63,982 nucleotides of DNA from a virus (IMGVR_UViG_3300007190_000023:1-63982), one strand, 5' to 3'; shown: positions 1 through 63,982, counted from the stretch's first letter. Made by a program: numbers and translations. The notes: a model not told the origin generated them from the letters alone.

Positions 1-99
1 ACATAAGCATTTCTACTCTAACTCCTTATATTGTTTTCGGTATCTCTACTGTTAATGCTCCTACTGCCAATACAACAAAAACTGTGCAAGTAACCATGC
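1..99. repeat. Terminal direct overlap, copy 1 (identical to 63884..63982)
   Basis: Read directly. The first 99 nt (acataagcatttctactc...caagtaaccatgc) recur exactly as the last 99 nt. This implies a circularly closed or terminally redundant assembly with 63,883 bp unique. Confidence 0.95.
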
Positions 100-188
100 A
101 TATTAAGAACCAGAGTACAAACGAGGAAACCTCACATCCTTTCTCTTTGACTGTAGATAGCAGAGCCTTGGAATACGTATTCCCCTAA
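1..188 (+). CDS. C-terminal end of the wrap-around 899-aa tail fibre / receptor-binding-like protein (continues from 61372..63982)
   Basis: The frame with codons at 3, 6, 9... is open from position 1 to TAA at 186-188. It is in phase with the open frame leaving the window at 63982, through the 99-bp overlap. Confidence 0.8.
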   Translation, partial: ISISTLTPYIVFGISTVNAPTANTTKTVQVTMHIKNQSTNEETSHPFSLTVDSRALEYVFP

Positions 189-202
189 ATAAGGCATAGA
201 AC

Positions 203-736
203 ATGAGTTATACAGACATACAAAAGATGGTATTGACCTATCTAGGTAGAAGCTCTAACTGGAATTGGGGACAAGACATTGTCCCCACTGCGGTAGAGTC
301 CATGACTCTACCGAACCAGGTGGGTAAGCCTCTATATGCCTATGAGTTCAGACATTGGATAAGCTCAGAATCCTCTAAGGATACATACATCTCAATCTCC
401 AATATAGGAGAGCTTCCCCTCTGGTTCCAAGACATCACTTTTTACCAATACTCTGATGACACCCCTCTAGGGGATAAAGGAGATGCTTTCCTATATGAGT
501 GGGGTTCCTACTATCAATCAGGTGCTTCTGATAGGACATACAATCCTCAGAATGAGGAAGATGGTTCGTACTCCCCTTACCCTATTGATAAGCATGAGCA
601 AAAGAAGTTTGCCTTAATGCCCTCTCATACACTGTGCTTTAAGATTCAACTAGATCACCCTACTGTCGATACTTCTCTTAGGGCATCCATACGAATCCCG
701 GTAGATAACCTCCCTACCAAGATTCATTTCATCTAG
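203..736 (+). CDS. Hypothetical protein (177 aa), late/tail-proximal module
   Basis: Complete ORF, co-oriented and tightly packed after the fibre gene. No motif recognised. Confidence 0.6.
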   Translation: MSYTDIQKMVLTYLGRSSNWNWGQDIVPTAVESMTLPNQVGKPLYAYEFRHWISSESSKDTYISISNIGELPLWFQDITFYQYSDDTPLGDKGDAFLYEWGSYYQSGASDRTYNPQNEEDGSYSPYPIDKHEQKKFALMPSHTLCFKIQLDHPTVDTSLRASIRIPVDNLPTKIHFI

Positions 737-745
737 GTTCAAGTC

Positions 746-1255
746 ATGTCCTATATCCCCATTGCTCCTCCTCCCAAACCTGTACCAGACCCTTTCAACC
801 CCAAGGACAACTACACTCCCCTGGTTCCATATCAGGATGTGACTCATCTTGACTATGCCCCTTTGACCAATGGGGAGATCACTAGAAGGGTAGCCTTTCC
901 TAGAAGTCTCTTTAGGAAGCCTTGGGAATACCTCTCTAAGGGCTCTGTAAGGCCCTGTGAGGCTCCTCCTAAGCTTAAGAGCTACTCACCCCTTGCTGGG
1001 CTCATGCTTGGTCATGGAAAAGCATTTGATGCGGTTCAGAATGAGGACAATGGGCTCTGGTACAGGAAGCAGGGAATTGATCCCAGAGCTATTGTTGAGA
1101 TCAAAGATAGTATTCAACTCTATGGTCATTGCTTCCCTCATCCTTGTGAAGATGCTCAATGCATCCTGTCTTATAGAGAACCTGATTACTTTCAACTGGA
1201 TAAGTATCATAAGCGGGTTCTGGGGTATATGTACTTCAGGGCTAACTATCCTTAA
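746..1255 (+). CDS. Hypothetical protein (169 aa)
   Basis: Complete ORF starting 10 nt after the previous stop, same strand. No motif recognised. Confidence 0.6.
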   Translation: MSYIPIAPPPKPVPDPFNPKDNYTPLVPYQDVTHLDYAPLTNGEITRRVAFPRSLFRKPWEYLSKGSVRPCEAPPKLKSYSPLAGLMLGHGKAFDAVQNEDNGLWYRKQGIDPRAIVEIKDSIQLYGHCFPHPCEDAQCILSYREPDYFQLDKYHKRVLGYMYFRANYP

Positions 1256-1276
1256 CCTATTCTAGAGAACCTACTG

Positions 1277-1456
1277 ATGAGCATTGCAGATGTTACTATT
1301 GTTACTGAAGAAAGCTTTGGTGCTTCCCTTCTTTACTGGATTGAGCATATGGCAACAGACTATGAATTGACTAAGTTAAGGGATTTACTTGTTGATAAAA
1401 AGGTAGTACCAGACCATCAACAGATTGAATACATTCCTCCTTATACGTTTCCTTGA
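1277..1456 (+). CDS. Small hypothetical protein (59 aa; below the ORF-track cutoff)
   Basis: Hand translation gives ATG 1277 ... TGA 1454-1456 (MSIADVTIVTEESFGASLLYWIEHMATDYELTKLRDLL...). It fills an otherwise empty 200-nt gap in a tightly packed operon. Confidence 0.45.
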   Translation: MSIADVTIVTEESFGASLLYWIEHMATDYELTKLRDLLVDKKVVPDHQQIEYIPPYTFP

Positions 1457-1465
1457 GGTCATGAA

Positions 1466-1897
1466 ATGAACCCTCCACCTTCTAGTCCAGATACTTTGGG
1501 TTTAGTCAAGCACAGAGTATTCGATCTACTCGAATACACTCCTTTGGGTCCTGATCTAGATAATGTATATGTATGGGGGGTTGATGATATAGCTATCCCT
1601 GATAAGAGAGAGCATATCTTTAGAAATACAGGGTATAAGACTATTACGTTCAAAGACCTTACCCACCACCTAGTTCCAGTTTACTTACATACAAATAATT
1701 CAAAAGTAGTCCCAACAACTCCAATCAATAGAACTCTTTATGTGATTGGAACAGAGAATGATAAATGGGAACCAGGGAAAGAAATCATGTTTGTATCAGG
1801 TCTAGAGTTGGAACTACCTTATCTTATCCTCCGGTTCAATGAAGCAGTGGATGACCTGCACTTAACCCCTGATGTTTTTAGTAGATACTACTTATGA
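1466..1897 (+). CDS. Hypothetical protein (143 aa)
   Basis: Complete ORF. Its stop overlaps the endolysin start (ATGA-type coupling at 1894-1897). Confidence 0.6.
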   Translation: MNPPPSSPDTLGLVKHRVFDLLEYTPLGPDLDNVYVWGVDDIAIPDKREHIFRNTGYKTITFKDLTHHLVPVYLHTNNSKVVPTTPINRTLYVIGTENDKWEPGKEIMFVSGLELELPYLILRFNEAVDDLHLTPDVFSRYYL

Positions 1898-2379
1898 ATA
1901 TTACAGATAAAGGGCTGAACCTCCTTTGTGTTTTAGAAGGATTCAGAGAACATCCGTATGATGACCAAACAGGTAGACCTATTGCTAATTGGGTTAGAGG
2001 AGCTACTGTAGGGTATGGGCATCTCATCCCTTATCAGCAATGGGATAAGTACAGGAAAGGAATTTCGAAAGAAGATGCACAGGAACTTCTGAGGAAAGAC
2101 CTTAAGTTATTTGAAGATAACTTGAACCGGATGGTTAAACCTGAAGACCTACTTCCTCATCAAATAGATGCTCTATTGATCTTTATGTTTAACATTGGTA
2201 TTGCAGGGTTCAACAGGAGTAGTGTATTAAGAATTGTGAATGGGGAGAAGCTTAATAGAACTTTAGCTGCTTCTTGGATGCTATGGAATAAGAGTCAAGG
2301 TAAAGTGATGAGAGGACTTGAGAGGAGGAGAAAGATAGAAATCAAATTATATGAGACAGGGGTATATGATGCACTTTGA
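1894..2379 (+). CDS. Endolysin, T4-lysozyme-like glycoside hydrolase (GH24 type)
   Basis: The N-terminus LLCVLEGFREHPYDDQTGRPIANWVRGATVGYGH matches the classic GH24 EG...Y.D..G..T.GyGh catalytic signature. Membrane proteins and spanins lie downstream. Confidence 0.85.
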   Translation: MNITDKGLNLLCVLEGFREHPYDDQTGRPIANWVRGATVGYGHLIPYQQWDKYRKGISKEDAQELLRKDLKLFEDNLNRMVKPEDLLPHQIDALLIFMFNIGIAGFNRSSVLRIVNGEKLNRTLAASWMLWNKSQGKVMRGLERRRKIEIKLYETGVYDAL

Positions 2380-2767
2380 TCTACTTAACTTGTTTAAGAT
2401 TACAGCTACTTCTGTGGCTCTTGGTGTAAGTACAGATATAGCAACTAATACTCTGATTTCAGATACACATTTGAATATCAGTGTTACTGTGTTCATTGCT
2501 GCTCTCTTAGGTTCAGGGACATCTTTATGCTTTGGGGAAACAAAGTTAGGCAAGAGAGAAGCTTTAACTCAAATCCTATCTTCTGCTATTTTTGGTATTA
2601 CCTTAGGTCTATTGGCTGCAGAAGCTCTTAACCTTACTTGGGCTAAGCAACACTTGGGTTTGTTTGTTCTGCTAATCTCTGCCATGACTCGTTGGTTCTT
2701 ACCTACAGTTATTTCCAGACTTCAAACTCTGATTACAGAGTTTAACCCTAAGCTAAAGAAGGATTGA
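2351..2767 (+). CDS. Holin-like membrane protein (3-4 predicted TM helices)
   Basis: Hydrophobic stretches: ITATSVALGV, VTVFIAALLGSG, ILSSAIFGITLGLLAA, LGLFVLLISAM. It sits directly after the endolysin. The true start is probably ATG 2366 or 2369, overlapping the endolysin end. Confidence 0.6.
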   Translation: MRQGYMMHFDLLNLFKITATSVALGVSTDIATNTLISDTHLNISVTVFIAALLGSGTSLCFGETKLGKREALTQILSSAIFGITLGLLAAEALNLTWAKQHLGLFVLLISAMTRWFLPTVISRLQTLITEFNPKLKKD

Positions 2768-3093
2768 CCATGTTGACTAAATATTCTTCTATAGGCTGGC
2801 TTGAGTTAATTTACATCTGTATGGACATTTACGTTATCTATACATGTCTGGTTCGATTGAATGCAATCTCCCATTTACCTCATAAGACTCGATACATACT
2901 CAGAAGAATAGGACTTCTTTCCCTCATAGGTTCATGTACTTGCTATGTAGCTTCTTACTGGACCTTGACTACCCCACTCATAGAGTCAAGTCGTCAATTC
3001 TTTTTTATGGTAGGTGTAGTGTTCTTTCTGTCATCTACCCATCATAGATACTCCCATAACTCCCATACAAGCATCCTTAAGGAGCAATCATGA
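2764..3093 (+). CDS. Second small membrane protein (holin/antiholin candidate, about 3 TM)
   Basis: Hydrophobic segments: WLELIYICMDIYVIYTCLV, IGLLSLIGSCTCYVASYW, FFFMVGVVFFLSS. The start overlaps the previous stop. Confidence 0.55.
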   Translation: MTMLTKYSSIGWLELIYICMDIYVIYTCLVRLNAISHLPHKTRYILRRIGLLSLIGSCTCYVASYWTLTTPLIESSRQFFFMVGVVFFLSSTHHRYSHNSHTSILKEQS

Positions 3094-3806
3094 ACGTCAT
3101 TGGTAAAGAATACTTTTGGAACAACTCCAGAGCAGAAATTGATTTCATTAGCTACTTTGGTACTGTTAACCATAAAAACGCTAGAGAAGTGGTTAGGAGT
3201 GTCTTACATCCCTGGTTCCATAAGAGAAAGAATGATATCTCTGAAACCAAATGGTTAATGTTTGATAGTGAGAAGGTAAGAGAGCATCTTGACTTTGCTA
3301 CCTATACGGGGGCAGATCAAACTTGTTTGATTAACCCTGAAGGATTGATTGGGTATCTTTGGTACATGTCTGCACAGGAGTTTACTCGTTCAGACAAAAT
3401 TAAAGAACAGGTGGATAAGAATGTAGCTAACCTTTCCGTACTCAAGACTAATGTAGAAAGACTTCGTACCAACATTATCAGTACCAACAATGCCCTTAAT
3501 CAAACCAAGACAAGGGTGCAAGCTAATAGCAACACAATTAACAAAGTGAATAGCAGAGTGAATGCTCTGGAAAACAATATCAAAAACCTTACAGATAAGA
3601 TTAATGAGATCACTATAGTGTTGCAGCAAATTAAGAATGGGAGCATCTCATATAATGTTCCTAATCAGATGACTTATATCAACCCTCCTGATACACCTAA
3701 TGTATCTGAAGCTATCTTACCTTCCCCTACACAAGCGGCTCTAAATAATGACTGGGAAACCCCCCATTCATTGGAATGGGACGATGTAGGATTGGTTGAA
3801 GTATGA
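3090..3806 (+). CDS. Coiled-coil protein (238 aa) inside the lysis cassette, function unknown
   Basis: Complete ORF with an Asn/Thr-rich heptad-like segment (NVANLSVLKTNVERLRTNIISTNNALNQTKTRVQANSNTINKVNSRVNALENNIKNL). It lies between the holin-like genes and the spanins. Confidence 0.6.
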   Translation: MNVIGKEYFWNNSRAEIDFISYFGTVNHKNAREVVRSVLHPWFHKRKNDISETKWLMFDSEKVREHLDFATYTGADQTCLINPEGLIGYLWYMSAQEFTRSDKIKEQVDKNVANLSVLKTNVERLRTNIISTNNALNQTKTRVQANSNTINKVNSRVNALENNIKNLTDKINEITIVLQQIKNGSISYNVPNQMTYINPPDTPNVSEAILPSPTQAALNNDWETPHSLEWDDVGLVEV

Positions 3807-4288
3807 GAACCCTAGGGATTATCTCTATAGGCTTAATTCTGGCTTATCTCTCTGGGTATTGGACAGGGGGTAAGCTGGAGAGGAAGGAGTGGGAGAAGAG
3901 AGAGATAGTAAGGGAAGAGAGAGCAAGGGAAGTAGAGAGAATTACCCAGAATAAAGAAGAGACCCTAACCACACTGGTTCAGTCCTTGCAAGAGGAATTG
4001 AACCAGAGAGATAAAGCACATGAACAAGCTCTTTCTGATATCCATACTGATTACACTAACAGGTTGTCACAACAGGAAGCCAGAACCTCCCATTATCGTT
4101 CCTTGTCCACAGGTTCCAGAGACTCCCAGTTATGTCTCGCCAATCATGCAGGAGAATTGGCAGAGTCTCTTATTGAGGGCAGAAGATTGGTTAAGGAGTT
4201 CAAGCAATATGCTTCAGAGTGGAAAAACAGACTCTATCTGTGCGAACAAGAGCACCAGACAACAAGAGAAATCCTGAATGGACATTGA
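3803..4288 (+). CDS. i-spanin (Rz-like)
   Basis: N-terminal TM segment (MRTLGIISIGLILAYLSGYW) followed by a charged coiled-coil (KLERKEWEKREIVREERAREVERITQNKEE). It hosts an embedded lipoprotein ORF in the +1 frame. Confidence 0.75.
   Translation: MRTLGIISIGLILAYLSGYWTGGKLERKEWEKREIVREERAREVERITQNKEETLTTLVQSLQEELNQRDKAHEQALSDIHTDYTNRLSQQEARTSHYRSLSTGSRDSQLCLANHAGELAESLIEGRRLVKEFKQYASEWKNRLYLCEQEHQTTREILNGH
4020..4277 (+). CDS. o-spanin (Rz1-like lipoprotein) embedded in the i-spanin gene
   Basis: Signal peptide plus lipobox (MNKLFLISILITLTGC) followed by a Pro-rich mature part (KPEPPIIVPCPQVPETP). It lies entirely inside 3803..4288 in another frame. Confidence 0.75.
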   Translation: MNKLFLISILITLTGCHNRKPEPPIIVPCPQVPETPSYVSPIMQENWQSLLLRAEDWLRSSSNMLQSGKTDSICANKSTRQQEKS

Positions 4289-6740
4289 TAAGAAAGAACT
4301 TCATAAGCTGTTCTCTAAGCCGGTTCAGAAGTTGACAGACTGGAAACAGGAACCTGATCTTGATGATCTCAAGAATGACTTACAGAATGCGCGTACAAGT
4401 CATGACTCTCAATTGGTCAAGATCAACCAATGGAGGAACCTGATTGACTGCACTGGTTCAGAGACTGTACCTAAGGTCAAGGGTAGAAGTTCTGTTCAAC
4501 CTAAGTTGATTCGTAAGCAGGCTGAATGGAGGTATAGCTCATTGACTGAACCCTTCCTTGCAGCGGATAAACTATTCAGCATTAATCCTGTCAGCTTTGA
4601 AGATAAGAAAGCAGCTAAGCAGAATGAAGTCATCTTGAATTGGCAATTCAGAACCAAACTGAGCCGGGTTAAGTTCATTGATGATTACATTAGAAGTGCT
4701 GTAGATGAAGGAACCGTAATCGTTAGAGTTGGTTGGTCTAGACATACCAAGATGGAAAAGGAAATGACTCCTGTATGGGAGCATTATCCAATTGATGATT
4801 ACATCCAGATGTTGGCTCCTAAGATCACATCTGAGATGGGAGGAGATACATTACAGACTACGGAAACCCAAGCATTGGCCCAGATTGATGTAGGTATCAA
4901 TCAGATGGCAGGGGAGATGCAGCAAGGGATTCAGGAAGAGATCAATCAAGTTGCCCAACAGATCAATGAACAGTTTCAACAAGCGGTTCAATTAAGGCAA
5001 TCAAACCCACTTGAGTTCAAGATGAATCTCCCTCCTGAACTTCAGGCAGCAGTTGATTTCTTTCTTGAGAGCGGCATCCCTAATGTTGCGGTTCAGGTAG
5101 GGGAAGAGGAACAGGAGATAGAGAAGGTTCTAGAGAACAGACCTACCGTAGAGGTTCTCTCTCCTGATAACGTCTACATTGACCCTAGTTGTAATGGAGA
5201 CCTGAATAAGGCTCTCTATGTCATTACGACTTTTGAAGCTAATCTGGCTGAACTGAAGAAACAAGGACGCTATAAGAATCTCGATCAGATTGAATGGAAC
5301 AGTCCTACTGACCCTCTCCACGATACCAAGACCCCTGTAGGGTTCCAGATTGCAGGAGAGAGCCGTAAGAAGGCAGTTGTGTATGAATACTGGGGGTTCT
5401 TTGATATTGATGGAGATGGCCTTCTGAAGCCCATTGTGGCTTCTTGGATAGGCAATACCCTTATCCGTCTTGAGTTGAACCCATTCCCAGATGAGCAACT
5501 CCCATTCATTGTGGTTCCATACAGTCCAGTTAAGAGAGAGCTTTATGGAGAACCGGATGCAGCATTGTTGGGAGATAACCAAAGGATTCTAGGTGCTGTT
5601 ACCAGAGGGATTATTGATCTTCTAGGTAGATCAGCCAATGCTCAACATGGGTTCCAGAAAGGAATGCTAGATGCTGTGAACCGGAGAAGGTATGAGAATG
5701 GACAGGATTATGAGTTCAATCAAGGCCAGAACCCAGCTATGGCTCTCATTGAACACAAGTATCCTGAAATCCCTGGTTCAGCATTGAATCTGATTCAACT
5801 ACAGAACAATGAAGCAGAGGCTCTCACAGGAGTTAAGGCATTCTCTACAGGGCTTAACAGTACATCCTATGGTGATGTAGCTACTGGGATTAAAGGAGTA
5901 CTGGATGCAGCAGGTAGAAGGGAGATGGCAATCCTGAGGAGACTGGCTCAAGGAATTATTGAGATAGGTCAGAAGATCATCTCAATGAACTATGAGTTCC
6001 TTTCTGAAGAAGAGATTGTTCGAGTCACCAATACAGAGTTTGTATTGATTGAACGTAAAGACCTTAAAGGTAACTTTGATCTTGATGTAGACATTGCTAC
6101 GATTGAAGTAGATAACCAGAAGGCTCAAGACCTAGGGTTCATGCTTCAGACAATGGGTCCTAATATGGATTCACAGGTATCCATGACCATCCTGTCTGAG
6201 ATTGCAGAATTGAAGAGAATGCCTGAATTGGCAGAGACTCTGAGAACCTGGGAACCACAGAGAGATGAGGAGATGGAAGCTTTGCAAAGAGAGCAAGCAC
6301 AGCTTCAGGTAGAACTCCTTAAGAGCCAGATTGAGATGAATAAAGCAAGAACAATGGAAGCTCAAGCACAGGCTCAAGAGAGTATGGTCAATACTCAAGA
6401 GATTGCCTCTGGTTCCAAACATCAAAAAGCAGTTGACCTTGCACAGGCTCAAGCTAGAGGTAATCAGAACCTGGCAATTACCAGAGCACTCACCAAGAAC
6501 CGTAAGTTGGATGAAACCCCAGCAGAGATAGAAGCAGCAATTGGGTATAACCAAATGGTAGAGATGATGAATCAAGTCAATGTCTCTACACCCAATAACC
6601 AAGCATCTGCTCTTTCCCCGGTTCAACAACCCTCTACTTATCTAAACCCAATCCCGGAAGGTCCCAATGTCGGAACACCAAGACTTACTAACCCTCAAGA
6701 ACCAGCTCCTCTTGAAAATACAGTTGGCTCAATGCGTTAA
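4278..6740 (+). CDS. Portal protein (820 aa)
   Basis: Called from size, a Gln/Glu-rich C-terminal tail, and position directly upstream of the scaffold-like and major capsid genes, as in N4-like head modules. This is a synteny-based inference. Confidence 0.7.
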   Translation: MDIDKKELHKLFSKPVQKLTDWKQEPDLDDLKNDLQNARTSHDSQLVKINQWRNLIDCTGSETVPKVKGRSSVQPKLIRKQAEWRYSSLTEPFLAADKLFSINPVSFEDKKAAKQNEVILNWQFRTKLSRVKFIDDYIRSAVDEGTVIVRVGWSRHTKMEKEMTPVWEHYPIDDYIQMLAPKITSEMGGDTLQTTETQALAQIDVGINQMAGEMQQGIQEEINQVAQQINEQFQQAVQLRQSNPLEFKMNLPPELQAAVDFFLESGIPNVAVQVGEEEQEIEKVLENRPTVEVLSPDNVYIDPSCNGDLNKALYVITTFEANLAELKKQGRYKNLDQIEWNSPTDPLHDTKTPVGFQIAGESRKKAVVYEYWGFFDIDGDGLLKPIVASWIGNTLIRLELNPFPDEQLPFIVVPYSPVKRELYGEPDAALLGDNQRILGAVTRGIIDLLGRSANAQHGFQKGMLDAVNRRRYENGQDYEFNQGQNPAMALIEHKYPEIPGSALNLIQLQNNEAEALTGVKAFSTGLNSTSYGDVATGIKGVLDAAGRREMAILRRLAQGIIEIGQKIISMNYEFLSEEEIVRVTNTEFVLIERKDLKGNFDLDVDIATIEVDNQKAQDLGFMLQTMGPNMDSQVSMTILSEIAELKRMPELAETLRTWEPQRDEEMEALQREQAQLQVELLKSQIEMNKARTMEAQAQAQESMVNTQEIASGSKHQKAVDLAQAQARGNQNLAITRALTKNRKLDETPAEIEAAIGYNQMVEMMNQVNVSTPNNQASALSPVQQPSTYLNPIPEGPNVGTPRLTNPQEPAPLENTVGSMR

Positions 6741-6978
6741 GAGACTCAATGAGAACTCTGACTTCAAGAAGCTGGTTAAGGATGGGTTTATCAATGGATT
6801 CTCACAACTCAAGGTACTCGAATGTTCAAATGATCTCCCTGATACAACTGACTGGGTTCAGATCAAAGCTCCTTATGTGCTCTTTGATTATCTGAACACC
6901 ATAGAACAAGAAGGCTATCAAGCTCAATCTGATCTTGAAGCACTTCATGAAGAATTAATCTCCTCCCACCGTGATTAA
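6667..6978 (+). CDS. Hypothetical head-module protein (up to 103 aa)
   Basis: ORF overlapping the portal 3' end by 74 nt. The real start may be a downstream non-ATG codon (TTG near 6721). Confidence 0.5.
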   Translation: MSEHQDLLTLKNQLLLKIQLAQCVKRLNENSDFKKLVKDGFINGFSQLKVLECSNDLPDTTDWVQIKAPYVLFDYLNTIEQEGYQAQSDLEALHEELISSHRD

Positions 6979-6999
6979 CCTGTAAAGGCATCAACTGTT

Positions 7000-8112
7000 A
7001 TGAATGACACCACTAACTACCTTGCACTCCCTGATGAAGAACTCATTGAACAATCTGCTCTCCCGGTTCAAGAGCAAACTGAGGAACCAGACCCTGAAGA
7101 ACCTATTGAAGAAATCCCTGAGGATGGCTCTGGTGATCCCAATCTGGACCCTGATGAAGCTCCTGAATCGGAGTCTGAAGGGGAAGGGGAGGTAGACCCT
7201 CATGTCCCTAGCATCAAACCCAAGGGAGAGCCCGTAGAGGCTCCTGGGAACGTTACAGAGGATGGTGAAGAGAAAGCTTCTGTGGACTATGAAGAGTTCT
7301 ATAAGAGACTGACTACCCCTTTCAGGGCGAATGGGAAAAGTATTCAGACCAGAAGTGCAGAAGAGATCATTAAGCTGATGCAGCTTGGGGCTAATTACAC
7401 CCAGAAGATGCAACAGATGGCTCCACATAGAAAGATTGTAGAAACGCTAAAGAAGAACAATCTACTAGATGAAGGAAAGATCAACTGGTTGATTGATCTA
7501 AGTAAGAATCACAAGGGGGCAATCGGTAAACTTCTTAAGGAAGGTTCTATTGACCCTATGGACGTTGATCTTGATGATGAAGAAGTGAAGGGGTATACTC
7601 CCGAAAGCCATCAAGTGTCAGATAATGAAATCCAATTCAATGAAACACTTGAAGAAATTAAAGGACTTCCTAATGGGTTAGAACTTCTTCGTATGGTGCA
7701 TACGGATTGGGATAACCAAAGTAAGGATATTCTGTGGCAACAACCTGCGACTTTCCATGTTCTCTATGAACAGAAACAATCCGGGTTGTATGACTATGTG
7801 GTCAGTGAGATTGAAAGAGCAAAGATGTTAGGTAAAGTCGCTCCCAATGCTCCTTTCATCTCTGTATATAGAGACGCAAGTGAGGACTTGTATAAGCAAG
7901 GGAAGCTGAACCGGTTCCTGAATCCAGAGAACCAATACAATCCTAAACCTGTTGCCAAAACCGTTCAAAAGAAACCAAGTGTAGGCAACCATCAAAAAGC
8001 ATCTGCTGCTTCCACTGGATATACATCCAAGAAGACAACAGGTACAGCAGTACCAAATCCTTTGAGCATGAGTGATGATGATTTCTTAAAGCTCATGTCC
8101 CAACAGGTATAA
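7000..8112 (+). CDS. Scaffold-like protein with a strongly acidic N-terminus (370 aa)
   Basis: The acidic low-complexity N-terminus (EQTEEPDPEEPIEEIPEDGSGDPNLDPDEAPESESEGEGE) and the position between portal and capsid genes are typical of scaffolding proteins. Confidence 0.5.
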   Translation: MNDTTNYLALPDEELIEQSALPVQEQTEEPDPEEPIEEIPEDGSGDPNLDPDEAPESESEGEGEVDPHVPSIKPKGEPVEAPGNVTEDGEEKASVDYEEFYKRLTTPFRANGKSIQTRSAEEIIKLMQLGANYTQKMQQMAPHRKIVETLKKNNLLDEGKINWLIDLSKNHKGAIGKLLKEGSIDPMDVDLDDEEVKGYTPESHQVSDNEIQFNETLEEIKGLPNGLELLRMVHTDWDNQSKDILWQQPATFHVLYEQKQSGLYDYVVSEIERAKMLGKVAPNAPFISVYRDASEDLYKQGKLNRFLNPENQYNPKPVAKTVQKKPSVGNHQKASAASTGYTSKKTTGTAVPNPLSMSDDDFLKLMSQQV

Positions 8113-8154
8113 CCCCCTACTTTTCTTTTCTTTTAATTAATAGGAGATGCCATC

Positions 8155-9330
8155 ATGGCTCTTAATTATGTAAACGGTTTGAATACGTCTACTGTTGACG
8201 TAGGTAACGCTTCGGAGCAGGTTCGTTCTCTTTTCTGGCTCAAGAATGCAATCATTCATGCAGTGAAAGAGCAGCACTTCAGTCAACTTGCCAATGCTTT
8301 GGATATGCCTAAGCACTATGGTAAGACGATGAAGGTGTATGAATATGTTCCTCTGCTTGATGATCGCAACATCAATGACCAAGGTCTTGATGCAACTGGT
8401 GCTGTGATTGCTGATGGCAATCTCTACGGTTCCAGCAGAGATGTGGGTACGATCACTTCCAGACTCCCGGCTCTTGGTGAGAATGGTGGACGAGTGAATC
8501 GTGTAGGCTTTGCTCGTATCTTGCGTGAAGGTTCATTGAACAAGTTTGGGTTCTTCTATGAGTTCTCTCAAGAAGCATTGAACTTTGATTCTGATGAAGG
8601 TCTGAGAGAACACCTTGCTCGGGAACTGATGAATGGTGCAAGTCAATTGACTGAAGCAGCCCTTCAGATGGACCTGAGAGCCAATGCAGGGACCATGTTG
8701 TATACGGGTATTGCTACCTCTGATGCAACCATTGATGCGACTTCCACCTTGACCTATGCAGACCTGGTTCGTCTTGACCAGATTCTGACTGATAACAGAA
8801 CCCCGAAACAGACCAAGATCATCACTGGTTCAAGAAATATTGATACCAGAACCATTCCTGATTGTCGTGTTGCTTTTGTGGGTTCTGAGTTGGTGCCTTG
8901 GTTGAAGCAGATGACCGATAGCTTTGGCCGTCCTGCTTTCATCCCGGTTCATCAGTATGCAGCAGGAGCTACGACCCTTAATGGGGAGATTGGCAGTATT
9001 GATAGCTTCCGGTTCGTACTGGTTCCTGAGATGTTGCATGCTGCTGGTGCAGGTGCTGTCTACACTTCAGGCCCTTGGAGGAATAGTGGTGGTAGATATG
9101 ATGTGCATAACATCATGGTTGTTGGTGATGATGCCTTTAATACCATCGGGTTCCAGACTGATGGTAAGACCCTCAAGTTTGATGTCATGACCAAGATGCC
9201 GGGTATGGATACTGCAAGCTTCAGAGACCCGTATGGGGAGATTGGCTTTAGCTCCATTAAGTGGTACTACGGTTCTCTCATCCGTCGTCCTGAACGTATT
9301 GCTGTTGTTAAATGTGTTGCTCCGCTGTAA
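8155..9330 (+). CDS. Major capsid protein (391 aa)
   Basis: Strong RBS (taggagatgccatcATG). Locally higher GC and a biased codon set suggest high expression. Size and position match an N4-type capsid gene. A strong terminator lies about 200 nt downstream. Confidence 0.8.
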
Positions 9331-9367
9331 TCCCACTACCATGCTAGAACTTAACAGGAGAACTACT

Positions 9368-9505
9368 ATGAATTACGAAGAAAAGAAACAGGCTCTTTTT
9401 GAGAAATACTCTGAAGGAACTCCTTTTGGGGATAACTTCATTAACCTTCTCCATGATCTGTTTGATGTATTGGAAACAGGTAATGAGATTGAAGAACCGC
9501 AATAA
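9368..9505 (+). CDS. Small protein (45 aa) downstream of the capsid gene
   Basis: ATG at 9368 preceded by AGGAG (caggagaactactATG). This is the in-frame inner part of track ORF 9233..9505, whose upstream part overlaps the capsid gene. Confidence 0.45.
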   Translation: MNYEEKKQALFEKYSEGTPFGDNFINLLHDLFDVLETGNEIEEPQ

Positions 9506-9534
9506 GGTTTCCTCTCTAACCTGAAGTAGAGAGG

Positions 9535-9581
9535 TCTCCCCTTCTTTCTGGAGTCGATACTGGAAAGGAGGGGAGATTTTT
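9535..9581 (+). terminator. Intrinsic terminator after the capsid operon segment
   Basis: Stem tctcccc (9535-9541) pairs with ggggaga (9570-9576) and is followed by TTTTT (9577-9581). A second perfect 8-bp hairpin precedes it (9511-9518 / 9527-9534). Confidence 0.7.
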
Positions 9582-9592
9582 ACCATCTAACG

Positions 9593-10288
9593 ATGAGGAC
9601 AGAGTTATTTATGTCTATGCCACTTAAAGAAAAACCAAAACCCACTAAAGAACAAAGAGCTGCATGGAATGCTGCTTATAGGAAGAGAAAGAAACACAGG
9701 GAAGAAATGGAGATGAAGAAAAGAGCAAAGTTGGGACCAGTGAAGGAAGAACCTAAACCTATCCCGGTTCAAACAGAAGAAAGACAAGAGAAGAAACTAG
9801 AGGAGAAACAATGGAAGGAACCCATCCAGCAAGATTTGTTCATCCCTATTCCAGAGACACCTAACACCAAACTTCAGGAACCAGAACCTATGTACTCCAC
9901 TCCTCAAGCTGTCGTTGCAGCAAGTAATAACCCGGCATTAAATCCTGCATTGGCCTTGGTTCGATGCAGGATTAATAATCTTGACCCCAAGAAAGCTGAT
10001 CTTCCGGGAGAGATCATCACTGTGGGTAATAGTGAGATTGGGGTTGTCCGTAAGTTCATCCCTTTTGGGGAAGCTACGGATAATGGGTACCACATTCCCA
10101 AGATTGTGTATGACTTTCTGAAAGATCGTAAGTTTCTCAATATCACAACTCAAAGAGGTAAAGGTAAAGGAGAAACCATTACTGTTAAGCAGCAGTGGCT
10201 CCCAGAGTTCTCTCTTGAGGTTCTGCCTTCTTTGTCTAAAGAAGAACTTGAAGAACTTGCACAACAGCAAAGAGCCTCTGCTGAATAA
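9593..10288 (+). CDS. Virion-module protein with a Lys/Glu-rich N-terminus (231 aa)
   Basis: Complete ORF. The start is uncertain (alternative ATG at 9611). No motif recognised. Confidence 0.6.
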   Translation: MRTELFMSMPLKEKPKPTKEQRAAWNAAYRKRKKHREEMEMKKRAKLGPVKEEPKPIPVQTEERQEKKLEEKQWKEPIQQDLFIPIPETPNTKLQEPEPMYSTPQAVVAASNNPALNPALALVRCRINNLDPKKADLPGEIITVGNSEIGVVRKFIPFGEATDNGYHIPKIVYDFLKDRKFLNITTQRGKGKGETITVKQQWLPEFSLEVLPSLSKEELEELAQQQRASAE

Positions 10289-10320
10289 ACCAACCACATT
10301 GTTGAACCAGGAATCTCGTT

Positions 10321-12144
10321 ATGTCTACACCAGTAGCAGTCAAAGGTAAAGATATCTATGACTACCTCACTAACGGGATTTCCTTCCCGGTTCCAGTCAT
10401 TGATTGGAATGACCCTAAGTGGAACATCATCTTTGACCCCAATGACCCTCTCTGGAATACCCCAGAGAAGGTCACTCCTGATAAGTTGACTGAAGGGACT
10501 CTAGAGGGTAAAGGGGTCTTTGACCTTTTGATGAGAACCGTCAAGGCTCATCTTAAGGATGAGTACAAGAACAACAGGATTACAGGAGCAGAGTACTCCA
10601 AGCTCTATACAGCGGCTCTAGAAGCCTGTATGAGCAATGGGGTACTGTTCCTTATGCAGAGTGATGATGCCTTCTGGAAGGCTGTTGTAGCCCGTATGCA
10701 GGCTATGGGTATCTTGATAGAGATGGAGTTGACCAAGCTTAAGTATGCAGAACTTAAGATGCAGGAGAATAACCTTAAGGCAGACTTTGCTAATAAGGTC
10801 ATGCAATCATCGAACATTAATGAGTCTACTGTTACAGAGATTTACCAACACTCCCAAATGCTACCTGCACAACGAACCAAGGTAGTTGAAGAGACAGCAA
10901 CTGAAATCTTTACACATTCTTCAATGCTTCCTACCCAGAAGATAAAGATTGAGGAAGAGACCAAAATTGATATCTATACCCATAGCCAGATGTTACCGGC
11001 TCAAAGGGGTAAGATTATTGAAGAAACTGCTACAGAGGTTTATACCCATTCAACCATGATGCCTACTCAAAAGGCTAAGTTAGATGAAGAGATTCTGACG
11101 GAGGTATTCACTCATAATGATATGCTTCCGGCTCAGAGGGATAAGATTGTAGAGGAGACTGCTACAGAAATCTTTACCCATAGTCAAATGCTACCTGCAC
11201 AACGGGATAAGGTGCTAGAGGAAACAACAACAGAGGTATACACACATACTCAAATGCTCCCAGCACAGAGGGGTAAGGTTCTTGAAGAGACTGCAACTGA
11301 AGTGTTTACCCACTCCTCAATGCTCCCGGCACAAAAGCTTAAGGTAGATTCTGAAACTGCCCTTAATGCATATCAACTCAATACATTCTTACCGGCTCAG
11401 AAATTAAAGGTTGATGCAGAAACTACTCTTGATCTTTATCAACATAGTGATATGTTGCCTACTCAAAAGAATAAGATCATTGAAGAGACCAAGACTGAAA
11501 CCTATACCCATACTTCACTTCTCCCGGCTCAAGTAGCTAAGTTAAGTGCAGAGACAGTATCTGAGGTATTTACTGGAACCCAGATGCTTCCAACACAAAG
11601 AAACATGGTGTTGGAGCAGATACTGACTGAACAATACAACAGAAATAATGTCCTTCCTGCACAGGTAGCTAAGATCAATGCTGAAAAGAACATTGATGTC
11701 TTTACCTTGAGTGATATGCTCCCGGCTCAGAAAGCCAAGGTTCAAGCAGATACAGTAATTGCTAACTACACTGGAACTCAGATGTTGCCTACTCAAAGGA
11801 ATCTGGTCATTGAGCAGGTGAAGACAGAGGCATATAACAATACTCAGATGCTCCCTACCCAGAAAGCATTACAGGATGAGCAGAGAGAAGCAACCAGAGC
11901 CCAATCCTCTGATACCCGTTCAGATGGTTCTCCTGTACTTGGATTGTTGGGTAAACAGAAAGACCTCTACAACCAGCAGATCATTGCTTATCAGAGAGAT
12001 GCAGAGACTAAAGCAGCCAAGGTATTCACTGAACTCTACATTACCCGGTTCAGTGTATTGGATGGCGTAGGTATGCTTAACCCTGCACCTGACACTACGG
12101 TTCAAGCTGTATTGAATACAGTTAAAGCCAACAATGCTCTGTAA
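10321..12144 (+). CDS. Structural/ejection-module protein with 16 tandem 22-residue Pro-punctuated repeats (607 aa)
   Basis: The repeat (T/Q)HSQMLPAQ(R/K)xK(I/V)xEETxTE(I/V)(Y/F) has an exact 66-nt period from 10846 to about 11901. The copies are diverged at the DNA level. Confidence 0.8.
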   Translation: MSTPVAVKGKDIYDYLTNGISFPVPVIDWNDPKWNIIFDPNDPLWNTPEKVTPDKLTEGTLEGKGVFDLLMRTVKAHLKDEYKNNRITGAEYSKLYTAALEACMSNGVLFLMQSDDAFWKAVVARMQAMGILIEMELTKLKYAELKMQENNLKADFANKVMQSSNINESTVTEIYQHSQMLPAQRTKVVEETATEIFTHSSMLPTQKIKIEEETKIDIYTHSQMLPAQRGKIIEETATEVYTHSTMMPTQKAKLDEEILTEVFTHNDMLPAQRDKIVEETATEIFTHSQMLPAQRDKVLEETTTEVYTHTQMLPAQRGKVLEETATEVFTHSSMLPAQKLKVDSETALNAYQLNTFLPAQKLKVDAETTLDLYQHSDMLPTQKNKIIEETKTETYTHTSLLPAQVAKLSAETVSEVFTGTQMLPTQRNMVLEQILTEQYNRNNVLPAQVAKINAEKNIDVFTLSDMLPAQKAKVQADTVIANYTGTQMLPTQRNLVIEQVKTEAYNNTQMLPTQKALQDEQREATRAQSSDTRSDGSPVLGLLGKQKDLYNQQIIAYQRDAETKAAKVFTELYITRFSVLDGVGMLNPAPDTTVQAVLNTVKANNAL

Positions 12145-12158
12145 CTGAATCAGTTACT

Positions 12159-14762
12159 ATGACCAAGAGACGAGTTATAGTTGTAGCTTATGGGGTGAAT
12201 AACCTCAATGGGACTTGGGAGAACAGAGGTAAGTACCTCAATGCTTCCATCCTAGGAGCTACGATTACTGAGACCCCAATGGGGGAGATGTTCAAGGAGA
12301 AATACATCTTTGGTCATGGTATGGCATACAGAAGAATCCCTCTATTCTCTCAGAATAGGGGGATTACTCCTTGGATTAACCTAACTCCATTATCGTTTGT
12401 TTCCTATAACGTAGAGCAAATACAGACTCAAACAAAGAACTATATCGATAATACTCAGTTAGGGTTCAATGAAGTAGCAGAAATACTAGATGTACGAGTA
12501 GGGGATATATCTCTCTACGATTGGGGGTTCTATTACCTTAGCTTAAACCCCCAGTACTCTTACATCTTTGAGATGAACTTTGCTGTTAACTACAACGAGA
12601 CTACTTCAGTATTTGAATACTCAGTTATAGATGAAGTCACTGGTGATCCTATTATCCCAGAGATACATATCCCAGCTCCTCCTCCCAATACTAGTAGTGA
12701 GGGGTTGTATTGCCTTTATAGGAAGTTCATACAACCACCCCCTAAAACATACACCCAAACACAGGAAGGACCTCTACCTGGAACCAGTGTACCTATTCCA
12801 CCATATTCAGGGTATACATTGGTTTCTTCTTACATACCTACTGACCCGGTTAATGGCTATTACCCAGAACAGTATATCTATAACAAACCAGGTGTACCTT
12901 TCCAAACAGGTGATGTTATTGGGGGAGAGGTACAAACTACAAATGGTAGCGTAAGCAACGTTATTATTTATGAAGTGAGGTATCCCAATACAGGTACACC
13001 CTCAGCTCCAATTAAAGGGACAGACCCTTACTATGTTTATTACCAAAAGCAGGATAATCTGATCTATGCATATGGTCCTTCAGAGATGAAGGTCATTGCA
13101 TATATCAATGGAACCGGTAATGGCTCTCTAGATGCTATTATCAATACCTCAAAACAAACCAATACCTACTCTGAATCTTTCTTCCCATTCCTTCCTCTAC
13201 GGATAGACCATCAGGAGATCAGCTCCTTGGTTCCATCCATGTGGCCTAAGATCACACAAGTAGGAAAGAAGATCAATATGAATGTAAAGAAGATATTGAG
13301 GGAAGTAAAGAAAGAAGCTGATTGGGATAAGTTCTCCTACATCTTTATTAAGTTTGGTGTAGGGATTAATGGGCATAACAGAGATAGAAAGAACCTGGCT
13401 CAATATCTCTGGTATTTCTTTCAGCAGTTCTACTCCCAATCAGGGGGTTCAGATATGGCAATCAAGCTGGCTCAATATGAGCAAGCTGTAGCCAACTATG
13501 CTGCACTCATGAAGGATAGGGAACAGAACCCACAGAACTATGTAGGCATTCCTCTACCTACTCCTCCAACACCTCCACAACCTTCATCTAGAACCACATT
13601 TAAATACAAAAGCAATGCCCCTAATATGGGGTTTGAATTGCAGTTTGCTTGGGATGGGATGCAATACCTCTCTGGAACCGGGGCTCTATATCCAGGGGTT
13701 CCAGAGAGAGGATATAGGGTATTTAATGGAAATGAGTTCTATAAGAAGATAGATGATTGGGAGAATAACCCTGATAAAACTGTAACTCCTCCTGGTTTAC
13801 CTAAACTGGAATACTCTGGATATTCTTGTATCATCTATCATCAAATCAATTCCAGTTCATGGGAAGCAATCGAGATAAGACAACTGGAAGAGAGGGTTGT
13901 TATATTTAAAGGTGAGTACATTCTCAATATATCAGGTCAAGGTGATCTTAATGATGAGAAACTTGGTAGAGGTAATATAGGTCTTGGTAAAGATTCAGAC
14001 CTCATTATTCCTATTCTTCCCTCTGCTTTAAAGAAAGCAGGATTAATCTCTTATACTCAATTGGCTACTGAAGGTAGTTGGTTAGCGGTTCATGCTTATG
14101 TAAAGACCAAGAGAAAGAAGAAAGGACTTAGATGGGTTCTGGCTATTCTAGTCATTGTTGTCACTATTCTTATCCCCCCAGCAGGCGTAGTATCAGCAGG
14201 TGGGATAACAGCAGGTGGTGTTTCAGCAGGTGCTATAGCTTCTGTAGTTGCATCTATTGCTATCAAGATGGTAATAGGCATCATCCTACTTAAAGTATTA
14301 ACTTGGGTAGCAGTCAAACTCTTTGGACAGAAATGGGGATACTGGCTTGCTGTAGTTGCTTATGTATTCATCACTGCATACACAGGTAACTTTAGTGGTA
14401 ATAATTCATTAGGCAATCTCACACAGGCCCCTAATCTATTAGCCATGTCATCCCAAATAGCAGGTAGTGTTTCTCAATACTACACAGCTAAGATAAAAGA
14501 AACACAACAGAAATGGATGGCATACCAGAAAGAGAGTCAAGAATACTGGGATGAGATATACACCAAGCTCTATGAAGTAAAATCAATTATCGATCCAGGT
14601 GAGTTTCTTGATATCATCCGAGAAGGGATGAACGGGGAATCTAGAGACTCCTTCTTGAATCGAACCTTAGCGACAGGTTCAGACATAGCAGATCAATCCA
14701 TTACCTTCTTGCTGGACTCACCCGAGTTCACACTTCACCTCCCCTTGAAGGGGATTTCCTAA
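12159..14762 (+). CDS. Large virion protein (867 aa) with a C-terminal cluster of TM helices
   Basis: Complete ORF. Hydrophobic Gly/Ala/Val/Ile-rich helices (LRWVLAILVIVVTILIPPAGVVSAGGITAGGVSAGAIASVVASIAIKMVIGIILLKVLTWVAVKLF...WLAVVAYVFITAY) are encoded at about 14118-14400. Confidence 0.75.
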   Translation: MTKRRVIVVAYGVNNLNGTWENRGKYLNASILGATITETPMGEMFKEKYIFGHGMAYRRIPLFSQNRGITPWINLTPLSFVSYNVEQIQTQTKNYIDNTQLGFNEVAEILDVRVGDISLYDWGFYYLSLNPQYSYIFEMNFAVNYNETTSVFEYSVIDEVTGDPIIPEIHIPAPPPNTSSEGLYCLYRKFIQPPPKTYTQTQEGPLPGTSVPIPPYSGYTLVSSYIPTDPVNGYYPEQYIYNKPGVPFQTGDVIGGEVQTTNGSVSNVIIYEVRYPNTGTPSAPIKGTDPYYVYYQKQDNLIYAYGPSEMKVIAYINGTGNGSLDAIINTSKQTNTYSESFFPFLPLRIDHQEISSLVPSMWPKITQVGKKINMNVKKILREVKKEADWDKFSYIFIKFGVGINGHNRDRKNLAQYLWYFFQQFYSQSGGSDMAIKLAQYEQAVANYAALMKDREQNPQNYVGIPLPTPPTPPQPSSRTTFKYKSNAPNMGFELQFAWDGMQYLSGTGALYPGVPERGYRVFNGNEFYKKIDDWENNPDKTVTPPGLPKLEYSGYSCIIYHQINSSSWEAIEIRQLEERVVIFKGEYILNISGQGDLNDEKLGRGNIGLGKDSDLIIPILPSALKKAGLISYTQLATEGSWLAVHAYVKTKRKKKGLRWVLAILVIVVTILIPPAGVVSAGGITAGGVSAGAIASVVASIAIKMVIGIILLKVLTWVAVKLFGQKWGYWLAVVAYVFITAYTGNFSGNNSLGNLTQAPNLLAMSSQIAGSVSQYYTAKIKETQQKWMAYQKESQEYWDEIYTKLYEVKSIIDPGEFLDIIREGMNGESRDSFLNRTLATGSDIADQSITFLLDSPEFTLHLPLKGIS

Positions 14763-14780
14763 CCCTTAGAGGATTACATC

Positions 14781-15332
14781 ATGGCTTCCTATCAAGGCTA
14801 CGCTCCCCAAGGAGCTTATCTCAATAACACTCCTAACCTCCTGGCTCCATATAACAGCCCTATGAACCAGTGGGGAGTAGGGAGAGAACAGATTCCATTG
14901 GATAGATCACTTTCTCCAATCCCTAACATCAAATCTCCTACTACAGCGTTCACGACCCCTACTTCTACAGGACCTGCATCTGCATCGGTTCAGACCTTAG
15001 GTACTGGAACCGGGTTAGGTAAATCCCTCTATGGAGGTGATGGTGGTTTTGGGGGATTGAGTTATGGGCAATGGGCTACCACTGGACTTCAATCCTTGGG
15101 TTCATTCCTTACAGCCTTTGGCTCCTACAACCAATCAAAAGCCTTTAAGAAACAAGTTAACCACAACATTGCAATGGATACTCAGAACATGCGTAATGCT
15201 GTTCAGGATTATGGAAGAAGGCTTGAAGAAAGATACACCACTGCTTATGCTGGTAGAGGGGATATGTCTGAACAGGAAGCTAAAGACAAAGCCAAGCAGT
15301 ACCGTAAAGAGAATGAACTGAAGTCTCTCTAA
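14781..15332 (+). CDS. Gly/Ser/Thr-rich virion-module protein (183 aa)
   Basis: Complete ORF with an RBS (agaggattacatcATG). No motif recognised. Confidence 0.65.
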   Translation: MASYQGYAPQGAYLNNTPNLLAPYNSPMNQWGVGREQIPLDRSLSPIPNIKSPTTAFTTPTSTGPASASVQTLGTGTGLGKSLYGGDGGFGGLSYGQWATTGLQSLGSFLTAFGSYNQSKAFKKQVNHNIAMDTQNMRNAVQDYGRRLEERYTTAYAGRGDMSEQEAKDKAKQYRKENELKSL

Positions 15333-15442
15333 GAGCTTCTCTATGCTTCTCTAAGGCTCATGTAGAGACAGAGAGCATCTACCCTATCACCCTAGGGTTC
15401 AGAACGCTCTCTGAACCCTCTACAGACCTTAGGAGAGCCATC

Positions 15443-18214
15443 ATGGCAACCAGAAGAGATATCGTTTGGGACAATGTACCTGTTACTGCCAGAAAAGGCG
15501 GTTCAGAGCTTGAGTTACCAGGAGGATTTGCTGATAACTTTGCTACAGCAATGGGTGATCTACTAAGTAACACCCAGAAGATGAGAGAGGAGAATGCTAA
15601 CAAGGCCATGCATAGGGCCTTGATTGGGGTTCTGGAGGACCCTGAAGCGTTTGAACCAGGTAAGACCAGTATTCTGGATTCATTAGGTAAGCTAGGTCAG
15701 CATGTGAATACGCAAGGGTTAACTGCTTATGCAGGAGCCTTGGAGAATCTACCTTCACTGGTTCAGAACCGTAGGCAGATGAATGATGAGACAGCATTAA
15801 GGGGAGCCTATGGTGCTGTAGGAAGTGATCTTGTCAGAGCATCCAATCAAGAAGGGTTTGACCCTAGAAGTGCTGCTGTAGCTGCATTGGATGCAGGGAT
15901 TGATGCAAGGACATCTGCTAGATTAGGTGAGGATTTCTACAGCAGGTTCCAATCAGATAATGCCAATAGGCTCTCTGGGGTTCAGAATGAGATAGGGACC
16001 AGAGGATTGCAGGAGAGAGAGGCTAATAGACAGCAAGCTATCCCTTTGATGGATGCATTGTTGAAGAAACATGGTGCTGATTATTCAGCAGCAGCAGAGG
16101 AAGGGAGAGCATTAGCAGGACAGATGGGAACCGGGGTATTGGCAGAGATGGATAATCTCTTTAAAGATACCTATGGTTCAGCTATGTTTACTACATTTCC
16201 TGATGTTCTTTATGAAGATGAGAATGGAGAAGCATACTCTCAAACATCCAATACTCCGGTTCCAATGAGTGATGACTTTACTCCATCTAATAGATTGCGT
16301 GAAGTTGCCGTACCTGAATGGAGAAGGGAAGGAAGTCAATATATTAATCCTGCCCTTCCTGGTTCAGATACGTATACACAAAATAATGCTGGTTTTGATT
16401 ATTTGTTGAATGAGCTTGCCCCTGAAAGAACAGGGAATGCTTATGGGGTATCCTCTACAGGATTAGGTAATATTTCCTTTACCAGAACCCCACAAGGTAA
16501 AGCTGTATCTCTTACAGAATTATTTGATTCTCCTGAATCATTACAGGCATTACATGAAGGAACCTTACCTGTAGATAACTCTACTAATTGGTTAACTGGA
16601 TTATTTACCAATGAAGACAAGAGAAACAGTTCCTCATTGATTCATAGTATCCATACCTTCAGGGAAGAGAACCCTGAAGCAGGAGATGCATTAGTTTCCT
16701 CTGTTGATTGGAGCCGGATTAATGAACTCCCTGAAGAAGAAAGAACAGCAGCAATAGGTAAAGCTATTACTGAAGCTGCTGTGACTAATCCAGAGGTTCA
16801 AAGAGGATTGTTTGGTATGGAAGGGGTTCCAGAGAATCTCTCTGATTATCTAGGAACCAGGGGAAGAGCTAATAGATTGGATAGTGGTCAGCATAGTTAT
16901 GCAGCAAGACCTACAGGAGCGACTTCACAATCTAGAAGAGATACATGGGACTCCATTGCAAATGAAAGATTTGGTAGAACTGATCTCCAAAATGTCCGTA
17001 TTGGAGATATCACAGAATATGTACAACCTGCAGTCAAGGAATACTCTGGAACCAGTTCTGCATTCGGTTCAGTGAACTTTACTAAAGAAACCCTGCAAGA
17101 GTATTCAAGAAAGGTATTTGGGGAAGGTGCAGATAATGTTGCCTTCAGCCCAGAGGTTCAAATCAAGATTGCAGAAAGACTGTATAACGATAGGGTTAGC
17201 AGTAAAGGATATTCAGGACTGGTGAATACATGGACTTCACTCAAACCTGGTTCCCAAAGTAAGAACCCTAGAGTAGAAGCTCTTAAGGAAAGAATGAGTG
17301 AAGCATATAATCAAGGTGAAGCCGAAGGCAGAGATCAATTTGTAAGGAGGATGCCTTTTACCTATGAAGTAGCAGCAGCACTGGTTCAAGGGGAAACATC
17401 AGGTGATCTTGCTCTAGATATTTCTCCCCAACAGTTCAGACAAATCATGCAAGCATCCCCTCAAGAGATTGCAGCAAGGAACCAGGGAGAGTCATTGAAT
17501 ATGCAAGAAAGAAGGGAAGTAATGAACCAACAACAAGAACAAGAAAGGAGTGTATATAAACTTCCCTCCAGATTTGTTGAAGGCCCCCCTACACCGGCTC
17601 AAATCAATTCACTTAAGGTAATTGGGGATGGGATGATCTCTAGGATTGAAGGAACTATTCAAGCCTCTACTGATTATCTCCCCTTACTTCTTTCAAGAGA
17701 TGCATCCAGCAATATCCCCCTCTCTCAGGTTCTGAAGGATAGATATAACCTCACAGGGGTTCAAACCCAGAACCCTGAAGAGAGGAAAGCCTATACAACA
17801 GCAGAGAGAAACATCAGGAGTATCATGCAGCAAGCAAGGAAGAGAGGAGTTAATATCAATGCATCTCAAGCTGCAACCATTGGAGAGATGGCAGGGATTG
17901 GGCAAGAAGGGAGTTGGTGGCAATTAGGTAAAGGAATGGACCAAGGAGCTATTGATGCTGGTATTAATGTCATCAAAGAACAATCCCCTGAAATCTATCT
18001 AACCAGGCTCTCTGAAACAGCAGCATTGAAAGATAGCTACACGAGTATCCTTGAGGAATTAGCCCTTCATACAAACAGAGCACAGGAATATACCCGCACA
18101 CGTCAAAGCTCTTTAGCCAAAAGAGCCAGAGCACAAGCAGAAGTTAAAAGAGGCGAACTTCAGGAGGTTCTAGAGAAAATCTCTGAAACCTTGAATATTC
18201 CTCTTTCTCGTTAA
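15443..18214 (+). CDS. Large internal virion protein (923 aa) with a lambda-R-like lytic transglycosylase-like segment
   Basis: RBS aggagagccatcATG. The segment TSSAFGSVNFTKETLQEYSRKVFGEGADNVAFSPEVQIKIAERLYNDR...NTWTSLKPG (about 16900-17260) parallels lambda R (STGAGRYQLLSRWWDAYRKQLGLKDFSPKSQDAVALQQIKERGAL...NIWASLPGAGYGQ). Comparison by eye only. Confidence 0.7.
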   Translation: MATRRDIVWDNVPVTARKGGSELELPGGFADNFATAMGDLLSNTQKMREENANKAMHRALIGVLEDPEAFEPGKTSILDSLGKLGQHVNTQGLTAYAGALENLPSLVQNRRQMNDETALRGAYGAVGSDLVRASNQEGFDPRSAAVAALDAGIDARTSARLGEDFYSRFQSDNANRLSGVQNEIGTRGLQEREANRQQAIPLMDALLKKHGADYSAAAEEGRALAGQMGTGVLAEMDNLFKDTYGSAMFTTFPDVLYEDENGEAYSQTSNTPVPMSDDFTPSNRLREVAVPEWRREGSQYINPALPGSDTYTQNNAGFDYLLNELAPERTGNAYGVSSTGLGNISFTRTPQGKAVSLTELFDSPESLQALHEGTLPVDNSTNWLTGLFTNEDKRNSSSLIHSIHTFREENPEAGDALVSSVDWSRINELPEEERTAAIGKAITEAAVTNPEVQRGLFGMEGVPENLSDYLGTRGRANRLDSGQHSYAARPTGATSQSRRDTWDSIANERFGRTDLQNVRIGDITEYVQPAVKEYSGTSSAFGSVNFTKETLQEYSRKVFGEGADNVAFSPEVQIKIAERLYNDRVSSKGYSGLVNTWTSLKPGSQSKNPRVEALKERMSEAYNQGEAEGRDQFVRRMPFTYEVAAALVQGETSGDLALDISPQQFRQIMQASPQEIAARNQGESLNMQERREVMNQQQEQERSVYKLPSRFVEGPPTPAQINSLKVIGDGMISRIEGTIQASTDYLPLLLSRDASSNIPLSQVLKDRYNLTGVQTQNPEERKAYTTAERNIRSIMQQARKRGVNINASQAATIGEMAGIGQEGSWWQLGKGMDQGAIDAGINVIKEQSPEIYLTRLSETAALKDSYTSILEELALHTNRAQEYTRTRQSSLAKRARAQAEVKRGELQEVLEKISETLNIPLSR

Positions 18215-18233
18215 TACATTCAGGATAAACCCC

Positions 18234-21200
18234 ATGTCTACCTCTTATCTGGATTCACTTCTCTCTAATCTCCCTAAACAACCTGAACTCACTAGAGCCA
18301 GTGAGGAGGATAGAAATGAATTAGCTAATTTGAATCCTTCCTCATGGACAGCATTGAAGGATAAAGAGATAGGCATGGGTTCTGCTTCTCCTGTGGAGAG
18401 AGATGCCAGAACATTAACCCCACAGCAATTAGTAGATAAGTATGGATTTGAAACAGCTAATGCTTATTGGGGTTCACATGATGAGGCAATGAACCGTGCT
18501 TCTACTTTATTGCAGGATTCAAAACAATCTCCTGTTGATTTACTTCAAGATGCTACAACAGGGATTGTAGGAGGAGTTGCCAGAGGATTGTTTGATACAG
18601 CAGGGTTCATTGCATCAGGAGCAGGAACCCAACCTAATGTTGTCTCTGAAGTCTTAGGTTCAGCATCTGATAGGGTGAGTGATTTAACCCAATCAGCAAG
18701 ATCAAATGCAGGAGTCATGGGTTCAGAGTTAAGTGATCTTGAACTGGGTCTTAGAGTTAGAGACAACAGAGCCTTACGTAATGAAGAAAGAGCCAATGGA
18801 ACCGGTTCAGTAGTAGCCAATCTTAAAGAGATGGGCAGGAACTTCATTGATACCTTTGCATCTCAAAACACAGCTTCAGTCACTGGGTTCATTGCTGAAG
18901 GCGTAGGTTCTACAGCAGCTTCTATCCCTGTCATAGGACAAACCAGTAAAGCAGCTAATGCCTTATCCAAGCTGGCTCAAACCTCAGCTAGAACCAGAGC
19001 AATAGCTCCTTCCATTGCGGCTCAAACAGCAAGAGGAGAAGCCCAAGCTGCAAGAATTGCAGATCAACTTACAAGATATGCCCCAACAACAACAGCAGTT
19101 CTCCAAGAGCAGGTAGCAGCAAGGACAGCTAATAACATTAATCGTCTTAACAGACTTACACAAGGAGTCCCTGGTATAGCAGATACAGTCACCAATAGAA
19201 CCCTATTGGCAATGCCCGGTATTGCTGCTATGGAGCTTGGAGGAACCATCTCAGATGTAAGTAACCAGATTGGAGCCATGAGTCATGAAGAACTCATGGA
19301 GATCAGTCCTGAATACAACAGAAAGCTCATTGCACATATGGCAGAAGGCAAGAGTGAAGCTCAAGCCAGAAAGCTCGCTAAAGATGAACTCATCACTACA
19401 GCAACCAGAGCAGCAGTGTCTACATCCCTGGTTCCAACCCTAGCTGCATCCGCATTAGGAGGCTGGCTCAATAGAGCTCCATTGGGTAGAGGTACAGCTC
19501 CTGCTTTGTCTAACAGAACATGGGGGGAGTTAGGTAGAGAGATGCTCTCAGAAGGCACAGAGGAGTTTATACAGGGCATCTCTGGAACCTATGCAGGTAA
19601 TGTAGCCATGAGGACTGTAAACCCCTCACAGGAGCTTACAGAAGGCGTAGGAGAGAGTGCAGCACAAGGTCTGATTGGAGGTATTGGTACCCCAGTCGCC
19701 ATTGCAGGAGGAAGAAGGGTTCTGACCGAAGGAGTCAGTGATGTTACCAATGTAGCTACAGCTACGGCTCAAGCAGCAGGTAAGGTTGCAGGTAATGTAG
19801 CCAGAACCCTTCAGGTTAAGGAGACAGAGAAGTCAGACACTCAAGGAACCATGCAATATGAACCTACAGAGTTACCCCAAGAAGCTCAGGAAGTGGTTCA
19901 AGAAGTAGAGGTAAAGAAACCTACTTTACCTAGAGCCATTCAAGAGATAGCGGTTCAGTTAGGTAAAGAAACTGAACCTAATGAGATCATGAGGAAAGGG
20001 GAAGCTTTCTATCAATTAAAGGCTGAAGCAGAGCAAAGACTGGAATCTTTAATCAATAAGGAAGATATTACAGAGGAAGAGAAGCAAGAAGCTCTTGTTC
20101 TTTCCAATAATATGAATAAGCTCTTTAATAGTGAAAGAGTACTTAAATCAGAAAGTCATATCAATAAAGCAGCACAGAGTCAGATTGAGTCTAATACTGT
20201 TGAACCAGAGAATACAATCAAAGCATTTGCTCTTGCTACCCGAGACTATGACTACAGTAAGTTAACAGCAGAAGGTGCTACCCAACAATTAGAGAACCTC
20301 AATACTATTCTGGATAATGAAGGTACAGAACTCAATGCTGCCTTACGGTTCCAGTTAGAGGCTCATAGGCTCAATCTCAGAGTGACTAATGAAGCCTTGG
20401 CTCAGAGTTCTCTTGAAGGTAGAACCCCTGAAGAATTAGCCTCTGCATCTACCATGCTGCTTAGAGAAAATGCAGTCAAGGTATGGGAGAAGAGTGTTGT
20501 CCAGCATGTAAAGAAAATTGCTAATGAATGGGTAAAAGGAGATATGCAGAATGCAGGAAATAGCGTAGAAGATTTCCAGGCATTTGCTACCCATATGAGC
20601 AATAAAGCTCAAGCATCCCTTCAAGCTCTACAGGCTCCATATGGCAAAGGAGATAAAGTAGCTAAGGTTCCCTATGAGTCTTTAAGCCAAGTCACACGTA
20701 ATTTCAGGGATAGCAGACTACAGAAATTCGAGACCAAGGAGGTCTGGAACAACTTTAACCCCAAAGCAATCCGGTTCCTTCAGGCTAATTTAGGTGAAGC
20801 AGCTACAGTCATTAATGCTTACAACTCATTGATTGATCTTGTGGCTAATTCCTTGCCTGAAGAAGCCCAACGAAATTCTGTGCTAGAATCCAAGGTTCCT
20901 GCATTAGTCATTCCATCGAATTTCACCAAGAGTCCTGATGAAATTCTGAAGATGTCTAAGGCAGGAACCCTATCAACTCCTAATAACAGGAACACTGAAA
21001 ATGTTACAGAAAACGTTGAAACAACTCCAGAGACTGGTTCAGAAGCTGTGCGTGATGCTGGAAGAGAAAGCAGAGCCAGTGAAAGCACAGAAGCCACTGA
21101 AGGCTTGTCAACCCAAGAACCGACCCAAGAGTCAACCCAAACCGGTTCAGCCCAAGAGATCAGAACCCAAGAAGGTACAGTCCAAGGTTCAATCCAAGAA

Positions 21201-24200
21201 GGAAGAACCCAAGAGAGGCAGGGGCAGACCTCGGAAAGACCCAAGATGGACTCAGAAGGAATTGAGAGAGCAAAACAAAGCCAAAGCCTGCAACAAGAAG
21301 AAATAACGAGTTCACCCCCTCCTGTTACTGTTCCAACTAATACACCTAAAACAGATACAGGAGGGGTTCTCTTACCTAAGGCTAAGAACCAGAAGGCAGA
21401 GACCCATGCAAAGGACCAAGCCAAGACAGATAAGGCTACAGCCTTCATAGGCGAAGGTTCCCCTGGGTCCAATGCAAACAGATACCGTGAAGCATGGGGA
21501 GATAGAGCTAACAAAGGCTCCTACACCGCAGAGGATGTAGTTCATGTCTCTACCAATGGCGGTAAGAACAAAGCATCCAGAATTCCCTTTAATCAAGAAG
21601 AACTCGATAGGGCGATTGCTGCTGGTGCTACCATCCTTACAGATATCCCTACTGACAGAAAGACCCCATATAACATGGGGGAGAGAGAAGTTGCTACCTA
21701 TCTTTCAGAGAATGGGTATATAGAACCTCAGAAAGATGGTGTATGGGTTAAGGGGGAAGAGACTAAGCCCAAGAAAGCAACCAAGAAAGTAGCTACCCCT
21801 AAACCTCAGATAGAGGAAGAGGAGGATACAGATTACGGTGATTTTGTAGGTACTCCTAAACCCAAGTCACCTCCAACCCAATCCACATCAGAAGTAGTTA
21901 ATCCTTCCTCTGACCCAGAAGGTTATGGGGATTTTGCTGCTAAGCCTACTAAAGCCCCTAAACCTACCAAGGTTCAAGCTAAAGCTCCTGAACCTACTCC
22001 TGAACCCATCCAGAACCCCTCAGAAGCCTTCAGAGAGGATTCTGTAGACGAGTCAGTAGGTAGGCCCCAGTCAATGACTGAGGAGCCTGTAGAAGAAGAT
22101 AGAGGAGCTGTATTGAGCTCTCTGGCTCAAGAGACACAAACAGATGTAGAAGCATCTACCAAGAACCTGTTCCATCAAGGGAAAGACCTATTCAAGGTTT
22201 CTAAGAGGAGAGCAGGGAACCCTTATGTCATGAGCCAGAAGGGGAATGAGTTCCTTAAGACTGATCTTATGGGATGGTCTACCCCTAATGCAACATTGAA
22301 CCGTAGGGTTCAAGAGATGTTTGAAGGGGATGCAAAGAAGGTAGCAAGTAAGGCATCTGTACAACAATTCCTGAATGACAGGATGTATGAACAGTTTACT
22401 TACCGGTTCAGGAAAGTCGATATCAAAGATGCAGGTATTGATCTTAGTAGAGAGCAGATCAAGACCAAGAATGAACTTAGAGCCTATATCCAGAAATACC
22501 CAGATGTAAGAGAAGCATTACTGGCTACTGGTTTAGATGTATTGACTGGAACCGGTAATCCTATTATGGACAGGGCTCTGTTCTTTGTTAAGTTAGAGGA
22601 GTTAGGGGATTACTCTAATCATCCTGATTGGGGTCTTAATAAGGTTAAGAACAAGAACCCCGGAGGAACTAATCATCTCGATCTTCCTGAACATATGTTC
22701 ATGGGGTTACTTGACTCCACTGGTTCCAAAGTATCTGACTTAGCCGTTAATACTGTTCACCTGGTAGTGAACCAGGTAATAGGGGATTCTTCTTTATTTA
22801 ATACCTCTATCCTAGATCAATTCCCTGCTCATTACTTCAAAGCAAATAGTGGTGCTGAATATAATAGAGCTAAGCCCTATTTGGATAAGAGTACAAATGG
22901 TCCTATGCTTCAGAGAATGATCTCTCAGAGTATTAAAGATCAATTGAACCTAGCAGAGAATAAGGATATGCCTCTTAATAAAATTGAGGGGTTCTATCAT
23001 TCCATGTCATTGCAAGTTATCAGATACATGGAATCTAAAGGGCTAATTCAGAAAGAACAAATAACCCTACAGGGTCCTAATGATTCAAAGATCACTCCTT
23101 GGTTCTATACACGTAGACTACCTATTGTTGATTCTGACTTGATCTTGTCTAAAGAATTAAACAGGATGGTAGGAGAGAATACAGAAGCAGGTAATCAGTC
23201 TGGATGGAGTATTAAAGAACCGGGTAAAGCGAGTTTCTATAAAGTAGATGGGTTCAGCAAGAATAATGCTTTACAGAGAAAGATCATTAATGATCTTATT
23301 ACCAATAACCCATTCAAGATTGATAAAGGTGTATTAGATGAAGTCAACAAGTTTTCTCCTGAAGAGATAGCAGATAGGTTCTTTCCTTTACCTAATAGAC
23401 ATAAAGCACATCCAGATGTGGTGATTGCTGTTGATTCACAAAGGAACAACTTCATTAATGCAATTAAAGAAACCCAAGCAATCAAATTAAGTATTGAGTT
23501 GGCTGGACAGGATGCTTTCAATACTCCTATCTTCTTTGATATCAATTCTACTTCTGTAGACAGGTTCCAGTTTAAGGGTTCCTACAACCCTCAAGGGAAT
23601 AAGCTTATGAGGGAATTGGTATTAGCCACCTATAACACAATTGACCCCAAGAACCCAGAGCATATGGAGCATTTCTTCAGAGGGGTTCTACAGGCTGTTG
23701 GTGGTAAGCCAGCCAAGATGACCAGAGATCAAGTTAGGGAAGCTATTAAACCTGTATTGACCAAGTTTAACAGGATTAAAAAACAAGGTAATCTTCCCTG
23801 GTTCAGTCAAGAGATGAAGAACCAGCTTGTCAATGCATTTGGGGAGAAAGATTACTCTCCTTTAATGATTCATGTAGGGATGGAAGTATTCAAGTATTTA
23901 GATAATCCTACAGAATCATTTGAAAGTTCCCTGTATCTAGAGCTGGATGGGGTACATAGTGGTCCTACCATGCTGACTCTGATCTATGGAACAGATAGCC
24001 CATTTGAAGAGAAGACAAAACATCTTATGGAGTTAGGAGGATTGACTCCTTCGTCTGAACCGGTAAGTCAAGCAGAAATCTATGCAGATGGCAGACCTGA
24101 TTTCTATGGAGAGGTTGCTCAAGGAGTTTCTGAGGAACTCCTTACTGCTGGTACCTCTGATGTTGCACCTGAACTTAGAGAGGTTCTCTTTAGTCAGGTA

Positions 24201-27200
24201 GCAGAAGCTGTAGAAGGAGCTTACATTGAAGATGGCGAACTCTGGTTCAACAGGAATGCATTCAAAGACCCTGTAATGATTACAACCTATGGAGCAGGAG
24301 ATAGGGCTGTAGCTAATATCCATGCAGATGAGATGATTAAAACCATGCAGAAGGATATTAATGATTGGCAAACAGGAGTTAGTGGAACCAGGGCTAAGGT
24401 GGCACAGTGGGATCAATTCTTGACTGCATTACTGGAGACTCCTGTCAAGTTAACCCCTAATGCTGTTCTTTCCAGAAAACAGATATCCAAGATCAAGAAT
24501 ACATATACAGAGGTATTTTCTGAAGTATTCAGGAATGAATTAGATACTCGATTTGGTCCTGCATTAGCTAATGCCAAAGAGTTGGTCAGGATTAATGAGA
24601 TCATAGATAAAGCTTTAATCTCCCGGTTCAATAAGGATATGGAAGCCTTAATCAATGAGCAGAGAAAAGCAGGCATCATTGGTCCTAAGGATATGATGAC
24701 CAAAGGAGCTTATGAGTCTCTTATTAGAACCTATAAAGAACAAGGAATCAGCATTACCAATAATGGACTGAACAACATCCCCTTCATGAAATGGGGTAGC
24801 CAGGTTCAAACTAAATTACCCAAGTTTGCTACCTATATTGAAGGGAGCAAGACCCAAGGATATGCCCCTTATCTCCATCTCCCCTCCTTATCAGGGGTTT
24901 CTATCTTGGCCAAGTCTGTTCAAGGGATGGGGGATGTCAGGGTATTACAGGAAGCAGCATCAAAGATGAAAGGAGTAGAAGCAGTCCATGACGGTGTTAA
25001 TGTCTCTCCTGTTAATGCTATTGCTTATTCCAAACTTTTGAACCGGGGAGTAGAGAAAGTAGCTCAGACAAACATATATAAGGATTATCTGGATTCCTTA
25101 AGAAGAGTAGATGAGCTCTTTGAGCTTAATGTAGAGGGGATGACTACCTTAAATAGTGCAACAAGAGAAAGGGAACCTGCACTTATCTATGAGACCTTAG
25201 AAGAATTAGCTTCCAGAAGGGGGAACTTTGTATTCACATTCTCTAATACTCCTTACTCTATTGACCATATGGGAGGAGCTGCACAGCCTTATCTGACTCA
25301 ATCAGAATCCAGCCACTCCAAGGTAGTCATTGAGCCAGAGAATGTTAGAGCATGGATTAACAATAGAACCTTGCCTGATGATTCCAATGTCATAGTCAAT
25401 ACCCTATTCAAGACATTCACATCCAACAATAGAACCCCAAGTATTGTCATTACAGACAACAATGTAATCATGGCAGGTAATGATGCTGCCTTTGACAGAG
25501 GTTCCAATACTATATATCTTTCAAGGAACCACAGTGATAATGCTCTGGTTCATGAATTGATTCATGCTGCTACTTATCAAGTCTTGAGCACTCCTGTAGA
25601 GTCACTTAGTCAAGAAGCAAGAGAATCAATCAATAGATTGAACCAAATGTATGACAGGATTCTTAAGAGTGATAAACCAGAAGTACAAGCCTTGGTTCAA
25701 CAGATTAAATCCAATACCTCCTCAAGAGCAGAAGAGTTAATGGAGTTTGTTGCATATGGATTAACTGACCATAAAGCAATCCTACAGGCATTCAATTCAC
25801 GTGAGACATTTAAGGGAATTGCTTTAAAGATCATCAAGAGATTATTGGGTCTGGATAAGAATATAGAAGAAGCTACCACTAACACTATGTACGATGGACT
25901 GTTATTCCATACGGTTCTTCTTTCCAATGAATCCACCAACATCCAATCCTCTGGGGTTCTATTCCATACAGCACCTACCTCCATTCATCTTGAGGAAGCC
26001 AGGGATGTATTAAAAGGAATGGTACAAAGTGCAGTAAGGAAGAGAGATGATGTATTGGGACCTACTTATGAGTTCAATCAAGTAGTTCATCATTTAGAGA
26101 ATGCAGAAGACGAACTATTGAGCCTCAAGGCTCAAGGGTTCAGCTTTGATGAAGTAGAGCATCAAACCTTTATCAATGTATATGCTGTACTGGATACCAA
26201 TGATGCAGTCCAGGTGTTAAATACCCCAGAGCTATCCTCTATGTCAGAAAGGTTCATGAATCTCCTAGAGTATTCCCTACTTCCTGAATCACAAAAGACT
26301 TATCTCAATAGCATCCCTGGTTCCAGGTTCCATAAGGTATTTATTCCTCTCTTACTTACTAATGAACCTTTTCAATCCATAGTTCAAGAAGCATTTGATC
26401 GTGTTTCTCCAGTCGATAGGGGTAGATTACTCGTTGACCCTGAAGTAATAGAGATATCCCGCAATCATGTAGTAGAGTTCACTGCCCCTAATCCAGTCCT
26501 TCTTGAGGTTCATCTAGAAGCAAAGAACGCTATCTTTGCAGAAGATATTGGAACCAGAGAGAGAATGGAACAAGAGCCTGATTGGATTGAATCAGAACCT
26601 AATCTATTCATCCATTCCACGGTTCTCCCCATCAAGCTTGATAGGGCTTTCCTTGGAACTCCTGTGACCTATGAAGATCGACCCTATACGTCATTGGCTC
26701 ATCTTCTCTCAGAGGTAGAGGAACTTGATAGGGACCATCTCCTTGCTTCTCTTAGAGTCCAATTAGCAGAGAACCCTAAACTCCTGTCTCTCCTCGAGAA
26801 CACAGGGGTTCAACCACTCATCCATGAGGATGAAAGACTGGTTGATCTCTTTACCCAATTGAGATCAGAGAACCGGGTAGAGGATAACTATAATGAAGAA
26901 CCTGAACCCTCTCCCCTAGAGTACGGTTCCAGTCTGTTAAGGGACATTCAACGTCAGTTTTCTAAACCCCCCAAGAGAGTAGATGAAGTTGCTAGAGCAA
27001 CCATCAAGGCATTGGAGGAGACTGTAGCCCGTAGAGAAGAGAACCTTGCTGAACAGGCTCTAGGGGCTCTAGGAAGCCTTCAGAGGAGCTTGGATGAGAA
27101 AGGGCTAGACTTCATGCATAGAGCTTCAAATGCCCTTGAGAAGGCCGGAGAAAAGGTTAGAGACAATGCTGTCACCAAGAAGGGTAAGTTCTTGGGAGAG

Positions 27201-29738
27201 ACCATGAACTTAACTGCTTCATTACTGTCTGCCCAGAAGACAGAAGATAGGGCAGAGACCATCAATACACTGTTGATGTCAGCAGAGGTTCCAAATGTGG
27301 TTCAGGAGCTTGTCAGAGACGTCATTGGCAAGACAGACAGTAATCGAGATGTCTTGAGCCTGATGAAAAAGAACAAAGCAGCTACCCAACAGGTCAGACA
27401 GCTATATAGACAAGAGTTACCTGCAACCATTCTGTCTTACTTTAAGGAAGTTCCCAGTAAAGAGGAACTATCCATAATGACAGAAGGATTAATGAAGACA
27501 GATATTGCAGCCATCCAAGGTTCCTCTGAAGAGATACTCCAACTCCTGCAAGATCAGGATGCTAGATGGAACCGGACGAGGGGATTAATGAGAAGGATGT
27601 CTGCTGTCCAATTAGAGAAAGCAGATCAACTAGTTCGATATATGAATACAGGTATTCCTGGTTCAATGTTATTGAGGAATGCTGATGAGATCAGTCGATA
27701 TGACCCTAAGACAAAACAACTCAAAACAAAAGGCAATATCAATCAAACTAAAGTGATTGATGAATATGTTTCTTTAAGAGCCTATGAAAACAAGAGTGAT
27801 GAAGTTAGAGAGGGTATCTCTATACTTGTAGAGAGAGAAGGGACTGCTATCAAGAAAGTCATTAATATCCTGAAAGGAATGAAACTAAGCAGAACCAAGG
27901 AAGGTAGAGAGATGGGCTTTAAAGGTCATATCCCATATTCCCCCAGAACTGGGCAAACCATTCAGGTATTTGAGGAGAAGGATTGGGTAGAGATGAAAAG
28001 GAGAGGATGGGTAATGAAAGGAGAAGCATGGACCCCCAAGAGGATTGTGAGCAGGTTAGGAGTAAATGATATAGAGAAGAAAGCCTACTTCTATCTACCT
28101 GCTGATGCTCAATCCCGGTTCTCTCAGGGGATTATTCAAGATATCCACCAAAGCACAAATGGGGTCTATAAAGAGACTGGATGGACTTCAGGTATGAACT
28201 TGGGTATCCATACAGACAGGGTTTCTGTCAAGTACATTCAGAACCTAAGTGAAGATCAATTCAATCATCCTGAAAGTTTCATTCCTGTCTTTACCAAAGA
28301 AGGAGAGTTGAAGGGATTTGAATCTTTACCAGACCAGAACATCATGAACATGCTTGACCCTGAAACAGAACTTCATATGTTGATTGGTATTGGTAAAGGA
28401 AGAAGTATTGAAGAGACCAGAGCTCAGATGACCAATGAACATTTCATTGATCGAGTCATGGATATGTTCAAGAAAGAACATGGTCCATTACATCCTTCAC
28501 AGGAAGGGTTCCAACCTAAAGAACATTGGGTAGATGTACTCCAGATGTATCGTGATATGCGGATAGGTGGAGTTAAGAAAGACCCTGTGTTCATGGAAGC
28601 TGTAGAGATGATTCCAAGAGAGACTCTTGAATATGCTAAGAAACAATATGGTGCAGAGGTTCTTTACTTACGTAAGGATTTATTGACTCAAGCATTAGGG
28701 TATAGACAAGCTTCAGTACGTGATCTCTATACAGGGAACCACAGGCTCAATAAGGAATATACAGAAGTAGCCAGAGAATGGTTAGATCATTTCTTTGGTA
28801 TGACAGGAGCTGGGTATAAGTCCTTACTGTTAGCAGAGAAATGGATACAGGAAGGTGTCCAAGTTGCAAGATCAACCATTGTAGTTAGATCAGGTAAGGT
28901 AGCTCTTGCCAATATCTTCTCTAACCTGGTTCAACTCAAGATGAGAAGGGTCTCTGCCAAAGAGTTGCTGGTACATGGTAGGGTCTCATACAGGGAGGTT
29001 CAGGAGTATCTCAAGAACAGGAAGAAAGGAATCCAATTTCAGACTGAACTTGCTTCATTGGAACCAGGGGATATTAAGAGAAGAACCCAACTGGTTAAAC
29101 AGATTGACTTCATTAAAGAGAGAAATCAGAAACTCTCTATCTGGCCTTTACTTGAGAGAGGGGAATTCACTTCTATCCAAGATGGAGCCGGTATGAGTGA
29201 TACTGTAGAAGAGATCAGAACCACAGGAATGATGAATGCCATAGAACAACATGTCTATGGAAACATCAAGAATGAGAAAGCAAGGAGAGCATTGAGGGAG
29301 ATCACAATGGATACCAACTCATCTATCTTCCGGTTCATGCAGAACACGGTTCAGTTAGGGGATTTCCTATCTAAAGCGGTTCTGTATCAGAGTTATCTGA
29401 ACCGGGGGATGAGTTCTGATATTGCATTAGATAAGATCAATGAGGAGTACATTGATTATGATCTCTTACCAGGTAGAACCAGAGGAGCATTCGAGAATAT
29501 GGGCTTAATCTGGTTTGCTAACTATTCATTGAGATCAATGAAGGTCGCTCTAAACATCATCCAAGAGAATCCTGTAACAGGTCTCTTGGGGTTCAGTGCT
29601 GCTACAACCTATGATTGGGAGAACCCGATCAAAGATACATTGCCGGGTAAGGTATTAAGAGGAACCATAGGATACTCATATGGTCCGGGTCAAGGATACT
29701 CAGCACCTTTCAAACATCCCATGCTGGCAATGTGGTAA
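18234..29738 (+). CDS. Giant virion-associated RNA polymerase (N4 gp50-like vRNAP), 3834 aa
   Basis: Single uninterrupted 11.5-kb ORF. The central region carries T7-like single-subunit RNAP motifs: A LELDGVHSGPTML (about 23941), B FKDPVMITTYGAG (about 24261), C VEAVHDGVN (about 24975). It is the last gene of the late module, as in N4. Confidence 0.85.
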   Translation: MSTSYLDSLLSNLPKQPELTRASEEDRNELANLNPSSWTALKDKEIGMGSASPVERDARTLTPQQLVDKYGFETANAYWGSHDEAMNRASTLLQDSKQSPVDLLQDATTGIVGGVARGLFDTAGFIASGAGTQPNVVSEVLGSASDRVSDLTQSARSNAGVMGSELSDLELGLRVRDNRALRNEERANGTGSVVANLKEMGRNFIDTFASQNTASVTGFIAEGVGSTAASIPVIGQTSKAANALSKLAQTSARTRAIAPSIAAQTARGEAQAARIADQLTRYAPTTTAVLQEQVAARTANNINRLNRLTQGVPGIADTVTNRTLLAMPGIAAMELGGTISDVSNQIGAMSHEELMEISPEYNRKLIAHMAEGKSEAQARKLAKDELITTATRAAVSTSLVPTLAASALGGWLNRAPLGRGTAPALSNRTWGELGREMLSEGTEEFIQGISGTYAGNVAMRTVNPSQELTEGVGESAAQGLIGGIGTPVAIAGGRRVLTEGVSDVTNVATATAQAAGKVAGNVARTLQVKETEKSDTQGTMQYEPTELPQEAQEVVQEVEVKKPTLPRAIQEIAVQLGKETEPNEIMRKGEAFYQLKAEAEQRLESLINKEDITEEEKQEALVLSNNMNKLFNSERVLKSESHINKAAQSQIESNTVEPENTIKAFALATRDYDYSKLTAEGATQQLENLNTILDNEGTELNAALRFQLEAHRLNLRVTNEALAQSSLEGRTPEELASASTMLLRENAVKVWEKSVVQHVKKIANEWVKGDMQNAGNSVEDFQAFATHMSNKAQASLQALQAPYGKGDKVAKVPYESLSQVTRNFRDSRLQKFETKEVWNNFNPKAIRFLQANLGEAATVINAYNSLIDLVANSLPEEAQRNSVLESKVPALVIPSNFTKSPDEILKMSKAGTLSTPNNRNTENVTENVETTPETGSEAVRDAGRESRASESTEATEGLSTQEPTQESTQTGSAQEIRTQEGTVQGSIQEGRTQERQGQTSERPKMDSEGIERAKQSQSLQQEEITSSPPPVTVPTNTPKTDTGGVLLPKAKNQKAETHAKDQAKTDKATAFIGEGSPGSNANRYREAWGDRANKGSYTAEDVVHVSTNGGKNKASRIPFNQEELDRAIAAGATILTDIPTDRKTPYNMGEREVATYLSENGYIEPQKDGVWVKGEETKPKKATKKVATPKPQIEEEEDTDYGDFVGTPKPKSPPTQSTSEVVNPSSDPEGYGDFAAKPTKAPKPTKVQAKAPEPTPEPIQNPSEAFREDSVDESVGRPQSMTEEPVEEDRGAVLSSLAQETQTDVEASTKNLFHQGKDLFKVSKRRAGNPYVMSQKGNEFLKTDLMGWSTPNATLNRRVQEMFEGDAKKVASKASVQQFLNDRMYEQFTYRFRKVDIKDAGIDLSREQIKTKNELRAYIQKYPDVREALLATGLDVLTGTGNPIMDRALFFVKLEELGDYSNHPDWGLNKVKNKNPGGTNHLDLPEHMFMGLLDSTGSKVSDLAVNTVHLVVNQVIGDSSLFNTSILDQFPAHYFKANSGAEYNRAKPYLDKSTNGPMLQRMISQSIKDQLNLAENKDMPLNKIEGFYHSMSLQVIRYMESKGLIQKEQITLQGPNDSKITPWFYTRRLPIVDSDLILSKELNRMVGENTEAGNQSGWSIKEPGKASFYKVDGFSKNNALQRKIINDLITNNPFKIDKGVLDEVNKFSPEEIADRFFPLPNRHKAHPDVVIAVDSQRNNFINAIKETQAIKLSIELAGQDAFNTPIFFDINSTSVDRFQFKGSYNPQGNKLMRELVLATYNTIDPKNPEHMEHFFRGVLQAVGGKPAKMTRDQVREAIKPVLTKFNRIKKQGNLPWFSQEMKNQLVNAFGEKDYSPLMIHVGMEVFKYLDNPTESFESSLYLELDGVHSGPTMLTLIYGTDSPFEEKTKHLMELGGLTPSSEPVSQAEIYADGRPDFYGEVAQGVSEELLTAGTSDVAPELREVLFSQVAEAVEGAYIEDGELWFNRNAFKDPVMITTYGAGDRAVANIHADEMIKTMQKDINDWQTGVSGTRAKVAQWDQFLTALLETPVKLTPNAVLSRKQISKIKNTYTEVFSEVFRNELDTRFGPALANAKELVRINEIIDKALISRFNKDMEALINEQRKAGIIGPKDMMTKGAYESLIRTYKEQGISITNNGLNNIPFMKWGSQVQTKLPKFATYIEGSKTQGYAPYLHLPSLSGVSILAKSVQGMGDVRVLQEAASKMKGVEAVHDGVNVSPVNAIAYSKLLNRGVEKVAQTNIYKDYLDSLRRVDELFELNVEGMTTLNSATREREPALIYETLEELASRRGNFVFTFSNTPYSIDHMGGAAQPYLTQSESSHSKVVIEPENVRAWINNRTLPDDSNVIVNTLFKTFTSNNRTPSIVITDNNVIMAGNDAAFDRGSNTIYLSRNHSDNALVHELIHAATYQVLSTPVESLSQEARESINRLNQMYDRILKSDKPEVQALVQQIKSNTSSRAEELMEFVAYGLTDHKAILQAFNSRETFKGIALKIIKRLLGLDKNIEEATTNTMYDGLLFHTVLLSNESTNIQSSGVLFHTAPTSIHLEEARDVLKGMVQSAVRKRDDVLGPTYEFNQVVHHLENAEDELLSLKAQGFSFDEVEHQTFINVYAVLDTNDAVQVLNTPELSSMSERFMNLLEYSLLPESQKTYLNSIPGSRFHKVFIPLLLTNEPFQSIVQEAFDRVSPVDRGRLLVDPEVIEISRNHVVEFTAPNPVLLEVHLEAKNAIFAEDIGTRERMEQEPDWIESEPNLFIHSTVLPIKLDRAFLGTPVTYEDRPYTSLAHLLSEVEELDRDHLLASLRVQLAENPKLLSLLENTGVQPLIHEDERLVDLFTQLRSENRVEDNYNEEPEPSPLEYGSSLLRDIQRQFSKPPKRVDEVARATIKALEETVARREENLAEQALGALGSLQRSLDEKGLDFMHRASNALEKAGEKVRDNAVTKKGKFLGETMNLTASLLSAQKTEDRAETINTLLMSAEVPNVVQELVRDVIGKTDSNRDVLSLMKKNKAATQQVRQLYRQELPATILSYFKEVPSKEELSIMTEGLMKTDIAAIQGSSEEILQLLQDQDARWNRTRGLMRRMSAVQLEKADQLVRYMNTGIPGSMLLRNADEISRYDPKTKQLKTKGNINQTKVIDEYVSLRAYENKSDEVREGISILVEREGTAIKKVINILKGMKLSRTKEGREMGFKGHIPYSPRTGQTIQVFEEKDWVEMKRRGWVMKGEAWTPKRIVSRLGVNDIEKKAYFYLPADAQSRFSQGIIQDIHQSTNGVYKETGWTSGMNLGIHTDRVSVKYIQNLSEDQFNHPESFIPVFTKEGELKGFESLPDQNIMNMLDPETELHMLIGIGKGRSIEETRAQMTNEHFIDRVMDMFKKEHGPLHPSQEGFQPKEHWVDVLQMYRDMRIGGVKKDPVFMEAVEMIPRETLEYAKKQYGAEVLYLRKDLLTQALGYRQASVRDLYTGNHRLNKEYTEVAREWLDHFFGMTGAGYKSLLLAEKWIQEGVQVARSTIVVRSGKVALANIFSNLVQLKMRRVSAKELLVHGRVSYREVQEYLKNRKKGIQFQTELASLEPGDIKRRTQLVKQIDFIKERNQKLSIWPLLERGEFTSIQDGAGMSDTVEEIRTTGMMNAIEQHVYGNIKNEKARRALREITMDTNSSIFRFMQNTVQLGDFLSKAVLYQSYLNRGMSSDIALDKINEEYIDYDLLPGRTRGAFENMGLIWFANYSLRSMKVALNIIQENPVTGLLGFSAATTYDWENPIKDTLPGKVLRGTIGYSYGPGQGYSAPFKHPMLAMW

Positions 29739-29981
29739 TCAGAGATCAAAGTCAAGATTGCCTTTGTGATAAGCAGTGGCAATCTTGGCTTCTAACATCT
29801 CTTGATCTACGGTTCCAGTAGAGATAGCTTCATCGAACACCTCAATCATGATATCTCTGAACCCTTGACTGGTCATGATTTTACTCATGATCTGGGTTCC
29901 TTCTGTTGTAGTGAACAGCTTCTTAAGTTTGTTCTGGAAATCAGGGTCATTCTTTTCAAGTTGTTCAAACAGACTGCTCAT
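29739..29981 (-). CDS. Hypothetical protein (80 aa)
   Basis: Complete ORF. It is the last gene of the leftward module, and its stop abuts the vRNAP stop. Confidence 0.55.
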   Translation of the reverse strand: MSSLFEQLEKNDPDFQNKLKKLFTTTEGTQIMSKIMTSQGFRDIMIEVFDEAISTGTVDQEMLEAKIATAYHKGNLDFDL

Positions 29982-30445
29982 AGTGTTATCTCTATCTTGT
30001 TCTTGTTGTCATCATAGACAACAAACTGCTTCACTCTGGTTCGTTCAAGGGAAGCTCTCTTTCTGGCCTTAGCCTCACTCATCCGGTTTAAGATCATGAT
30101 TGGAACCGGGGGGATGAACACTCTATACCCCCAAGGCTCCATATAGCTCTTGTAAGCCTCACCAGAGCTATCCCTAAGCTCCTTAGGCTCATACCCTACC
30201 CAGAACAAGCATTGAGCTTCTAGGCTGTTATAGAGGAGGTAGAGAACCTCTGGCTGATTGAGTTGCCAATTGATGCTGAATAGAGCCATGAGGGTACAAA
30301 GATCAATCCTAGGGGAGAGGTCCTTGGGGTAGCCTCTTGGATTAGCCTTGAGGTAGGTCAAGGTCTCATCAGTGACCCTGATACAGACATCAGGGATAAG
30401 GTCTTGGGGTTCAATCTTGAAGTTCTTCAAGTTCTGGACCCTCAT
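29978..30445 (-). CDS. Hypothetical protein (155 aa)
   Basis: Complete ORF with start/stop overlaps to its neighbours. Confidence 0.6.
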   Translation of the reverse strand: MRVQNLKNFKIEPQDLIPDVCIRVTDETLTYLKANPRGYPKDLSPRIDLCTLMALFSINWQLNQPEVLYLLYNSLEAQCLFWVGYEPKELRDSSGEAYKSYMEPWGYRVFIPPVPIMILNRMSEAKARKRASLERTRVKQFVVYDDNKNKIEITL

Positions 30446-30842
30446 TGGGGTAGTTCATGAACAGGTCTTGATAAGACAACAGACCTAGAACCGTGTAGTA
30501 GAAGATGAAGTGTTTGTTTCTTTCTTCAGGAGATAAGAAAGCAGCCATGACCAGATTGTGATGGAGCTTGTTGTCTTCATCATAGTAGGAGGCATAAGAC
30601 CATCCTTCATCTTTCATGGTTTGACACCAGTATTCATGAAGCCAAGCAATGGTATTGATCTCACCTTTAGCAATGAGGTTTACGATATGAGTGATGTTCT
30701 GTTTCTTATCTTCAGAAAGTTCATGAAAGAACTTAACAGGGATTTGTCTGAGTTCTTTATGGGAGTAGTGTGCTACAGCATCATATGCAATCTTAGCTGT
30801 AGTAGTCATGATCTCTTCAAGAGTTGGAGATGAATCAGTCAT
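30411..30842 (-). CDS. Hypothetical protein, possibly RyR-domain-like (143 aa)
   Basis: LHEYWCQTMKDEGWSYASYYDEDNKLHHNLVMAAFLSPEERNK resembles the phage RyR-domain pattern (H..W...K...GW.yG...d...K.h..lv....L.eeEk). By-eye match only. Confidence 0.55.
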   Translation of the reverse strand: MTDSSPTLEEIMTTTAKIAYDAVAHYSHKELRQIPVKFFHELSEDKKQNITHIVNLIAKGEINTIAWLHEYWCQTMKDEGWSYASYYDEDNKLHHNLVMAAFLSPEERNKHFIFYYTVLGLLSYQDLFMNYPNEGPELEELQD

Positions 30843-30889
30843 AGGAAAGTTTCCTTATACCATTTGGTGTAATACTGAGGGGTTAAGCT

Positions 30890-31165
30890 TTAATATCTAT
30901 CAAGGATAGTATTAAGTTCAGCAATGTTACTTACCCATGCAGCATAAGAACCATAGTCTAGCTGTTGGGTGATATCCCTAAGTACGGCAGATGTCACTTG
31001 TTTAACAGAAGAGAGGATATGCAATACAAGACTCTCCCCTTTCCGGTTCATGACCCATAAGACATTACTCCCATTGATACATACATCTTGAACCAGGTGC
31101 TCTGGTTCCAAGGTTCTCTTGATGTATTTCTTAAGTTCCCTACCTGTTACTAAGCAATTGCTCAT
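30890..31165 (-). CDS. Hypothetical protein (91 aa)
   Basis: Complete co-oriented ORF. Confidence 0.55.
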   Translation of the reverse strand: MSNCLVTGRELKKYIKRTLEPEHLVQDVCINGSNVLWVMNRKGESLVLHILSSVKQVTSAVLRDITQQLDYGSYAAWVSNIAELNTILDRY

Positions 31166-31463
31166 ATTGTTTACTCTGGGCTAACCATGATGTGAGTGAT
31201 GAAGAAGGGATGTTCAATAATATGCATAGCTGAGAGTGTCTGGCTCTTAAAGAATCTAACTCTTGTTCTTCTCTCATACGTGTTTTGATTGCATGTTCTT
31301 TAAGGGTCAATCCATTACGTACTATAGGATATCTCTCAAGTTGTATCTCATTTAGCTTATTCTTTCTTATTGTTTGTTTTTTCTTATATATTGTATTTCT
31401 AAGTAAGCACAAAGCATTCAATAAAGAATCATTATTTGATCTGTACGAGTACATGTCCTTCAT
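31140..31463 (-). CDS. Hypothetical protein (107 aa)
   Basis: Complete co-oriented ORF. Confidence 0.55.
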   Translation of the reverse strand: MKDMYSYRSNNDSLLNALCLLRNTIYKKKQTIRKNKLNEIQLERYPIVRNGLTLKEHAIKTRMREEQELDSLRARHSQLCILLNIPSSSLTSWLAQSKQYEQLLSNR

Positions 31464-31815
31464 TTGTTTTCTTTTGAACCTCTCCGAATAAATAAGTTAT
31501 CTTCTTTATGTATTGATGTGAGTCATCTGGTATCTTACCTGAGCTTACTAAAGCATCACAGAAGAACTTATCAACAATGGATAAGACATTGGCTATATCC
31601 ATTCTTCTCTTTGAACCGGGGTTCAATGTATATTCAAGCTCTACAGGTTCAGAGAATACAGGTAGCTTGTCTATATCAGGTTGAACCTGTGTAGAGAATA
31701 GAACCTTGGCTCTATTGAGGGTATGGTAATGAGCATTCCTGTACTGGTTCAAGTTCAGATAGAACTTCTTGGTCATAGTAACAGGAATATATAAAGGTAG
31801 TTTAATTATGTTCAT
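31432..31815 (-). CDS. RusA-like Holliday junction resolvase (127 aa)
   Basis: RRMDIANVLSIVDKFFCDALVSSGKIPDDSHQYI matches the RusA core (D.dN..K...D.l...g...DD..v). The size is typical of the family. Confidence 0.65.
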   Translation of the reverse strand: MNIIKLPLYIPVTMTKKFYLNLNQYRNAHYHTLNRAKVLFSTQVQPDIDKLPVFSEPVELEYTLNPGSKRRMDIANVLSIVDKFFCDALVSSGKIPDDSHQYIKKITYLFGEVQKKTNEGHVLVQIK

Positions 31816-31908
31816 ATGTATTAAAAGAAGTATGGACTTACAACTTAGAGGTCTTGGGGCCCTACCAGGTGCTCTATGTAACTGGTCCAGTATGCCATAC
31901 CCATGCCA

Positions 31909-32574
31909 TCAACTTTTGTGGTCTTTCAGGTCTTGCAGAATCATGTCATAAAGAGAATATTCCAAAGGCCAGCATTCATCTATCTCATATGGTTTGGTAT
32001 GGATGAGATAGTAAACCAGAAAGATGGAGCAATCCTCATAGAAGTAGAGATCACTACTCCTCATATGCCGTACATGAGCAGTATATATTTCGATTCGTTG
32101 TTTGATTACATCAATGAGCCACATGTTCTCTACCAGAAAGTCTGCTACATCTTTAATGGATGCATGCAGTCCATCAAACTTAGTGAGGCTGATGATCTTA
32201 TAGGAGGTCAGATCACAAACCCCTTGAACACCTATTTGATCTTCATATAGGGTTTTGAGGGATTTGGTAAGTTGACTCATCTTAATATTGAGTTCTTCTT
32301 CTTTAACTAAATTCTCTTTATATTTCTTGGTTTCTTTCTTTAAACTATCATGAAACTCTACTTCAGAGATATCACCAGAGATCAGTAGATCGAGATTAAA
32401 GGCAAAGGCATAGCTTTTATACAAACTCTCTAAACCTTCCTTTATAGCTTCTATGGTCTTTTCTTGAAATCTTGTTTCATATACAGCAGTCTTATCAAGA
32501 AATAATTGAATCCTTTCTGCTATCTCTTCAATGTGATATTCGTTGTAATCAAATTCACCACCACTCATGTTCAT
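31909..32574 (-). CDS. Hypothetical protein (221 aa)
   Basis: Complete co-oriented ORF starting 9 nt downstream of the tRNA. Confidence 0.6.
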   Translation of the reverse strand: MNMSGGEFDYNEYHIEEIAERIQLFLDKTAVYETRFQEKTIEAIKEGLESLYKSYAFAFNLDLLISGDISEVEFHDSLKKETKKYKENLVKEEELNIKMSQLTKSLKTLYEDQIGVQGVCDLTSYKIISLTKFDGLHASIKDVADFLVENMWLIDVIKQRIEIYTAHVRHMRSSDLYFYEDCSIFLVYYLIHTKPYEIDECWPLEYSLYDMILQDLKDHKS

Positions 32575-32582
32575 TCCTCAAT

Positions 32583-32659
32583 TGGTGCGCCTGAGAGGAC
32601 TCGAACCTCTGACCCTATGCTTAGAAGGCATATGCTCTATCCTGCTGAGCTACAGGCGC
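32583..32659 (-). tRNA. tRNA-Arg (anticodon UCU), CCA encoded
   Basis: The reverse complement is GCGCCTGTAGCTCAGCAGGATAGAGCATATGCCTTCTAAGCATAGGGTCAGAGGTTCGAGTCCTCTCAGGCGCACCA. It folds as a canonical cloverleaf: 7-bp acceptor, GCTC/GAGC D stem, TATGC/GCATA anticodon stem with loop CTTCTAA, and AGAGG/CCTCT T stem with loop TTCGAGT. Confidence 0.9.
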
Positions 32660-32665
32660 TAATGG

Positions 32666-33307
32666 TTAGGTTAGACGCAAGGAAGGTAATAGTTCATTGA
32701 GAACCTTTCTACATTGAATAGCAATCTCCCTATGCTCTTTCTGAGTCTCCATACCACATCTTATCTGGCAATAGTGCAGCCAGCTTCTTACGGTTCCAGA
32801 CATGTAGAGGACACTCTCTGTCAGACCTTCAGGTAGGACAGCTCTTACCACCTCCTTAGCCATTCCCTGGCTCAAGAACTCATCATAGACAGCATAGGCA
32901 TGCTGCATGAGTCTTACCTGAGCTTCATCCCATTGTTCACTCAAAGACTGGGATGCACATGGAAGGGAACTCTGTCTGTTCCTCAAGTCCTGCATACGGG
33001 CTTCCCTAGGCTCCGTAAGCGTACTCTGAGCATACCTTTGGGAGAACTCTTGGAATGAGAAGGAACGGTGTCTGAGGAGCTGTCTGGCGATATCACGGGT
33101 AGTCCTGATCTCCATACAGATAGATGCCATCTCAAAGGGAGACCAATGCTGATGCTTCATCAGGTAGTGAAGGAGCTTACCTGATGTTTGGGTGTTCATC
33201 TGATTATGGGGGTTTGAGACTCTTGCAACATAGGCAATGTAATCTTCAAGAGTATTGAACCCCGGTAGGGTAGGTTGGGTAACAGATATGAGCTTTACAG
33301 GATTCAT
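32666..33307 (-). CDS. thyX: FAD-dependent thymidylate synthase ThyX
   Basis: Contains the ThyX signature RHRxxSxxxxSxR (LLRHRSFSFQEFSQRY). The size of 213 aa is typical. Confidence 0.9.
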   Translation of the reverse strand: MNPVKLISVTQPTLPGFNTLEDYIAYVARVSNPHNQMNTQTSGKLLHYLMKHQHWSPFEMASICMEIRTTRDIARQLLRHRSFSFQEFSQRYAQSTLTEPREARMQDLRNRQSSLPCASQSLSEQWDEAQVRLMQHAYAVYDEFLSQGMAKEVVRAVLPEGLTESVLYMSGTVRSWLHYCQIRCGMETQKEHREIAIQCRKVLNELLPSLRLT

Positions 33308-33825
33308 AGGGGCAGGATAGAGTCTAGGGTTTGATAGAGAACATCTTTAGAGGAATTGTTAAGTATACAGATATCTTTATCCTCTACTTTAATTCCTGCT
33401 TCAGAAGGATGGTCCAGAGGTTCTACATCATCTCTTTGGATATGTATGAGGACTCCTTGTTCTCTTACCCAATCTGCTTCATTCTGGAACCGTACATCTG
33501 GGATGATGTAGTTGAACCGGGAGCCTAGGTTAGCTACTCTCCTCTTTACCCGATTAAGCCAGAGATCAGGGTGAATGGTGTCTCTACCCCATCCGGTTCC
33601 AAGTGATTGCATAAGCTCTCTTGGTGATTTACCAAACAAGAGATCATTGGGAGTGTTCTTAAACTCTGGGTTCAGGATATCTGCATTCTCATACCCGACA
33701 AGATTAAAGATTAGATTATGCAGGGGGGAAGCAAATGAAATCTCATAGAGCCCATAATAAGCAGAAAGATAATTAGCAACTGTAGTTTTACCTGAACCTG
33801 CTTTACCTGTAAGACCGATTAGCAT
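33304..33825 (-). CDS. P-loop kinase, dNMP-kinase-like (173 aa)
   Basis: N-terminal Walker A (MLIGLTGKAGSGKTTV). The small size and position next to thyX fit phage deoxynucleotide kinases. Confidence 0.5.
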   Translation of the reverse strand: MLIGLTGKAGSGKTTVANYLSAYYGLYEISFASPLHNLIFNLVGYENADILNPEFKNTPNDLLFGKSPRELMQSLGTGWGRDTIHPDLWLNRVKRRVANLGSRFNYIIPDVRFQNEADWVREQGVLIHIQRDDVEPLDHPSEAGIKVEDKDICILNNSSKDVLYQTLDSILPL

Positions 33826-33868
33826 GATATACTCCTAAGTAAAGAGCCATCCTTGGCTCAAGGGTTCC

Positions 33869-34594
33869 TTAATTAAACAGAGACTTGGTTGCTACCTTCT
33901 CTTTGCCAGCTTGAGCAGGAGCAGGTCTACTGCGATTACTAGCAGTTGTCTTGTCAAGTACCTTTCCTTCCCACTGATTGAGCCATGCCTGTTTATAGGT
34001 GCTCTCCTTGTCATTGGACTGTTCAAACCAGGTCTTACCTGTTTCTTCATCAAGAAACTTGGAGATTTGATTGAACTCACGGATTTCTTCGGTTGGTACA
34101 TACCCTTCATCCGTCTTTTCCTGTTTGTTTTGTTTAACCTTCTGAATAGCAACTTGAACCCTGAACCCAGAGAGTTCAGTGATTACAGGGACTTCCTTGG
34201 GAATCTCTTTACCCAGATCGAAGTCATAGATATTGACCATCTTTCCTTCTGGTTCCTGTTCAGAGACAGGTTTACCCGTTGCCAGATAGCAGAGTTCATT
34301 TACAGTCATGAACCCTGGAAGTGGAGATTTCTGTCCAGAGTTCTTGTTGATGTAATAGTTCTCCCCATTCCGGTTCGAGATATAGATGGCCTCTTTATGG
34401 TTCTGTACTTGATCTCCAATGATGCTGAGATCAATAGTAAGACCATAAGCACCACCTTGAGATTGGATGAGGTAGGCATTCTTGATGATTGCTTCATACA
34501 CACCAGTATCCAAAGGAGAGTAACCACCTCCTACCACATCTGGGTTCTGTACAGATTCAAAGTTGCTTTCACTGAATTTTTTGAGAATACTCAT
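33869..34594 (-). CDS. Putative ssDNA-binding protein (DUF669-like), 241 aa
   Basis: Called from its position immediately downstream of an AAA_24-type ATPase gene, the common phage pairing. It also has a charged, disordered C-terminus. No strict motif was recognised. Confidence 0.4.
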   Translation of the reverse strand: MSILKKFSESNFESVQNPDVVGGGYSPLDTGVYEAIIKNAYLIQSQGGAYGLTIDLSIIGDQVQNHKEAIYISNRNGENYYINKNSGQKSPLPGFMTVNELCYLATGKPVSEQEPEGKMVNIYDFDLGKEIPKEVPVITELSGFRVQVAIQKVKQNKQEKTDEGYVPTEEIREFNQISKFLDEETGKTWFEQSNDKESTYKQAWLNQWEGKVLDKTTASNRSRPAPAQAGKEKVATKSLFN

Positions 34595-35313
34595 TGTTCG
34601 TAATACCTTTTTAAGTGTTTGATTAAAAGTTCAACATCATTATCCATATAGGTTTGTTCTTTAGAGAACATTCCCATAGGACTTCTGATACGTTCATTGA
34701 CTGTTTTCTTAGTGATTCGAGTCTGGAATACATACTTGAACCCTAATTCCTTGTCTTCATCCGTGATGACAAGCAAGTCTGACTCAAAACCATCCAGGTC
34801 TCTCAATGCCATCTTCTTACTTGTTACAACAGTACTGAAGTAAGCTTCAACACCATTATTCTTCAACGCACCTTTAATAGGTACGAACCTGTGGATATCC
34901 ATAGTTCTCTCATCCAGTTCATCTTTAAGATGAGCCGTAAAGATAACAGGCTTACCACATAAAGGAACCTTCTCTTGCATGAGGGTTCTAAAGAAGTTTC
35001 CATACTCTCCCCAAGCCTTCATACCATTACTGGCTCCATTGACGTATTGGGACTCATACATATCCATAAGGAAGGTAAGGGAGTCAACCACAATACCTTC
35101 AACATCTTCCATATCTTTAGCTTCTTCCATTGCTTGATGTACTTGCCAAGGGTCTGTAACTACCAGAGATTTGAACCTATTGGCAAAAGGTAATCTCTTA
35201 CCAGATTCTGTATTCAGATAAATCCATTTATCTTGGTTCTTGATATTTCTTAAAGATGCACTCTTACCGGATGCTGAGTAGCCACTGATAAGGATTAAGT
35301 CATTACTGCTCAT
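34591..35313 (-). CDS. RecA-fold ATPase, AAA_24 / Sak4-like (240 aa)
   Basis: Walker A ILISGYSASGKSASL and Walker B-like GIVVDSLTFL. It sits in a replication/recombination neighbourhood. Confidence 0.6.
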   Translation of the reverse strand: MSSNDLILISGYSASGKSASLRNIKNQDKWIYLNTESGKRLPFANRFKSLVVTDPWQVHQAMEEAKDMEDVEGIVVDSLTFLMDMYESQYVNGASNGMKAWGEYGNFFRTLMQEKVPLCGKPVIFTAHLKDELDERTMDIHRFVPIKGALKNNGVEAYFSTVVTSKKMALRDLDGFESDLLVITDEDKELGFKYVFQTRITKKTVNERIRSPMGMFSKEQTYMDNDVELLIKHLKRYYEQ

Positions 35314-37525
35314 GTTTGATTACCTGTGTATGGATGTTGTTTAGTTCTTCTCTCGCTAATGGCGATTCGAGTTCTTTATTCACATGTTGTAACTTCTCCA
35401 TAATCTCCCCAGGTTCGATATGGTTATCTTTCAAGATCATCCCATATCGATATAGGTTGTTGTTCCTATTGCCTTTCACTGCTTGATTAATTACCCACCT
35501 TTCGAGCCTAGGGAGGTTTGCTATCTTCTTTTGTTGTTTAGCATATTCAACCCCTTTCTTAGTCTCGGGGATGAACTGAAGGGAATCAAGCATGACTCCT
35601 TGATTGACCCATACACCTTTATCAGAACATAACCACTTCTTGCTCCTCTGGTTTGATGTAGTGTCTACCTCAAAAGGAAGCCACTTAAATATCTCACCAG
35701 AGAAGCTCTTATACTCCTCAGAACTCATACAGTGTTGTTGAGCCAAGGGGAGTATGATTCTGAACCTATGGGAATCATCTGTATGAGATTTAGTGTAGTT
35801 AAGGATGAATAGATAATCCTTAAGGTACTGTTTGACTTCCGTATCAGTACATCCTCCATCCACATCTAGAACCAGTAAGTTGAATGCACAGATGATGTTG
35901 GATTCTTTCCTATGACCTTCTTGAACCTGATGATTGAGCCAGTGGTAATCAGGGGTTTGGACTAACTGAACCAACTGGTCAAAGTTCAGGGTCTCATTTA
36001 CATAACCATAGGCTTGATGTTGTGAGTAGGAAACAATAAGGGAATCCAGAGAGGTATTCTTCATTCCTGTTGCAGAGTAGTAGTCAATATCTCCTGTCTT
36101 ACCTCTTTTGATGAGTACACCATTCCTATATCCCCAAGCTGTAGCAAGTTCAATCAATTCTTGCTTATGTTGGATAGAGCCTTTAAAGAACGGTAAGCTT
36201 TCCTGTAACTCATTTTGGTATTGTTCTTTCTCTACATTTAATAGATATCTAGCTAACCTTACATAGTTAGGTTCTTGGTTAATTAACTTCTCAAAGGTAT
36301 CAGCACAAGTCTCTACAAGATAAATAGCCCTATCCAGATTGACTCTAGATAAAGAAGATTCACCATCAATGAAAGAGAATACACCTGCTATCTTGAGAGC
36401 TTTAAAGTACCTATGATTAAGTTCAGCTTTTTCTATACTTCTAAACTCATTCAATCTTTCTGCCTTCTCCTCACAATCAATCTTGTATTGAAGTAAAGCA
36501 ATAGCTTCATCTCTGGGTAAAGAGATGATCTTGTCATGCTGTTCTATATCAGCCAGTTGTTCTAGATGCTCTGCCCATGTCTTTACCCTTTCTTGAACCT
36601 GGCTGGTTCTCATAGAGTCATACAGGACTTCAGCACTTTGTTTTTCAGGTATTGAATTTTGTTTACCTGAGAACCCAAACAGAGACCTTCTGGCATACCC
36701 AATCTCCAATAGGGTCATGAATGCTTTCTCTACTTCTGCTCCATCAAATACTTTAGCAGGGGTTCCAAACAGTAGCATATTAGCAGGAGTGGTTCCTTCA
36801 ATCTTGGAATACCTGCTTTGTGTAGATGACTCTTTAATCAACTTTACATTGGTATTACCTTGGTCATACAACTCAAGGAATACCTGTAACAGATCATTAT
36901 TTCCTTCCAGATGACTCCCCATCTCATCCATCTGTAGGTTCAAAGAACCAGAACCAGTGAGGAGTAATCGTTGCCTTAATTGCTTTAAAGCCGGACTGGT
37001 TCCAGAGTCAAAGGTAAACGTATAAGGACCTAATGCATTCAGTTCCTTAGTTAACTTTCCATATTCCTCTTCTTCACTGGTTCCAAGCTTAGAGCTCCTC
37101 TTGATTGCTTTATTTGAGATAGAGATATCTGTTTTGACAGGAAGGAACTCTTCCTCATATTTCTTTCTGAAGGGTTTAAGCAATCCTTGCTCAATCAGGT
37201 TAATGGTATGTCCCTTACCAAACCCACTTTCAGCCAATGCCATGACATATACATTGACTGGGATACTATCACCCACAGGGGTTTCAATCTTAACCCTCAT
37301 TGCTGCTGGAACCTGGGATAAGAAATAGGTACAGACAGCAAGATGATAAGTAGAGGGTTCTGTATTGGTTTGAGTCTTAATGACTTCCAACATATCTTTC
37401 AATACAGGATGATGTTTATCTAGAGAAATACTCATTCTTTTGCTCACAAAGGGAAAATACAGGACACCAACCACATCTACGGTACTCTCCATGTACTTTC
37501 TCCACCCTACCGGTTCCTCTATCAT
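35303..37525 (-). CDS. Primase/helicase-type replication protein (about 710-740 aa)
   Basis: P-loop-like LAESGFGKGHT in the N-terminal half. The C-terminal segment FNLLVLDVDGG...SHRFRIILPL resembles a prim-pol/VirE-type catalytic core. The start is uncertain: ATG 37435 would reduce the overlap with the upstream gene to 20 nt. Confidence 0.6.
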   Translation of the reverse strand: MIEEPVGWRKYMESTVDVVGVLYFPFVSKRMSISLDKHHPVLKDMLEVIKTQTNTEPSTYHLAVCTYFLSQVPAAMRVKIETPVGDSIPVNVYVMALAESGFGKGHTINLIEQGLLKPFRKKYEEEFLPVKTDISISNKAIKRSSKLGTSEEEEYGKLTKELNALGPYTFTFDSGTSPALKQLRQRLLLTGSGSLNLQMDEMGSHLEGNNDLLQVFLELYDQGNTNVKLIKESSTQSRYSKIEGTTPANMLLFGTPAKVFDGAEVEKAFMTLLEIGYARRSLFGFSGKQNSIPEKQSAEVLYDSMRTSQVQERVKTWAEHLEQLADIEQHDKIISLPRDEAIALLQYKIDCEEKAERLNEFRSIEKAELNHRYFKALKIAGVFSFIDGESSLSRVNLDRAIYLVETCADTFEKLINQEPNYVRLARYLLNVEKEQYQNELQESLPFFKGSIQHKQELIELATAWGYRNGVLIKRGKTGDIDYYSATGMKNTSLDSLIVSYSQHQAYGYVNETLNFDQLVQLVQTPDYHWLNHQVQEGHRKESNIICAFNLLVLDVDGGCTDTEVKQYLKDYLFILNYTKSHTDDSHRFRIILPLAQQHCMSSEEYKSFSGEIFKWLPFEVDTTSNQRSKKWLCSDKGVWVNQGVMLDSLQFIPETKKGVEYAKQQKKIANLPRLERWVINQAVKGNRNNNLYRYGMILKDNHIEPGEIMEKLQHVNKELESPLAREELNNIHTQVIKHEQ

Positions 37526-38348
37526 TGAGATAGGAGAAAGCCTCTACAGCATTCTCAAATACCTTGGTAGCTCTTTGTTGTCCTTCTCTGGTGTAATACT
37601 TGTATTTATCTGGTGTTTTCCATAACTCCTCCTCTTTACATCTCTCCATCAAATGAGGACTGACATCCTTATTTGCCTCAATACGGTTCAATCTATCTTC
37701 CACCCAAGCTTCTGTTTGAACCGGGGAGAGCAGATCAATATCTTCAGTCATGAAAGGACTCTTAGGGTAATCATCCTTATATGTATTCCCCTGGCTCCAA
37801 TCCCTGATGATGTAACAGATACGGATGGTATTTTCCTTGATCTTATCAGGGGCTAACCATTTATAGATACTTCCTTGCATCCTGTAATTCTCCCTATTAC
37901 CTCTCTTCCATCTAGACACTGTAGTAGTCTTGATGTCATATAACTGACCATCAAAGATAAAGTCATACTTACCTCCAACAGTGTATTTACCTACTTTCTT
38001 TAATACCCTCTGTTCCATCCATACAGGGGTACAGTTGGAGGAGTCTTCAGGATTTACCAATACCTTTGCAGCAACTGAAGGACTGAACCCTAGTAGCTCC
38101 AAGGCTTCTATCAATGAATACTCCCAAGCTTTCTCTACGGCTCCATGAATAGCTGAGCCTATTGCAGCTTGGTAAGTCTTATAGACATCAGGTAATGTTG
38201 GCTGAACCCCTAATCTTTTACCTAATACAATCTGTTGGATGGGGTTAAGTAATTCTGTTGCCGAAAAGTAATCAGGGTCTGGATTACTGTCATAACCCAA
38301 ACCCTGATTCAGCAACCATACCTGTAGAGGTAATGGTAGAGATTTCAT
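37416..38348 (-). CDS. PD-(D/E)XK nuclease with a C-terminal Cys cluster (Cas4/RecB-like exonuclease)
   Basis: GGKYDFIFDGQLYDIKTT supplies a D...D/E-x-K motif. The C-terminus has YRRCGWCPVFSLC (C-x2-C-x5-C), typical of Fe-S Cas4-like nucleases. Confidence 0.65.
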   Translation of the reverse strand: MKSLPLPLQVWLLNQGLGYDSNPDPDYFSATELLNPIQQIVLGKRLGVQPTLPDVYKTYQAAIGSAIHGAVEKAWEYSLIEALELLGFSPSVAAKVLVNPEDSSNCTPVWMEQRVLKKVGKYTVGGKYDFIFDGQLYDIKTTTVSRWKRGNRENYRMQGSIYKWLAPDKIKENTIRICYIIRDWSQGNTYKDDYPKSPFMTEDIDLLSPVQTEAWVEDRLNRIEANKDVSPHLMERCKEEELWKTPDKYKYYTREGQQRATKVFENAVEAFSYLNDRGTGRVEKVHGEYRRCGWCPVFSLCEQKNEYFSR

Positions 38349-38350
38349 GA

Positions 38351-38731
38351 TTAACCTTTTAGTTTGATTGATTCTTCCATCTTAGCTAAGACTTCCTTGA
38401 ACTGTTCTGCCATCTGGGTGATCTCATTCATCCCCATAGGTTCCTTCACTGGTTCAATCTTGACTTCCTCTGGTTCCCCATTGAACTCCTCCTTGGTCAT
38501 AAGACCCAGGTAATTGATCTTCTCAATAGAACCAATATAGGAACCTTCTCCTACTACATCTTTAACACCTTCTTCTAGTCCTTCCCGCATGGCAGTAAGA
38601 CATTTGAAGTCAATGTTCCTGCTAGTGCTATACAGGATAGTAGTAGCAGGGATATTAGTAGCATCAGGGATGTTCTCTACATCCTTCAACAACACAGAAC
38701 CAGAGACAAGAAAGTAATGGTATTTTTTCAT
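38351..38731 (-). CDS. Hypothetical protein (126 aa)
   Basis: Complete co-oriented ORF. Confidence 0.6.
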   Translation of the reverse strand: MKKYHYFLVSGSVLLKDVENIPDATNIPATTILYSTSRNIDFKCLTAMREGLEEGVKDVVGEGSYIGSIEKINYLGLMTKEEFNGEPEEVKIEPVKEPMGMNEITQMAEQFKEVLAKMEESIKLKG

Positions 38732-38958
38732 TAAGGTACATCCAAGTTAAAGTCTAAAAGGATTTGTGTATCTTCTTTAAGTTTAAGAGCTTCCTGCACC
38801 ATACCCATAACATGGATACCAGCTTCCATATGTTTCTCTTTATATGCAGCATTCACATACTTTCCTAGACTAAAGATTACTGCATCTATTTCTTCAATTA
38901 ATTTGCATTTTTGTTGGTGCATCTCTTTCTCCAATGACGTCTTCAATATGTTTATCAA
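38731..38958 (-). CDS. Hypothetical protein (75 aa)
   Basis: Complete ORF. It overlaps the 3' end of 38894..39121, so the start is uncertain. Confidence 0.45.
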   Translation of the reverse strand: MINILKTSLEKEMHQQKCKLIEEIDAVIFSLGKYVNAAYKEKHMEAGIHVMGMVQEALKLKEDTQILLDFNLDVP

Positions 38959-39121
38959 TCTTTCTCATATGCTCTTCCAAGGCAATAATCAACAGTGCTG
39001 TTTCTCCACATATCTCTGCCATTTCCCCCAAACCAGAACGATGAGCTTTACCCATATTCTCAGCATTCTTCATGAATAACATCTTCAAGAACTGGTAAAC
39101 ATCAATCTCATCATTCATCAC
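38894..39121 (-). CDS. Hypothetical protein (75 aa)
   Basis: Complete co-oriented ORF coupled to the upstream gene (overlapping stop/start at 39118-39121). Confidence 0.5.
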   Translation of the reverse strand: MMNDEIDVYQFLKMLFMKNAENMGKAHRSGLGEMAEICGETALLIIALEEHMRKIDKHIEDVIGERDAPTKMQIN

Positions 39122-39378
39122 GCTTCCTCATAAGTTTCTTTAAATATTTCTGCTTTACAGATGTATAGCTCATCATGTACTCCTTTAATCAAATAATCTC
39201 CTGACTTACCTTTCATCTCTCCTTCCAACGTATCTACCACCCAATATCCATCTCTTTCAAAGACCTTACTGGAATAACTCCATACAGGTCTATGTTCCTG
39301 ATCTCCAATACACCAAGCTTCAATAACAACAGGTTTCTTTCTATAGAACATATTCAATCCTCCTCTTGAGTGATTCAA
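39118..39378 (-). CDS. Small phage protein of PGDYG-like type (86 aa)
   Basis: KKPVVIEAW...TLEGEMKGKSGDYLIKGVHDELYICKAEIFKETYE resembles the widespread small phage proteins with a (P/S)GDY(I/L)I.G..GE.Y.C....F..TYE pattern. By eye only. Confidence 0.5.
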   Translation of the reverse strand: MNHSRGGLNMFYRKKPVVIEAWCIGDQEHRPVWSYSSKVFERDGYWVVDTLEGEMKGKSGDYLIKGVHDELYICKAEIFKETYEEA

Positions 39379-41713
39379 TAGAGTTAAGTCCAGTCAAGGG
39401 AATATCACTCCCCCAATCCGGTTCATACAACACACAACTCCCAGACAGATGAACTTCTGGATGTTGTATCTCATGAGCCTCCTGCCACCTAGCAGCATGT
39501 TCCATGACCTGAACCCACCACCATAACAGTTCAGGGTTCTTTCTTATCAGGAAATAGGAAGCATCATGTATCTGGGCACAAGGGAGTACATCATGTTGGA
39601 ACCCTTGTTCTCTAGCCTTCCTCAGTACCTCTGTACAGGCTCTGCTATTGAGCAGGCACCAACTCTGCCCTAGAGCATTCCCTGCGGTTCTACGCTCCTT
39701 CTGTAGCTCCTCAGAACCTCTCTCTGCCCTCAAGATGGATGCCATCAATGGGGTTCGTACCTTAAGCCCAAAGGCTCCTCTAACGCAACCTTCAGTCCAT
39801 CCTTTGTCCACTTGGTCTTGAACCCATTGGTCAGAGACCTTGTAGAGATCATGGTAGGCAGACTCAATACGTAAGGAATCCTCCTCAGAGAGCCCACAGA
39901 CCCTCACCAGAGCCTTCCAGCTACCTCCATAGGTCAAAGCAAAGGTAGGCCCCTTAGAGGCTTGTCTGAAGGCTGGATAGCGGTCCTTGATGCTATTTAT
40001 GGACTCTACGGTGTCCTCAATGTCTGGCATTTGGTTCCTGTAGTACTGATAGGCTCTTAAGGAATGTCCATCATAGCCGTCGGTATAGACCTTGAGCTTG
40101 TTAGGGTCTTTGGTCAACAAGGCAGAGATACGATCTTCCAGAGAGTCAAAGTCCATCCCAACCAACCACCAACCTTCAGGGGGTTTAAATAGGCTCCTAA
40201 TCAAAGGAGCATGGGCAGTCCCTGTAGCAGGGAGGTTCTGTAGGTTAGGTTCAGAGGAAGATAACCTCCCAGAGACAGTTCCTCCCAGATTGAAATGGCC
40301 CATGAGGAAATGATGACCAGCTTCAGACCAAGCTTCCTTAAAGACAGGGAAGTAGGTATTGAGCATCTTCTCATTCTCTGCCCAAGACAGGATATGAGTA
40401 AGTAACTCCTTAATGTCTTCTCTGTCTGTTGATTCCTTTAGTGTCTTAAGGGAATCTTGAGATGTAGAAGGTAAGCCTTTCTTGGTGACTTCTGGAACCG
40501 GGAGACGTAACACACCATAAAGTAACTCCCTTAGTTGTACAGAGGATTTAGGATTGAACTCTACTTGAGCATCTCCATAAGTGACTCTTTTCTTCTTGAG
40601 TTTCTTATTAGTAGAGATCACCCATTCTTCCCTTAGGGCTCTGGTTCTGGATTGGATGATTGGATGTTGTTTGATCTTGTCATGTAATGCATCTTGGATG
40701 ACTATGAGATCAACCTCTGCTTGATGGACCCTATCCATATCCAAAGGTAATCCAGTCAATTGCATCTGTACAACATCAAAGAGAGCAGGTTTGAGTATTT
40801 CTTCATACAGATACTCCTGCCCATCTACACTGTACTGTTCATATACATACCAGACTGCTTGAGCATCCTTCTTGGCATACTGAAGGTACTTATCAGTGAT
40901 GATTCCTGTATGTTCAACTCCTTGGCTCCAATCTCCCAGATAAGGCTGAGCTAGAGCCTTAAGGGAGAGATCAGGACGTACTACAGAGTTAAGTGATAAC
41001 CAAGCAATGAGTTTGGTATCTTCAACTCTAGGGAATAGAACCTGATAAGGGGTAATCCAATCATTAGGAAAGAACTCTTGAACCAGGAAAGAAAGATCAA
41101 ATGCAGCATTATGGATGATGAGCTTACCGGTTCCTTCTTTAATGATCTTTTCCAGTAACTCCCGGTTCCCTTTAAAAGGTAGAGCAATTGCTTCTTCCTT
41201 ACTGACTCCTATAGAGAAAGCAACGATCTTGTCTCTCTTTGGATGAAGTCCTGTTGTTTCTAGATCAAGACTTAGATCAGAGTCCAGCCAATTGAGATCA
41301 TAGGCGAGTGTTTCTTCTACCCTTACCGGTTCCTTCTCTATAGGGCATAACCATTGCTTCCATCCTACAGGGTCAGTGAGGTACTGATATACAGGAGGAA
41401 GCAAGATGAGGCTACATTCACCCAGATAATCCCTTACAGGGGTTCCATATAGATGTTTGATCTTTACAGTCTTAGTGATTGTCTTGAACCAGAGGGGGTT
41501 AATGACATAGATATACTCATACGCTTCTTTACTTAGGTTTTCCCAGATTCCTTTAATCTCTTTGGCTGTACTTGCTGTATCAGTATCCAGATACTCAATA
41601 TCTGAACCAGGGAAAGCAATCTTTAAGGGATGCCTTACAGTTAACCATTCTTCATACGAGCTTATCAGGAGTATTGTCATTTCCCATCTCATCCCATATT
41701 TCATAGAAATCAT
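39341..41713 (-). CDS. Family A DNA polymerase with 3'-5' exonuclease domain (up to 790 aa)
   Basis: Exo I LSLDLETTGL, Exo II IIHNAAFDLSFL, Exo III YAKKDAQAVWYVY. Pol motif A VGMDFDSLEDRI, motif B RQASKGPTFALTYGG, motif C CAQIHDASYF. Confidence 0.9.
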   Translation of the reverse strand: MISMKYGMRWEMTILLISSYEEWLTVRHPLKIAFPGSDIEYLDTDTASTAKEIKGIWENLSKEAYEYIYVINPLWFKTITKTVKIKHLYGTPVRDYLGECSLILLPPVYQYLTDPVGWKQWLCPIEKEPVRVEETLAYDLNWLDSDLSLDLETTGLHPKRDKIVAFSIGVSKEEAIALPFKGNRELLEKIIKEGTGKLIIHNAAFDLSFLVQEFFPNDWITPYQVLFPRVEDTKLIAWLSLNSVVRPDLSLKALAQPYLGDWSQGVEHTGIITDKYLQYAKKDAQAVWYVYEQYSVDGQEYLYEEILKPALFDVVQMQLTGLPLDMDRVHQAEVDLIVIQDALHDKIKQHPIIQSRTRALREEWVISTNKKLKKKRVTYGDAQVEFNPKSSVQLRELLYGVLRLPVPEVTKKGLPSTSQDSLKTLKESTDREDIKELLTHILSWAENEKMLNTYFPVFKEAWSEAGHHFLMGHFNLGGTVSGRLSSSEPNLQNLPATGTAHAPLIRSLFKPPEGWWLVGMDFDSLEDRISALLTKDPNKLKVYTDGYDGHSLRAYQYYRNQMPDIEDTVESINSIKDRYPAFRQASKGPTFALTYGGSWKALVRVCGLSEEDSLRIESAYHDLYKVSDQWVQDQVDKGWTEGCVRGAFGLKVRTPLMASILRAERGSEELQKERRTAGNALGQSWCLLNSRACTEVLRKAREQGFQHDVLPCAQIHDASYFLIRKNPELLWWWVQVMEHAARWQEAHEIQHPEVHLSGSCVLYEPDWGSDIPLTGLNSIESLKRRIEYVL

Positions 41714-41867
41714 ACTGGATAGTTCCTGTTAATAAATGATCTATCAGTTTCTCAATAGTTCCTAACGCTTTGATGTCTCTAGCTGACAGACTGGTACTTT
41801 GATGCAGTACATCTAATGCTTGATTTGCTGATTCAGTCAATTTTCTTAATGTTTTCATTTCATTCAC
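41652..41867 (-). CDS. Hypothetical protein (71 aa)
   Basis: Complete ORF between the helicase and polymerase genes. It overlaps the polymerase ORF start, whose true start is probably downstream. Confidence 0.5.
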   Translation of the reverse strand: MNEMKTLRKLTESANQALDVLHQSTSLSARDIKALGTIEKLIDHLLTGTIQYDFYEIWDEMGNDNTPDKLV

Positions 41868-43030
41868 CTGAATTTATTAGGAGGGGTTCCAATAAGTATG
41901 ATCTTGTTTCTTGCTCTTGTTGCTGCTACATACAACATCTTGTTATATTGAGTAAGACTATGGCTACTTCTGAATGAACTCAGATCAATGATGACTTCAT
42001 CATATGTGGACCCTTGTGACTTATGGATTGTTTGGGCATAAAGGAAGTTATAATTGAGTACTTGTTCGTCATCCTCTAATACTTTATTGAGGCTAATCTG
42101 TTTATGCCTAAGGAATGCTGCATGTTCATCATACTTAGGTAAAGCGTTGAATGTACAGTAAGAGGTATATTCATCCATACTTCCTTGAATCTCTTCAATC
42201 TCAATAAGTTCTTCTTTATTGTAGAGCACTAACTCTAATATCTCCCCTACTCGTGGAGTTAAAGGTAACTTCTTTGCTTTACGTGTATTGAGGGAATGTT
42301 CATATACTTTCTTCTTGGTATATGAAAGAATCTTATCATTCTCTCCTAGGTTCCTATAGAGTTCTTCTGTACATTCAGGTAGCCTCAGTACATCATCAGA
42401 GTATTTCCATGAATCCAGATGAGGGATGCTCTTATTCATTGCACACGTCAAGAGATAATCAGTAAAGTAATTCAATGCTTGTTTACTTGATCTCATCCTC
42501 TTATTCAGCTTGACTTCCTCTATCCCTGCAAGAAATACAGGAGGATGTTCGTACTTAACACATAACTGCCAAGGGTCTCCTATATAGATGATCTTACATT
42601 TAGAGTTACTTGTTACTAATTTCCCTAAAAAGTTCAACATAGGCTTACTGATATAGGATGCTTCATCAATGATGATTAACATACTATTTGTAAATCTATT
42701 TCCTAATGGAGGGAATACTTCCCTTTCTCCTCCTATCTTTACTCCTAAATAAGAATGAAGGGTTCTTACTCTGTTGCCCTGAACCTTATCTTGCAATACT
42801 CCAGCAGCTTTATGTGTTGTAGCTACAACTTCTACAGACATATCAGAGACAGCATCAAACAACTTGATGTTGTTTTTTACTTCTTTCATCCAATCAAGGA
42901 ATAAGGATATCAACAATGTCTTACCTGAGCCTGCTACTCCATTCAAGATAATCTGTTGCTTTTTAGGAGATAGTACAAACTCTTGTAATGTCTCTAGAGC
43001 TCTTTCTTGTTCTTGGTTAAGAGTTATCAT
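41864..43030 (-). CDS. SF1 DNA helicase (RecD/Dda-like), 388 aa
   Basis: Walker A LNGVAGSGKTLLIS and Walker B LIIIDEASYIS. Also the late SF1 motifs AQTIHKSQGSTYDEVIIDL and LYVAATRARNKIILIG. Confidence 0.8.
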   Translation of the reverse strand: MITLNQEQERALETLQEFVLSPKKQQIILNGVAGSGKTLLISLFLDWMKEVKNNIKLFDAVSDMSVEVVATTHKAAGVLQDKVQGNRVRTLHSYLGVKIGGEREVFPPLGNRFTNSMLIIIDEASYISKPMLNFLGKLVTSNSKCKIIYIGDPWQLCVKYEHPPVFLAGIEEVKLNKRMRSSKQALNYFTDYLLTCAMNKSIPHLDSWKYSDDVLRLPECTEELYRNLGENDKILSYTKKKVYEHSLNTRKAKKLPLTPRVGEILELVLYNKEELIEIEEIQGSMDEYTSYCTFNALPKYDEHAAFLRHKQISLNKVLEDDEQVLNYNFLYAQTIHKSQGSTYDEVIIDLSSFRSSHSLTQYNKMLYVAATRARNKIILIGTPPNKFR

Positions 43031-43212
43031 TTCTTACTCCTTTGCATGAATACACCAAACATACTTACAATTCCAATCCATTTAAGGAACCAGAGTGCAG
43101 CAAGTACGAGCATGATCTTTATCAACAACAACCCTGGTTCAGTAAAGAACAACAACCACAGCATTCCAACAATACATAAGACACCTATCAATCCACTTAC
43201 TAACTTGTTCAT
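43027..43212 (-). CDS. Small membrane protein (61 aa, 2 TM)
   Basis: Hydrophobic segments LVSGLIGVLCIVGMLWLLFF and LLLIKIMLVLAALWFLKWIGIV. Coupled to its neighbours. Confidence 0.55.
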   Translation of the reverse strand: MNKLVSGLIGVLCIVGMLWLLFFTEPGLLLIKIMLVLAALWFLKWIGIVSMFGVFMQRSKK

Positions 43213-43214
43213 GT

Positions 43215-44249
43215 TCAGTTCCTCAAATAATTAAGAGTTTGTACACCTTTTTTAGCATATGCAGGATGGGTTAATATTTCAGGGGTGTATTGGACTACAG
43301 AGTTCATATACACAATCTGTAGAGGTAAAGAGAACTTATCCACATAATCTAATACCTTTTTGAAGTTATCCATATCGGTATTGATAGCAAGATTGGTCAA
43401 CACTGCCCATTGGGTAGGAGTATCTGAAGGGACTTTATCTACCTTCCCAGAAAGGATATCTTTCAGCTTAGGTAGGTTCTGATAAATCCCTGCAAACTGC
43501 ACAAAGGAGATAGCATCAGGTTCTCCTATGGTTCCAGCCAATAGAGGCACCAACCTTTCCAGATCATCCTCATCTTTAATAAGCTTATCCACAAACTCCC
43601 AGGTCCTGGGGCATGGGAAGGGATGAGGAGACTCTGCTTGCTTCTCTGGTTCAAACCTCATAAGGGAATCAGAGGAGAAGTTCAGAAAGGAGATGATTCT
43701 TTCATCATACTTCTGAGGGATAGCCACATTGGTCATCCAATCCTCAAGAGAGGGTTCCAGCTTCAATTGAACCAACCTTGACTGCATGGCAGTGGAGAGT
43801 TGATTGGTGATGGCATGATCTGTAGTGAGGTTCCCAGCAGCTACAAGAGCCGTCTTAGGGTGTAGGGGGTACATCCCTACCTGCCTATCTAAGATGAGCT
43901 TGTAGCAGGCTGCCTGTACGCTTCTAGAGGCACTGTTGAACTCATCCAGAAAGAGAACCCATCCATCTTTACCTTCTGGAACCGGGGTGTCTGCTAAAGG
44001 GAACAGAGCGAAAGGAACGAACTCTGCTTTGTTGTCCTTGAACCTGGGAAGGCCATTCAAGTCTTCAGGGCTGCACATGGATAGGCGTAGATCAATGACC
44101 TCAAGATTATATTCAGATGCAATCTGTTTGATGATAGAGGACTTACCAATCCCAGGGGATGATTGAAGGAATGGAACCAGTCCTGTTTTGATGCACTTCT
44201 CAAGTAAAGGTTTTGCTTTGGTAGGCGTAGTGGTAAAGATGTTTTTCAT
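43215..44249 (-). CDS. AAA+ ATPase, MoxR-like (344 aa)
   Basis: Walker A LQSSPGIGKSSII and Walker B WVLFLDEFNSA. A vWA/metallopeptidase partner gene is nearby. Confidence 0.7.
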   Translation of the reverse strand: MKNIFTTTPTKAKPLLEKCIKTGLVPFLQSSPGIGKSSIIKQIASEYNLEVIDLRLSMCSPEDLNGLPRFKDNKAEFVPFALFPLADTPVPEGKDGWVLFLDEFNSASRSVQAACYKLILDRQVGMYPLHPKTALVAAGNLTTDHAITNQLSTAMQSRLVQLKLEPSLEDWMTNVAIPQKYDERIISFLNFSSDSLMRFEPEKQAESPHPFPCPRTWEFVDKLIKDEDDLERLVPLLAGTIGEPDAISFVQFAGIYQNLPKLKDILSGKVDKVPSDTPTQWAVLTNLAINTDMDNFKKVLDYVDKFSLPLQIVYMNSVVQYTPEILTHPAYAKKGVQTLNYLRN

Positions 44250-44923
44250 ATCATGTTATTCAAGTTGTGAGTAAAAGGGTTATATATTTCTCTTTTATAG
44301 CAATCTTCAATTCCGAAGTAGAGTCCAGTCTCTGCCCAATCCTTACTGAACCTGAGTATTGAGCCTAAAGTGATATGCCTATGCTCATGCCAACTCAATA
44401 GTAATTGGGATAATCTGGAATCTGTTACAGGATGCCTAGCCAACATTAATGCCATCCTATTCAATATATTCATACTCATGTATGCGTATGTAGAGAGCCC
44501 ATACTCCTTATGTAACCAAGTCTTTAGATACTCTTTTATTTTCTTGGTCTTTTCTGATCTTGGTTTGGTAAATAGAGCCCACCTAGTTAAAGTGTAATTA
44601 CCAGGTATACGGATTCCATATATTTTCTGTATTTGTGCTCTGTATTGTTTGTCTATTTCCTTATGGAATGTGTACTTCCTATTCAATTGGAATGTATTTA
44701 TATTGTGAATCAGTGTATTTGACTTTATCACATGTTGGTAGTTTAAATCATCAATAGTGTTTTGGTATATAGCCAAGGTATCTCCATATCCTTCTCTAGC
44801 TTGATATATGGAGTAAAGTAAAGCAGTAATAAAAACAGATCGATTATCCTCCCAATGGCTTAAATGTACAGGTAACTTATCTTGATAAGAGGAACCCTTC
44901 AGATTATTTAAATTAGTTGCCAT
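44246..44923 (-). CDS. Hypothetical protein (225 aa)
   Basis: Complete ORF between the vWA-domain gene and the MoxR-like ATPase gene. Coupled at both ends. Confidence 0.6.
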   Translation of the reverse strand: MATNLNNLKGSSYQDKLPVHLSHWEDNRSVFITALLYSIYQAREGYGDTLAIYQNTIDDLNYQHVIKSNTLIHNINTFQLNRKYTFHKEIDKQYRAQIQKIYGIRIPGNYTLTRWALFTKPRSEKTKKIKEYLKTWLHKEYGLSTYAYMSMNILNRMALMLARHPVTDSRLSQLLLSWHEHRHITLGSILRFSKDWAETGLYFGIEDCYKREIYNPFTHNLNNMI

Positions 44924-46112
44924 AGACTATCTTCTTATGGGGATAAGACATATCTTTGTTATAATCAACAGGAATCAACCAGATAAGCTTAAAGTTATTC
45001 CTTAATGGAACCGGGTTAAAGTAGAGATCAGTAATGACTATATGAATGTCATCTTTTCTTTTATTGATCTCTATAGCAGGTTCATCAAACACAGTACCAC
45101 CAAACCCGGTAATCTCTATCTCTTTAGGGATAACGGTATGGAACTCTTTCTTACTGGTGATCTTTGTATCAAAGCACCAGAAGGTTACTTTCAATCTTTG
45201 GTACTGGCTCATTAATGCCTTAAGGGTACCTAATGCTATCTTTAAATCTTCTTGAGTCATTGACCCTGAAGTATCCAACCAGATATTGATAGAGGTGATC
45301 ACTTCTTCTTCATCAATACTGGGTCTGTAATCTTCAAACCTTCTATTAGGTCTTCTCCAAGTCCAATCTTCCTTGATTACATCAGTCACCCAATTCTGAA
45401 GTACCACATCCCACCTAACAGGGGGTTTGATTACATCAGACAATAACTTACTTAATCCTACATCTTCAAGAGAGAATGACTTATCCACCATCTTGGCTTG
45501 TATGGCTGCTTTATTGATTGCAGCTACAACTTCCTTGAATTCTTTTCCTTCTCCCTCACCTGCTTCAGGTTCTATATCCTGCATGAATTGGGTAGAGCCA
45601 TCTGCATTCTTCTCTAGCTCTTTATAGATATCTTCTTCTGCCCAAGGTTCAGGACAGGAGTATGTGTAATCCAGCAGGATATCTGGAATCTTACTGATCT
45701 TATACCCATCCACATCCATATCATTGTTAATCCTGTAATCACATGCCATGTTCCATAACTTGAGGTCCCTATCTTTCCTTCTGTACTGATGCAATCTAGC
45801 AACATGCCATAGCTCATGAATCAGTACATATCCTCTCTGTTCGGCAGGGAGGTTCATCATGAAGTCAGGATTGAACCTGATCTTCTTACCTCCTACACAT
45901 GCTGTAGGAATAGACTCATCCCAATCCACATCCAACTGGCATAGCAATGGAGCCAGAAAGGATGAGTTCTTGCCTTTAAAGGCAGCTATCTTGATCTTGT
46001 CCAACTCTTTAACCATATCCACAGGGGTTCCTCTCAGGCTCATAGAGCCGGGTTCAATGAAGGTAAGGGGTAGGTAGCACTGAATGCATCCATGCACCTT
46101 AGAAGGGCTCAC
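44913..46112 (-). CDS. Putative metallopeptidase (HExxH) plus vWA domain protein (DUF2201-like), 399 aa
   Basis: ACVGGKKIRFNPDFMMNL...YVLIHELWHVARLHQYR supplies the HExxH. The MIDAS-like INIWLDTSGSMTQEDL (DxSxS) lies in the C-terminal half. This is the usual MoxR-partner architecture. Confidence 0.7.
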   Translation of the reverse strand: MSPSKVHGCIQCYLPLTFIEPGSMSLRGTPVDMVKELDKIKIAAFKGKNSSFLAPLLCQLDVDWDESIPTACVGGKKIRFNPDFMMNLPAEQRGYVLIHELWHVARLHQYRRKDRDLKLWNMACDYRINNDMDVDGYKISKIPDILLDYTYSCPEPWAEEDIYKELEKNADGSTQFMQDIEPEAGEGEGKEFKEVVAAINKAAIQAKMVDKSFSLEDVGLSKLLSDVIKPPVRWDVVLQNWVTDVIKEDWTWRRPNRRFEDYRPSIDEEEVITSINIWLDTSGSMTQEDLKIALGTLKALMSQYQRLKVTFWCFDTKITSKKEFHTVIPKEIEITGFGGTVFDEPAIEINKRKDDIHIVITDLYFNPVPLRNNFKLIWLIPVDYNKDMSYPHKKIVYGN

Positions 46113-46118
46113 AGGAGC

Positions 46119-47075
46119 CTAGATAGCCAGATCAAGGATGAGCTTCTGGAAGTCAGGAGGAGGTGCATCAACCGGGGTTCCCAGTGATTGATTGAACTGG
46201 GTGATCTGATGGTGAACATGGAGTAGTTCTACAGGCTTTTTAGATAGTCGGGCATATTGAAGTATGACTTCCTCACTTACATGAGCCCCTGCGCTCAGTA
46301 GACGTATTAACTCTGTCTTCCTATTAACAGGATGGTGAGGCATCAAGTAGTAATGAACCCCCCTGAACCATGTGTAGAGTATTTTTTGTTTCTGTATATA
46401 CAAAGTTAATTGGGTATGGAGTTCAGGGAATAATGAAAGGTGTTTGAGTGGTATATCAGGTAATTGGGTTGGCAGTAAGATATAAGGTAGAGTATTAAGT
46501 ATGTTATTGATTGTCTTTCGTAAAGCTATTGGAGGGTCTTTGAGTTTATCCAGTTTGGATAGTGTGGCATTAAGTGTTTGAGTGAGTGAATCTGAAACCA
46601 TTAATTTATGAATAAACTCCATAGAGTCATTACTTAACTCCCAAAAGCTGAAAGAATGTGGTTTGATGTTATTACTTACATACAGCAATTTAATGTATTG
46701 CTCCAAGGTAAGATCATCAGGGTTCCTGTTCTGCTTTAATGCCCATCTATAAGCATAGGTGTTCTGACTTTGGGTACATCTATTCAATACTGAATCCCAG
46801 AAGAGATGAAGATAGTCTGCATCCAGTACTTCCTGAAGGTAATCAATTTGTTTCAGGATTGAGTATGTAAGGTCATTGATATCTTTCTGGATTCTCTTAG
46901 GTATTGGTCTGACTCCTTTCAGTCCTTCCATCCCCTCTTTCCAAATAGAGACAATGTCTTTGATTTTACCTTGATACCTTATTTGGGTAAGGGGAACCAG
47001 CAAGTTGGTGATGTGTCTGTAGTTGTCTTTGTATCTGCTTATGAATCTCTTTATAAGGTAAGTATCAAAGTTCAT
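46119..47075 (-). CDS. Hypothetical protein (318 aa)
   Basis: Complete co-oriented ORF. No motif recognised. Confidence 0.6.
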   Translation of the reverse strand: MNFDTYLIKRFISRYKDNYRHITNLLVPLTQIRYQGKIKDIVSIWKEGMEGLKGVRPIPKRIQKDINDLTYSILKQIDYLQEVLDADYLHLFWDSVLNRCTQSQNTYAYRWALKQNRNPDDLTLEQYIKLLYVSNNIKPHSFSFWELSNDSMEFIHKLMVSDSLTQTLNATLSKLDKLKDPPIALRKTINNILNTLPYILLPTQLPDIPLKHLSLFPELHTQLTLYIQKQKILYTWFRGVHYYLMPHHPVNRKTELIRLLSAGAHVSEEVILQYARLSKKPVELLHVHHQITQFNQSLGTPVDAPPPDFQKLILDLAI

Positions 47076-47952
47076 GGGTGTTCTTTATGAATATGTTTAA
47101 AGGACTTAATTCCATATGCTCCCAATTAGGGATAGTATTCTTGAGTAAAGAATACTCTTTGGTAATTGCAGATAGATCATATCCTCCTTTAAGGAACCGG
47201 ATAGCTGAAGCTACCTTTTCTTGATCTCCATAGATATTATCTTTAACCCATTCAAATACTTCATCCCGGTTCCTTGCCCAAGGTCTCAATAACTCCTTAT
47301 GCAATGTCTTCTTGCTTGTTGTGATAAAGATCATTTGAGTATTGACTCTATCTATTACCTGCTCACTTGCAAGTATTGCCTTACAAATGCTCCTGCTTAA
47401 CCTATTAGGGTTCCTATTCGTCTTGTTCAGATAGTTCTCATATAACAATCTGAAGAGTGTTTCCTTAAACTCATCTATCTGACACCATTCTTTAATCAGA
47501 GTATCTTCCAACCCATTAAGATCATCGTGTACAGTGTAGTAAATGTACATAGGGTATCTATCCCTTACCTGGTTCCAACTACCCCATTCCAATTCAGGGT
47601 ATTTCTTACTTAACATATCCCTGTTATCTCTAGGGGTTCCTCCTTCTTCAATACTGATAACAACAGCAATGGTATTGAGCTTATCTGGACTTAACCAGGT
47701 ATTCATATAACAACCTGTAGCCCATGTATCCAAAGCCTGAACCAGGGAAAGGGCATGATAGTAAGTGGCATGATGTTGTTTCTTTCTTTTGCTTTTATGC
47801 ATATCCATTAACCTCAAGCAATTGGTTCTATTCCCTTTATACCAGTTATTCCATTTACCGGGGTTCATATCAGAAGGTAAGGGGATAGCTACATTAGATA
47901 TTGTCTTTAACTTATTAAAGATATGTTCTGCTTCTTCTTTCATGATTACCAA
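47065..47952 (-). CDS. Hypothetical protein (295 aa)
   Basis: Complete co-oriented ORF. No motif recognised. Confidence 0.6.
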   Translation of the reverse strand: MVIMKEEAEHIFNKLKTISNVAIPLPSDMNPGKWNNWYKGNRTNCLRLMDMHKSKRKKQHHATYYHALSLVQALDTWATGCYMNTWLSPDKLNTIAVVISIEEGGTPRDNRDMLSKKYPELEWGSWNQVRDRYPMYIYYTVHDDLNGLEDTLIKEWCQIDEFKETLFRLLYENYLNKTNRNPNRLSRSICKAILASEQVIDRVNTQMIFITTSKKTLHKELLRPWARNRDEVFEWVKDNIYGDQEKVASAIRFLKGGYDLSAITKEYSLLKNTIPNWEHMELSPLNIFIKNTHEL

Positions 47953-48383
47953 TCCTCATTATGTTCATACCCAGCACATAGAACAGCTAGATAAATCAAG
48001 TCTATCTGGTCAAGCTTTCTACTATCTTCACCTAATAAGGAGATATACCTGTTATAGAGTTCTCTATGCCATAGGTATTTATTCTTATCAGGTTTATTCT
48101 TAACAGCATCTGTTAACAATACAATCCAATCTTCTTCAACAGGACCATAGTTATGGTTAATGATGTATTGTCTTATCTCATCCTGTAACCTAGCCAATAG
48201 TCTTTCAGGTTCATCTTGTATACCTGTACTGGTTAGGTAGTTCTTCAACTCTCCTATGTTTAATCTTGTGTAAATATTCTGTACACATACAACACCAGGA
48301 AACAAACCATACAACATGAGTTTAATAGCATCATCCATAGTAAGTAAGCATAAAAAAAAATAACCACCCCACATTGAAATCAA
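47946..48383 (-). CDS. Hypothetical protein (145 aa)
   Basis: Complete co-oriented ORF. Confidence 0.55.
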   Translation of the reverse strand: MISMWGGYFFLCLLTMDDAIKLMLYGLFPGVVCVQNIYTRLNIGELKNYLTSTGIQDEPERLLARLQDEIRQYIINHNYGPVEEDWIVLLTDAVKNKPDKNKYLWHRELYNRYISLLGEDSRKLDQIDLIYLAVLCAGYEHNEDW

Positions 48384-48405
48384 TGTGAGATGGTTATTCT
48401 TAAGT

Positions 48406-49575
48406 TCAACTCAAAGCATAGTCTGCTTGTTGGATACAACGACTGAAGTTATCCTTCTTCTCTCTACTCCATTCTTTAACACACACCTGGTTTAAGACAA
48501 AGGAACCTACATCACTTTCTGCCAGTTCAGACAACACCTGGTTATAGGTTCTCCTCAATACATTTCCATACCTGTACTTGACACCAAAACAGTCATGTGC
48601 ACAGAGAACATCAATCCTTTCATCAGGCAGGGAACCAAGGAGCTTATACACAGCCTCATTGAACCGTGGAGAACACCTGTTTAGTGATTTGAACCCATAC
48701 ACATGAAGATAACTGAGTACTCTTGCACTCAGGAACCCTGTGCTATCAAAGTAGGTATGGAGTCTTTCCAGTACATCCTCCTTGATGTCATAGGTATCTC
48801 CTTGAACCTCAGGGAATGGGGAGGTGTATCTCAATCTCCTGATGACTTCCCTTTGTACAAATGCATCTAATGAATGAACTACATTAGCACTTAAGCTCTT
48901 ACCCATAAGAGCAGGTTTACTGACTGTCCTTGTAACTGCATATTTCTTATCCATGAATGTCACTATCTTTACTTCCTGGTTCCATACAGGACATACCACA
49001 TGGAACCCATCAGACATGAACCATTCATGTCTGTCTGTCTTTCTATTCCATGATGCCTGTAATAGCTGGTTCATATACCAAGGTTCCTTACAGTGCTCTC
49101 TTAGAACCTGATAGAACTCATGTTGTAAATCCTTCTGAACCAGTATGCGTGAAGGAGTTGCTTGACTTCCATAGAATGCAGTCATTACAGCTTTCTTAAT
49201 GTCTTTCCTTTTGATTCCTTTCTCCTTACATAACTCCATCTTGTCATATAACTCTGTATATACATCATATCTCTTACCTCCTAGTAAGTTAGTCCATTCA
49301 GCAGTCTTGATGTCATGAGAGATACAACTCATTAGCTGTAACCCAGATGCTGTTGCATCCAATTGCACTATTCCATCCTTATTCCTATTCCTGTAATTCC
49401 ATACAGCAACTTCATATAACTCTGGTTCTTCAGCTTCAGTTGTATATCTTTCCAGGTTCTCTTTATTCTCTTGAACCCAGAGAAGCCTATCTATCCATGA
49501 TTCCTTATCCAATCCAAAGCTATTGGCTATCTGGATATGGCAGTAATCTTCTTCACTAAACAGACTCATCTTCAT
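48406..49575 (-). CDS. T7-like RNA polymerase, catalytic C-terminal subunit (N4 RNAPII gp16-like), 389 aa
   Basis: Motif A VQLDATASGLQLMS (T7: DGSCSGIQHFS). Motif B KKAVMTAFYGS (T7: KRSVMTLAYGS). Motif C LCAHDCFGV (T7: HDSFG). The C-terminal ADYALS resembles the T7 FAFA foot. Confidence 0.85.
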   Translation of the reverse strand: MKMSLFSEEDYCHIQIANSFGLDKESWIDRLLWVQENKENLERYTTEAEEPELYEVAVWNYRNRNKDGIVQLDATASGLQLMSCISHDIKTAEWTNLLGGKRYDVYTELYDKMELCKEKGIKRKDIKKAVMTAFYGSQATPSRILVQKDLQHEFYQVLREHCKEPWYMNQLLQASWNRKTDRHEWFMSDGFHVVCPVWNQEVKIVTFMDKKYAVTRTVSKPALMGKSLSANVVHSLDAFVQREVIRRLRYTSPFPEVQGDTYDIKEDVLERLHTYFDSTGFLSARVLSYLHVYGFKSLNRCSPRFNEAVYKLLGSLPDERIDVLCAHDCFGVKYRYGNVLRRTYNQVLSELAESDVGSFVLNQVCVKEWSREKKDNFSRCIQQADYALS

Positions 49576-49922
49576 TTCTTTCTCCTATCTTCAAGAGAAA
49601 CCAATGTATCTCCTCCTTGAACCCAAAAGATATCTTTGTCGTCACGAAAGCAATAAGCCTTTCCATTTGAACTCGGGTTATTGAACAGGACATTAGCCAT
49701 TACTGTCTTCAATCCCGGTTCCATCATCATTATCATCAGTCTCTTTGTTAACTTATCTTCACTGACTTCAAATACCTCCCTGTGATCTGCTTCCTCAATG
49801 CCATAGATCATTAACTCCTGTACTCCTTTACGTGCTTTCATTACATGGTCTTTACTTTTGTATTCAGCCAAAGGATTCCCAAATGCATCATATCCAGTCT
49901 TGATCTTAATCTTCATATTCAT
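49572..49922 (-). CDS. Hypothetical protein (116 aa) between the two RNAP subunit genes
   Basis: Complete ORF translationally coupled to the RNAP catalytic subunit gene (overlap 49572-49575). Confidence 0.6.
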   Translation of the reverse strand: MNMKIKIKTGYDAFGNPLAEYKSKDHVMKARKGVQELMIYGIEEADHREVFEVSEDKLTKRLMIMMMEPGLKTVMANVLFNNPSSNGKAYCFRDDKDIFWVQGGDTLVSLEDRRKK

Positions 49923-49940
49923 TTCTTTTCTCTCTTTATA

Positions 49941-49968
49941 TAAATAATAAAACCCCTCAATCGGGGTT
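49941..49968 (-). terminator. Intrinsic terminator downstream of the small RNAP subunit gene
   Basis: On the minus strand, aaccccgattgaggggtt (6-bp GC-rich stem, 49951-49956 / 49963-49968) is followed by TTTATTATTT. Confidence 0.6.
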
Positions 49969-49979
49969 CATGAATACAA

Positions 49980-50005
49980 CTATTGGAACCGTACCTATTG
50001 GAACC
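49980..50005 (-). repeat. Tandem pair of the GGTTCCAATAG motif (15-nt period), minus-strand orientation
   Basis: The plus strand reads ctattggaacc (49980-49990) gtac ctattggaacc (49995-50005). The same motif and spacing occur at 52273-52303. Confidence 0.9.
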
Positions 50006-50022
50006 AGGGAGAGTGAATACTT

Positions 50023-50655
50023 CTACCCAAATTGAACCAGTGCTTTATGTAATGAATCTCCTTGGTAGTTCACAGTCCATCCATCACAGTACTGCCTACC
50101 TCTCACATCAAGGTAGTGGTTCATTGTGAAGGTAGTCACGTTTTCTCTTTCATAGTCCTTCACTGTCTCCTTCATCATCCAAGACTCAATCTGTCCGTAG
50201 GACTTCTTCCATTTACTTTCCTTGAGTATTTTGTGTCGAATTAGTGGGTGTAAGGACAGTCTGGTTGCAGATGACATAGAGAGTACTTCAGGGCATTTAT
50301 CAGTCACTTGATGAGGTTGGTTGGTCATTTCATTAGGGCGGGAGTTTATATAACTCTCTTTCCAAGGTTCGTCATGGACTATCAATACCTTCTTGGGTGG
50401 TTCAATGAGGTAGAGATAATCTCTTTCTAAACCAATGACTTGGGTATTCATAAGGCGGGTAAGGAATACATCTGGTTCGTCCATATGTCCTAGCATGTTC
50501 AGGACTGTCTCTACCCTCAATGCACTTAACCATAGTTGTTTGATTAGCTTAAGTGCTTGTTTTATCTCATGTTTATCTAAGGTATTCAGCTTGGGTTCAT
50601 AGTGATTGTACAGGTAAGGTCGTACTTCACTCTCTCTTAAGGGATGAATAGTCAT
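50023..50655 (-). CDS. T7-like RNA polymerase, N-terminal subunit (N4 RNAPII gp15-like), 210 aa
   Basis: The C-terminal HYLDVRGRQY matches the T/DxxGR motif of single-subunit RNAPs (T7: MDWRGRVY). It lies just upstream of the catalytic subunit gene. Confidence 0.6.
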   Translation of the reverse strand: MTIHPLRESEVRPYLYNHYEPKLNTLDKHEIKQALKLIKQLWLSALRVETVLNMLGHMDEPDVFLTRLMNTQVIGLERDYLYLIEPPKKVLIVHDEPWKESYINSRPNEMTNQPHQVTDKCPEVLSMSSATRLSLHPLIRHKILKESKWKKSYGQIESWMMKETVKDYERENVTTFTMNHYLDVRGRQYCDGWTVNYQGDSLHKALVQFG

Positions 50656-50834
50656 AAAGGCTCCTAGATGAGGTTGTAAGGGATAGCCTAGATAGAGAGC
50701 TAGGGTAGTCCCAGTGAATGGGTAGGTGTTGGTTAGAGAGCGTTAGAGAGCGTTTAAGGGCTATTGGGAACCAGGGATAGGTATGTTGTAGGTAAAAAGG
50801 GTAGAGACCTGGTCCTTCAGGTCTCTTTGTTCCT

Positions 50835-51140
50835 CTATTCCTGGTTCATGTCAGACCAGTATTGCAGTCCTTCTTCGTATAAGTCATTGTATTTCTTAAG
50901 TGTTTTCTCTCCTTTCTTGGAGCATCTTGTTTCGTTCATTAGGTGGGTGATGGCTGAGTTACTGGCTCCGTTACTGAACTTGTCTTTAGTTTCAAAGAGA
51001 TAGGAAGCTGCATGACTTGCTCGTCTGGACTCCTTGAGGGCTTGGAACTCTTGGTCAATGAGGGTTGAACCTGTTGAAATCACTGAGGAAAGTGAGTCTA
51101 CAGTGACGGCTAAGGAGGTGAAGATACGTGAAATGGACAT
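50835..51140 (-). CDS. Hypothetical early protein (101 aa)
   Basis: Complete co-oriented ORF. Confidence 0.55.
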   Translation of the reverse strand: MSISRIFTSLAVTVDSLSSVISTGSTLIDQEFQALKESRRASHAASYLFETKDKFSNGASNSAITHLMNETRCSKKGEKTLKKYNDLYEEGLQYWSDMNQE

Positions 51141-51222
51141 GGTAAGTTCCTATGTGATTGGTTTGTAAGGTATTTTGTGGGTAAAATAAAGCAGTAGAGC
51201 CCCTTCCTTGGGGCATTGGGAG

Positions 51223-51483
51223 TTAGGATGCAAAGTCTCCATAGTCTCCGTCATCTGCTTCTGCACTTCGGAGTTCTACAGTAAATTCAGTAGGTTGGGC
51301 GAGGGTTAAGTCCTCATCTTCCATTGCTCTTAGCCAGATAGCCTTGGCCAAACCTGTTGATTTTGCTGATAAAGGTATCCCTCCGAGGGTCTTGAGACCT
51401 CCATTCCCGAACCTGACCTTGATATTAATAAAGAAATCAGCAGGGATGAAGCCCTTATCACTGGTAACTAACGTACGGCTCAT
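51223..51483 (-). CDS. Small early protein (86 aa) with an acidic aromatic C-terminal tail
   Basis: ATG at 51483 is preceded by GGAG (ttggagttagtcATG). The track start at 51495 is a TTG. The C-terminus is ...AEADDGDYGDFAS. Confidence 0.6.
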   Translation of the reverse strand: MSRTLVTSDKGFIPADFFINIKVRFGNGGLKTLGGIPLSAKSTGLAKAIWLRAMEDEDLTLAQPTEFTVELRSAEADDGDYGDFAS

Positions 51484-51593
51484 GACTAACTCCAAGAAAA
51501 TAACGACCCAACATTAGGCCAAATGGACGGGGAACGAGCGATAGCGAGTTAACCGGACATTAATCTCTAAGGGTAATTAAAGGGGGTGGTTAT

Positions 51594-51615
51594 CTATGTT
51601 TCACGTGGAACATAG
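51594..51615. repeat. Near-perfect 22-bp palindrome centred on CACGTG
   Basis: ctatgttTcacgtgGaacatag has one mismatched pair. It is followed directly by a G7 run (51615-51621), which is complementary to a C7 run at 51654-51660. Confidence 0.9.
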
Positions 51616-51660
51616 GGGGGGTATGTTTTAGGTGTGTAGTTATAAATAACTGACCCCCCC

Positions 51661-51709
51661 AAATTAAAATTAAAATTAAAATTAAAATTAAAATTAAAAA
51701 AAAAAAAAA
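51661..51709. repeat. (AAATTA)x6 tandem repeat running into an A14 tract
   Basis: Read directly: aaatta x6 at 51661-51696, then the poly-A run through 51709. Confidence 0.95.
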
Positions 51710-51860
51710 GAACAGTAAAATTACCCCAATAGTATTATATTTAAATACCAAATTACCAAAGATAATTACCTAAGTGATAATAATAATACTAAGGGTATTA
51801 GAGAACCAGATTAGGTATTAAACATATAACCTTATTACTCACCCCATCCTCACTCTATAT

Positions 51861-51987
51861 CTCCCTTGGTTCATTGCGTTATGACAAATGATTTATAGAG
51901 TAGGGAACACCGAAGCGTAGCGCAGCGAAGCGTAGGTGTTCCCTACTATAGAAATCTTGCAGTTATAAAAGCAATGAACCAAGGGAG
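51861..51987. repeat. Nested perfect inverted repeats (17-bp outer, 13-bp inner) forming a potential cruciform
   Basis: Outer arms: ctcccttggttcattgc (51861-51877) / gcaatgaaccaagggag (51971-51987). Inner arms: agtagggaacacc (51899-51911) / ggtgttccctact (51935-51947). The 23-nt loop is gaagcgtagcgcagcgaagcgta, with a duplicated GAAGCGTAG. Confidence 0.95.
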
Positions 51988-52217
51988 AGTAAAGAAATGA
52001 AGATATAAAAACTTATAACTCTATATAGGTATATAAGGGGCGGAATGAGATAGAAGGATATCTCTATCTTTATCTCTATCTCATAAGCCGGGAATGAATG
52101 ACTATATAGATATATCTATATGGGAGGAGCCAGTAGGGATAAGAGATATGAACCAGTAAAGATATGAACCAGTGAAGGAAGGAATGATGATCTTAGTCAT
52201 TCAATCCCGGTTCAATG

Positions 52218-52262
52218 AGATATAAGGGATATAAGAGATAAGGGAGATATAAGAGATATCTC
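52218..52262. repeat. GATATAAG x3 direct repeats ending in a 12-bp perfect palindrome
   Basis: gatataag occurs at 52218, 52227 and 52245. The palindrome agagatatctct is at 52251-52262. Confidence 0.9.
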
Positions 52263-52272
52263 TTACATTCCC

Positions 52273-52303
52273 TGGTTCCATTGGGTTAGGTTCCAATGGG
52301 TTA
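52273..52303 (+). repeat. Tandem pair GGTTCCATTGGGTTAG / GGTTCCAATGGGTTAG (15-nt period)
   Basis: Read directly. Related copies are GGTTCCAAAGG at 52331 and GGTTCCAATAG at 52770. The block GGGTT(A/G)ATAGGAGGGTA is repeated at 52297-52314 and 52365-52382. Confidence 0.9.
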
Positions 52304-52551
52304 GATAGGAGGGTATATGTTGATAGAACCTGGTTCCAAAGGGTTCAATGAGAGCAAGTTCAATAGGGTTGATAGGAGGGTAGGTCCAATCTCATCGACT
52401 GTACCAATAGAGGGAGATGGTTAATCCTGATAGGAACCCTAGGAATAAGAGAGAAAGATCAGAGAACATATCCTGCTCTTCTAGGTTCAAGGTTTATAGA
52501 TACGAGCTATCGCCCATCCAATAACGAACCCTAGGAGAAAGATAGAGAGCT

Positions 52552-52656
52552 TCATTTCTTTTTCCTTTTCTTGTTACTGAGGTTATTGAATGGGTATCTA
52601 CCTTTGAACAAGAAAGCCACAAAGATAGATAGAGCAATGATGATAAGGATAGACAT
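52552..52656 (-). CDS. Candidate very small membrane protein (34 aa)
   Basis: An internal ATG at 52656 in track ORF 52552..52734 is preceded by AGGAG (caggagtcatatcATG). The product is MSILIIIALSIFVAFLFKGRYPFNNLSNKKRKKK, one TM helix plus a basic tail. Confidence 0.35.
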   Translation of the reverse strand: MSILIIIALSIFVAFLFKGRYPFNNLSNKKRKKK

Positions 52657-52845
52657 GATATGACTCCTGAAGGGTAGATAAAGAAGGGCAGATAAAGAAG
52701 AGAAACATAAAGAAGGAACCAGAGGAGTAAGCAATCCGTATTCCCCAATACCGTCTGCTTACTCTCACTGGTTCCAATAGGGTTAAAGGGATAGTTTGGA
52801 TATCCCGGTTTAATGGAGTATAGGTAATCTCTGCTCTTACTAGGT

Positions 52846-53154
52846 TCAATCTGGTTTCTTATAGAAGGGCTTATCTGTGATGTCATCTAGATGAGCGATA
52901 ACGAATGTTTGTTTAGGGAAGGTATGAGGGTGGGAGGAATGAAGGATACGGAGATGGTAAAGAGAATCCCTTATCTCTTTAATGACTTGAACCCTGAGCC
53001 AGATATCCTTGTCTCTGTATCTTTCTTGATACATGATGGTATCTCCTTGTTTGAATGAATTAGCTCTTTTGAACCCATAGGGAAGTATGGATTTGAGTTT
53101 ATCCTTACTCTTATCTTCACTGGTTCCCGGTTCAATGAATTGAGGATAAGTCAT
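52846..53154 (-). CDS. Early protein, member 1 of a three-gene paralogous set (102 aa)
   Basis: Complete ORF. It shares the pattern (G/R)D-(T/I)-I-x-(Y/F) ... V/I-I/V-K/Q-E ... L-x-L-x-x-x-S-S with the two upstream genes. Confidence 0.6.
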   Translation of the reverse strand: MTYPQFIEPGTSEDKSKDKLKSILPYGFKRANSFKQGDTIMYQERYRDKDIWLRVQVIKEIRDSLYHLRILHSSHPHTFPKQTFVIAHLDDITDKPFYKKPD

Positions 53155-53155
53155 A

Positions 53156-53488
53156 TCATTTCCTGATGAGCTTAACGTATTGACTGGAGACCAATGAAGG
53201 TAAGGTTCTGGTTAATCTCTTACCGGCATAGTAGAGGTCCTTTCTTGAAGAGAATTGAACCAGTAAGGTAAGGGTATCTTCTTCTTGTTGGACAACCTCT
53301 GCTTGAACCAGGATAGGGATAGGAGCCAGAGGGTGGCTATGGGTGAACCTGATAATGTCTCTGGGTTTGATGGAAGTGGGTTTTTGGTAGTAAGGGGAGT
53401 TAAGGAACATATGGGTAACGTTCTTTACTTTCTTACTATTCTTCCCGGTTCCAGCAAAAGCAGAGTTAGGTAAAGATTGGTTAGTCAT
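53156..53488 (-). CDS. Early protein, member 2 of the paralogous set (110 aa)
   Basis: Complete ORF starting 1 nt after the stop of the upstream gene would allow. It has the same by-eye pattern (KPRDIIRF...LVQAEVVQQEEDTLTLLVQFSS). Confidence 0.6.
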   Translation of the reverse strand: MTNQSLPNSAFAGTGKNSKKVKNVTHMFLNSPYYQKPTSIKPRDIIRFTHSHPLAPIPILVQAEVVQQEEDTLTLLVQFSSRKDLYYAGKRLTRTLPSLVSSQYVKLIRK

Positions 53489-53600
53489 TGCTCTTTCTTA
53501 AATAGATAAAGGAATAGGTCTCTAAGTTTACTTAATCCTTTATGGATAAGTCCTAAGGGAATCATCCAGATAAGTTGATAAGGTCTTAGGTTCATACGAC

Positions 53601-54335
53601 TTAGGCTCTTATGTTCTCTGGGAGGAGGTGAGGAGGAATCTTATGCAAGAAGGAAGGAGGAGCATATCTTAGAGTTCCTCGTAACCGTACATAACCTTCA
53701 GGAATTGAACCAGAATCAGGGAAGTGGAAGGTATTGGCTTTTATCTCATCTAATGAAGCAAACTCAATATCCTGTTCTGTATTGAGCTCCTGAGGGGGTT
53801 TAATGGCGACAGGAGGAATGGGGTTAGGTTTGATAGCGGTAGGTTGTTGGTAAGTTGGGGTGTTCTTCTGATGTTTTTTCTTTGGTTTACTGTTCTTATA
53901 GACAGTGGTAGTGCTTCTCCTTTGACGTCTCCTGGTTCCTGTTCTCTTAAAGAACTCCTGATCTCCTTTCTCTTTATAGAAGAGAAAGTGTTTCAACATC
54001 TCATCTCTACTCACATCCCCAGACCATCCTTCATGAGTGAGATGGCTTCCTTTACGGAATAGGGAGGAATGGTACCTGGTGAAGGTGAACAGGATTTCTT
54101 TAGCTAGGAACCCTGAAGCAGAGATACGTTGTAAGGATAGGGTTCTAGTCCCTGTAGAAGGCGACCATGACTCTTTGATGATCTTAGCCTTGATGTATCT
54201 GACTCCTGCCTTGAATCTCTTACCTCTGCGTTTAGGGGAGGTCATGTAAGCATAGTCTTTATTGAATGCTGGTTCCCTGAAGGAGATGATGTCTCCAGGG
54301 ATTGGGTAGTAACGATCTTGTAGCTTTGCGTTCAT
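53601..54335 (-). CDS. First early ORF; member 3 of the paralogous set with a basic/Pro-rich C-terminal extension (244 aa)
   Basis: Start moved to ATG 54335 (MNAKLQDRYYPIPGDIISF...), which has GGAG 7 nt upstream. The 36 upstream codons of the track ORF translate an AT-rich promoter/terminator region. Confidence 0.6.
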   Translation of the reverse strand: MNAKLQDRYYPIPGDIISFREPAFNKDYAYMTSPKRRGKRFKAGVRYIKAKIIKESWSPSTGTRTLSLQRISASGFLAKEILFTFTRYHSSLFRKGSHLTHEGWSGDVSRDEMLKHFLFYKEKGDQEFFKRTGTRRRQRRSTTTVYKNSKPKKKHQKNTPTYQQPTAIKPNPIPPVAIKPPQELNTEQDIEFASLDEIKANTFHFPDSGSIPEGYVRLRGTLRYAPPSFLHKIPPHLLPENIRA

Positions 54336-54436
54336 GTCAACACTCCATCTGATTGATTGATGATTGATAAGCTTTTTATTCTTACTGATATATTTATATT
54401 TATATATACGTATATACAGTAAATAAAGGCTCTTCC

Positions 54437-54471
54437 AAAACAAAACCCCATCAGCAAAAGCTCATGGGGTT
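54437..54471 (-). terminator. Strong intrinsic terminator, leftward, upstream of the first early ORF
   Basis: The minus strand reads aaccccat-gagcttttgctg-atggggtt (8-bp stem, 54444-54451 / 54464-54471), followed by TTTTGTTTT. Confidence 0.7.
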
Positions 54472-54535
54472 CTTATGGTTTAGGTATAGGGATGTTTCTA
54501 TTGTTAGTACACTCAGTACATTTACAAATTACAGG

Positions 54536-54570
54536 CAACAAAATAAAGAGGGACTTGTAGTTGCCTCTTT
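54536..54570 (-). terminator. Second leftward (possibly bidirectional) intrinsic terminator
   Basis: Stem aagagg (54546-54551) / cctctt (54564-54569). It is followed by TTTATTTTGTT on the minus strand and TTTTT on the plus strand. Confidence 0.5.
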
Positions 54571-54605
54571 TTAGCTGTTAGTAGGGTTTTTTAAAATTCA
54601 TGGGG

Positions 54606-54635
54606 AGGGAAACACATACCTATTTTCCCTTTTTT
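54606..54635 (+). terminator. Rightward intrinsic terminator-like hairpin
   Basis: Stem agggaaa (54606-54612) / tttccct (54624-54630), followed by TTTTT. Confidence 0.5.
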
Positions 54636-54639
54636 CTGA

Positions 54640-55698
54640 ATTTTAGACACAACTATCCTCTAATGATTGTACTGCCTCTTGCTCTAACTACCGATCTAGA
54701 ACCGTTACTTCCAGCCTGTTTGGAGGAACCAAAGCACGTGGAGTCTACTGAAAGAGAGACAGAAGAGACCAAAAGATAAGATTAGGTGACTCTACTCTGT
54801 GGACTGTTGCCTGAATTGTGAAAGAACACCCCATCTCACAATAGATGGGTGTTTGTGAAATATTTACCGGCAATGCTGATAAGCTCCGGGGTACATCAAT
54901 GGTTTCGCGTTATGACTGTTACTTAGCAGACCCAGCCCTTACAAGAGGAATCCGGGGAAACGTAGATAAGTGGTTAGCCATTCATATTCCCTATGAGGCA
55001 ATGCCCTACTTGGACACCACAACATAAGGTGCTTCCTAGCTATCCCCCCTTCCCGTATTGATTAGTAGGAGGGTGCATCCTCATCTTTATAAAGCAGTGC
55101 TCTTCTAAGCACATAGTCCAGAGGATGCCCACGGTAGTCAGAAGGGATAAGCTTTTCACAAACGTGAGCGATAAGTACATGGTACCCACCCTCAATGTAA
55201 GGTAGTGTCTCCTAGCCCTACACTCTCACCCCTTAAAACCGCCGTTCTCGATATTTGTTGGCAATGGCTCCTTAGGTTATCTTGGGTCAAGAATTTAGGT
55301 GCAAACCTGCTCTTGTGTATCCTACGCCCCTCAAACTTGGACTCCTCCCCTAGCCATGTGTACCCTAGGCTAGGTCAGCATCCCTATGAACTATAGAAGA
55401 GATGCCAGGAGGCTTGACCACAACACTCAGCCCTTACCCTAAGGATTCCTCACCTTGGTTCACCTAAATATTAGCCAAGGTCACGGTTTATCCTCAGATA
55501 AGCTGTCCCCCTTCTATCTACATTGTTGAGAAGACAACATAGATAACCTGAAGGGTTCTGTCCTCGTAGGTATCCATCCTACCCTCACCCAAAGATGAAC
55601 TTCTGGATGTGCTTATTGGGTCTCATAGCCTTTCGCCAAGTGTCGGCCCAATAAGAGGAAGCCAGAGGGTAACGTAAACCAAAAGGGTTAGTCAAGGG
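54640..55698. other. ORF-free, GC-richer, hairpin-dense block: candidate large structured RNA and/or genome terminus with early promoters
   Basis: No ORF has an RBS, and stops of all three types occur in every frame. Hand GC counts give 48-58% per 60-nt line, against about 35-40% in neighbouring genes. There is a series of perfect 5-10-bp helices (listed in the findings). The strand is undetermined. Confidence 0.4.
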
Positions 55699-55767
55699 GT
55701 GTGTTACACTTTTTTAAGTAAATCGTGTAAAAATCTGACATTCCCCTTATTTAATGTGGCTACAACA

Positions 55768-56463
55768 ATGACAATGAAGAAGATTCACCCATCCAGAGCA
55801 CTCTACACAGCAGAGGAGCTGACCTTAGACAAGCTGAAGGGGAGCCTTCCTAAGCACATCAGGGACTACACCACACAGGAGACCTATGAGAAGGTGGTAG
55901 GGATGCTGAATGGGGATGCAGAGCTTAAGAGACAGGTAGCACAGAACGTCAAGCTGATAGAAGAAGGAGATGGAATCAGGCTAGATGAACTGGTCAAGGC
56001 TACAGCCTTTGTGACGTTCAGGCTTCAGGGAATGAACAACAAGGAGGCATGGTCAGAGGTATTCCCTGAACTGGCGTACAAGTACAGTGACCAGTTTGGA
56101 GCCAGAGGGGTTCCACAGAGAGCCAAGGCATATGCTAACTCTAGGCTTGTAGTGAAGCTGATGGAGCATTCCATTATCCCGAGTTGGATTAGGAATCATG
56201 GGGCTTATCAGGAGGCAGTGGATACACAGCTAGACTTGATGAGAAATGCACATAGTGAGACTGTAAGACAGAAGGCAGCAGACAGTTTGATGACTCATTT
56301 GGCTAAACCAGAGAAAGGAGTTCCACAGGTTCAGATTGAAGTGAATGAAACCTCAGGGCTCAATGAGATTAAAGAGATGCTGGATTCACTGGCTATGAAC
56401 CAGAGGAAGAGTATTATTGAAGGAACCCCTGTGAAAGATATTACAGATATAGAGGTTTCTTGA
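55768..56463 (+). CDS. Putative small terminase subunit (about 231 aa)
   Basis: First gene of the rightward module, ending 1 nt before the large terminase start. The start was set at the first ATG (55768), because the track start at 55699 is a GTG in the non-coding leader. No strict motif was recognised. Confidence 0.5.
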   Translation: MTMKKIHPSRALYTAEELTLDKLKGSLPKHIRDYTTQETYEKVVGMLNGDAELKRQVAQNVKLIEEGDGIRLDELVKATAFVTFRLQGMNNKEAWSEVFPELAYKYSDQFGARGVPQRAKAYANSRLVVKLMEHSIIPSWIRNHGAYQEAVDTQLDLMRNAHSETVRQKAADSLMTHLAKPEKGVPQVQIEVNETSGLNEIKEMLDSLAMNQRKSIIEGTPVKDITDIEVS

Positions 56464-56464
56464 T

Positions 56465-58108
56465 ATGGGAGCAATGAAAGAGAGTGATAAGAAAGCTACC
56501 TTAAAAAAGGAGAAGAAAAGCCTTCATCATCATTTAGATGATGTGGATTATGCTTGGTTGAACAGTAATAAATATACTCCTTATCAGGAGTCATTGAAGT
56601 TCATGAACTTCATTAAGTTAGTGAATGGGCATAGGAAAGAAGGAAATAAAACTCCACCCATGCACCTTAGGATGATTGACAAGCTGGTTGAAGATAGAAA
56701 CTATGTAGCAAATCTCTGCTTCCGTGGTTCAGGGAAGACCACATTATTTATGGAGTACCTGGTTCTTTATTTGGCAATGTTTGGAGAATGGCCTCATCTA
56801 GGCAAGGTTCATGGGGTTCTGTACATATCAGACTCAATGGATAACGGAGCCAAGAGTGCAAGGAAGAACATTGAGTTCCGGTTCAATGAAAGTGATTTCT
56901 TGCAGGAATGGATACCAGAAGCTAAGTTCACAGATGGAATGCTTGAGTTCAAGAACAAAGCAGGACATCAATTAGGAGTGAGGTTGTTTGGTGCAACAAC
57001 AGGGCTACGAGGAACCAAGATATACGGGAAGAGACCTGTTATAGCGATTCTGGATGATCTGGTCAGTGATGAGATGGCAAGGAGCAAAGTCACAATGAAT
57101 CTCATTAGGGACACTGTATATAAAGGAGTCAATCATGCATTGGACCCTACCAAGAGGAAGGTCATCTTTAATGGAACCCCATTCAATAAGGATGATGTAT
57201 TGGTAGAAGCAGTAGAGAGTGGAGGTTGGAACATTAACGTATGGCCTGTCTGTGAAAAGTTCCCTTGTCCTAGGGAGGAATTCAGAGGAGCTTGGGAAGA
57301 CAGGTTCAGTTATGATTACATCCAAGATCAATATGATTTAGCTGTAGCAACAGGGAAGACAGATGCTTTCTATCAGGAGTTAATGCTTAGGTTAAGCAAT
57401 GATGAAGATAGACTCATACAGGAAGCAGAGATCGGGTTCTATAGCAGACAGGCTCTATTGAGCCAGAGAGAGAAGTACAATTTCTATATCACCACTGACT
57501 TTGCAGTGAGTGCCAGACAATCAGCAGATTTCAATGTGATTTCTGTTTGGGCGTATGGAGGAGACAAGAATTGGTACTGGGTAGATGGGATATGTAAAAG
57601 ACAAACACTTGACAGGACAATAGAAAGCCTGTTTAATCTGGTCACTGAATATGAGCCTCAGCAAGTAGGAATAGAGATTGCAGGGCAACAAGGAGGGTTC
57701 ATACAGTGGATTCAGAAAGAGATGGCACAAAGGGATATCTGGTTTAACTTCGCCAGTAACAGCCCTAACAAGACAACACCAGGGATAAGACCAGTGAAGG
57801 ATAAGCTCTCACGGTTCAATCGGGTTGTTCCCCTGTTCAAGCAGGGAAAGATCAAGTTCCCTCAGGAGATGCAGGGTTCCATCGTAGTAGGAGAGTTCCT
57901 ACAAGAATTGAGACTAGTCACTCATAGCGGGATTAAAGGCAAAGATGACTGCCTTGATACGATCTCAATGCTAAGTGACTTAGACCCTTGGAACCCAGTA
58001 GGCTCAGCAGAACCTACTACAATCAGCACTCCTCAATCCCCCTTATGGGATGACCATACACATGAACAGAGAACAGGCCAGACAGGCTATGAGAGCTACA
58101 TAGTATGA
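56465..58108 (+). CDS. Large terminase subunit (547 aa)
   Basis: Walker A CFRGSGKTTL and Walker B-like VIAILDDLVSDE. The C-terminal RNaseH-like nuclease segment has YITTDFAVS...DFNVISVW and GKDDCLDT. Confidence 0.85.
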   Translation: MGAMKESDKKATLKKEKKSLHHHLDDVDYAWLNSNKYTPYQESLKFMNFIKLVNGHRKEGNKTPPMHLRMIDKLVEDRNYVANLCFRGSGKTTLFMEYLVLYLAMFGEWPHLGKVHGVLYISDSMDNGAKSARKNIEFRFNESDFLQEWIPEAKFTDGMLEFKNKAGHQLGVRLFGATTGLRGTKIYGKRPVIAILDDLVSDEMARSKVTMNLIRDTVYKGVNHALDPTKRKVIFNGTPFNKDDVLVEAVESGGWNINVWPVCEKFPCPREEFRGAWEDRFSYDYIQDQYDLAVATGKTDAFYQELMLRLSNDEDRLIQEAEIGFYSRQALLSQREKYNFYITTDFAVSARQSADFNVISVWAYGGDKNWYWVDGICKRQTLDRTIESLFNLVTEYEPQQVGIEIAGQQGGFIQWIQKEMAQRDIWFNFASNSPNKTTPGIRPVKDKLSRFNRVVPLFKQGKIKFPQEMQGSIVVGEFLQELRLVTHSGIKGKDDCLDTISMLSDLDPWNPVGSAEPTTISTPQSPLWDDHTHEQRTGQTGYESYIV

Positions 58109-58833
58109 GCATGACTCTAACCCAGTGGTTCCAGAGACTCTCTCTGATCGAGTTCAGTAATCTTGAACTGGGTCAAGATGGGTTGGGACAGGTTGATTGG
58201 AAAGATGTACGGAAGATGGTCTCTTTGATGAATGAGGGACTACTGACTCTGTATACCCGATACAACCTGAATGAGAAGGTTCTGCTTCTTGAGCAGATAG
58301 CACATAGGACTGATTACCCGCTTCTAAGCCTTTATGCAGAGAGCCAGTACGTAGCAGGTAGTGGTACCCCAGGGTACATCAAGGACAGTCTTACAGAGCC
58401 ATACAAGGACGATCTGTTGAAGGTATTGAAGGTAGTAGACTCAAGTCAGAGATGGGTTCCATTGAATGAAGATATGAACCCGAACAGCATCTTCACCATT
58501 CAATACAATGTACTTAGAATCCCTGTCCCATTGGATGGAGATTTACTTTATGTGTGTTATCAAGCAAGACATCCAGAGTTGATTGTCAGCGATACATTGA
58601 AGTTGACTGACTTAGATCAGAAGATCGAATTACCCGAGGTTCTGCATATTGCCTTTATGCATTATCTTTCCCATAGGCTCTACGGCTCCATGAATACAGA
58701 GACATCTGTACAAAGGAGCAGAGACTACTATCAGTTATTCCTTGAAGAGTGTAAAGCTGCTCTTGAGGAAGATACTGTTAAGAGTTCTAAACTCAATACC
58801 CCCGATAAATTTACTTCTAGAGGTTGGATATAA
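58105..58833 (+). CDS. Virion structural protein (242 aa), adaptor/neck candidate
   Basis: Complete ORF coupled to the terminase (overlap 58105-58108) and lying upstream of the fibre genes. The assignment rests on position only. Confidence 0.55.
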   Translation: MSMTLTQWFQRLSLIEFSNLELGQDGLGQVDWKDVRKMVSLMNEGLLTLYTRYNLNEKVLLLEQIAHRTDYPLLSLYAESQYVAGSGTPGYIKDSLTEPYKDDLLKVLKVVDSSQRWVPLNEDMNPNSIFTIQYNVLRIPVPLDGDLLYVCYQARHPELIVSDTLKLTDLDQKIELPEVLHIAFMHYLSHRLYGSMNTETSVQRSRDYYQLFLEECKAALEEDTVKSSKLNTPDKFTSRGWI

Positions 58834-61382
58834 TGCCTACAGTAACTTACCCCTACGGAACCAGTGAAACCTTTGTAGTTGATAAGGTACTGGGAGCAAG
58901 CTATCAGACTGTGAAGTTTGTAGCTGCCAACATGCATATCATTAAGCATGTATCTGATAACAGTCAGACCATCTTTGATGTACATGAACATCTCAATGAG
59001 ATTGTAAAGGTAGCTGGTTCAATCCAACATCTGGTAGAGATTTCCAAGAAGTTGATTCAACTGATGGAGATTCATGGAAAGCTCCCTGAGTTGATGGACT
59101 TGTGGGCTCATCTAAATGAGTTCATGGAGCTTCATACACATCTTCAGAAGTTCTTGCATTTGTATGCAGAGAGAGATAAGTGGTATACGCTTTACAATGA
59201 GAAAGATAAGTTCATTGCTCTCTACAACAATCTGACTAAGTTCCAAGTTCTGTATGACCATATTGCAGAGATTATCTCTCTTGAAAGTATCAAGACTGAA
59301 CTGGTCGCTCTGTATGGTAAGTTGCCAGAACTTCAGGCTATCTTTGATGATTTGAGCAAGCTGAATGCTCTCTATGACAAACTTCCTAAGCTGGAAGATT
59401 TGCATGGAAAGATTGCAGTGATGGATACCTTGTTCGCCAATATGAGCAAACTGGTAGAGGTTCATGCCAAGTTGCCTATTATTAGTACTGTGCATTCTAA
59501 GCTGCCTGTGCTAGAGGTTATTAACAGCAATCAAACCAAGCTGGATAGTATCTATAACAACCTTACGGCCCTGAATGCGATCTATCAGCATGAAGGAGCA
59601 TTGTTGGATATTCATGCTAACTTGCCTGATCTCCTTGATCTGCTGAACCTGGTGTTTGACCCTAACTGGACTCCGGTTCTGCCTTCTAATTCTATTAATG
59701 TTAATAACAATAAGGTAGTGAGTCTTAGGGTAGACCCTAACCCTAATAACATCATTCAAGTGGGTTTGAATGGGGTATTGGTAGATGGTTCTTCTATCAG
59801 TTCTGGGGGAGTTAACTTTACTCCTGTGAACCCATTGGAGTTGGATGGGAGTGATAATCTGAAGTTGAAGCTTGCTACAGGCAATAATCTACTTTCGGTT
59901 CAAGCTTCAGGGATTAAAGGGGAAGTTATTACAGAGAACAGCAATTCAGTTACTTTGGCTGGTAACGGTTCAACAGGAAGTAAGTTGAAGGGAGAAGTGA
60001 AGCTTGACCCTGCTGCTGATAACATGCTCTCTGTAGGTTCAGCAGGGATTACAGCTAAAGCAGGAACCGTAGCAAATAAGATTCCTGTAGCGGCTCCTAT
60101 TCATAAGATTAACAACAACACTGTATTGGCTCTGAATCTATCGAGTGATAGCTGGAACCTCAATACAATCACATCTAATAGCTTGTTGACCCGGCTCTAC
60201 TACTCTGATACTACTTCAATTGATTTAACAGGTAAGGGGACTCAAGCAGACCCTCTGAAGGGGATAGTTAAAACCCATTCCACAGGTGCACTCAAAACAG
60301 ATAGCAATGGCCTGTATCTTGATCTATCTGTGGACCCTGCTGGTACGGTGGAGTTTACAGGTAATGGGAGTTCAACATCCAAGCTTAAAGGCAATGTTAA
60401 GTTAGCCCCTAATAATGGGGCAGCTACTAATGCCTTACAGGCTGTGGGTGGAGCTCTCTATGTAAATACCTATATAGCACATTCACCTTATCTGCATCTT
60501 ACTGGGGGTTCAGCTACTGACAGGTTTGGTGTTCCTACTGCCGCTAATAGAGCAGAAACCACAGCAGAACTGGGGGTAGCTTTAGGAGCCCAGAGTACAG
60601 TAACTCATAGTAAGGGGGTTGCTATTGGACATGCCAGTCAATCCTTTGAAGCTAATGGAATCTCTGTGGGTAGTCCCTCAATCAAGAGGAAGATATCCAA
60701 TGTAGCTCCTGCTACTGAACCACACCAGGCTGTCACCAAGGCTCAATTGGATTCTGCTACAGGCTCAATAGATACTTCTGCATTGGTAAAGAAAGCAGGG
60801 GATACTATGACAGGAGCACTTACTTGGGAAATAGATACCTTTGTCTCAGGTTCTGTTAATTTTAATAAAAGTACTGCTTACAAGATCAGAGATCAGGGGA
60901 GTAATCACTCATACATAGTAACTACTAATTCTGCCTACACTCAAAGAAGTCTTGAATGGCTTAAAGCATCTGACTTAAGTCAGCCAATTAACTCAAGTAA
61001 TACTGATTTCTTGGCCTCTCTCTCTACTTCAGGCGTTTTCTCTGCAAGGGTTCTAACTGCATTGGGTAATGTTGTTCTTAGCTCAAAGAAGATTAAGAAA
61101 GACATTAAGGATATGCCATTCTCTTTCTCTACTATTGAAGCTCTCCGTCCTGTGAGTTTTAAATACAGTCTTGACTATGCAACAGACAAAGAGCAATTAG
61201 GGTTCATTGCAGAAGAAGTGGAAGAAATCTTACCCAATCTTGTAGATGAATGTGACCAGATGGGGGTAAGTAATGTAAAGAGTTTGAACATGGTTCAACT
61301 TATCCCTTTGTTGGTCAAAGCAGTTCAAGAATTGAAGTCAGAACTGGATGTGCTTAAGGGGGAGAGAAGCAATGTCAGATAA
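58824..61382 (+). CDS. Tail fibre/spike with a C-terminal intramolecular chaperone (peptidase S74-type) domain, 852 aa
   Basis: The C-terminus LSSKKIKKDIKDMPFSFSTIEALRPVSFKYSLDYATDKEQLGFIAEEVEEILPNLV matches the auto-cleaving chaperone domain of endosialidase-type fibres. The N-terminal part has Leu-rich helical repeats and the middle has G-N-G-S-x-x-S-K-L-K-G repeats. Confidence 0.8.
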   Translation: MDIMPTVTYPYGTSETFVVDKVLGASYQTVKFVAANMHIIKHVSDNSQTIFDVHEHLNEIVKVAGSIQHLVEISKKLIQLMEIHGKLPELMDLWAHLNEFMELHTHLQKFLHLYAERDKWYTLYNEKDKFIALYNNLTKFQVLYDHIAEIISLESIKTELVALYGKLPELQAIFDDLSKLNALYDKLPKLEDLHGKIAVMDTLFANMSKLVEVHAKLPIISTVHSKLPVLEVINSNQTKLDSIYNNLTALNAIYQHEGALLDIHANLPDLLDLLNLVFDPNWTPVLPSNSINVNNNKVVSLRVDPNPNNIIQVGLNGVLVDGSSISSGGVNFTPVNPLELDGSDNLKLKLATGNNLLSVQASGIKGEVITENSNSVTLAGNGSTGSKLKGEVKLDPAADNMLSVGSAGITAKAGTVANKIPVAAPIHKINNNTVLALNLSSDSWNLNTITSNSLLTRLYYSDTTSIDLTGKGTQADPLKGIVKTHSTGALKTDSNGLYLDLSVDPAGTVEFTGNGSSTSKLKGNVKLAPNNGAATNALQAVGGALYVNTYIAHSPYLHLTGGSATDRFGVPTAANRAETTAELGVALGAQSTVTHSKGVAIGHASQSFEANGISVGSPSIKRKISNVAPATEPHQAVTKAQLDSATGSIDTSALVKKAGDTMTGALTWEIDTFVSGSVNFNKSTAYKIRDQGSNHSYIVTTNSAYTQRSLEWLKASDLSQPINSSNTDFLASLSTSGVFSARVLTALGNVVLSSKKIKKDIKDMPFSFSTIEALRPVSFKYSLDYATDKEQLGFIAEEVEEILPNLVDECDQMGVSNVKSLNMVQLIPLLVKAVQELKSELDVLKGERSNVR

Positions 61383-63982
61383 TATCATCATTAAGTTCAG
61401 GGATTGGGAGGGCAATGAATATGATATGCCCTTATTTGAATACTTGGATAATGGGAGTGCTACCCTACAAAACATAATAGATGAAGAGGAACCTGACAGA
61501 AAAGTTAGAATGCATACCAACACTTCTGCTAACTCATCTCAATACTTTAGTACTAAGTACTCAAATGTGTTTCCTTTTAGGGCTAACCCTAGCAATAATG
61601 GGTTCACACAAGTAAATGGTTACGCTCTTCCTACCCAAATCAGAAGTAAAGAAATCTATGGAGAAGTCCCATACACCCTAAGTGATTCTATAAGTAAAGA
61701 TTTACCTAATAAACCTATTAACTTAACAAATTTTATTGATTTCTATCCCATCCCCTTAGGGGATTATAGTTTAAGATTTAAATTTCAAAGGTTTTTGTAT
61801 GATTTCGTTTTAAGTCGTGTTGGGGATAAGTTATTTAAATTTAGCTTAATCACTACAAAAGAAAGTAATTTGCCTCTTATAACACCTCTAAAGGATGAGT
61901 ATTACTATACTTTCACTCTACCGAATACTTTAGAGGATATTGAGTACTCCTTTTCTCCTTTCTTTCTGTATAAGGAACTATCTGTTTCAACATTAGAAGA
62001 AATAATCCCAAATATTGAAGAATTTACTAAATACAATTTTGATTCTAGTTATGTAGTTAATTTACAAAATTTACCCCCATATGGTGGTACAGAGGAGATT
62101 GTTAAGACATGGGGTCCAGTATCTAATTATAATCTTAATGCCCCTCCTTCATCTCATTTCTCACACTTCAATCTGGCAGGTCTGAACGTAATTCCTAAAT
62201 TCTTAAGTAAGAATAATATAAAAATTTACCCATTAAGAATACTAATGGGTAATCAACATTCAACGTCTGTTGTTAAAATTTCTCCTGTACACTTTACACC
62301 TAACTATTCCTCTTCCACGTTTACGGGGGAATACACTATACCCAGCCTCTCTACGAATAATAATATTAACCTAACTCTTAATCTCAGGTTGGATATGGCT
62401 TCTCAGACATTTACGGCTTTTGTTGCTATAGCTAATCTACCTAATATATATACGCAATATGCTGATGCAGTAGAGTTATATAATGACTCATCTACTGAAG
62501 TAAAACTTACTACTTCTATCCCTAATTTACTATCTTATGCTCCATTAAATACTATATTACCAAAAGTAGGTATTGTATCTTCGGGCACTCTAGTTCCTGC
62601 CTTGAGTAATAATAATATGTTCTTGATTGTGCCTTCTACTTTGGTGTACGCACTTGGGCATTGTGACCCCTACCAACTTAAGTTTAAGTCTAATTATACC
62701 CCCTATTCTCTTGTACAATGCTGCGGCATTTTTATTTACGCGTACTCTACGGAAGAAACTCATGAAAAGTTTAGGGAATTTCTGTATAAAAACTTCCCTG
62801 TTCTACTGCATAGGCACACTTCAAAAACTCCTTTTGTTTCTAGGAACCTTAATTCGTTTTTGAATGCAGGTATTCCTGCACCATATCTCTTTACTCCTTT
62901 CCCTACTACTCCTACTATTGATAATCTTAAAATATGTGCGTATAAGTTATACCATAAGACCCTTTCAGGCTCCTTGAATAAAACTGTTAACGAATATTCT
63001 AAGTTTGAAGTAGTAGATCAAAATACTGATAACTATACCTTTAGTGCGGAAGGTACATTGTACTTGATTCATCAAAAAGACCCTGTAGAAGATAGTGTTG
63101 CTATGGGACTTACCCAAGTATACATTTTAGAATTCAGTAACTCAGGGAATAACTATCAGAATCAAGTAATGGAATCCAGAGTATGTACCCATTACTCTAG
63201 TTTGCCCGTAAGCTCTGTGGCAAGTCTTGTGGGTACAAACAAATGGGTTAATACTAATAACTTATTGGCTTTAAATGTATTCCACCTTCCTACTTTCAAT
63301 AGCTTATCTGTTTATCCCCCAACTCTTAAAAAGATTACCTACCCTGATGCATTAGGTCTCAGTAGTTTAGATTTTTCTCAAGAACATCATATAAAATTGG
63401 AACACTATCCTATTCCACCAAATAGGAGAATTTGCTACCAATACCCTGAATCAACATGTGAAAATATCTTTGAAGTAAGGAATGTACATTCTTCTTCTTT
63501 CATCTATAAATTATCCTTAACAGGTCCTAAGATAGTTCCTCATTATTATTCAGACAGTGATATTACTAGGATAGATAATCAAGAGTTCTATGCGAGAGCT
63601 TTATACAATAACCCTCCAACCTTAGTTAGTAACTCCAGGGTTACTGTACTCATGGCCTGTTTCCATCAAAATGGGACATGGAGTGTAGGTTCACCTTCCC
63701 CTAATATCATGCATATCAACCAATCTACTTACACTGATATGTTCAGGGCTATTAAAGATTTCTTTGGTTTCTGGCTCCCTGATTTAGGGGAAACTACAAA
63801 TAACTATATAGTAAAGTTTGAAGTAGTTACTCCTACTCTTGGGGATTACTTTATTTACAACACTCTCCCAACTGATTGGACAAACATAAGCATTTCTACT
63901 CTAACTCCTTATATTGTTTTCGGTATCTCTACTGTTAATGCTCCTACTGCCAATACAACAAAAACTGTGCAAGTAACCATGC
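61372..63982 (+). CDS. N-terminal 870 codons of a wrap-around 899-aa tail fibre / receptor-binding-like protein (continues at 1..188)
   Basis: Hand translation from ATG 61372 (which overlaps the previous stop at 61380-61382) finds no stop up to the window end. It is absent from the ORF track only because it has no in-window stop. The product is Asn/Thr/Ser/Pro/Tyr-rich and the DNA is about 30% GC. Confidence 0.8.
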   Translation, partial: MSDNIIIKFRDWEGNEYDMPLFEYLDNGSATLQNIIDEEEPDRKVRMHTNTSANSSQYFSTKYSNVFPFRANPSNNGFTQVNGYALPTQIRSKEIYGEVPYTLSDSISKDLPNKPINLTNFIDFYPIPLGDYSLRFKFQRFLYDFVLSRVGDKLFKFSLITTKESNLPLITPLKDEYYYTFTLPNTLEDIEYSFSPFFLYKELSVSTLEEIIPNIEEFTKYNFDSSYVVNLQNLPPYGGTEEIVKTWGPVSNYNLNAPPSSHFSHFNLAGLNVIPKFLSKNNIKIYPLRILMGNQHSTSVVKISPVHFTPNYSSSTFTGEYTIPSLSTNNNINLTLNLRLDMASQTFTAFVAIANLPNIYTQYADAVELYNDSSTEVKLTTSIPNLLSYAPLNTILPKVGIVSSGTLVPALSNNNMFLIVPSTLVYALGHCDPYQLKFKSNYTPYSLVQCCGIFIYAYSTEETHEKFREFLYKNFPVLLHRHTSKTPFVSRNLNSFLNAGIPAPYLFTPFPTTPTIDNLKICAYKLYHKTLSGSLNKTVNEYSKFEVVDQNTDNYTFSAEGTLYLIHQKDPVEDSVAMGLTQVYILEFSNSGNNYQNQVMESRVCTHYSSLPVSSVASLVGTNKWVNTNNLLALNVFHLPTFNSLSVYPPTLKKITYPDALGLSSLDFSQEHHIKLEHYPIPPNRRICYQYPESTCENIFEVRNVHSSSFIYKLSLTGPKIVPHYYSDSDITRIDNQEFYARALYNNPPTLVSNSRVTVLMACFHQNGTWSVGSPSPNIMHINQSTYTDMFRAIKDFFGFWLPDLGETTNNYIVKFEVVTPTLGDYFIYNTLPTDWTNISISTLTPYIVFGISTVNAPTANTTKTVQVTM
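63884..63982. repeat. Terminal direct overlap, copy 2 (identical to 1..99)
   Basis: Read directly; see the feature at 1..99. Confidence 0.95.

Follow-up and report, generated by a model that had tools for sequence, protein, structure and literature searches.

What occupies the kilobase of DNA that separates the divergent early and late modules of this phage genome? The window, that is, the whole stretch of 63,982 nucleotides analysed here (IMGVR_UViG_3300007190_000023), carries a 99-bp overlap that joins its two ends, so that the genome is complete and was assembled circularly (63.9 kb). Its source is an N4-like phage (Schitoviridae), with a virion RNA polymerase gene of 3834 aa (18234-29738), split N4-type RNA polymerase genes on the minus strand (48406-50655) and a large terminase gene (56465-58108) whose product is at most about 63% identical to the terminases of cultured N4-like phages. 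An earlier note, made by reading the sequence, had singled out the block at 54640-55698 as free of ORFs, GC-richer and dense in hairpins, and had proposed that it encodes a large structured RNA, contains a genome terminus, or both.

Coding content and composition of the block

The block is bordered on the right by an N4 gp69-like gene (phrog_2109; 55768-56463, plus strand), which opens the late/packaging operon, and on the left by a clade-specific gene for a basic protein of 244 aa (53601-54335, minus strand), whose start ATG at 54335 is preceded by GGAG. Since the left neighbour starts at this ATG, the non-coding gap extends over 54336-55767 (1.43 kb). Its ORF-free character at kilobase scale, noticed before by eye, is borne out: not one ATG or GTG ORF of at least 70 aa lies in 54336-55698, the largest such gap of the genome, an apparent ORF gap of 2.6 kb at the window end being a 911-codon ORF that spans the circular junction. 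With regard to a possible decayed gene, neither a six-frame Pfam search of the block (0 matches) nor six-frame tblastn against the equivalent block of a related contig, L001, revealed a protein remnant. In addition, ORFs called in the block of a second relative, L201, are disrupted in L001, and substitutions are spread evenly over the codon phases. By the ORF, Pfam, tblastn and codon-phase tests, conserved protein-coding potential is absent from the block.

The composition of the block is distinct in the way the earlier note had described, with a GC content of 46.6% vs 41.4% for the genome and more C than G on the plus strand, but it is not unique, as the block lies about 1.7 sd above the mean of 1-kb windows and among the top 5 of 127. 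The count of four GGTTC/GAACC pentamers was confirmed and corresponds to 3.8 per kb, half the genome-wide density of 8.1 per kb. Searches of the block for k-mers and repeats gave nothing that survives multiple testing, and no iterons.

The suspicion that the block matches no known RNA family was likewise confirmed. A cmscan of the whole window against Rfam 15 (4227 models) at gathering thresholds returned a tRNA-Arg alone; at E<=10 the block gave seven chance-level matches, the best at 19.5 bits vs a 60-bit cut-off, and at E<=1 the block of L201 gave no matches. The block belongs to no Rfam family, including GOLLD, ROOL, HEARO, raiA, group I/II introns, RNase P, tmRNA and 6S. In nucleotide searches of GenBank phages with blastn, in near and distant modes, neither the block nor the 24 kb around it matched anything. 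Our literature search found no report of the element, the 10,006 candidate RNAs of PMC10690425 lying outside that comparison.

The helices listed in the earlier note are present in the sequence. An exceptional hairpin density of the block was not, however, confirmed. Minimum free energy z-scores in 150-nt windows within the block range from about -0.5 to -2.5, similar to the flanking genes, with the terminator region (54350-54650) as the one exception. Folded as a whole, the block of the window scored z = -2.3 on the minus and -3.1 on the plus strand, and that of L001 -4.2 and -3.2; these values overlap the range of the coding controls (-0.3 to -3.0). The folding energy of the block appears unremarkable.

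Relatives and conservation of base pairing

About 40 other N4-like loci, recovered through the terminase, have only a short gap in place of the block. It measures 73-100 bp upstream of the gp69-like gene, as a rule with a divergent gene of about 100 aa beyond it; gaps at the upper end of this set span 216-672 bp. The divergent gap is 160 bp in N4 and 128 bp at the equivalent place in Zuri, and that of a further locus, L007, is 852 bp with its genome-end module included. Scans of IMG/VR with the gp69-like protein and TerL yielded L001 as the only relative, an IMG/VR contig whose gp69-like protein is 68% identical to that of the window, and a search of 5.8 billion proteins with the gp69-like protein gave two close matches. 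The third member, L201, a second contig from the same metagenome as L001, was reached solely through a search with the 244-aa neighbour protein. A scan of metagenome DNA with a 16-mer, which is too short for the purpose, gave chance matches only, none of them related by blastn. Among the sequences searched, an insert of 1.1-1.4 kb thus appears limited to a clade of three members: the window, L001 and L201.

The neighbouring 244-aa protein shares this restriction. It has just two homologues in the 5.8 billion proteins, and both adjoin the same block. The protein gave no match in Pfam, PHROG or PDB, and its predicted structure (pLDDT 59) had no significant Foldseek or PDB match. L001 and L201 have a common layout, in which a 244-aa-type gene, an AT-rich block, a terminator hairpin and an ORF-poor stretch of about 0.95 kb are followed by the gp69-like gene. 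In both, the GC content of the ORF-poor stretch is above that of the genome and C exceeds G in the plus-strand sense of the window.

No significant alignment between the blocks of the window and L001 was obtained with blastn, nhmmer, MAFFT, Smith-Waterman with a shuffle null or ungapped diagonals (best P about 0.1). Nevertheless, the top three local matches share one diagonal (50623-50636), and both block edges are conserved. L001 and L201 are 86% identical over 3.1 kb, with 124-141 differing positions in the block.

Structures were predicted from one of these two sequences alone, and the effect of the other sequence's substitutions on the predicted pairs was scored. Compensatory double changes numbered 9-11 vs 2.3-2.9 expected when the substitutions were redistributed (P<=0.001), and broken pairs 29-42 vs 46-56 expected (P<=0.009). 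Because the substitutions are clustered, the 3' partners were additionally slid as an extra control; 11-16 real pairs had changed on both sides vs a mean of 5.5-8 for slid partners. Three coding controls of similar divergence behaved differently, with 1-4 compensatory changes vs about 3 expected and broken pairs as expected. On the RNAalifold consensus, which was itself computed from L001 and L201, 14 pairs had changed on both sides vs 0-2 for slid partners and 7.0 +/- 1.9 for shuffles. In one of the hairpins both arms are shortened by 3 nt in L201, from CAACAACC-CGAA-GGTTGTTG to CAACC-CGAA-GGTTG. A core (L001 4360-4559) is 94-97% identical between L001 and L201, as compared with 86% for the block and 52-86% at third codon positions of the neighbouring genes.

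Helix-preserving double substitutions, the covariation that the earlier note had wanted tested, are thus in significant excess in the related phages and not in the coding controls, over three sequences only. Comparison of the relatives shows a block whose sequence appears selected to keep its base pairs; the compensatory tests behind this statement take in two to three sequences, two of them closely related, and are below R-scape grade.

Several structural elements recur in the window, all assigned here to the minus strand. Hairpin P0 (54826-54852) has a stem of 7-10 bp and a conserved loop of 6 nt (AUUGUG on the RNA). In DNA letters it reads CCCATCT-CACAAT-AGATGGG in the window, GAACATC-CACAGT-GATGTTC in L001 and AAACACC-CACAAT-GATGTTT in L201. 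In each phage P0 directly adjoins one arm of a long-range helix, P1, formed in the window by GTTTGTGAAA/TTTCACAAAC (54851-54860/55154-55163, span 312 nt) and in L001 and L201 by GTTTGAAGAAG/CTTCTTCAAAC (span 313 nt), with the variable halves still complementary to each other. Under loose criteria the P1 match is not significant (P=0.32), and its tight agreement was spotted post hoc. Hairpin HB (54867-54889) combines a conserved loop (AGC.UA.U.GCAUUG) with a changed stem, CCGG/CCGG in the window vs GGACAA/UUGUCC in L001 and L201. The island-A hairpin (54928-54953; GGAUUC-CUCU-UGUA-AGGG-CU-GGGUCU) includes a 19-nt island common to L001 4312-4330. Island B (55136-55172), in the best-conserved core, is collinear with L001 4500-4530 on the diagonal of island A.

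A covariance model of 163 nt, R1, was built for the minus strand from L001 and L201 only. Searched over the whole window, it scores best at the syntenic site (54822-54954, minus strand), with E=0.042; an unrelated site scores equally, and the evidence is the location of the match, not its score. In the resulting three-way alignment, which is fitted to the model, all comparable cells are paired, including every pair of the island-A hairpin, and 11 of 40 pairs have changed on both sides vs 0-5 for slid partners; seven of these 11 lie in P0 and three in HB. Credible matches to R1 were absent from 77 other N4-like loci, and a second model built on the best-conserved core, R2, fails to recognise the window. 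Taken as a whole, the comparison of relatives indicates an RNA held to a fold of several helices. P1 would close its well-conserved core of about 310 nt, with P0 at the flank and more variable arms around.

Some candidate lines of support were set aside. Helix P2 (L001 4426-4433/4488-4495) occurs at the frequency expected by chance at the tolerance used and is unproven. A three-way MAFFT/alifold analysis of the core was discarded, the window being misaligned in it. The z-scores of a hand-anchored alifold (-4.6, -4.2) are circular and not relied on, because the anchors had been picked as helices.

Predicted transcription unit and competing readings

Both edges of the block carry conserved transcription signals. 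A sigma-70-like promoter lies on the minus strand at 55666-55695, with a -35 hexamer TTGACT (55695-55690), an 18-nt spacer and a -10 hexamer TACCCT (55671-55666), and predicts an RNA start near 55659. L001 has TTGACA-N18-TATCCT at 4924-4895 (minus strand) and L201 has identical hexamers, its three substitutions all falling within the spacer. The consensus over the three phages is TTGACW-N18-TAYCCT, of which the window has a weak -10 (TACCCT). From this conservation we infer that 55695-55666 may act as a promoter. The promoter that the earlier note had placed at 55731-55703 is not conserved in position.

At the other edge, the leftward terminators described before were recovered as hairpins at 54444-54471 and 54545-54570. 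The intrinsic terminator t1 (54536-54570, minus strand; stem AAAGAGG/CCTCTTT followed by a U tract) is kept in L001 and L201 as AACAGG/CCTGTT with CTTTTTT, including a compensatory change from G:C to C:G. A second terminator, t2 (54433-54471, minus strand), has 12-nt arms that are 92% complementary, followed by TTTTGTTTTGG; it is found in the window only and is absent from L001. Further left, an AT-rich block with a TATATACGTATATA palindrome (54363-54430, minus strand) stands upstream of the 244-aa-type gene and aligns with L001 3857-3918. It probably serves as the promoter of that gene and delimits the RNA unit on the left. Promoter and terminator together set a predicted non-coding transcript of about 1.12 kb (54538-55659, minus strand), corresponding to about 0.95 kb in L001 and L201.

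The strand had been left open before, a few G-T pairs having seemed to favour plus; the evidence now leans towards the minus strand as the functional one. Wobble counts, the island-A hairpin, the promoter and the terminator all point in this direction. Single changes that preserve pairing number 25 on the minus strand vs 24.3 expected, and 11 on the plus strand vs 20.6 expected. With G.U pairs disallowed, the strand test gives a trend only. Four G.U pairs of the island-A hairpin of the window would be A.C mismatches on the plus strand, and P0 of L201 has one G.U pair, possible on the minus strand only.

A rival possibility is that the plus strand functions, giving the late/packaging operon that starts at 55768 an extended, structured 5' leader or a cis-regulatory RNA. 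Watson-Crick helices are identical on both strands, so the compensatory excess is equally valid for a plus-strand RNA; besides, the candidate helix P2 has a T.G pair that works on the plus strand only, and the C-rich leader could serve as a Rho loading site. Yet pairing-keeping single changes are depleted on plus and not on minus, the island-A hairpin would carry its four mismatches, the left edge lacks a conserved plus-strand promoter, and in L001 and L201 it is the minus strand that gives the terminator the better U tract. We regard a plus-strand leader as unlikely on this balance.

Another reading takes the block as non-functional DNA, either decayed genes or stuffer, and it would account for a block that is mostly unalignable between the window and L001, for lengths that differ (about 1.12 kb vs 0.95 kb) and for the ordinary folding energy. 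Against this notion, no protein remnants were found, the insert is kept in all three clade members though the ancestral gap is below 100 bp, and GC stays above the genome mean with no drift to AT. The 94-97% identity of the core, a compensatory excess that the coding controls do not show and the conserved promoter and terminator are also difficult to reconcile with stuffer, making this reading rather improbable.

It has also to be considered that the pairings act as DNA, in the form of extruded hairpins, whether as promoters of the N4 type, as an origin of replication or as a signal for packaging. N4-like RNA polymerases do use DNA hairpin promoters (PMC9163698), and the block adjoins the terminase genes. 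In N4-type hairpin promoters, however, which lie upstream of early genes, a short GC-rich stem (5-7 bp) carries a loop of 3 nt, and the promoter hairpin loops of N4 and LUZ7 measure 3-4 nt; the helices supported in the block enclose 4-6 nt loops or span up to 312 nt. P0, for example, encloses a 6-nt loop. Several compensatory pairs lie 25-100 nt apart, G.U (G.T) pairs are freely used, and iterons or repeat arrays are lacking. A function of the pairings in DNA is accordingly very unlikely.

The block is more probably than not the gene for a structured non-coding RNA of about 1.1 kb, transcribed leftward in a small N4-like (Schitoviridae) clade; this was the main reading of the earlier note, with an end at the terminators near 54.5 kb, and it is supported by the compensatory excess and by the conserved promoter and terminator. 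Host sigma-70 RNA polymerase would initiate at TTGACT-N18-TACCCT, back to back with the late/packaging operon, and the minus-strand transcript would extend leftward, beginning at about 55659 and ending near 54540 at the conserved intrinsic terminator. The terminator would also insulate the next operon, which would have its own AT-rich promoter. As a guess, the RNA may work in trans through its fold, as a protein scaffold or decoy, and, again as a guess, its candidate protein partner may be the adjacent clade-specific basic protein of 244 aa.

There are only few large structured RNAs whose function is unknown; phages carry several of those described, such as GOLLD and ROOL, and every new class of this kind has led to structural and mechanistic work. 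GOLLD and ROOL are large ornate RNAs of the 0.6-0.8 kb class that form Rfam families and often reside on phages or prophages. The predicted RNA of the block resembles them in being large, multi-domain, non-coding and phage-borne, and in occupying an ORF-free locus that is GC-richer than the AT-richer genome around it. It differs from them in its lack of an Rfam match, its greater length (about 0.95-1.1 kb), its Schitoviridae genome, the absence of adjacent tRNA genes and the three sequences known. The pRNA of phi29, about 170 nt long and from protein-primed phi29-like phages, is a phage structured RNA tied to packaging, and the block lies beside terminase genes. The likeness is an analogy only, to a much shorter RNA of another phage type.

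In this rare lineage of N4-like phages the block probably stands for a new family of large structured RNAs, on evidence that is real but thin (three sequences); if true, no earlier RNA of this kind would be known from the N4-like family. A more far-reaching proposal, which we put forward tentatively and consider doubtful, is that of an undescribed class of ornate RNAs of about 1 kb in an N4-like lineage, transcribed by the host polymerase late in infection and engaged in RNP or higher-order assembly, possibly with the 244-aa protein, for host takeover, anti-defence or packaging. RNA and protein may in that case be one module, gained together in a gap that normally measures less than 100 bp. 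With its three polymerases, the transcription programme of N4-like phages serves as a classic model; given a cultured relative or a synthetic construct, the timing, the polymerase used and the phenotype could therefore be tested directly. In this regard, non-coding intergenic transcription, predicted here, has been described in the N4-like Pseudomonas phage LUZ7, whose small RNAs of less than 250 nt appear late in infection between orf69 and orf70 (PMC9163698). The numbering differs and the locus is probably another one, sequence similarity between the LUZ7 region and the block was not detected, and conservation of structure was not reported for the LUZ7 RNAs.

Probable position of the genome ends

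The left ends of N4 and Zuri have a common module, in which a G-run and repeats of TACAC precede 7-9 consecutive C, 26-27 nt and ACCCC, after which come a hairpin promoter and gp1. The C-run begins 32-33 nt from the physical end, and the terminal repeat of Zuri, as annotated in its record, is 457 bp long. In the window, the pattern CCCCCCC-N24-29-ACCCC matches once only (51583-51621, minus strand), against a chance expectation of 0.02 matches. This match lies about 3 kb from the block, is oriented towards the early genes and is preceded by G7, (AATTTT)7 and T15. The pattern also occurs at the equivalent place in L001, L007, N4 and Zuri, as well as in four further N4-like loci. BLASTP of the early genes against gp1 of N4 and Zuri gave no homology. 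By homology of the end module, the left end of the genome would lie near 51653-51662, within what the earlier note had called a repeat field.

The idea that the block itself holds the physical genome ends, with a collapsed direct terminal repeat and hairpin promoters for the virion RNA polymerase, is scarcely tenable: it has in its favour that the terminase side and the first early genes flank the ends in N4 and Zuri, and that CTACAC and C-run motifs of the plus strand look by eye like the N4 end, but the only end-module match falls outside the block, four genes (54335-52494) stand between the two, and the block has no nhmmer match to a profile built from the ends of N4 and Zuri. The likely genome ends are now relocated to about 51.66 kb, which is relevant to annotation and engineering.

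With the left end placed there, these four minus-strand genes would match gp70-72 of N4 and gp97-102 of Zuri in position. The N4 and Zuri 'right-end' genes run in the same direction as the early genes, upstream of the terminal repeat, and are likewise divergent from the gp69-like gene. They have ribosome-binding sites and encode small proteins of PHROG families, and a divergent gap of 128-160 bp separates them from the gp69-like gene; in the window, 1.1-1.4 kb of non-coding sequence is inserted into that gap.

Predicted left genome end and adjoining repeats

The order of elements on the minus strand at 51583-51715 of the window (G7, CTACAC, C7, 27 nt and ACCCC) predicts an N4-type left genome end, which is preceded by a T15 run and seven AATTTT repeats. 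In the reference phages N4 and Zuri, the C7...ACCCC module begins 32-33 nt from the physical end, and it is also present in L001, the IMG/VR relative that carries the same ORF-free block, in the N4-like locus L007 and in four further N4-like loci.

Near this predicted terminus, within 51860-51988, lies a large palindrome with 32-nt arms (51890-51956) and a 21-nt inverted repeat flanking it. A hairpin on the minus strand of L001, at about 1110-1150, has the same loop, CTTCGCTGCGCTACG; the stems differ, yet that of L001 is still complementary. Given the shared loop and the different but complementary stem, there is a conserved structure at a distance of about 300 nt from where the genome is predicted to end. 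In addition, what the earlier note termed the repeat field (51661-52500) contains numerous short direct repeats based on GGTTC/GAACC, a motif that reaches 15.5 per kb there, compared with an already high 8.1 per kb genome-wide and 3.8 per kb in the ORF-free block.

Terminal-like motifs within the ORF-free block

Motifs such as TCCCCCCTT and CCCTACACTCTCACCCCTTAAAACC, on the plus strand at 55036-55055 and 55212-55240, are similar to the terminal module in reversed orientation, a resemblance that is not significant by nhmmer. Given this reversal, the predicted leftward transcript of the block, a minus-strand non-coding RNA, would be partly complementary to the predicted end region.

The neighbouring 244-aa protein

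The adjacent minus-strand gene (53601-54335) encodes a very basic protein of 244 aa. Searches of Pfam, PHROG and PDB gave zero matches, and only two homologues were found among 5.8 billion proteins, both adjoining the same non-coding block. Its AlphaFold model is poor (pLDDT 59), and likeness to the beta-barrel of the Pelota/Dom34 N-domain is weak and non-significant. The AT-rich block upstream of the gene (window 54363-54430; L001 3857-3918) is strongly conserved and includes the perfect palindrome TATATACGTATATA; it may serve one of the phage's RNA polymerases as a promoter.

Assembly, terminase and tRNA

The assembly is circular, as shown by a 99-bp terminal overlap (1-99 and 63884-63982). 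A stretch of 2.6 kb at the window end only appears to be ORF-free; this is an artefact, because a 911-codon ORF runs from 61336 across that end. The large terminase has 547 aa in the window (56465-58108), as against 882-883 aa in L001 (5675-8323) and L007 (6683-9334), a difference that suggests an insertion in some lineages, possibly an intein. The sole Rfam or ARAGORN match in the whole genome is a minus-strand tRNA-Arg with anticodon TCT (32583-32659).
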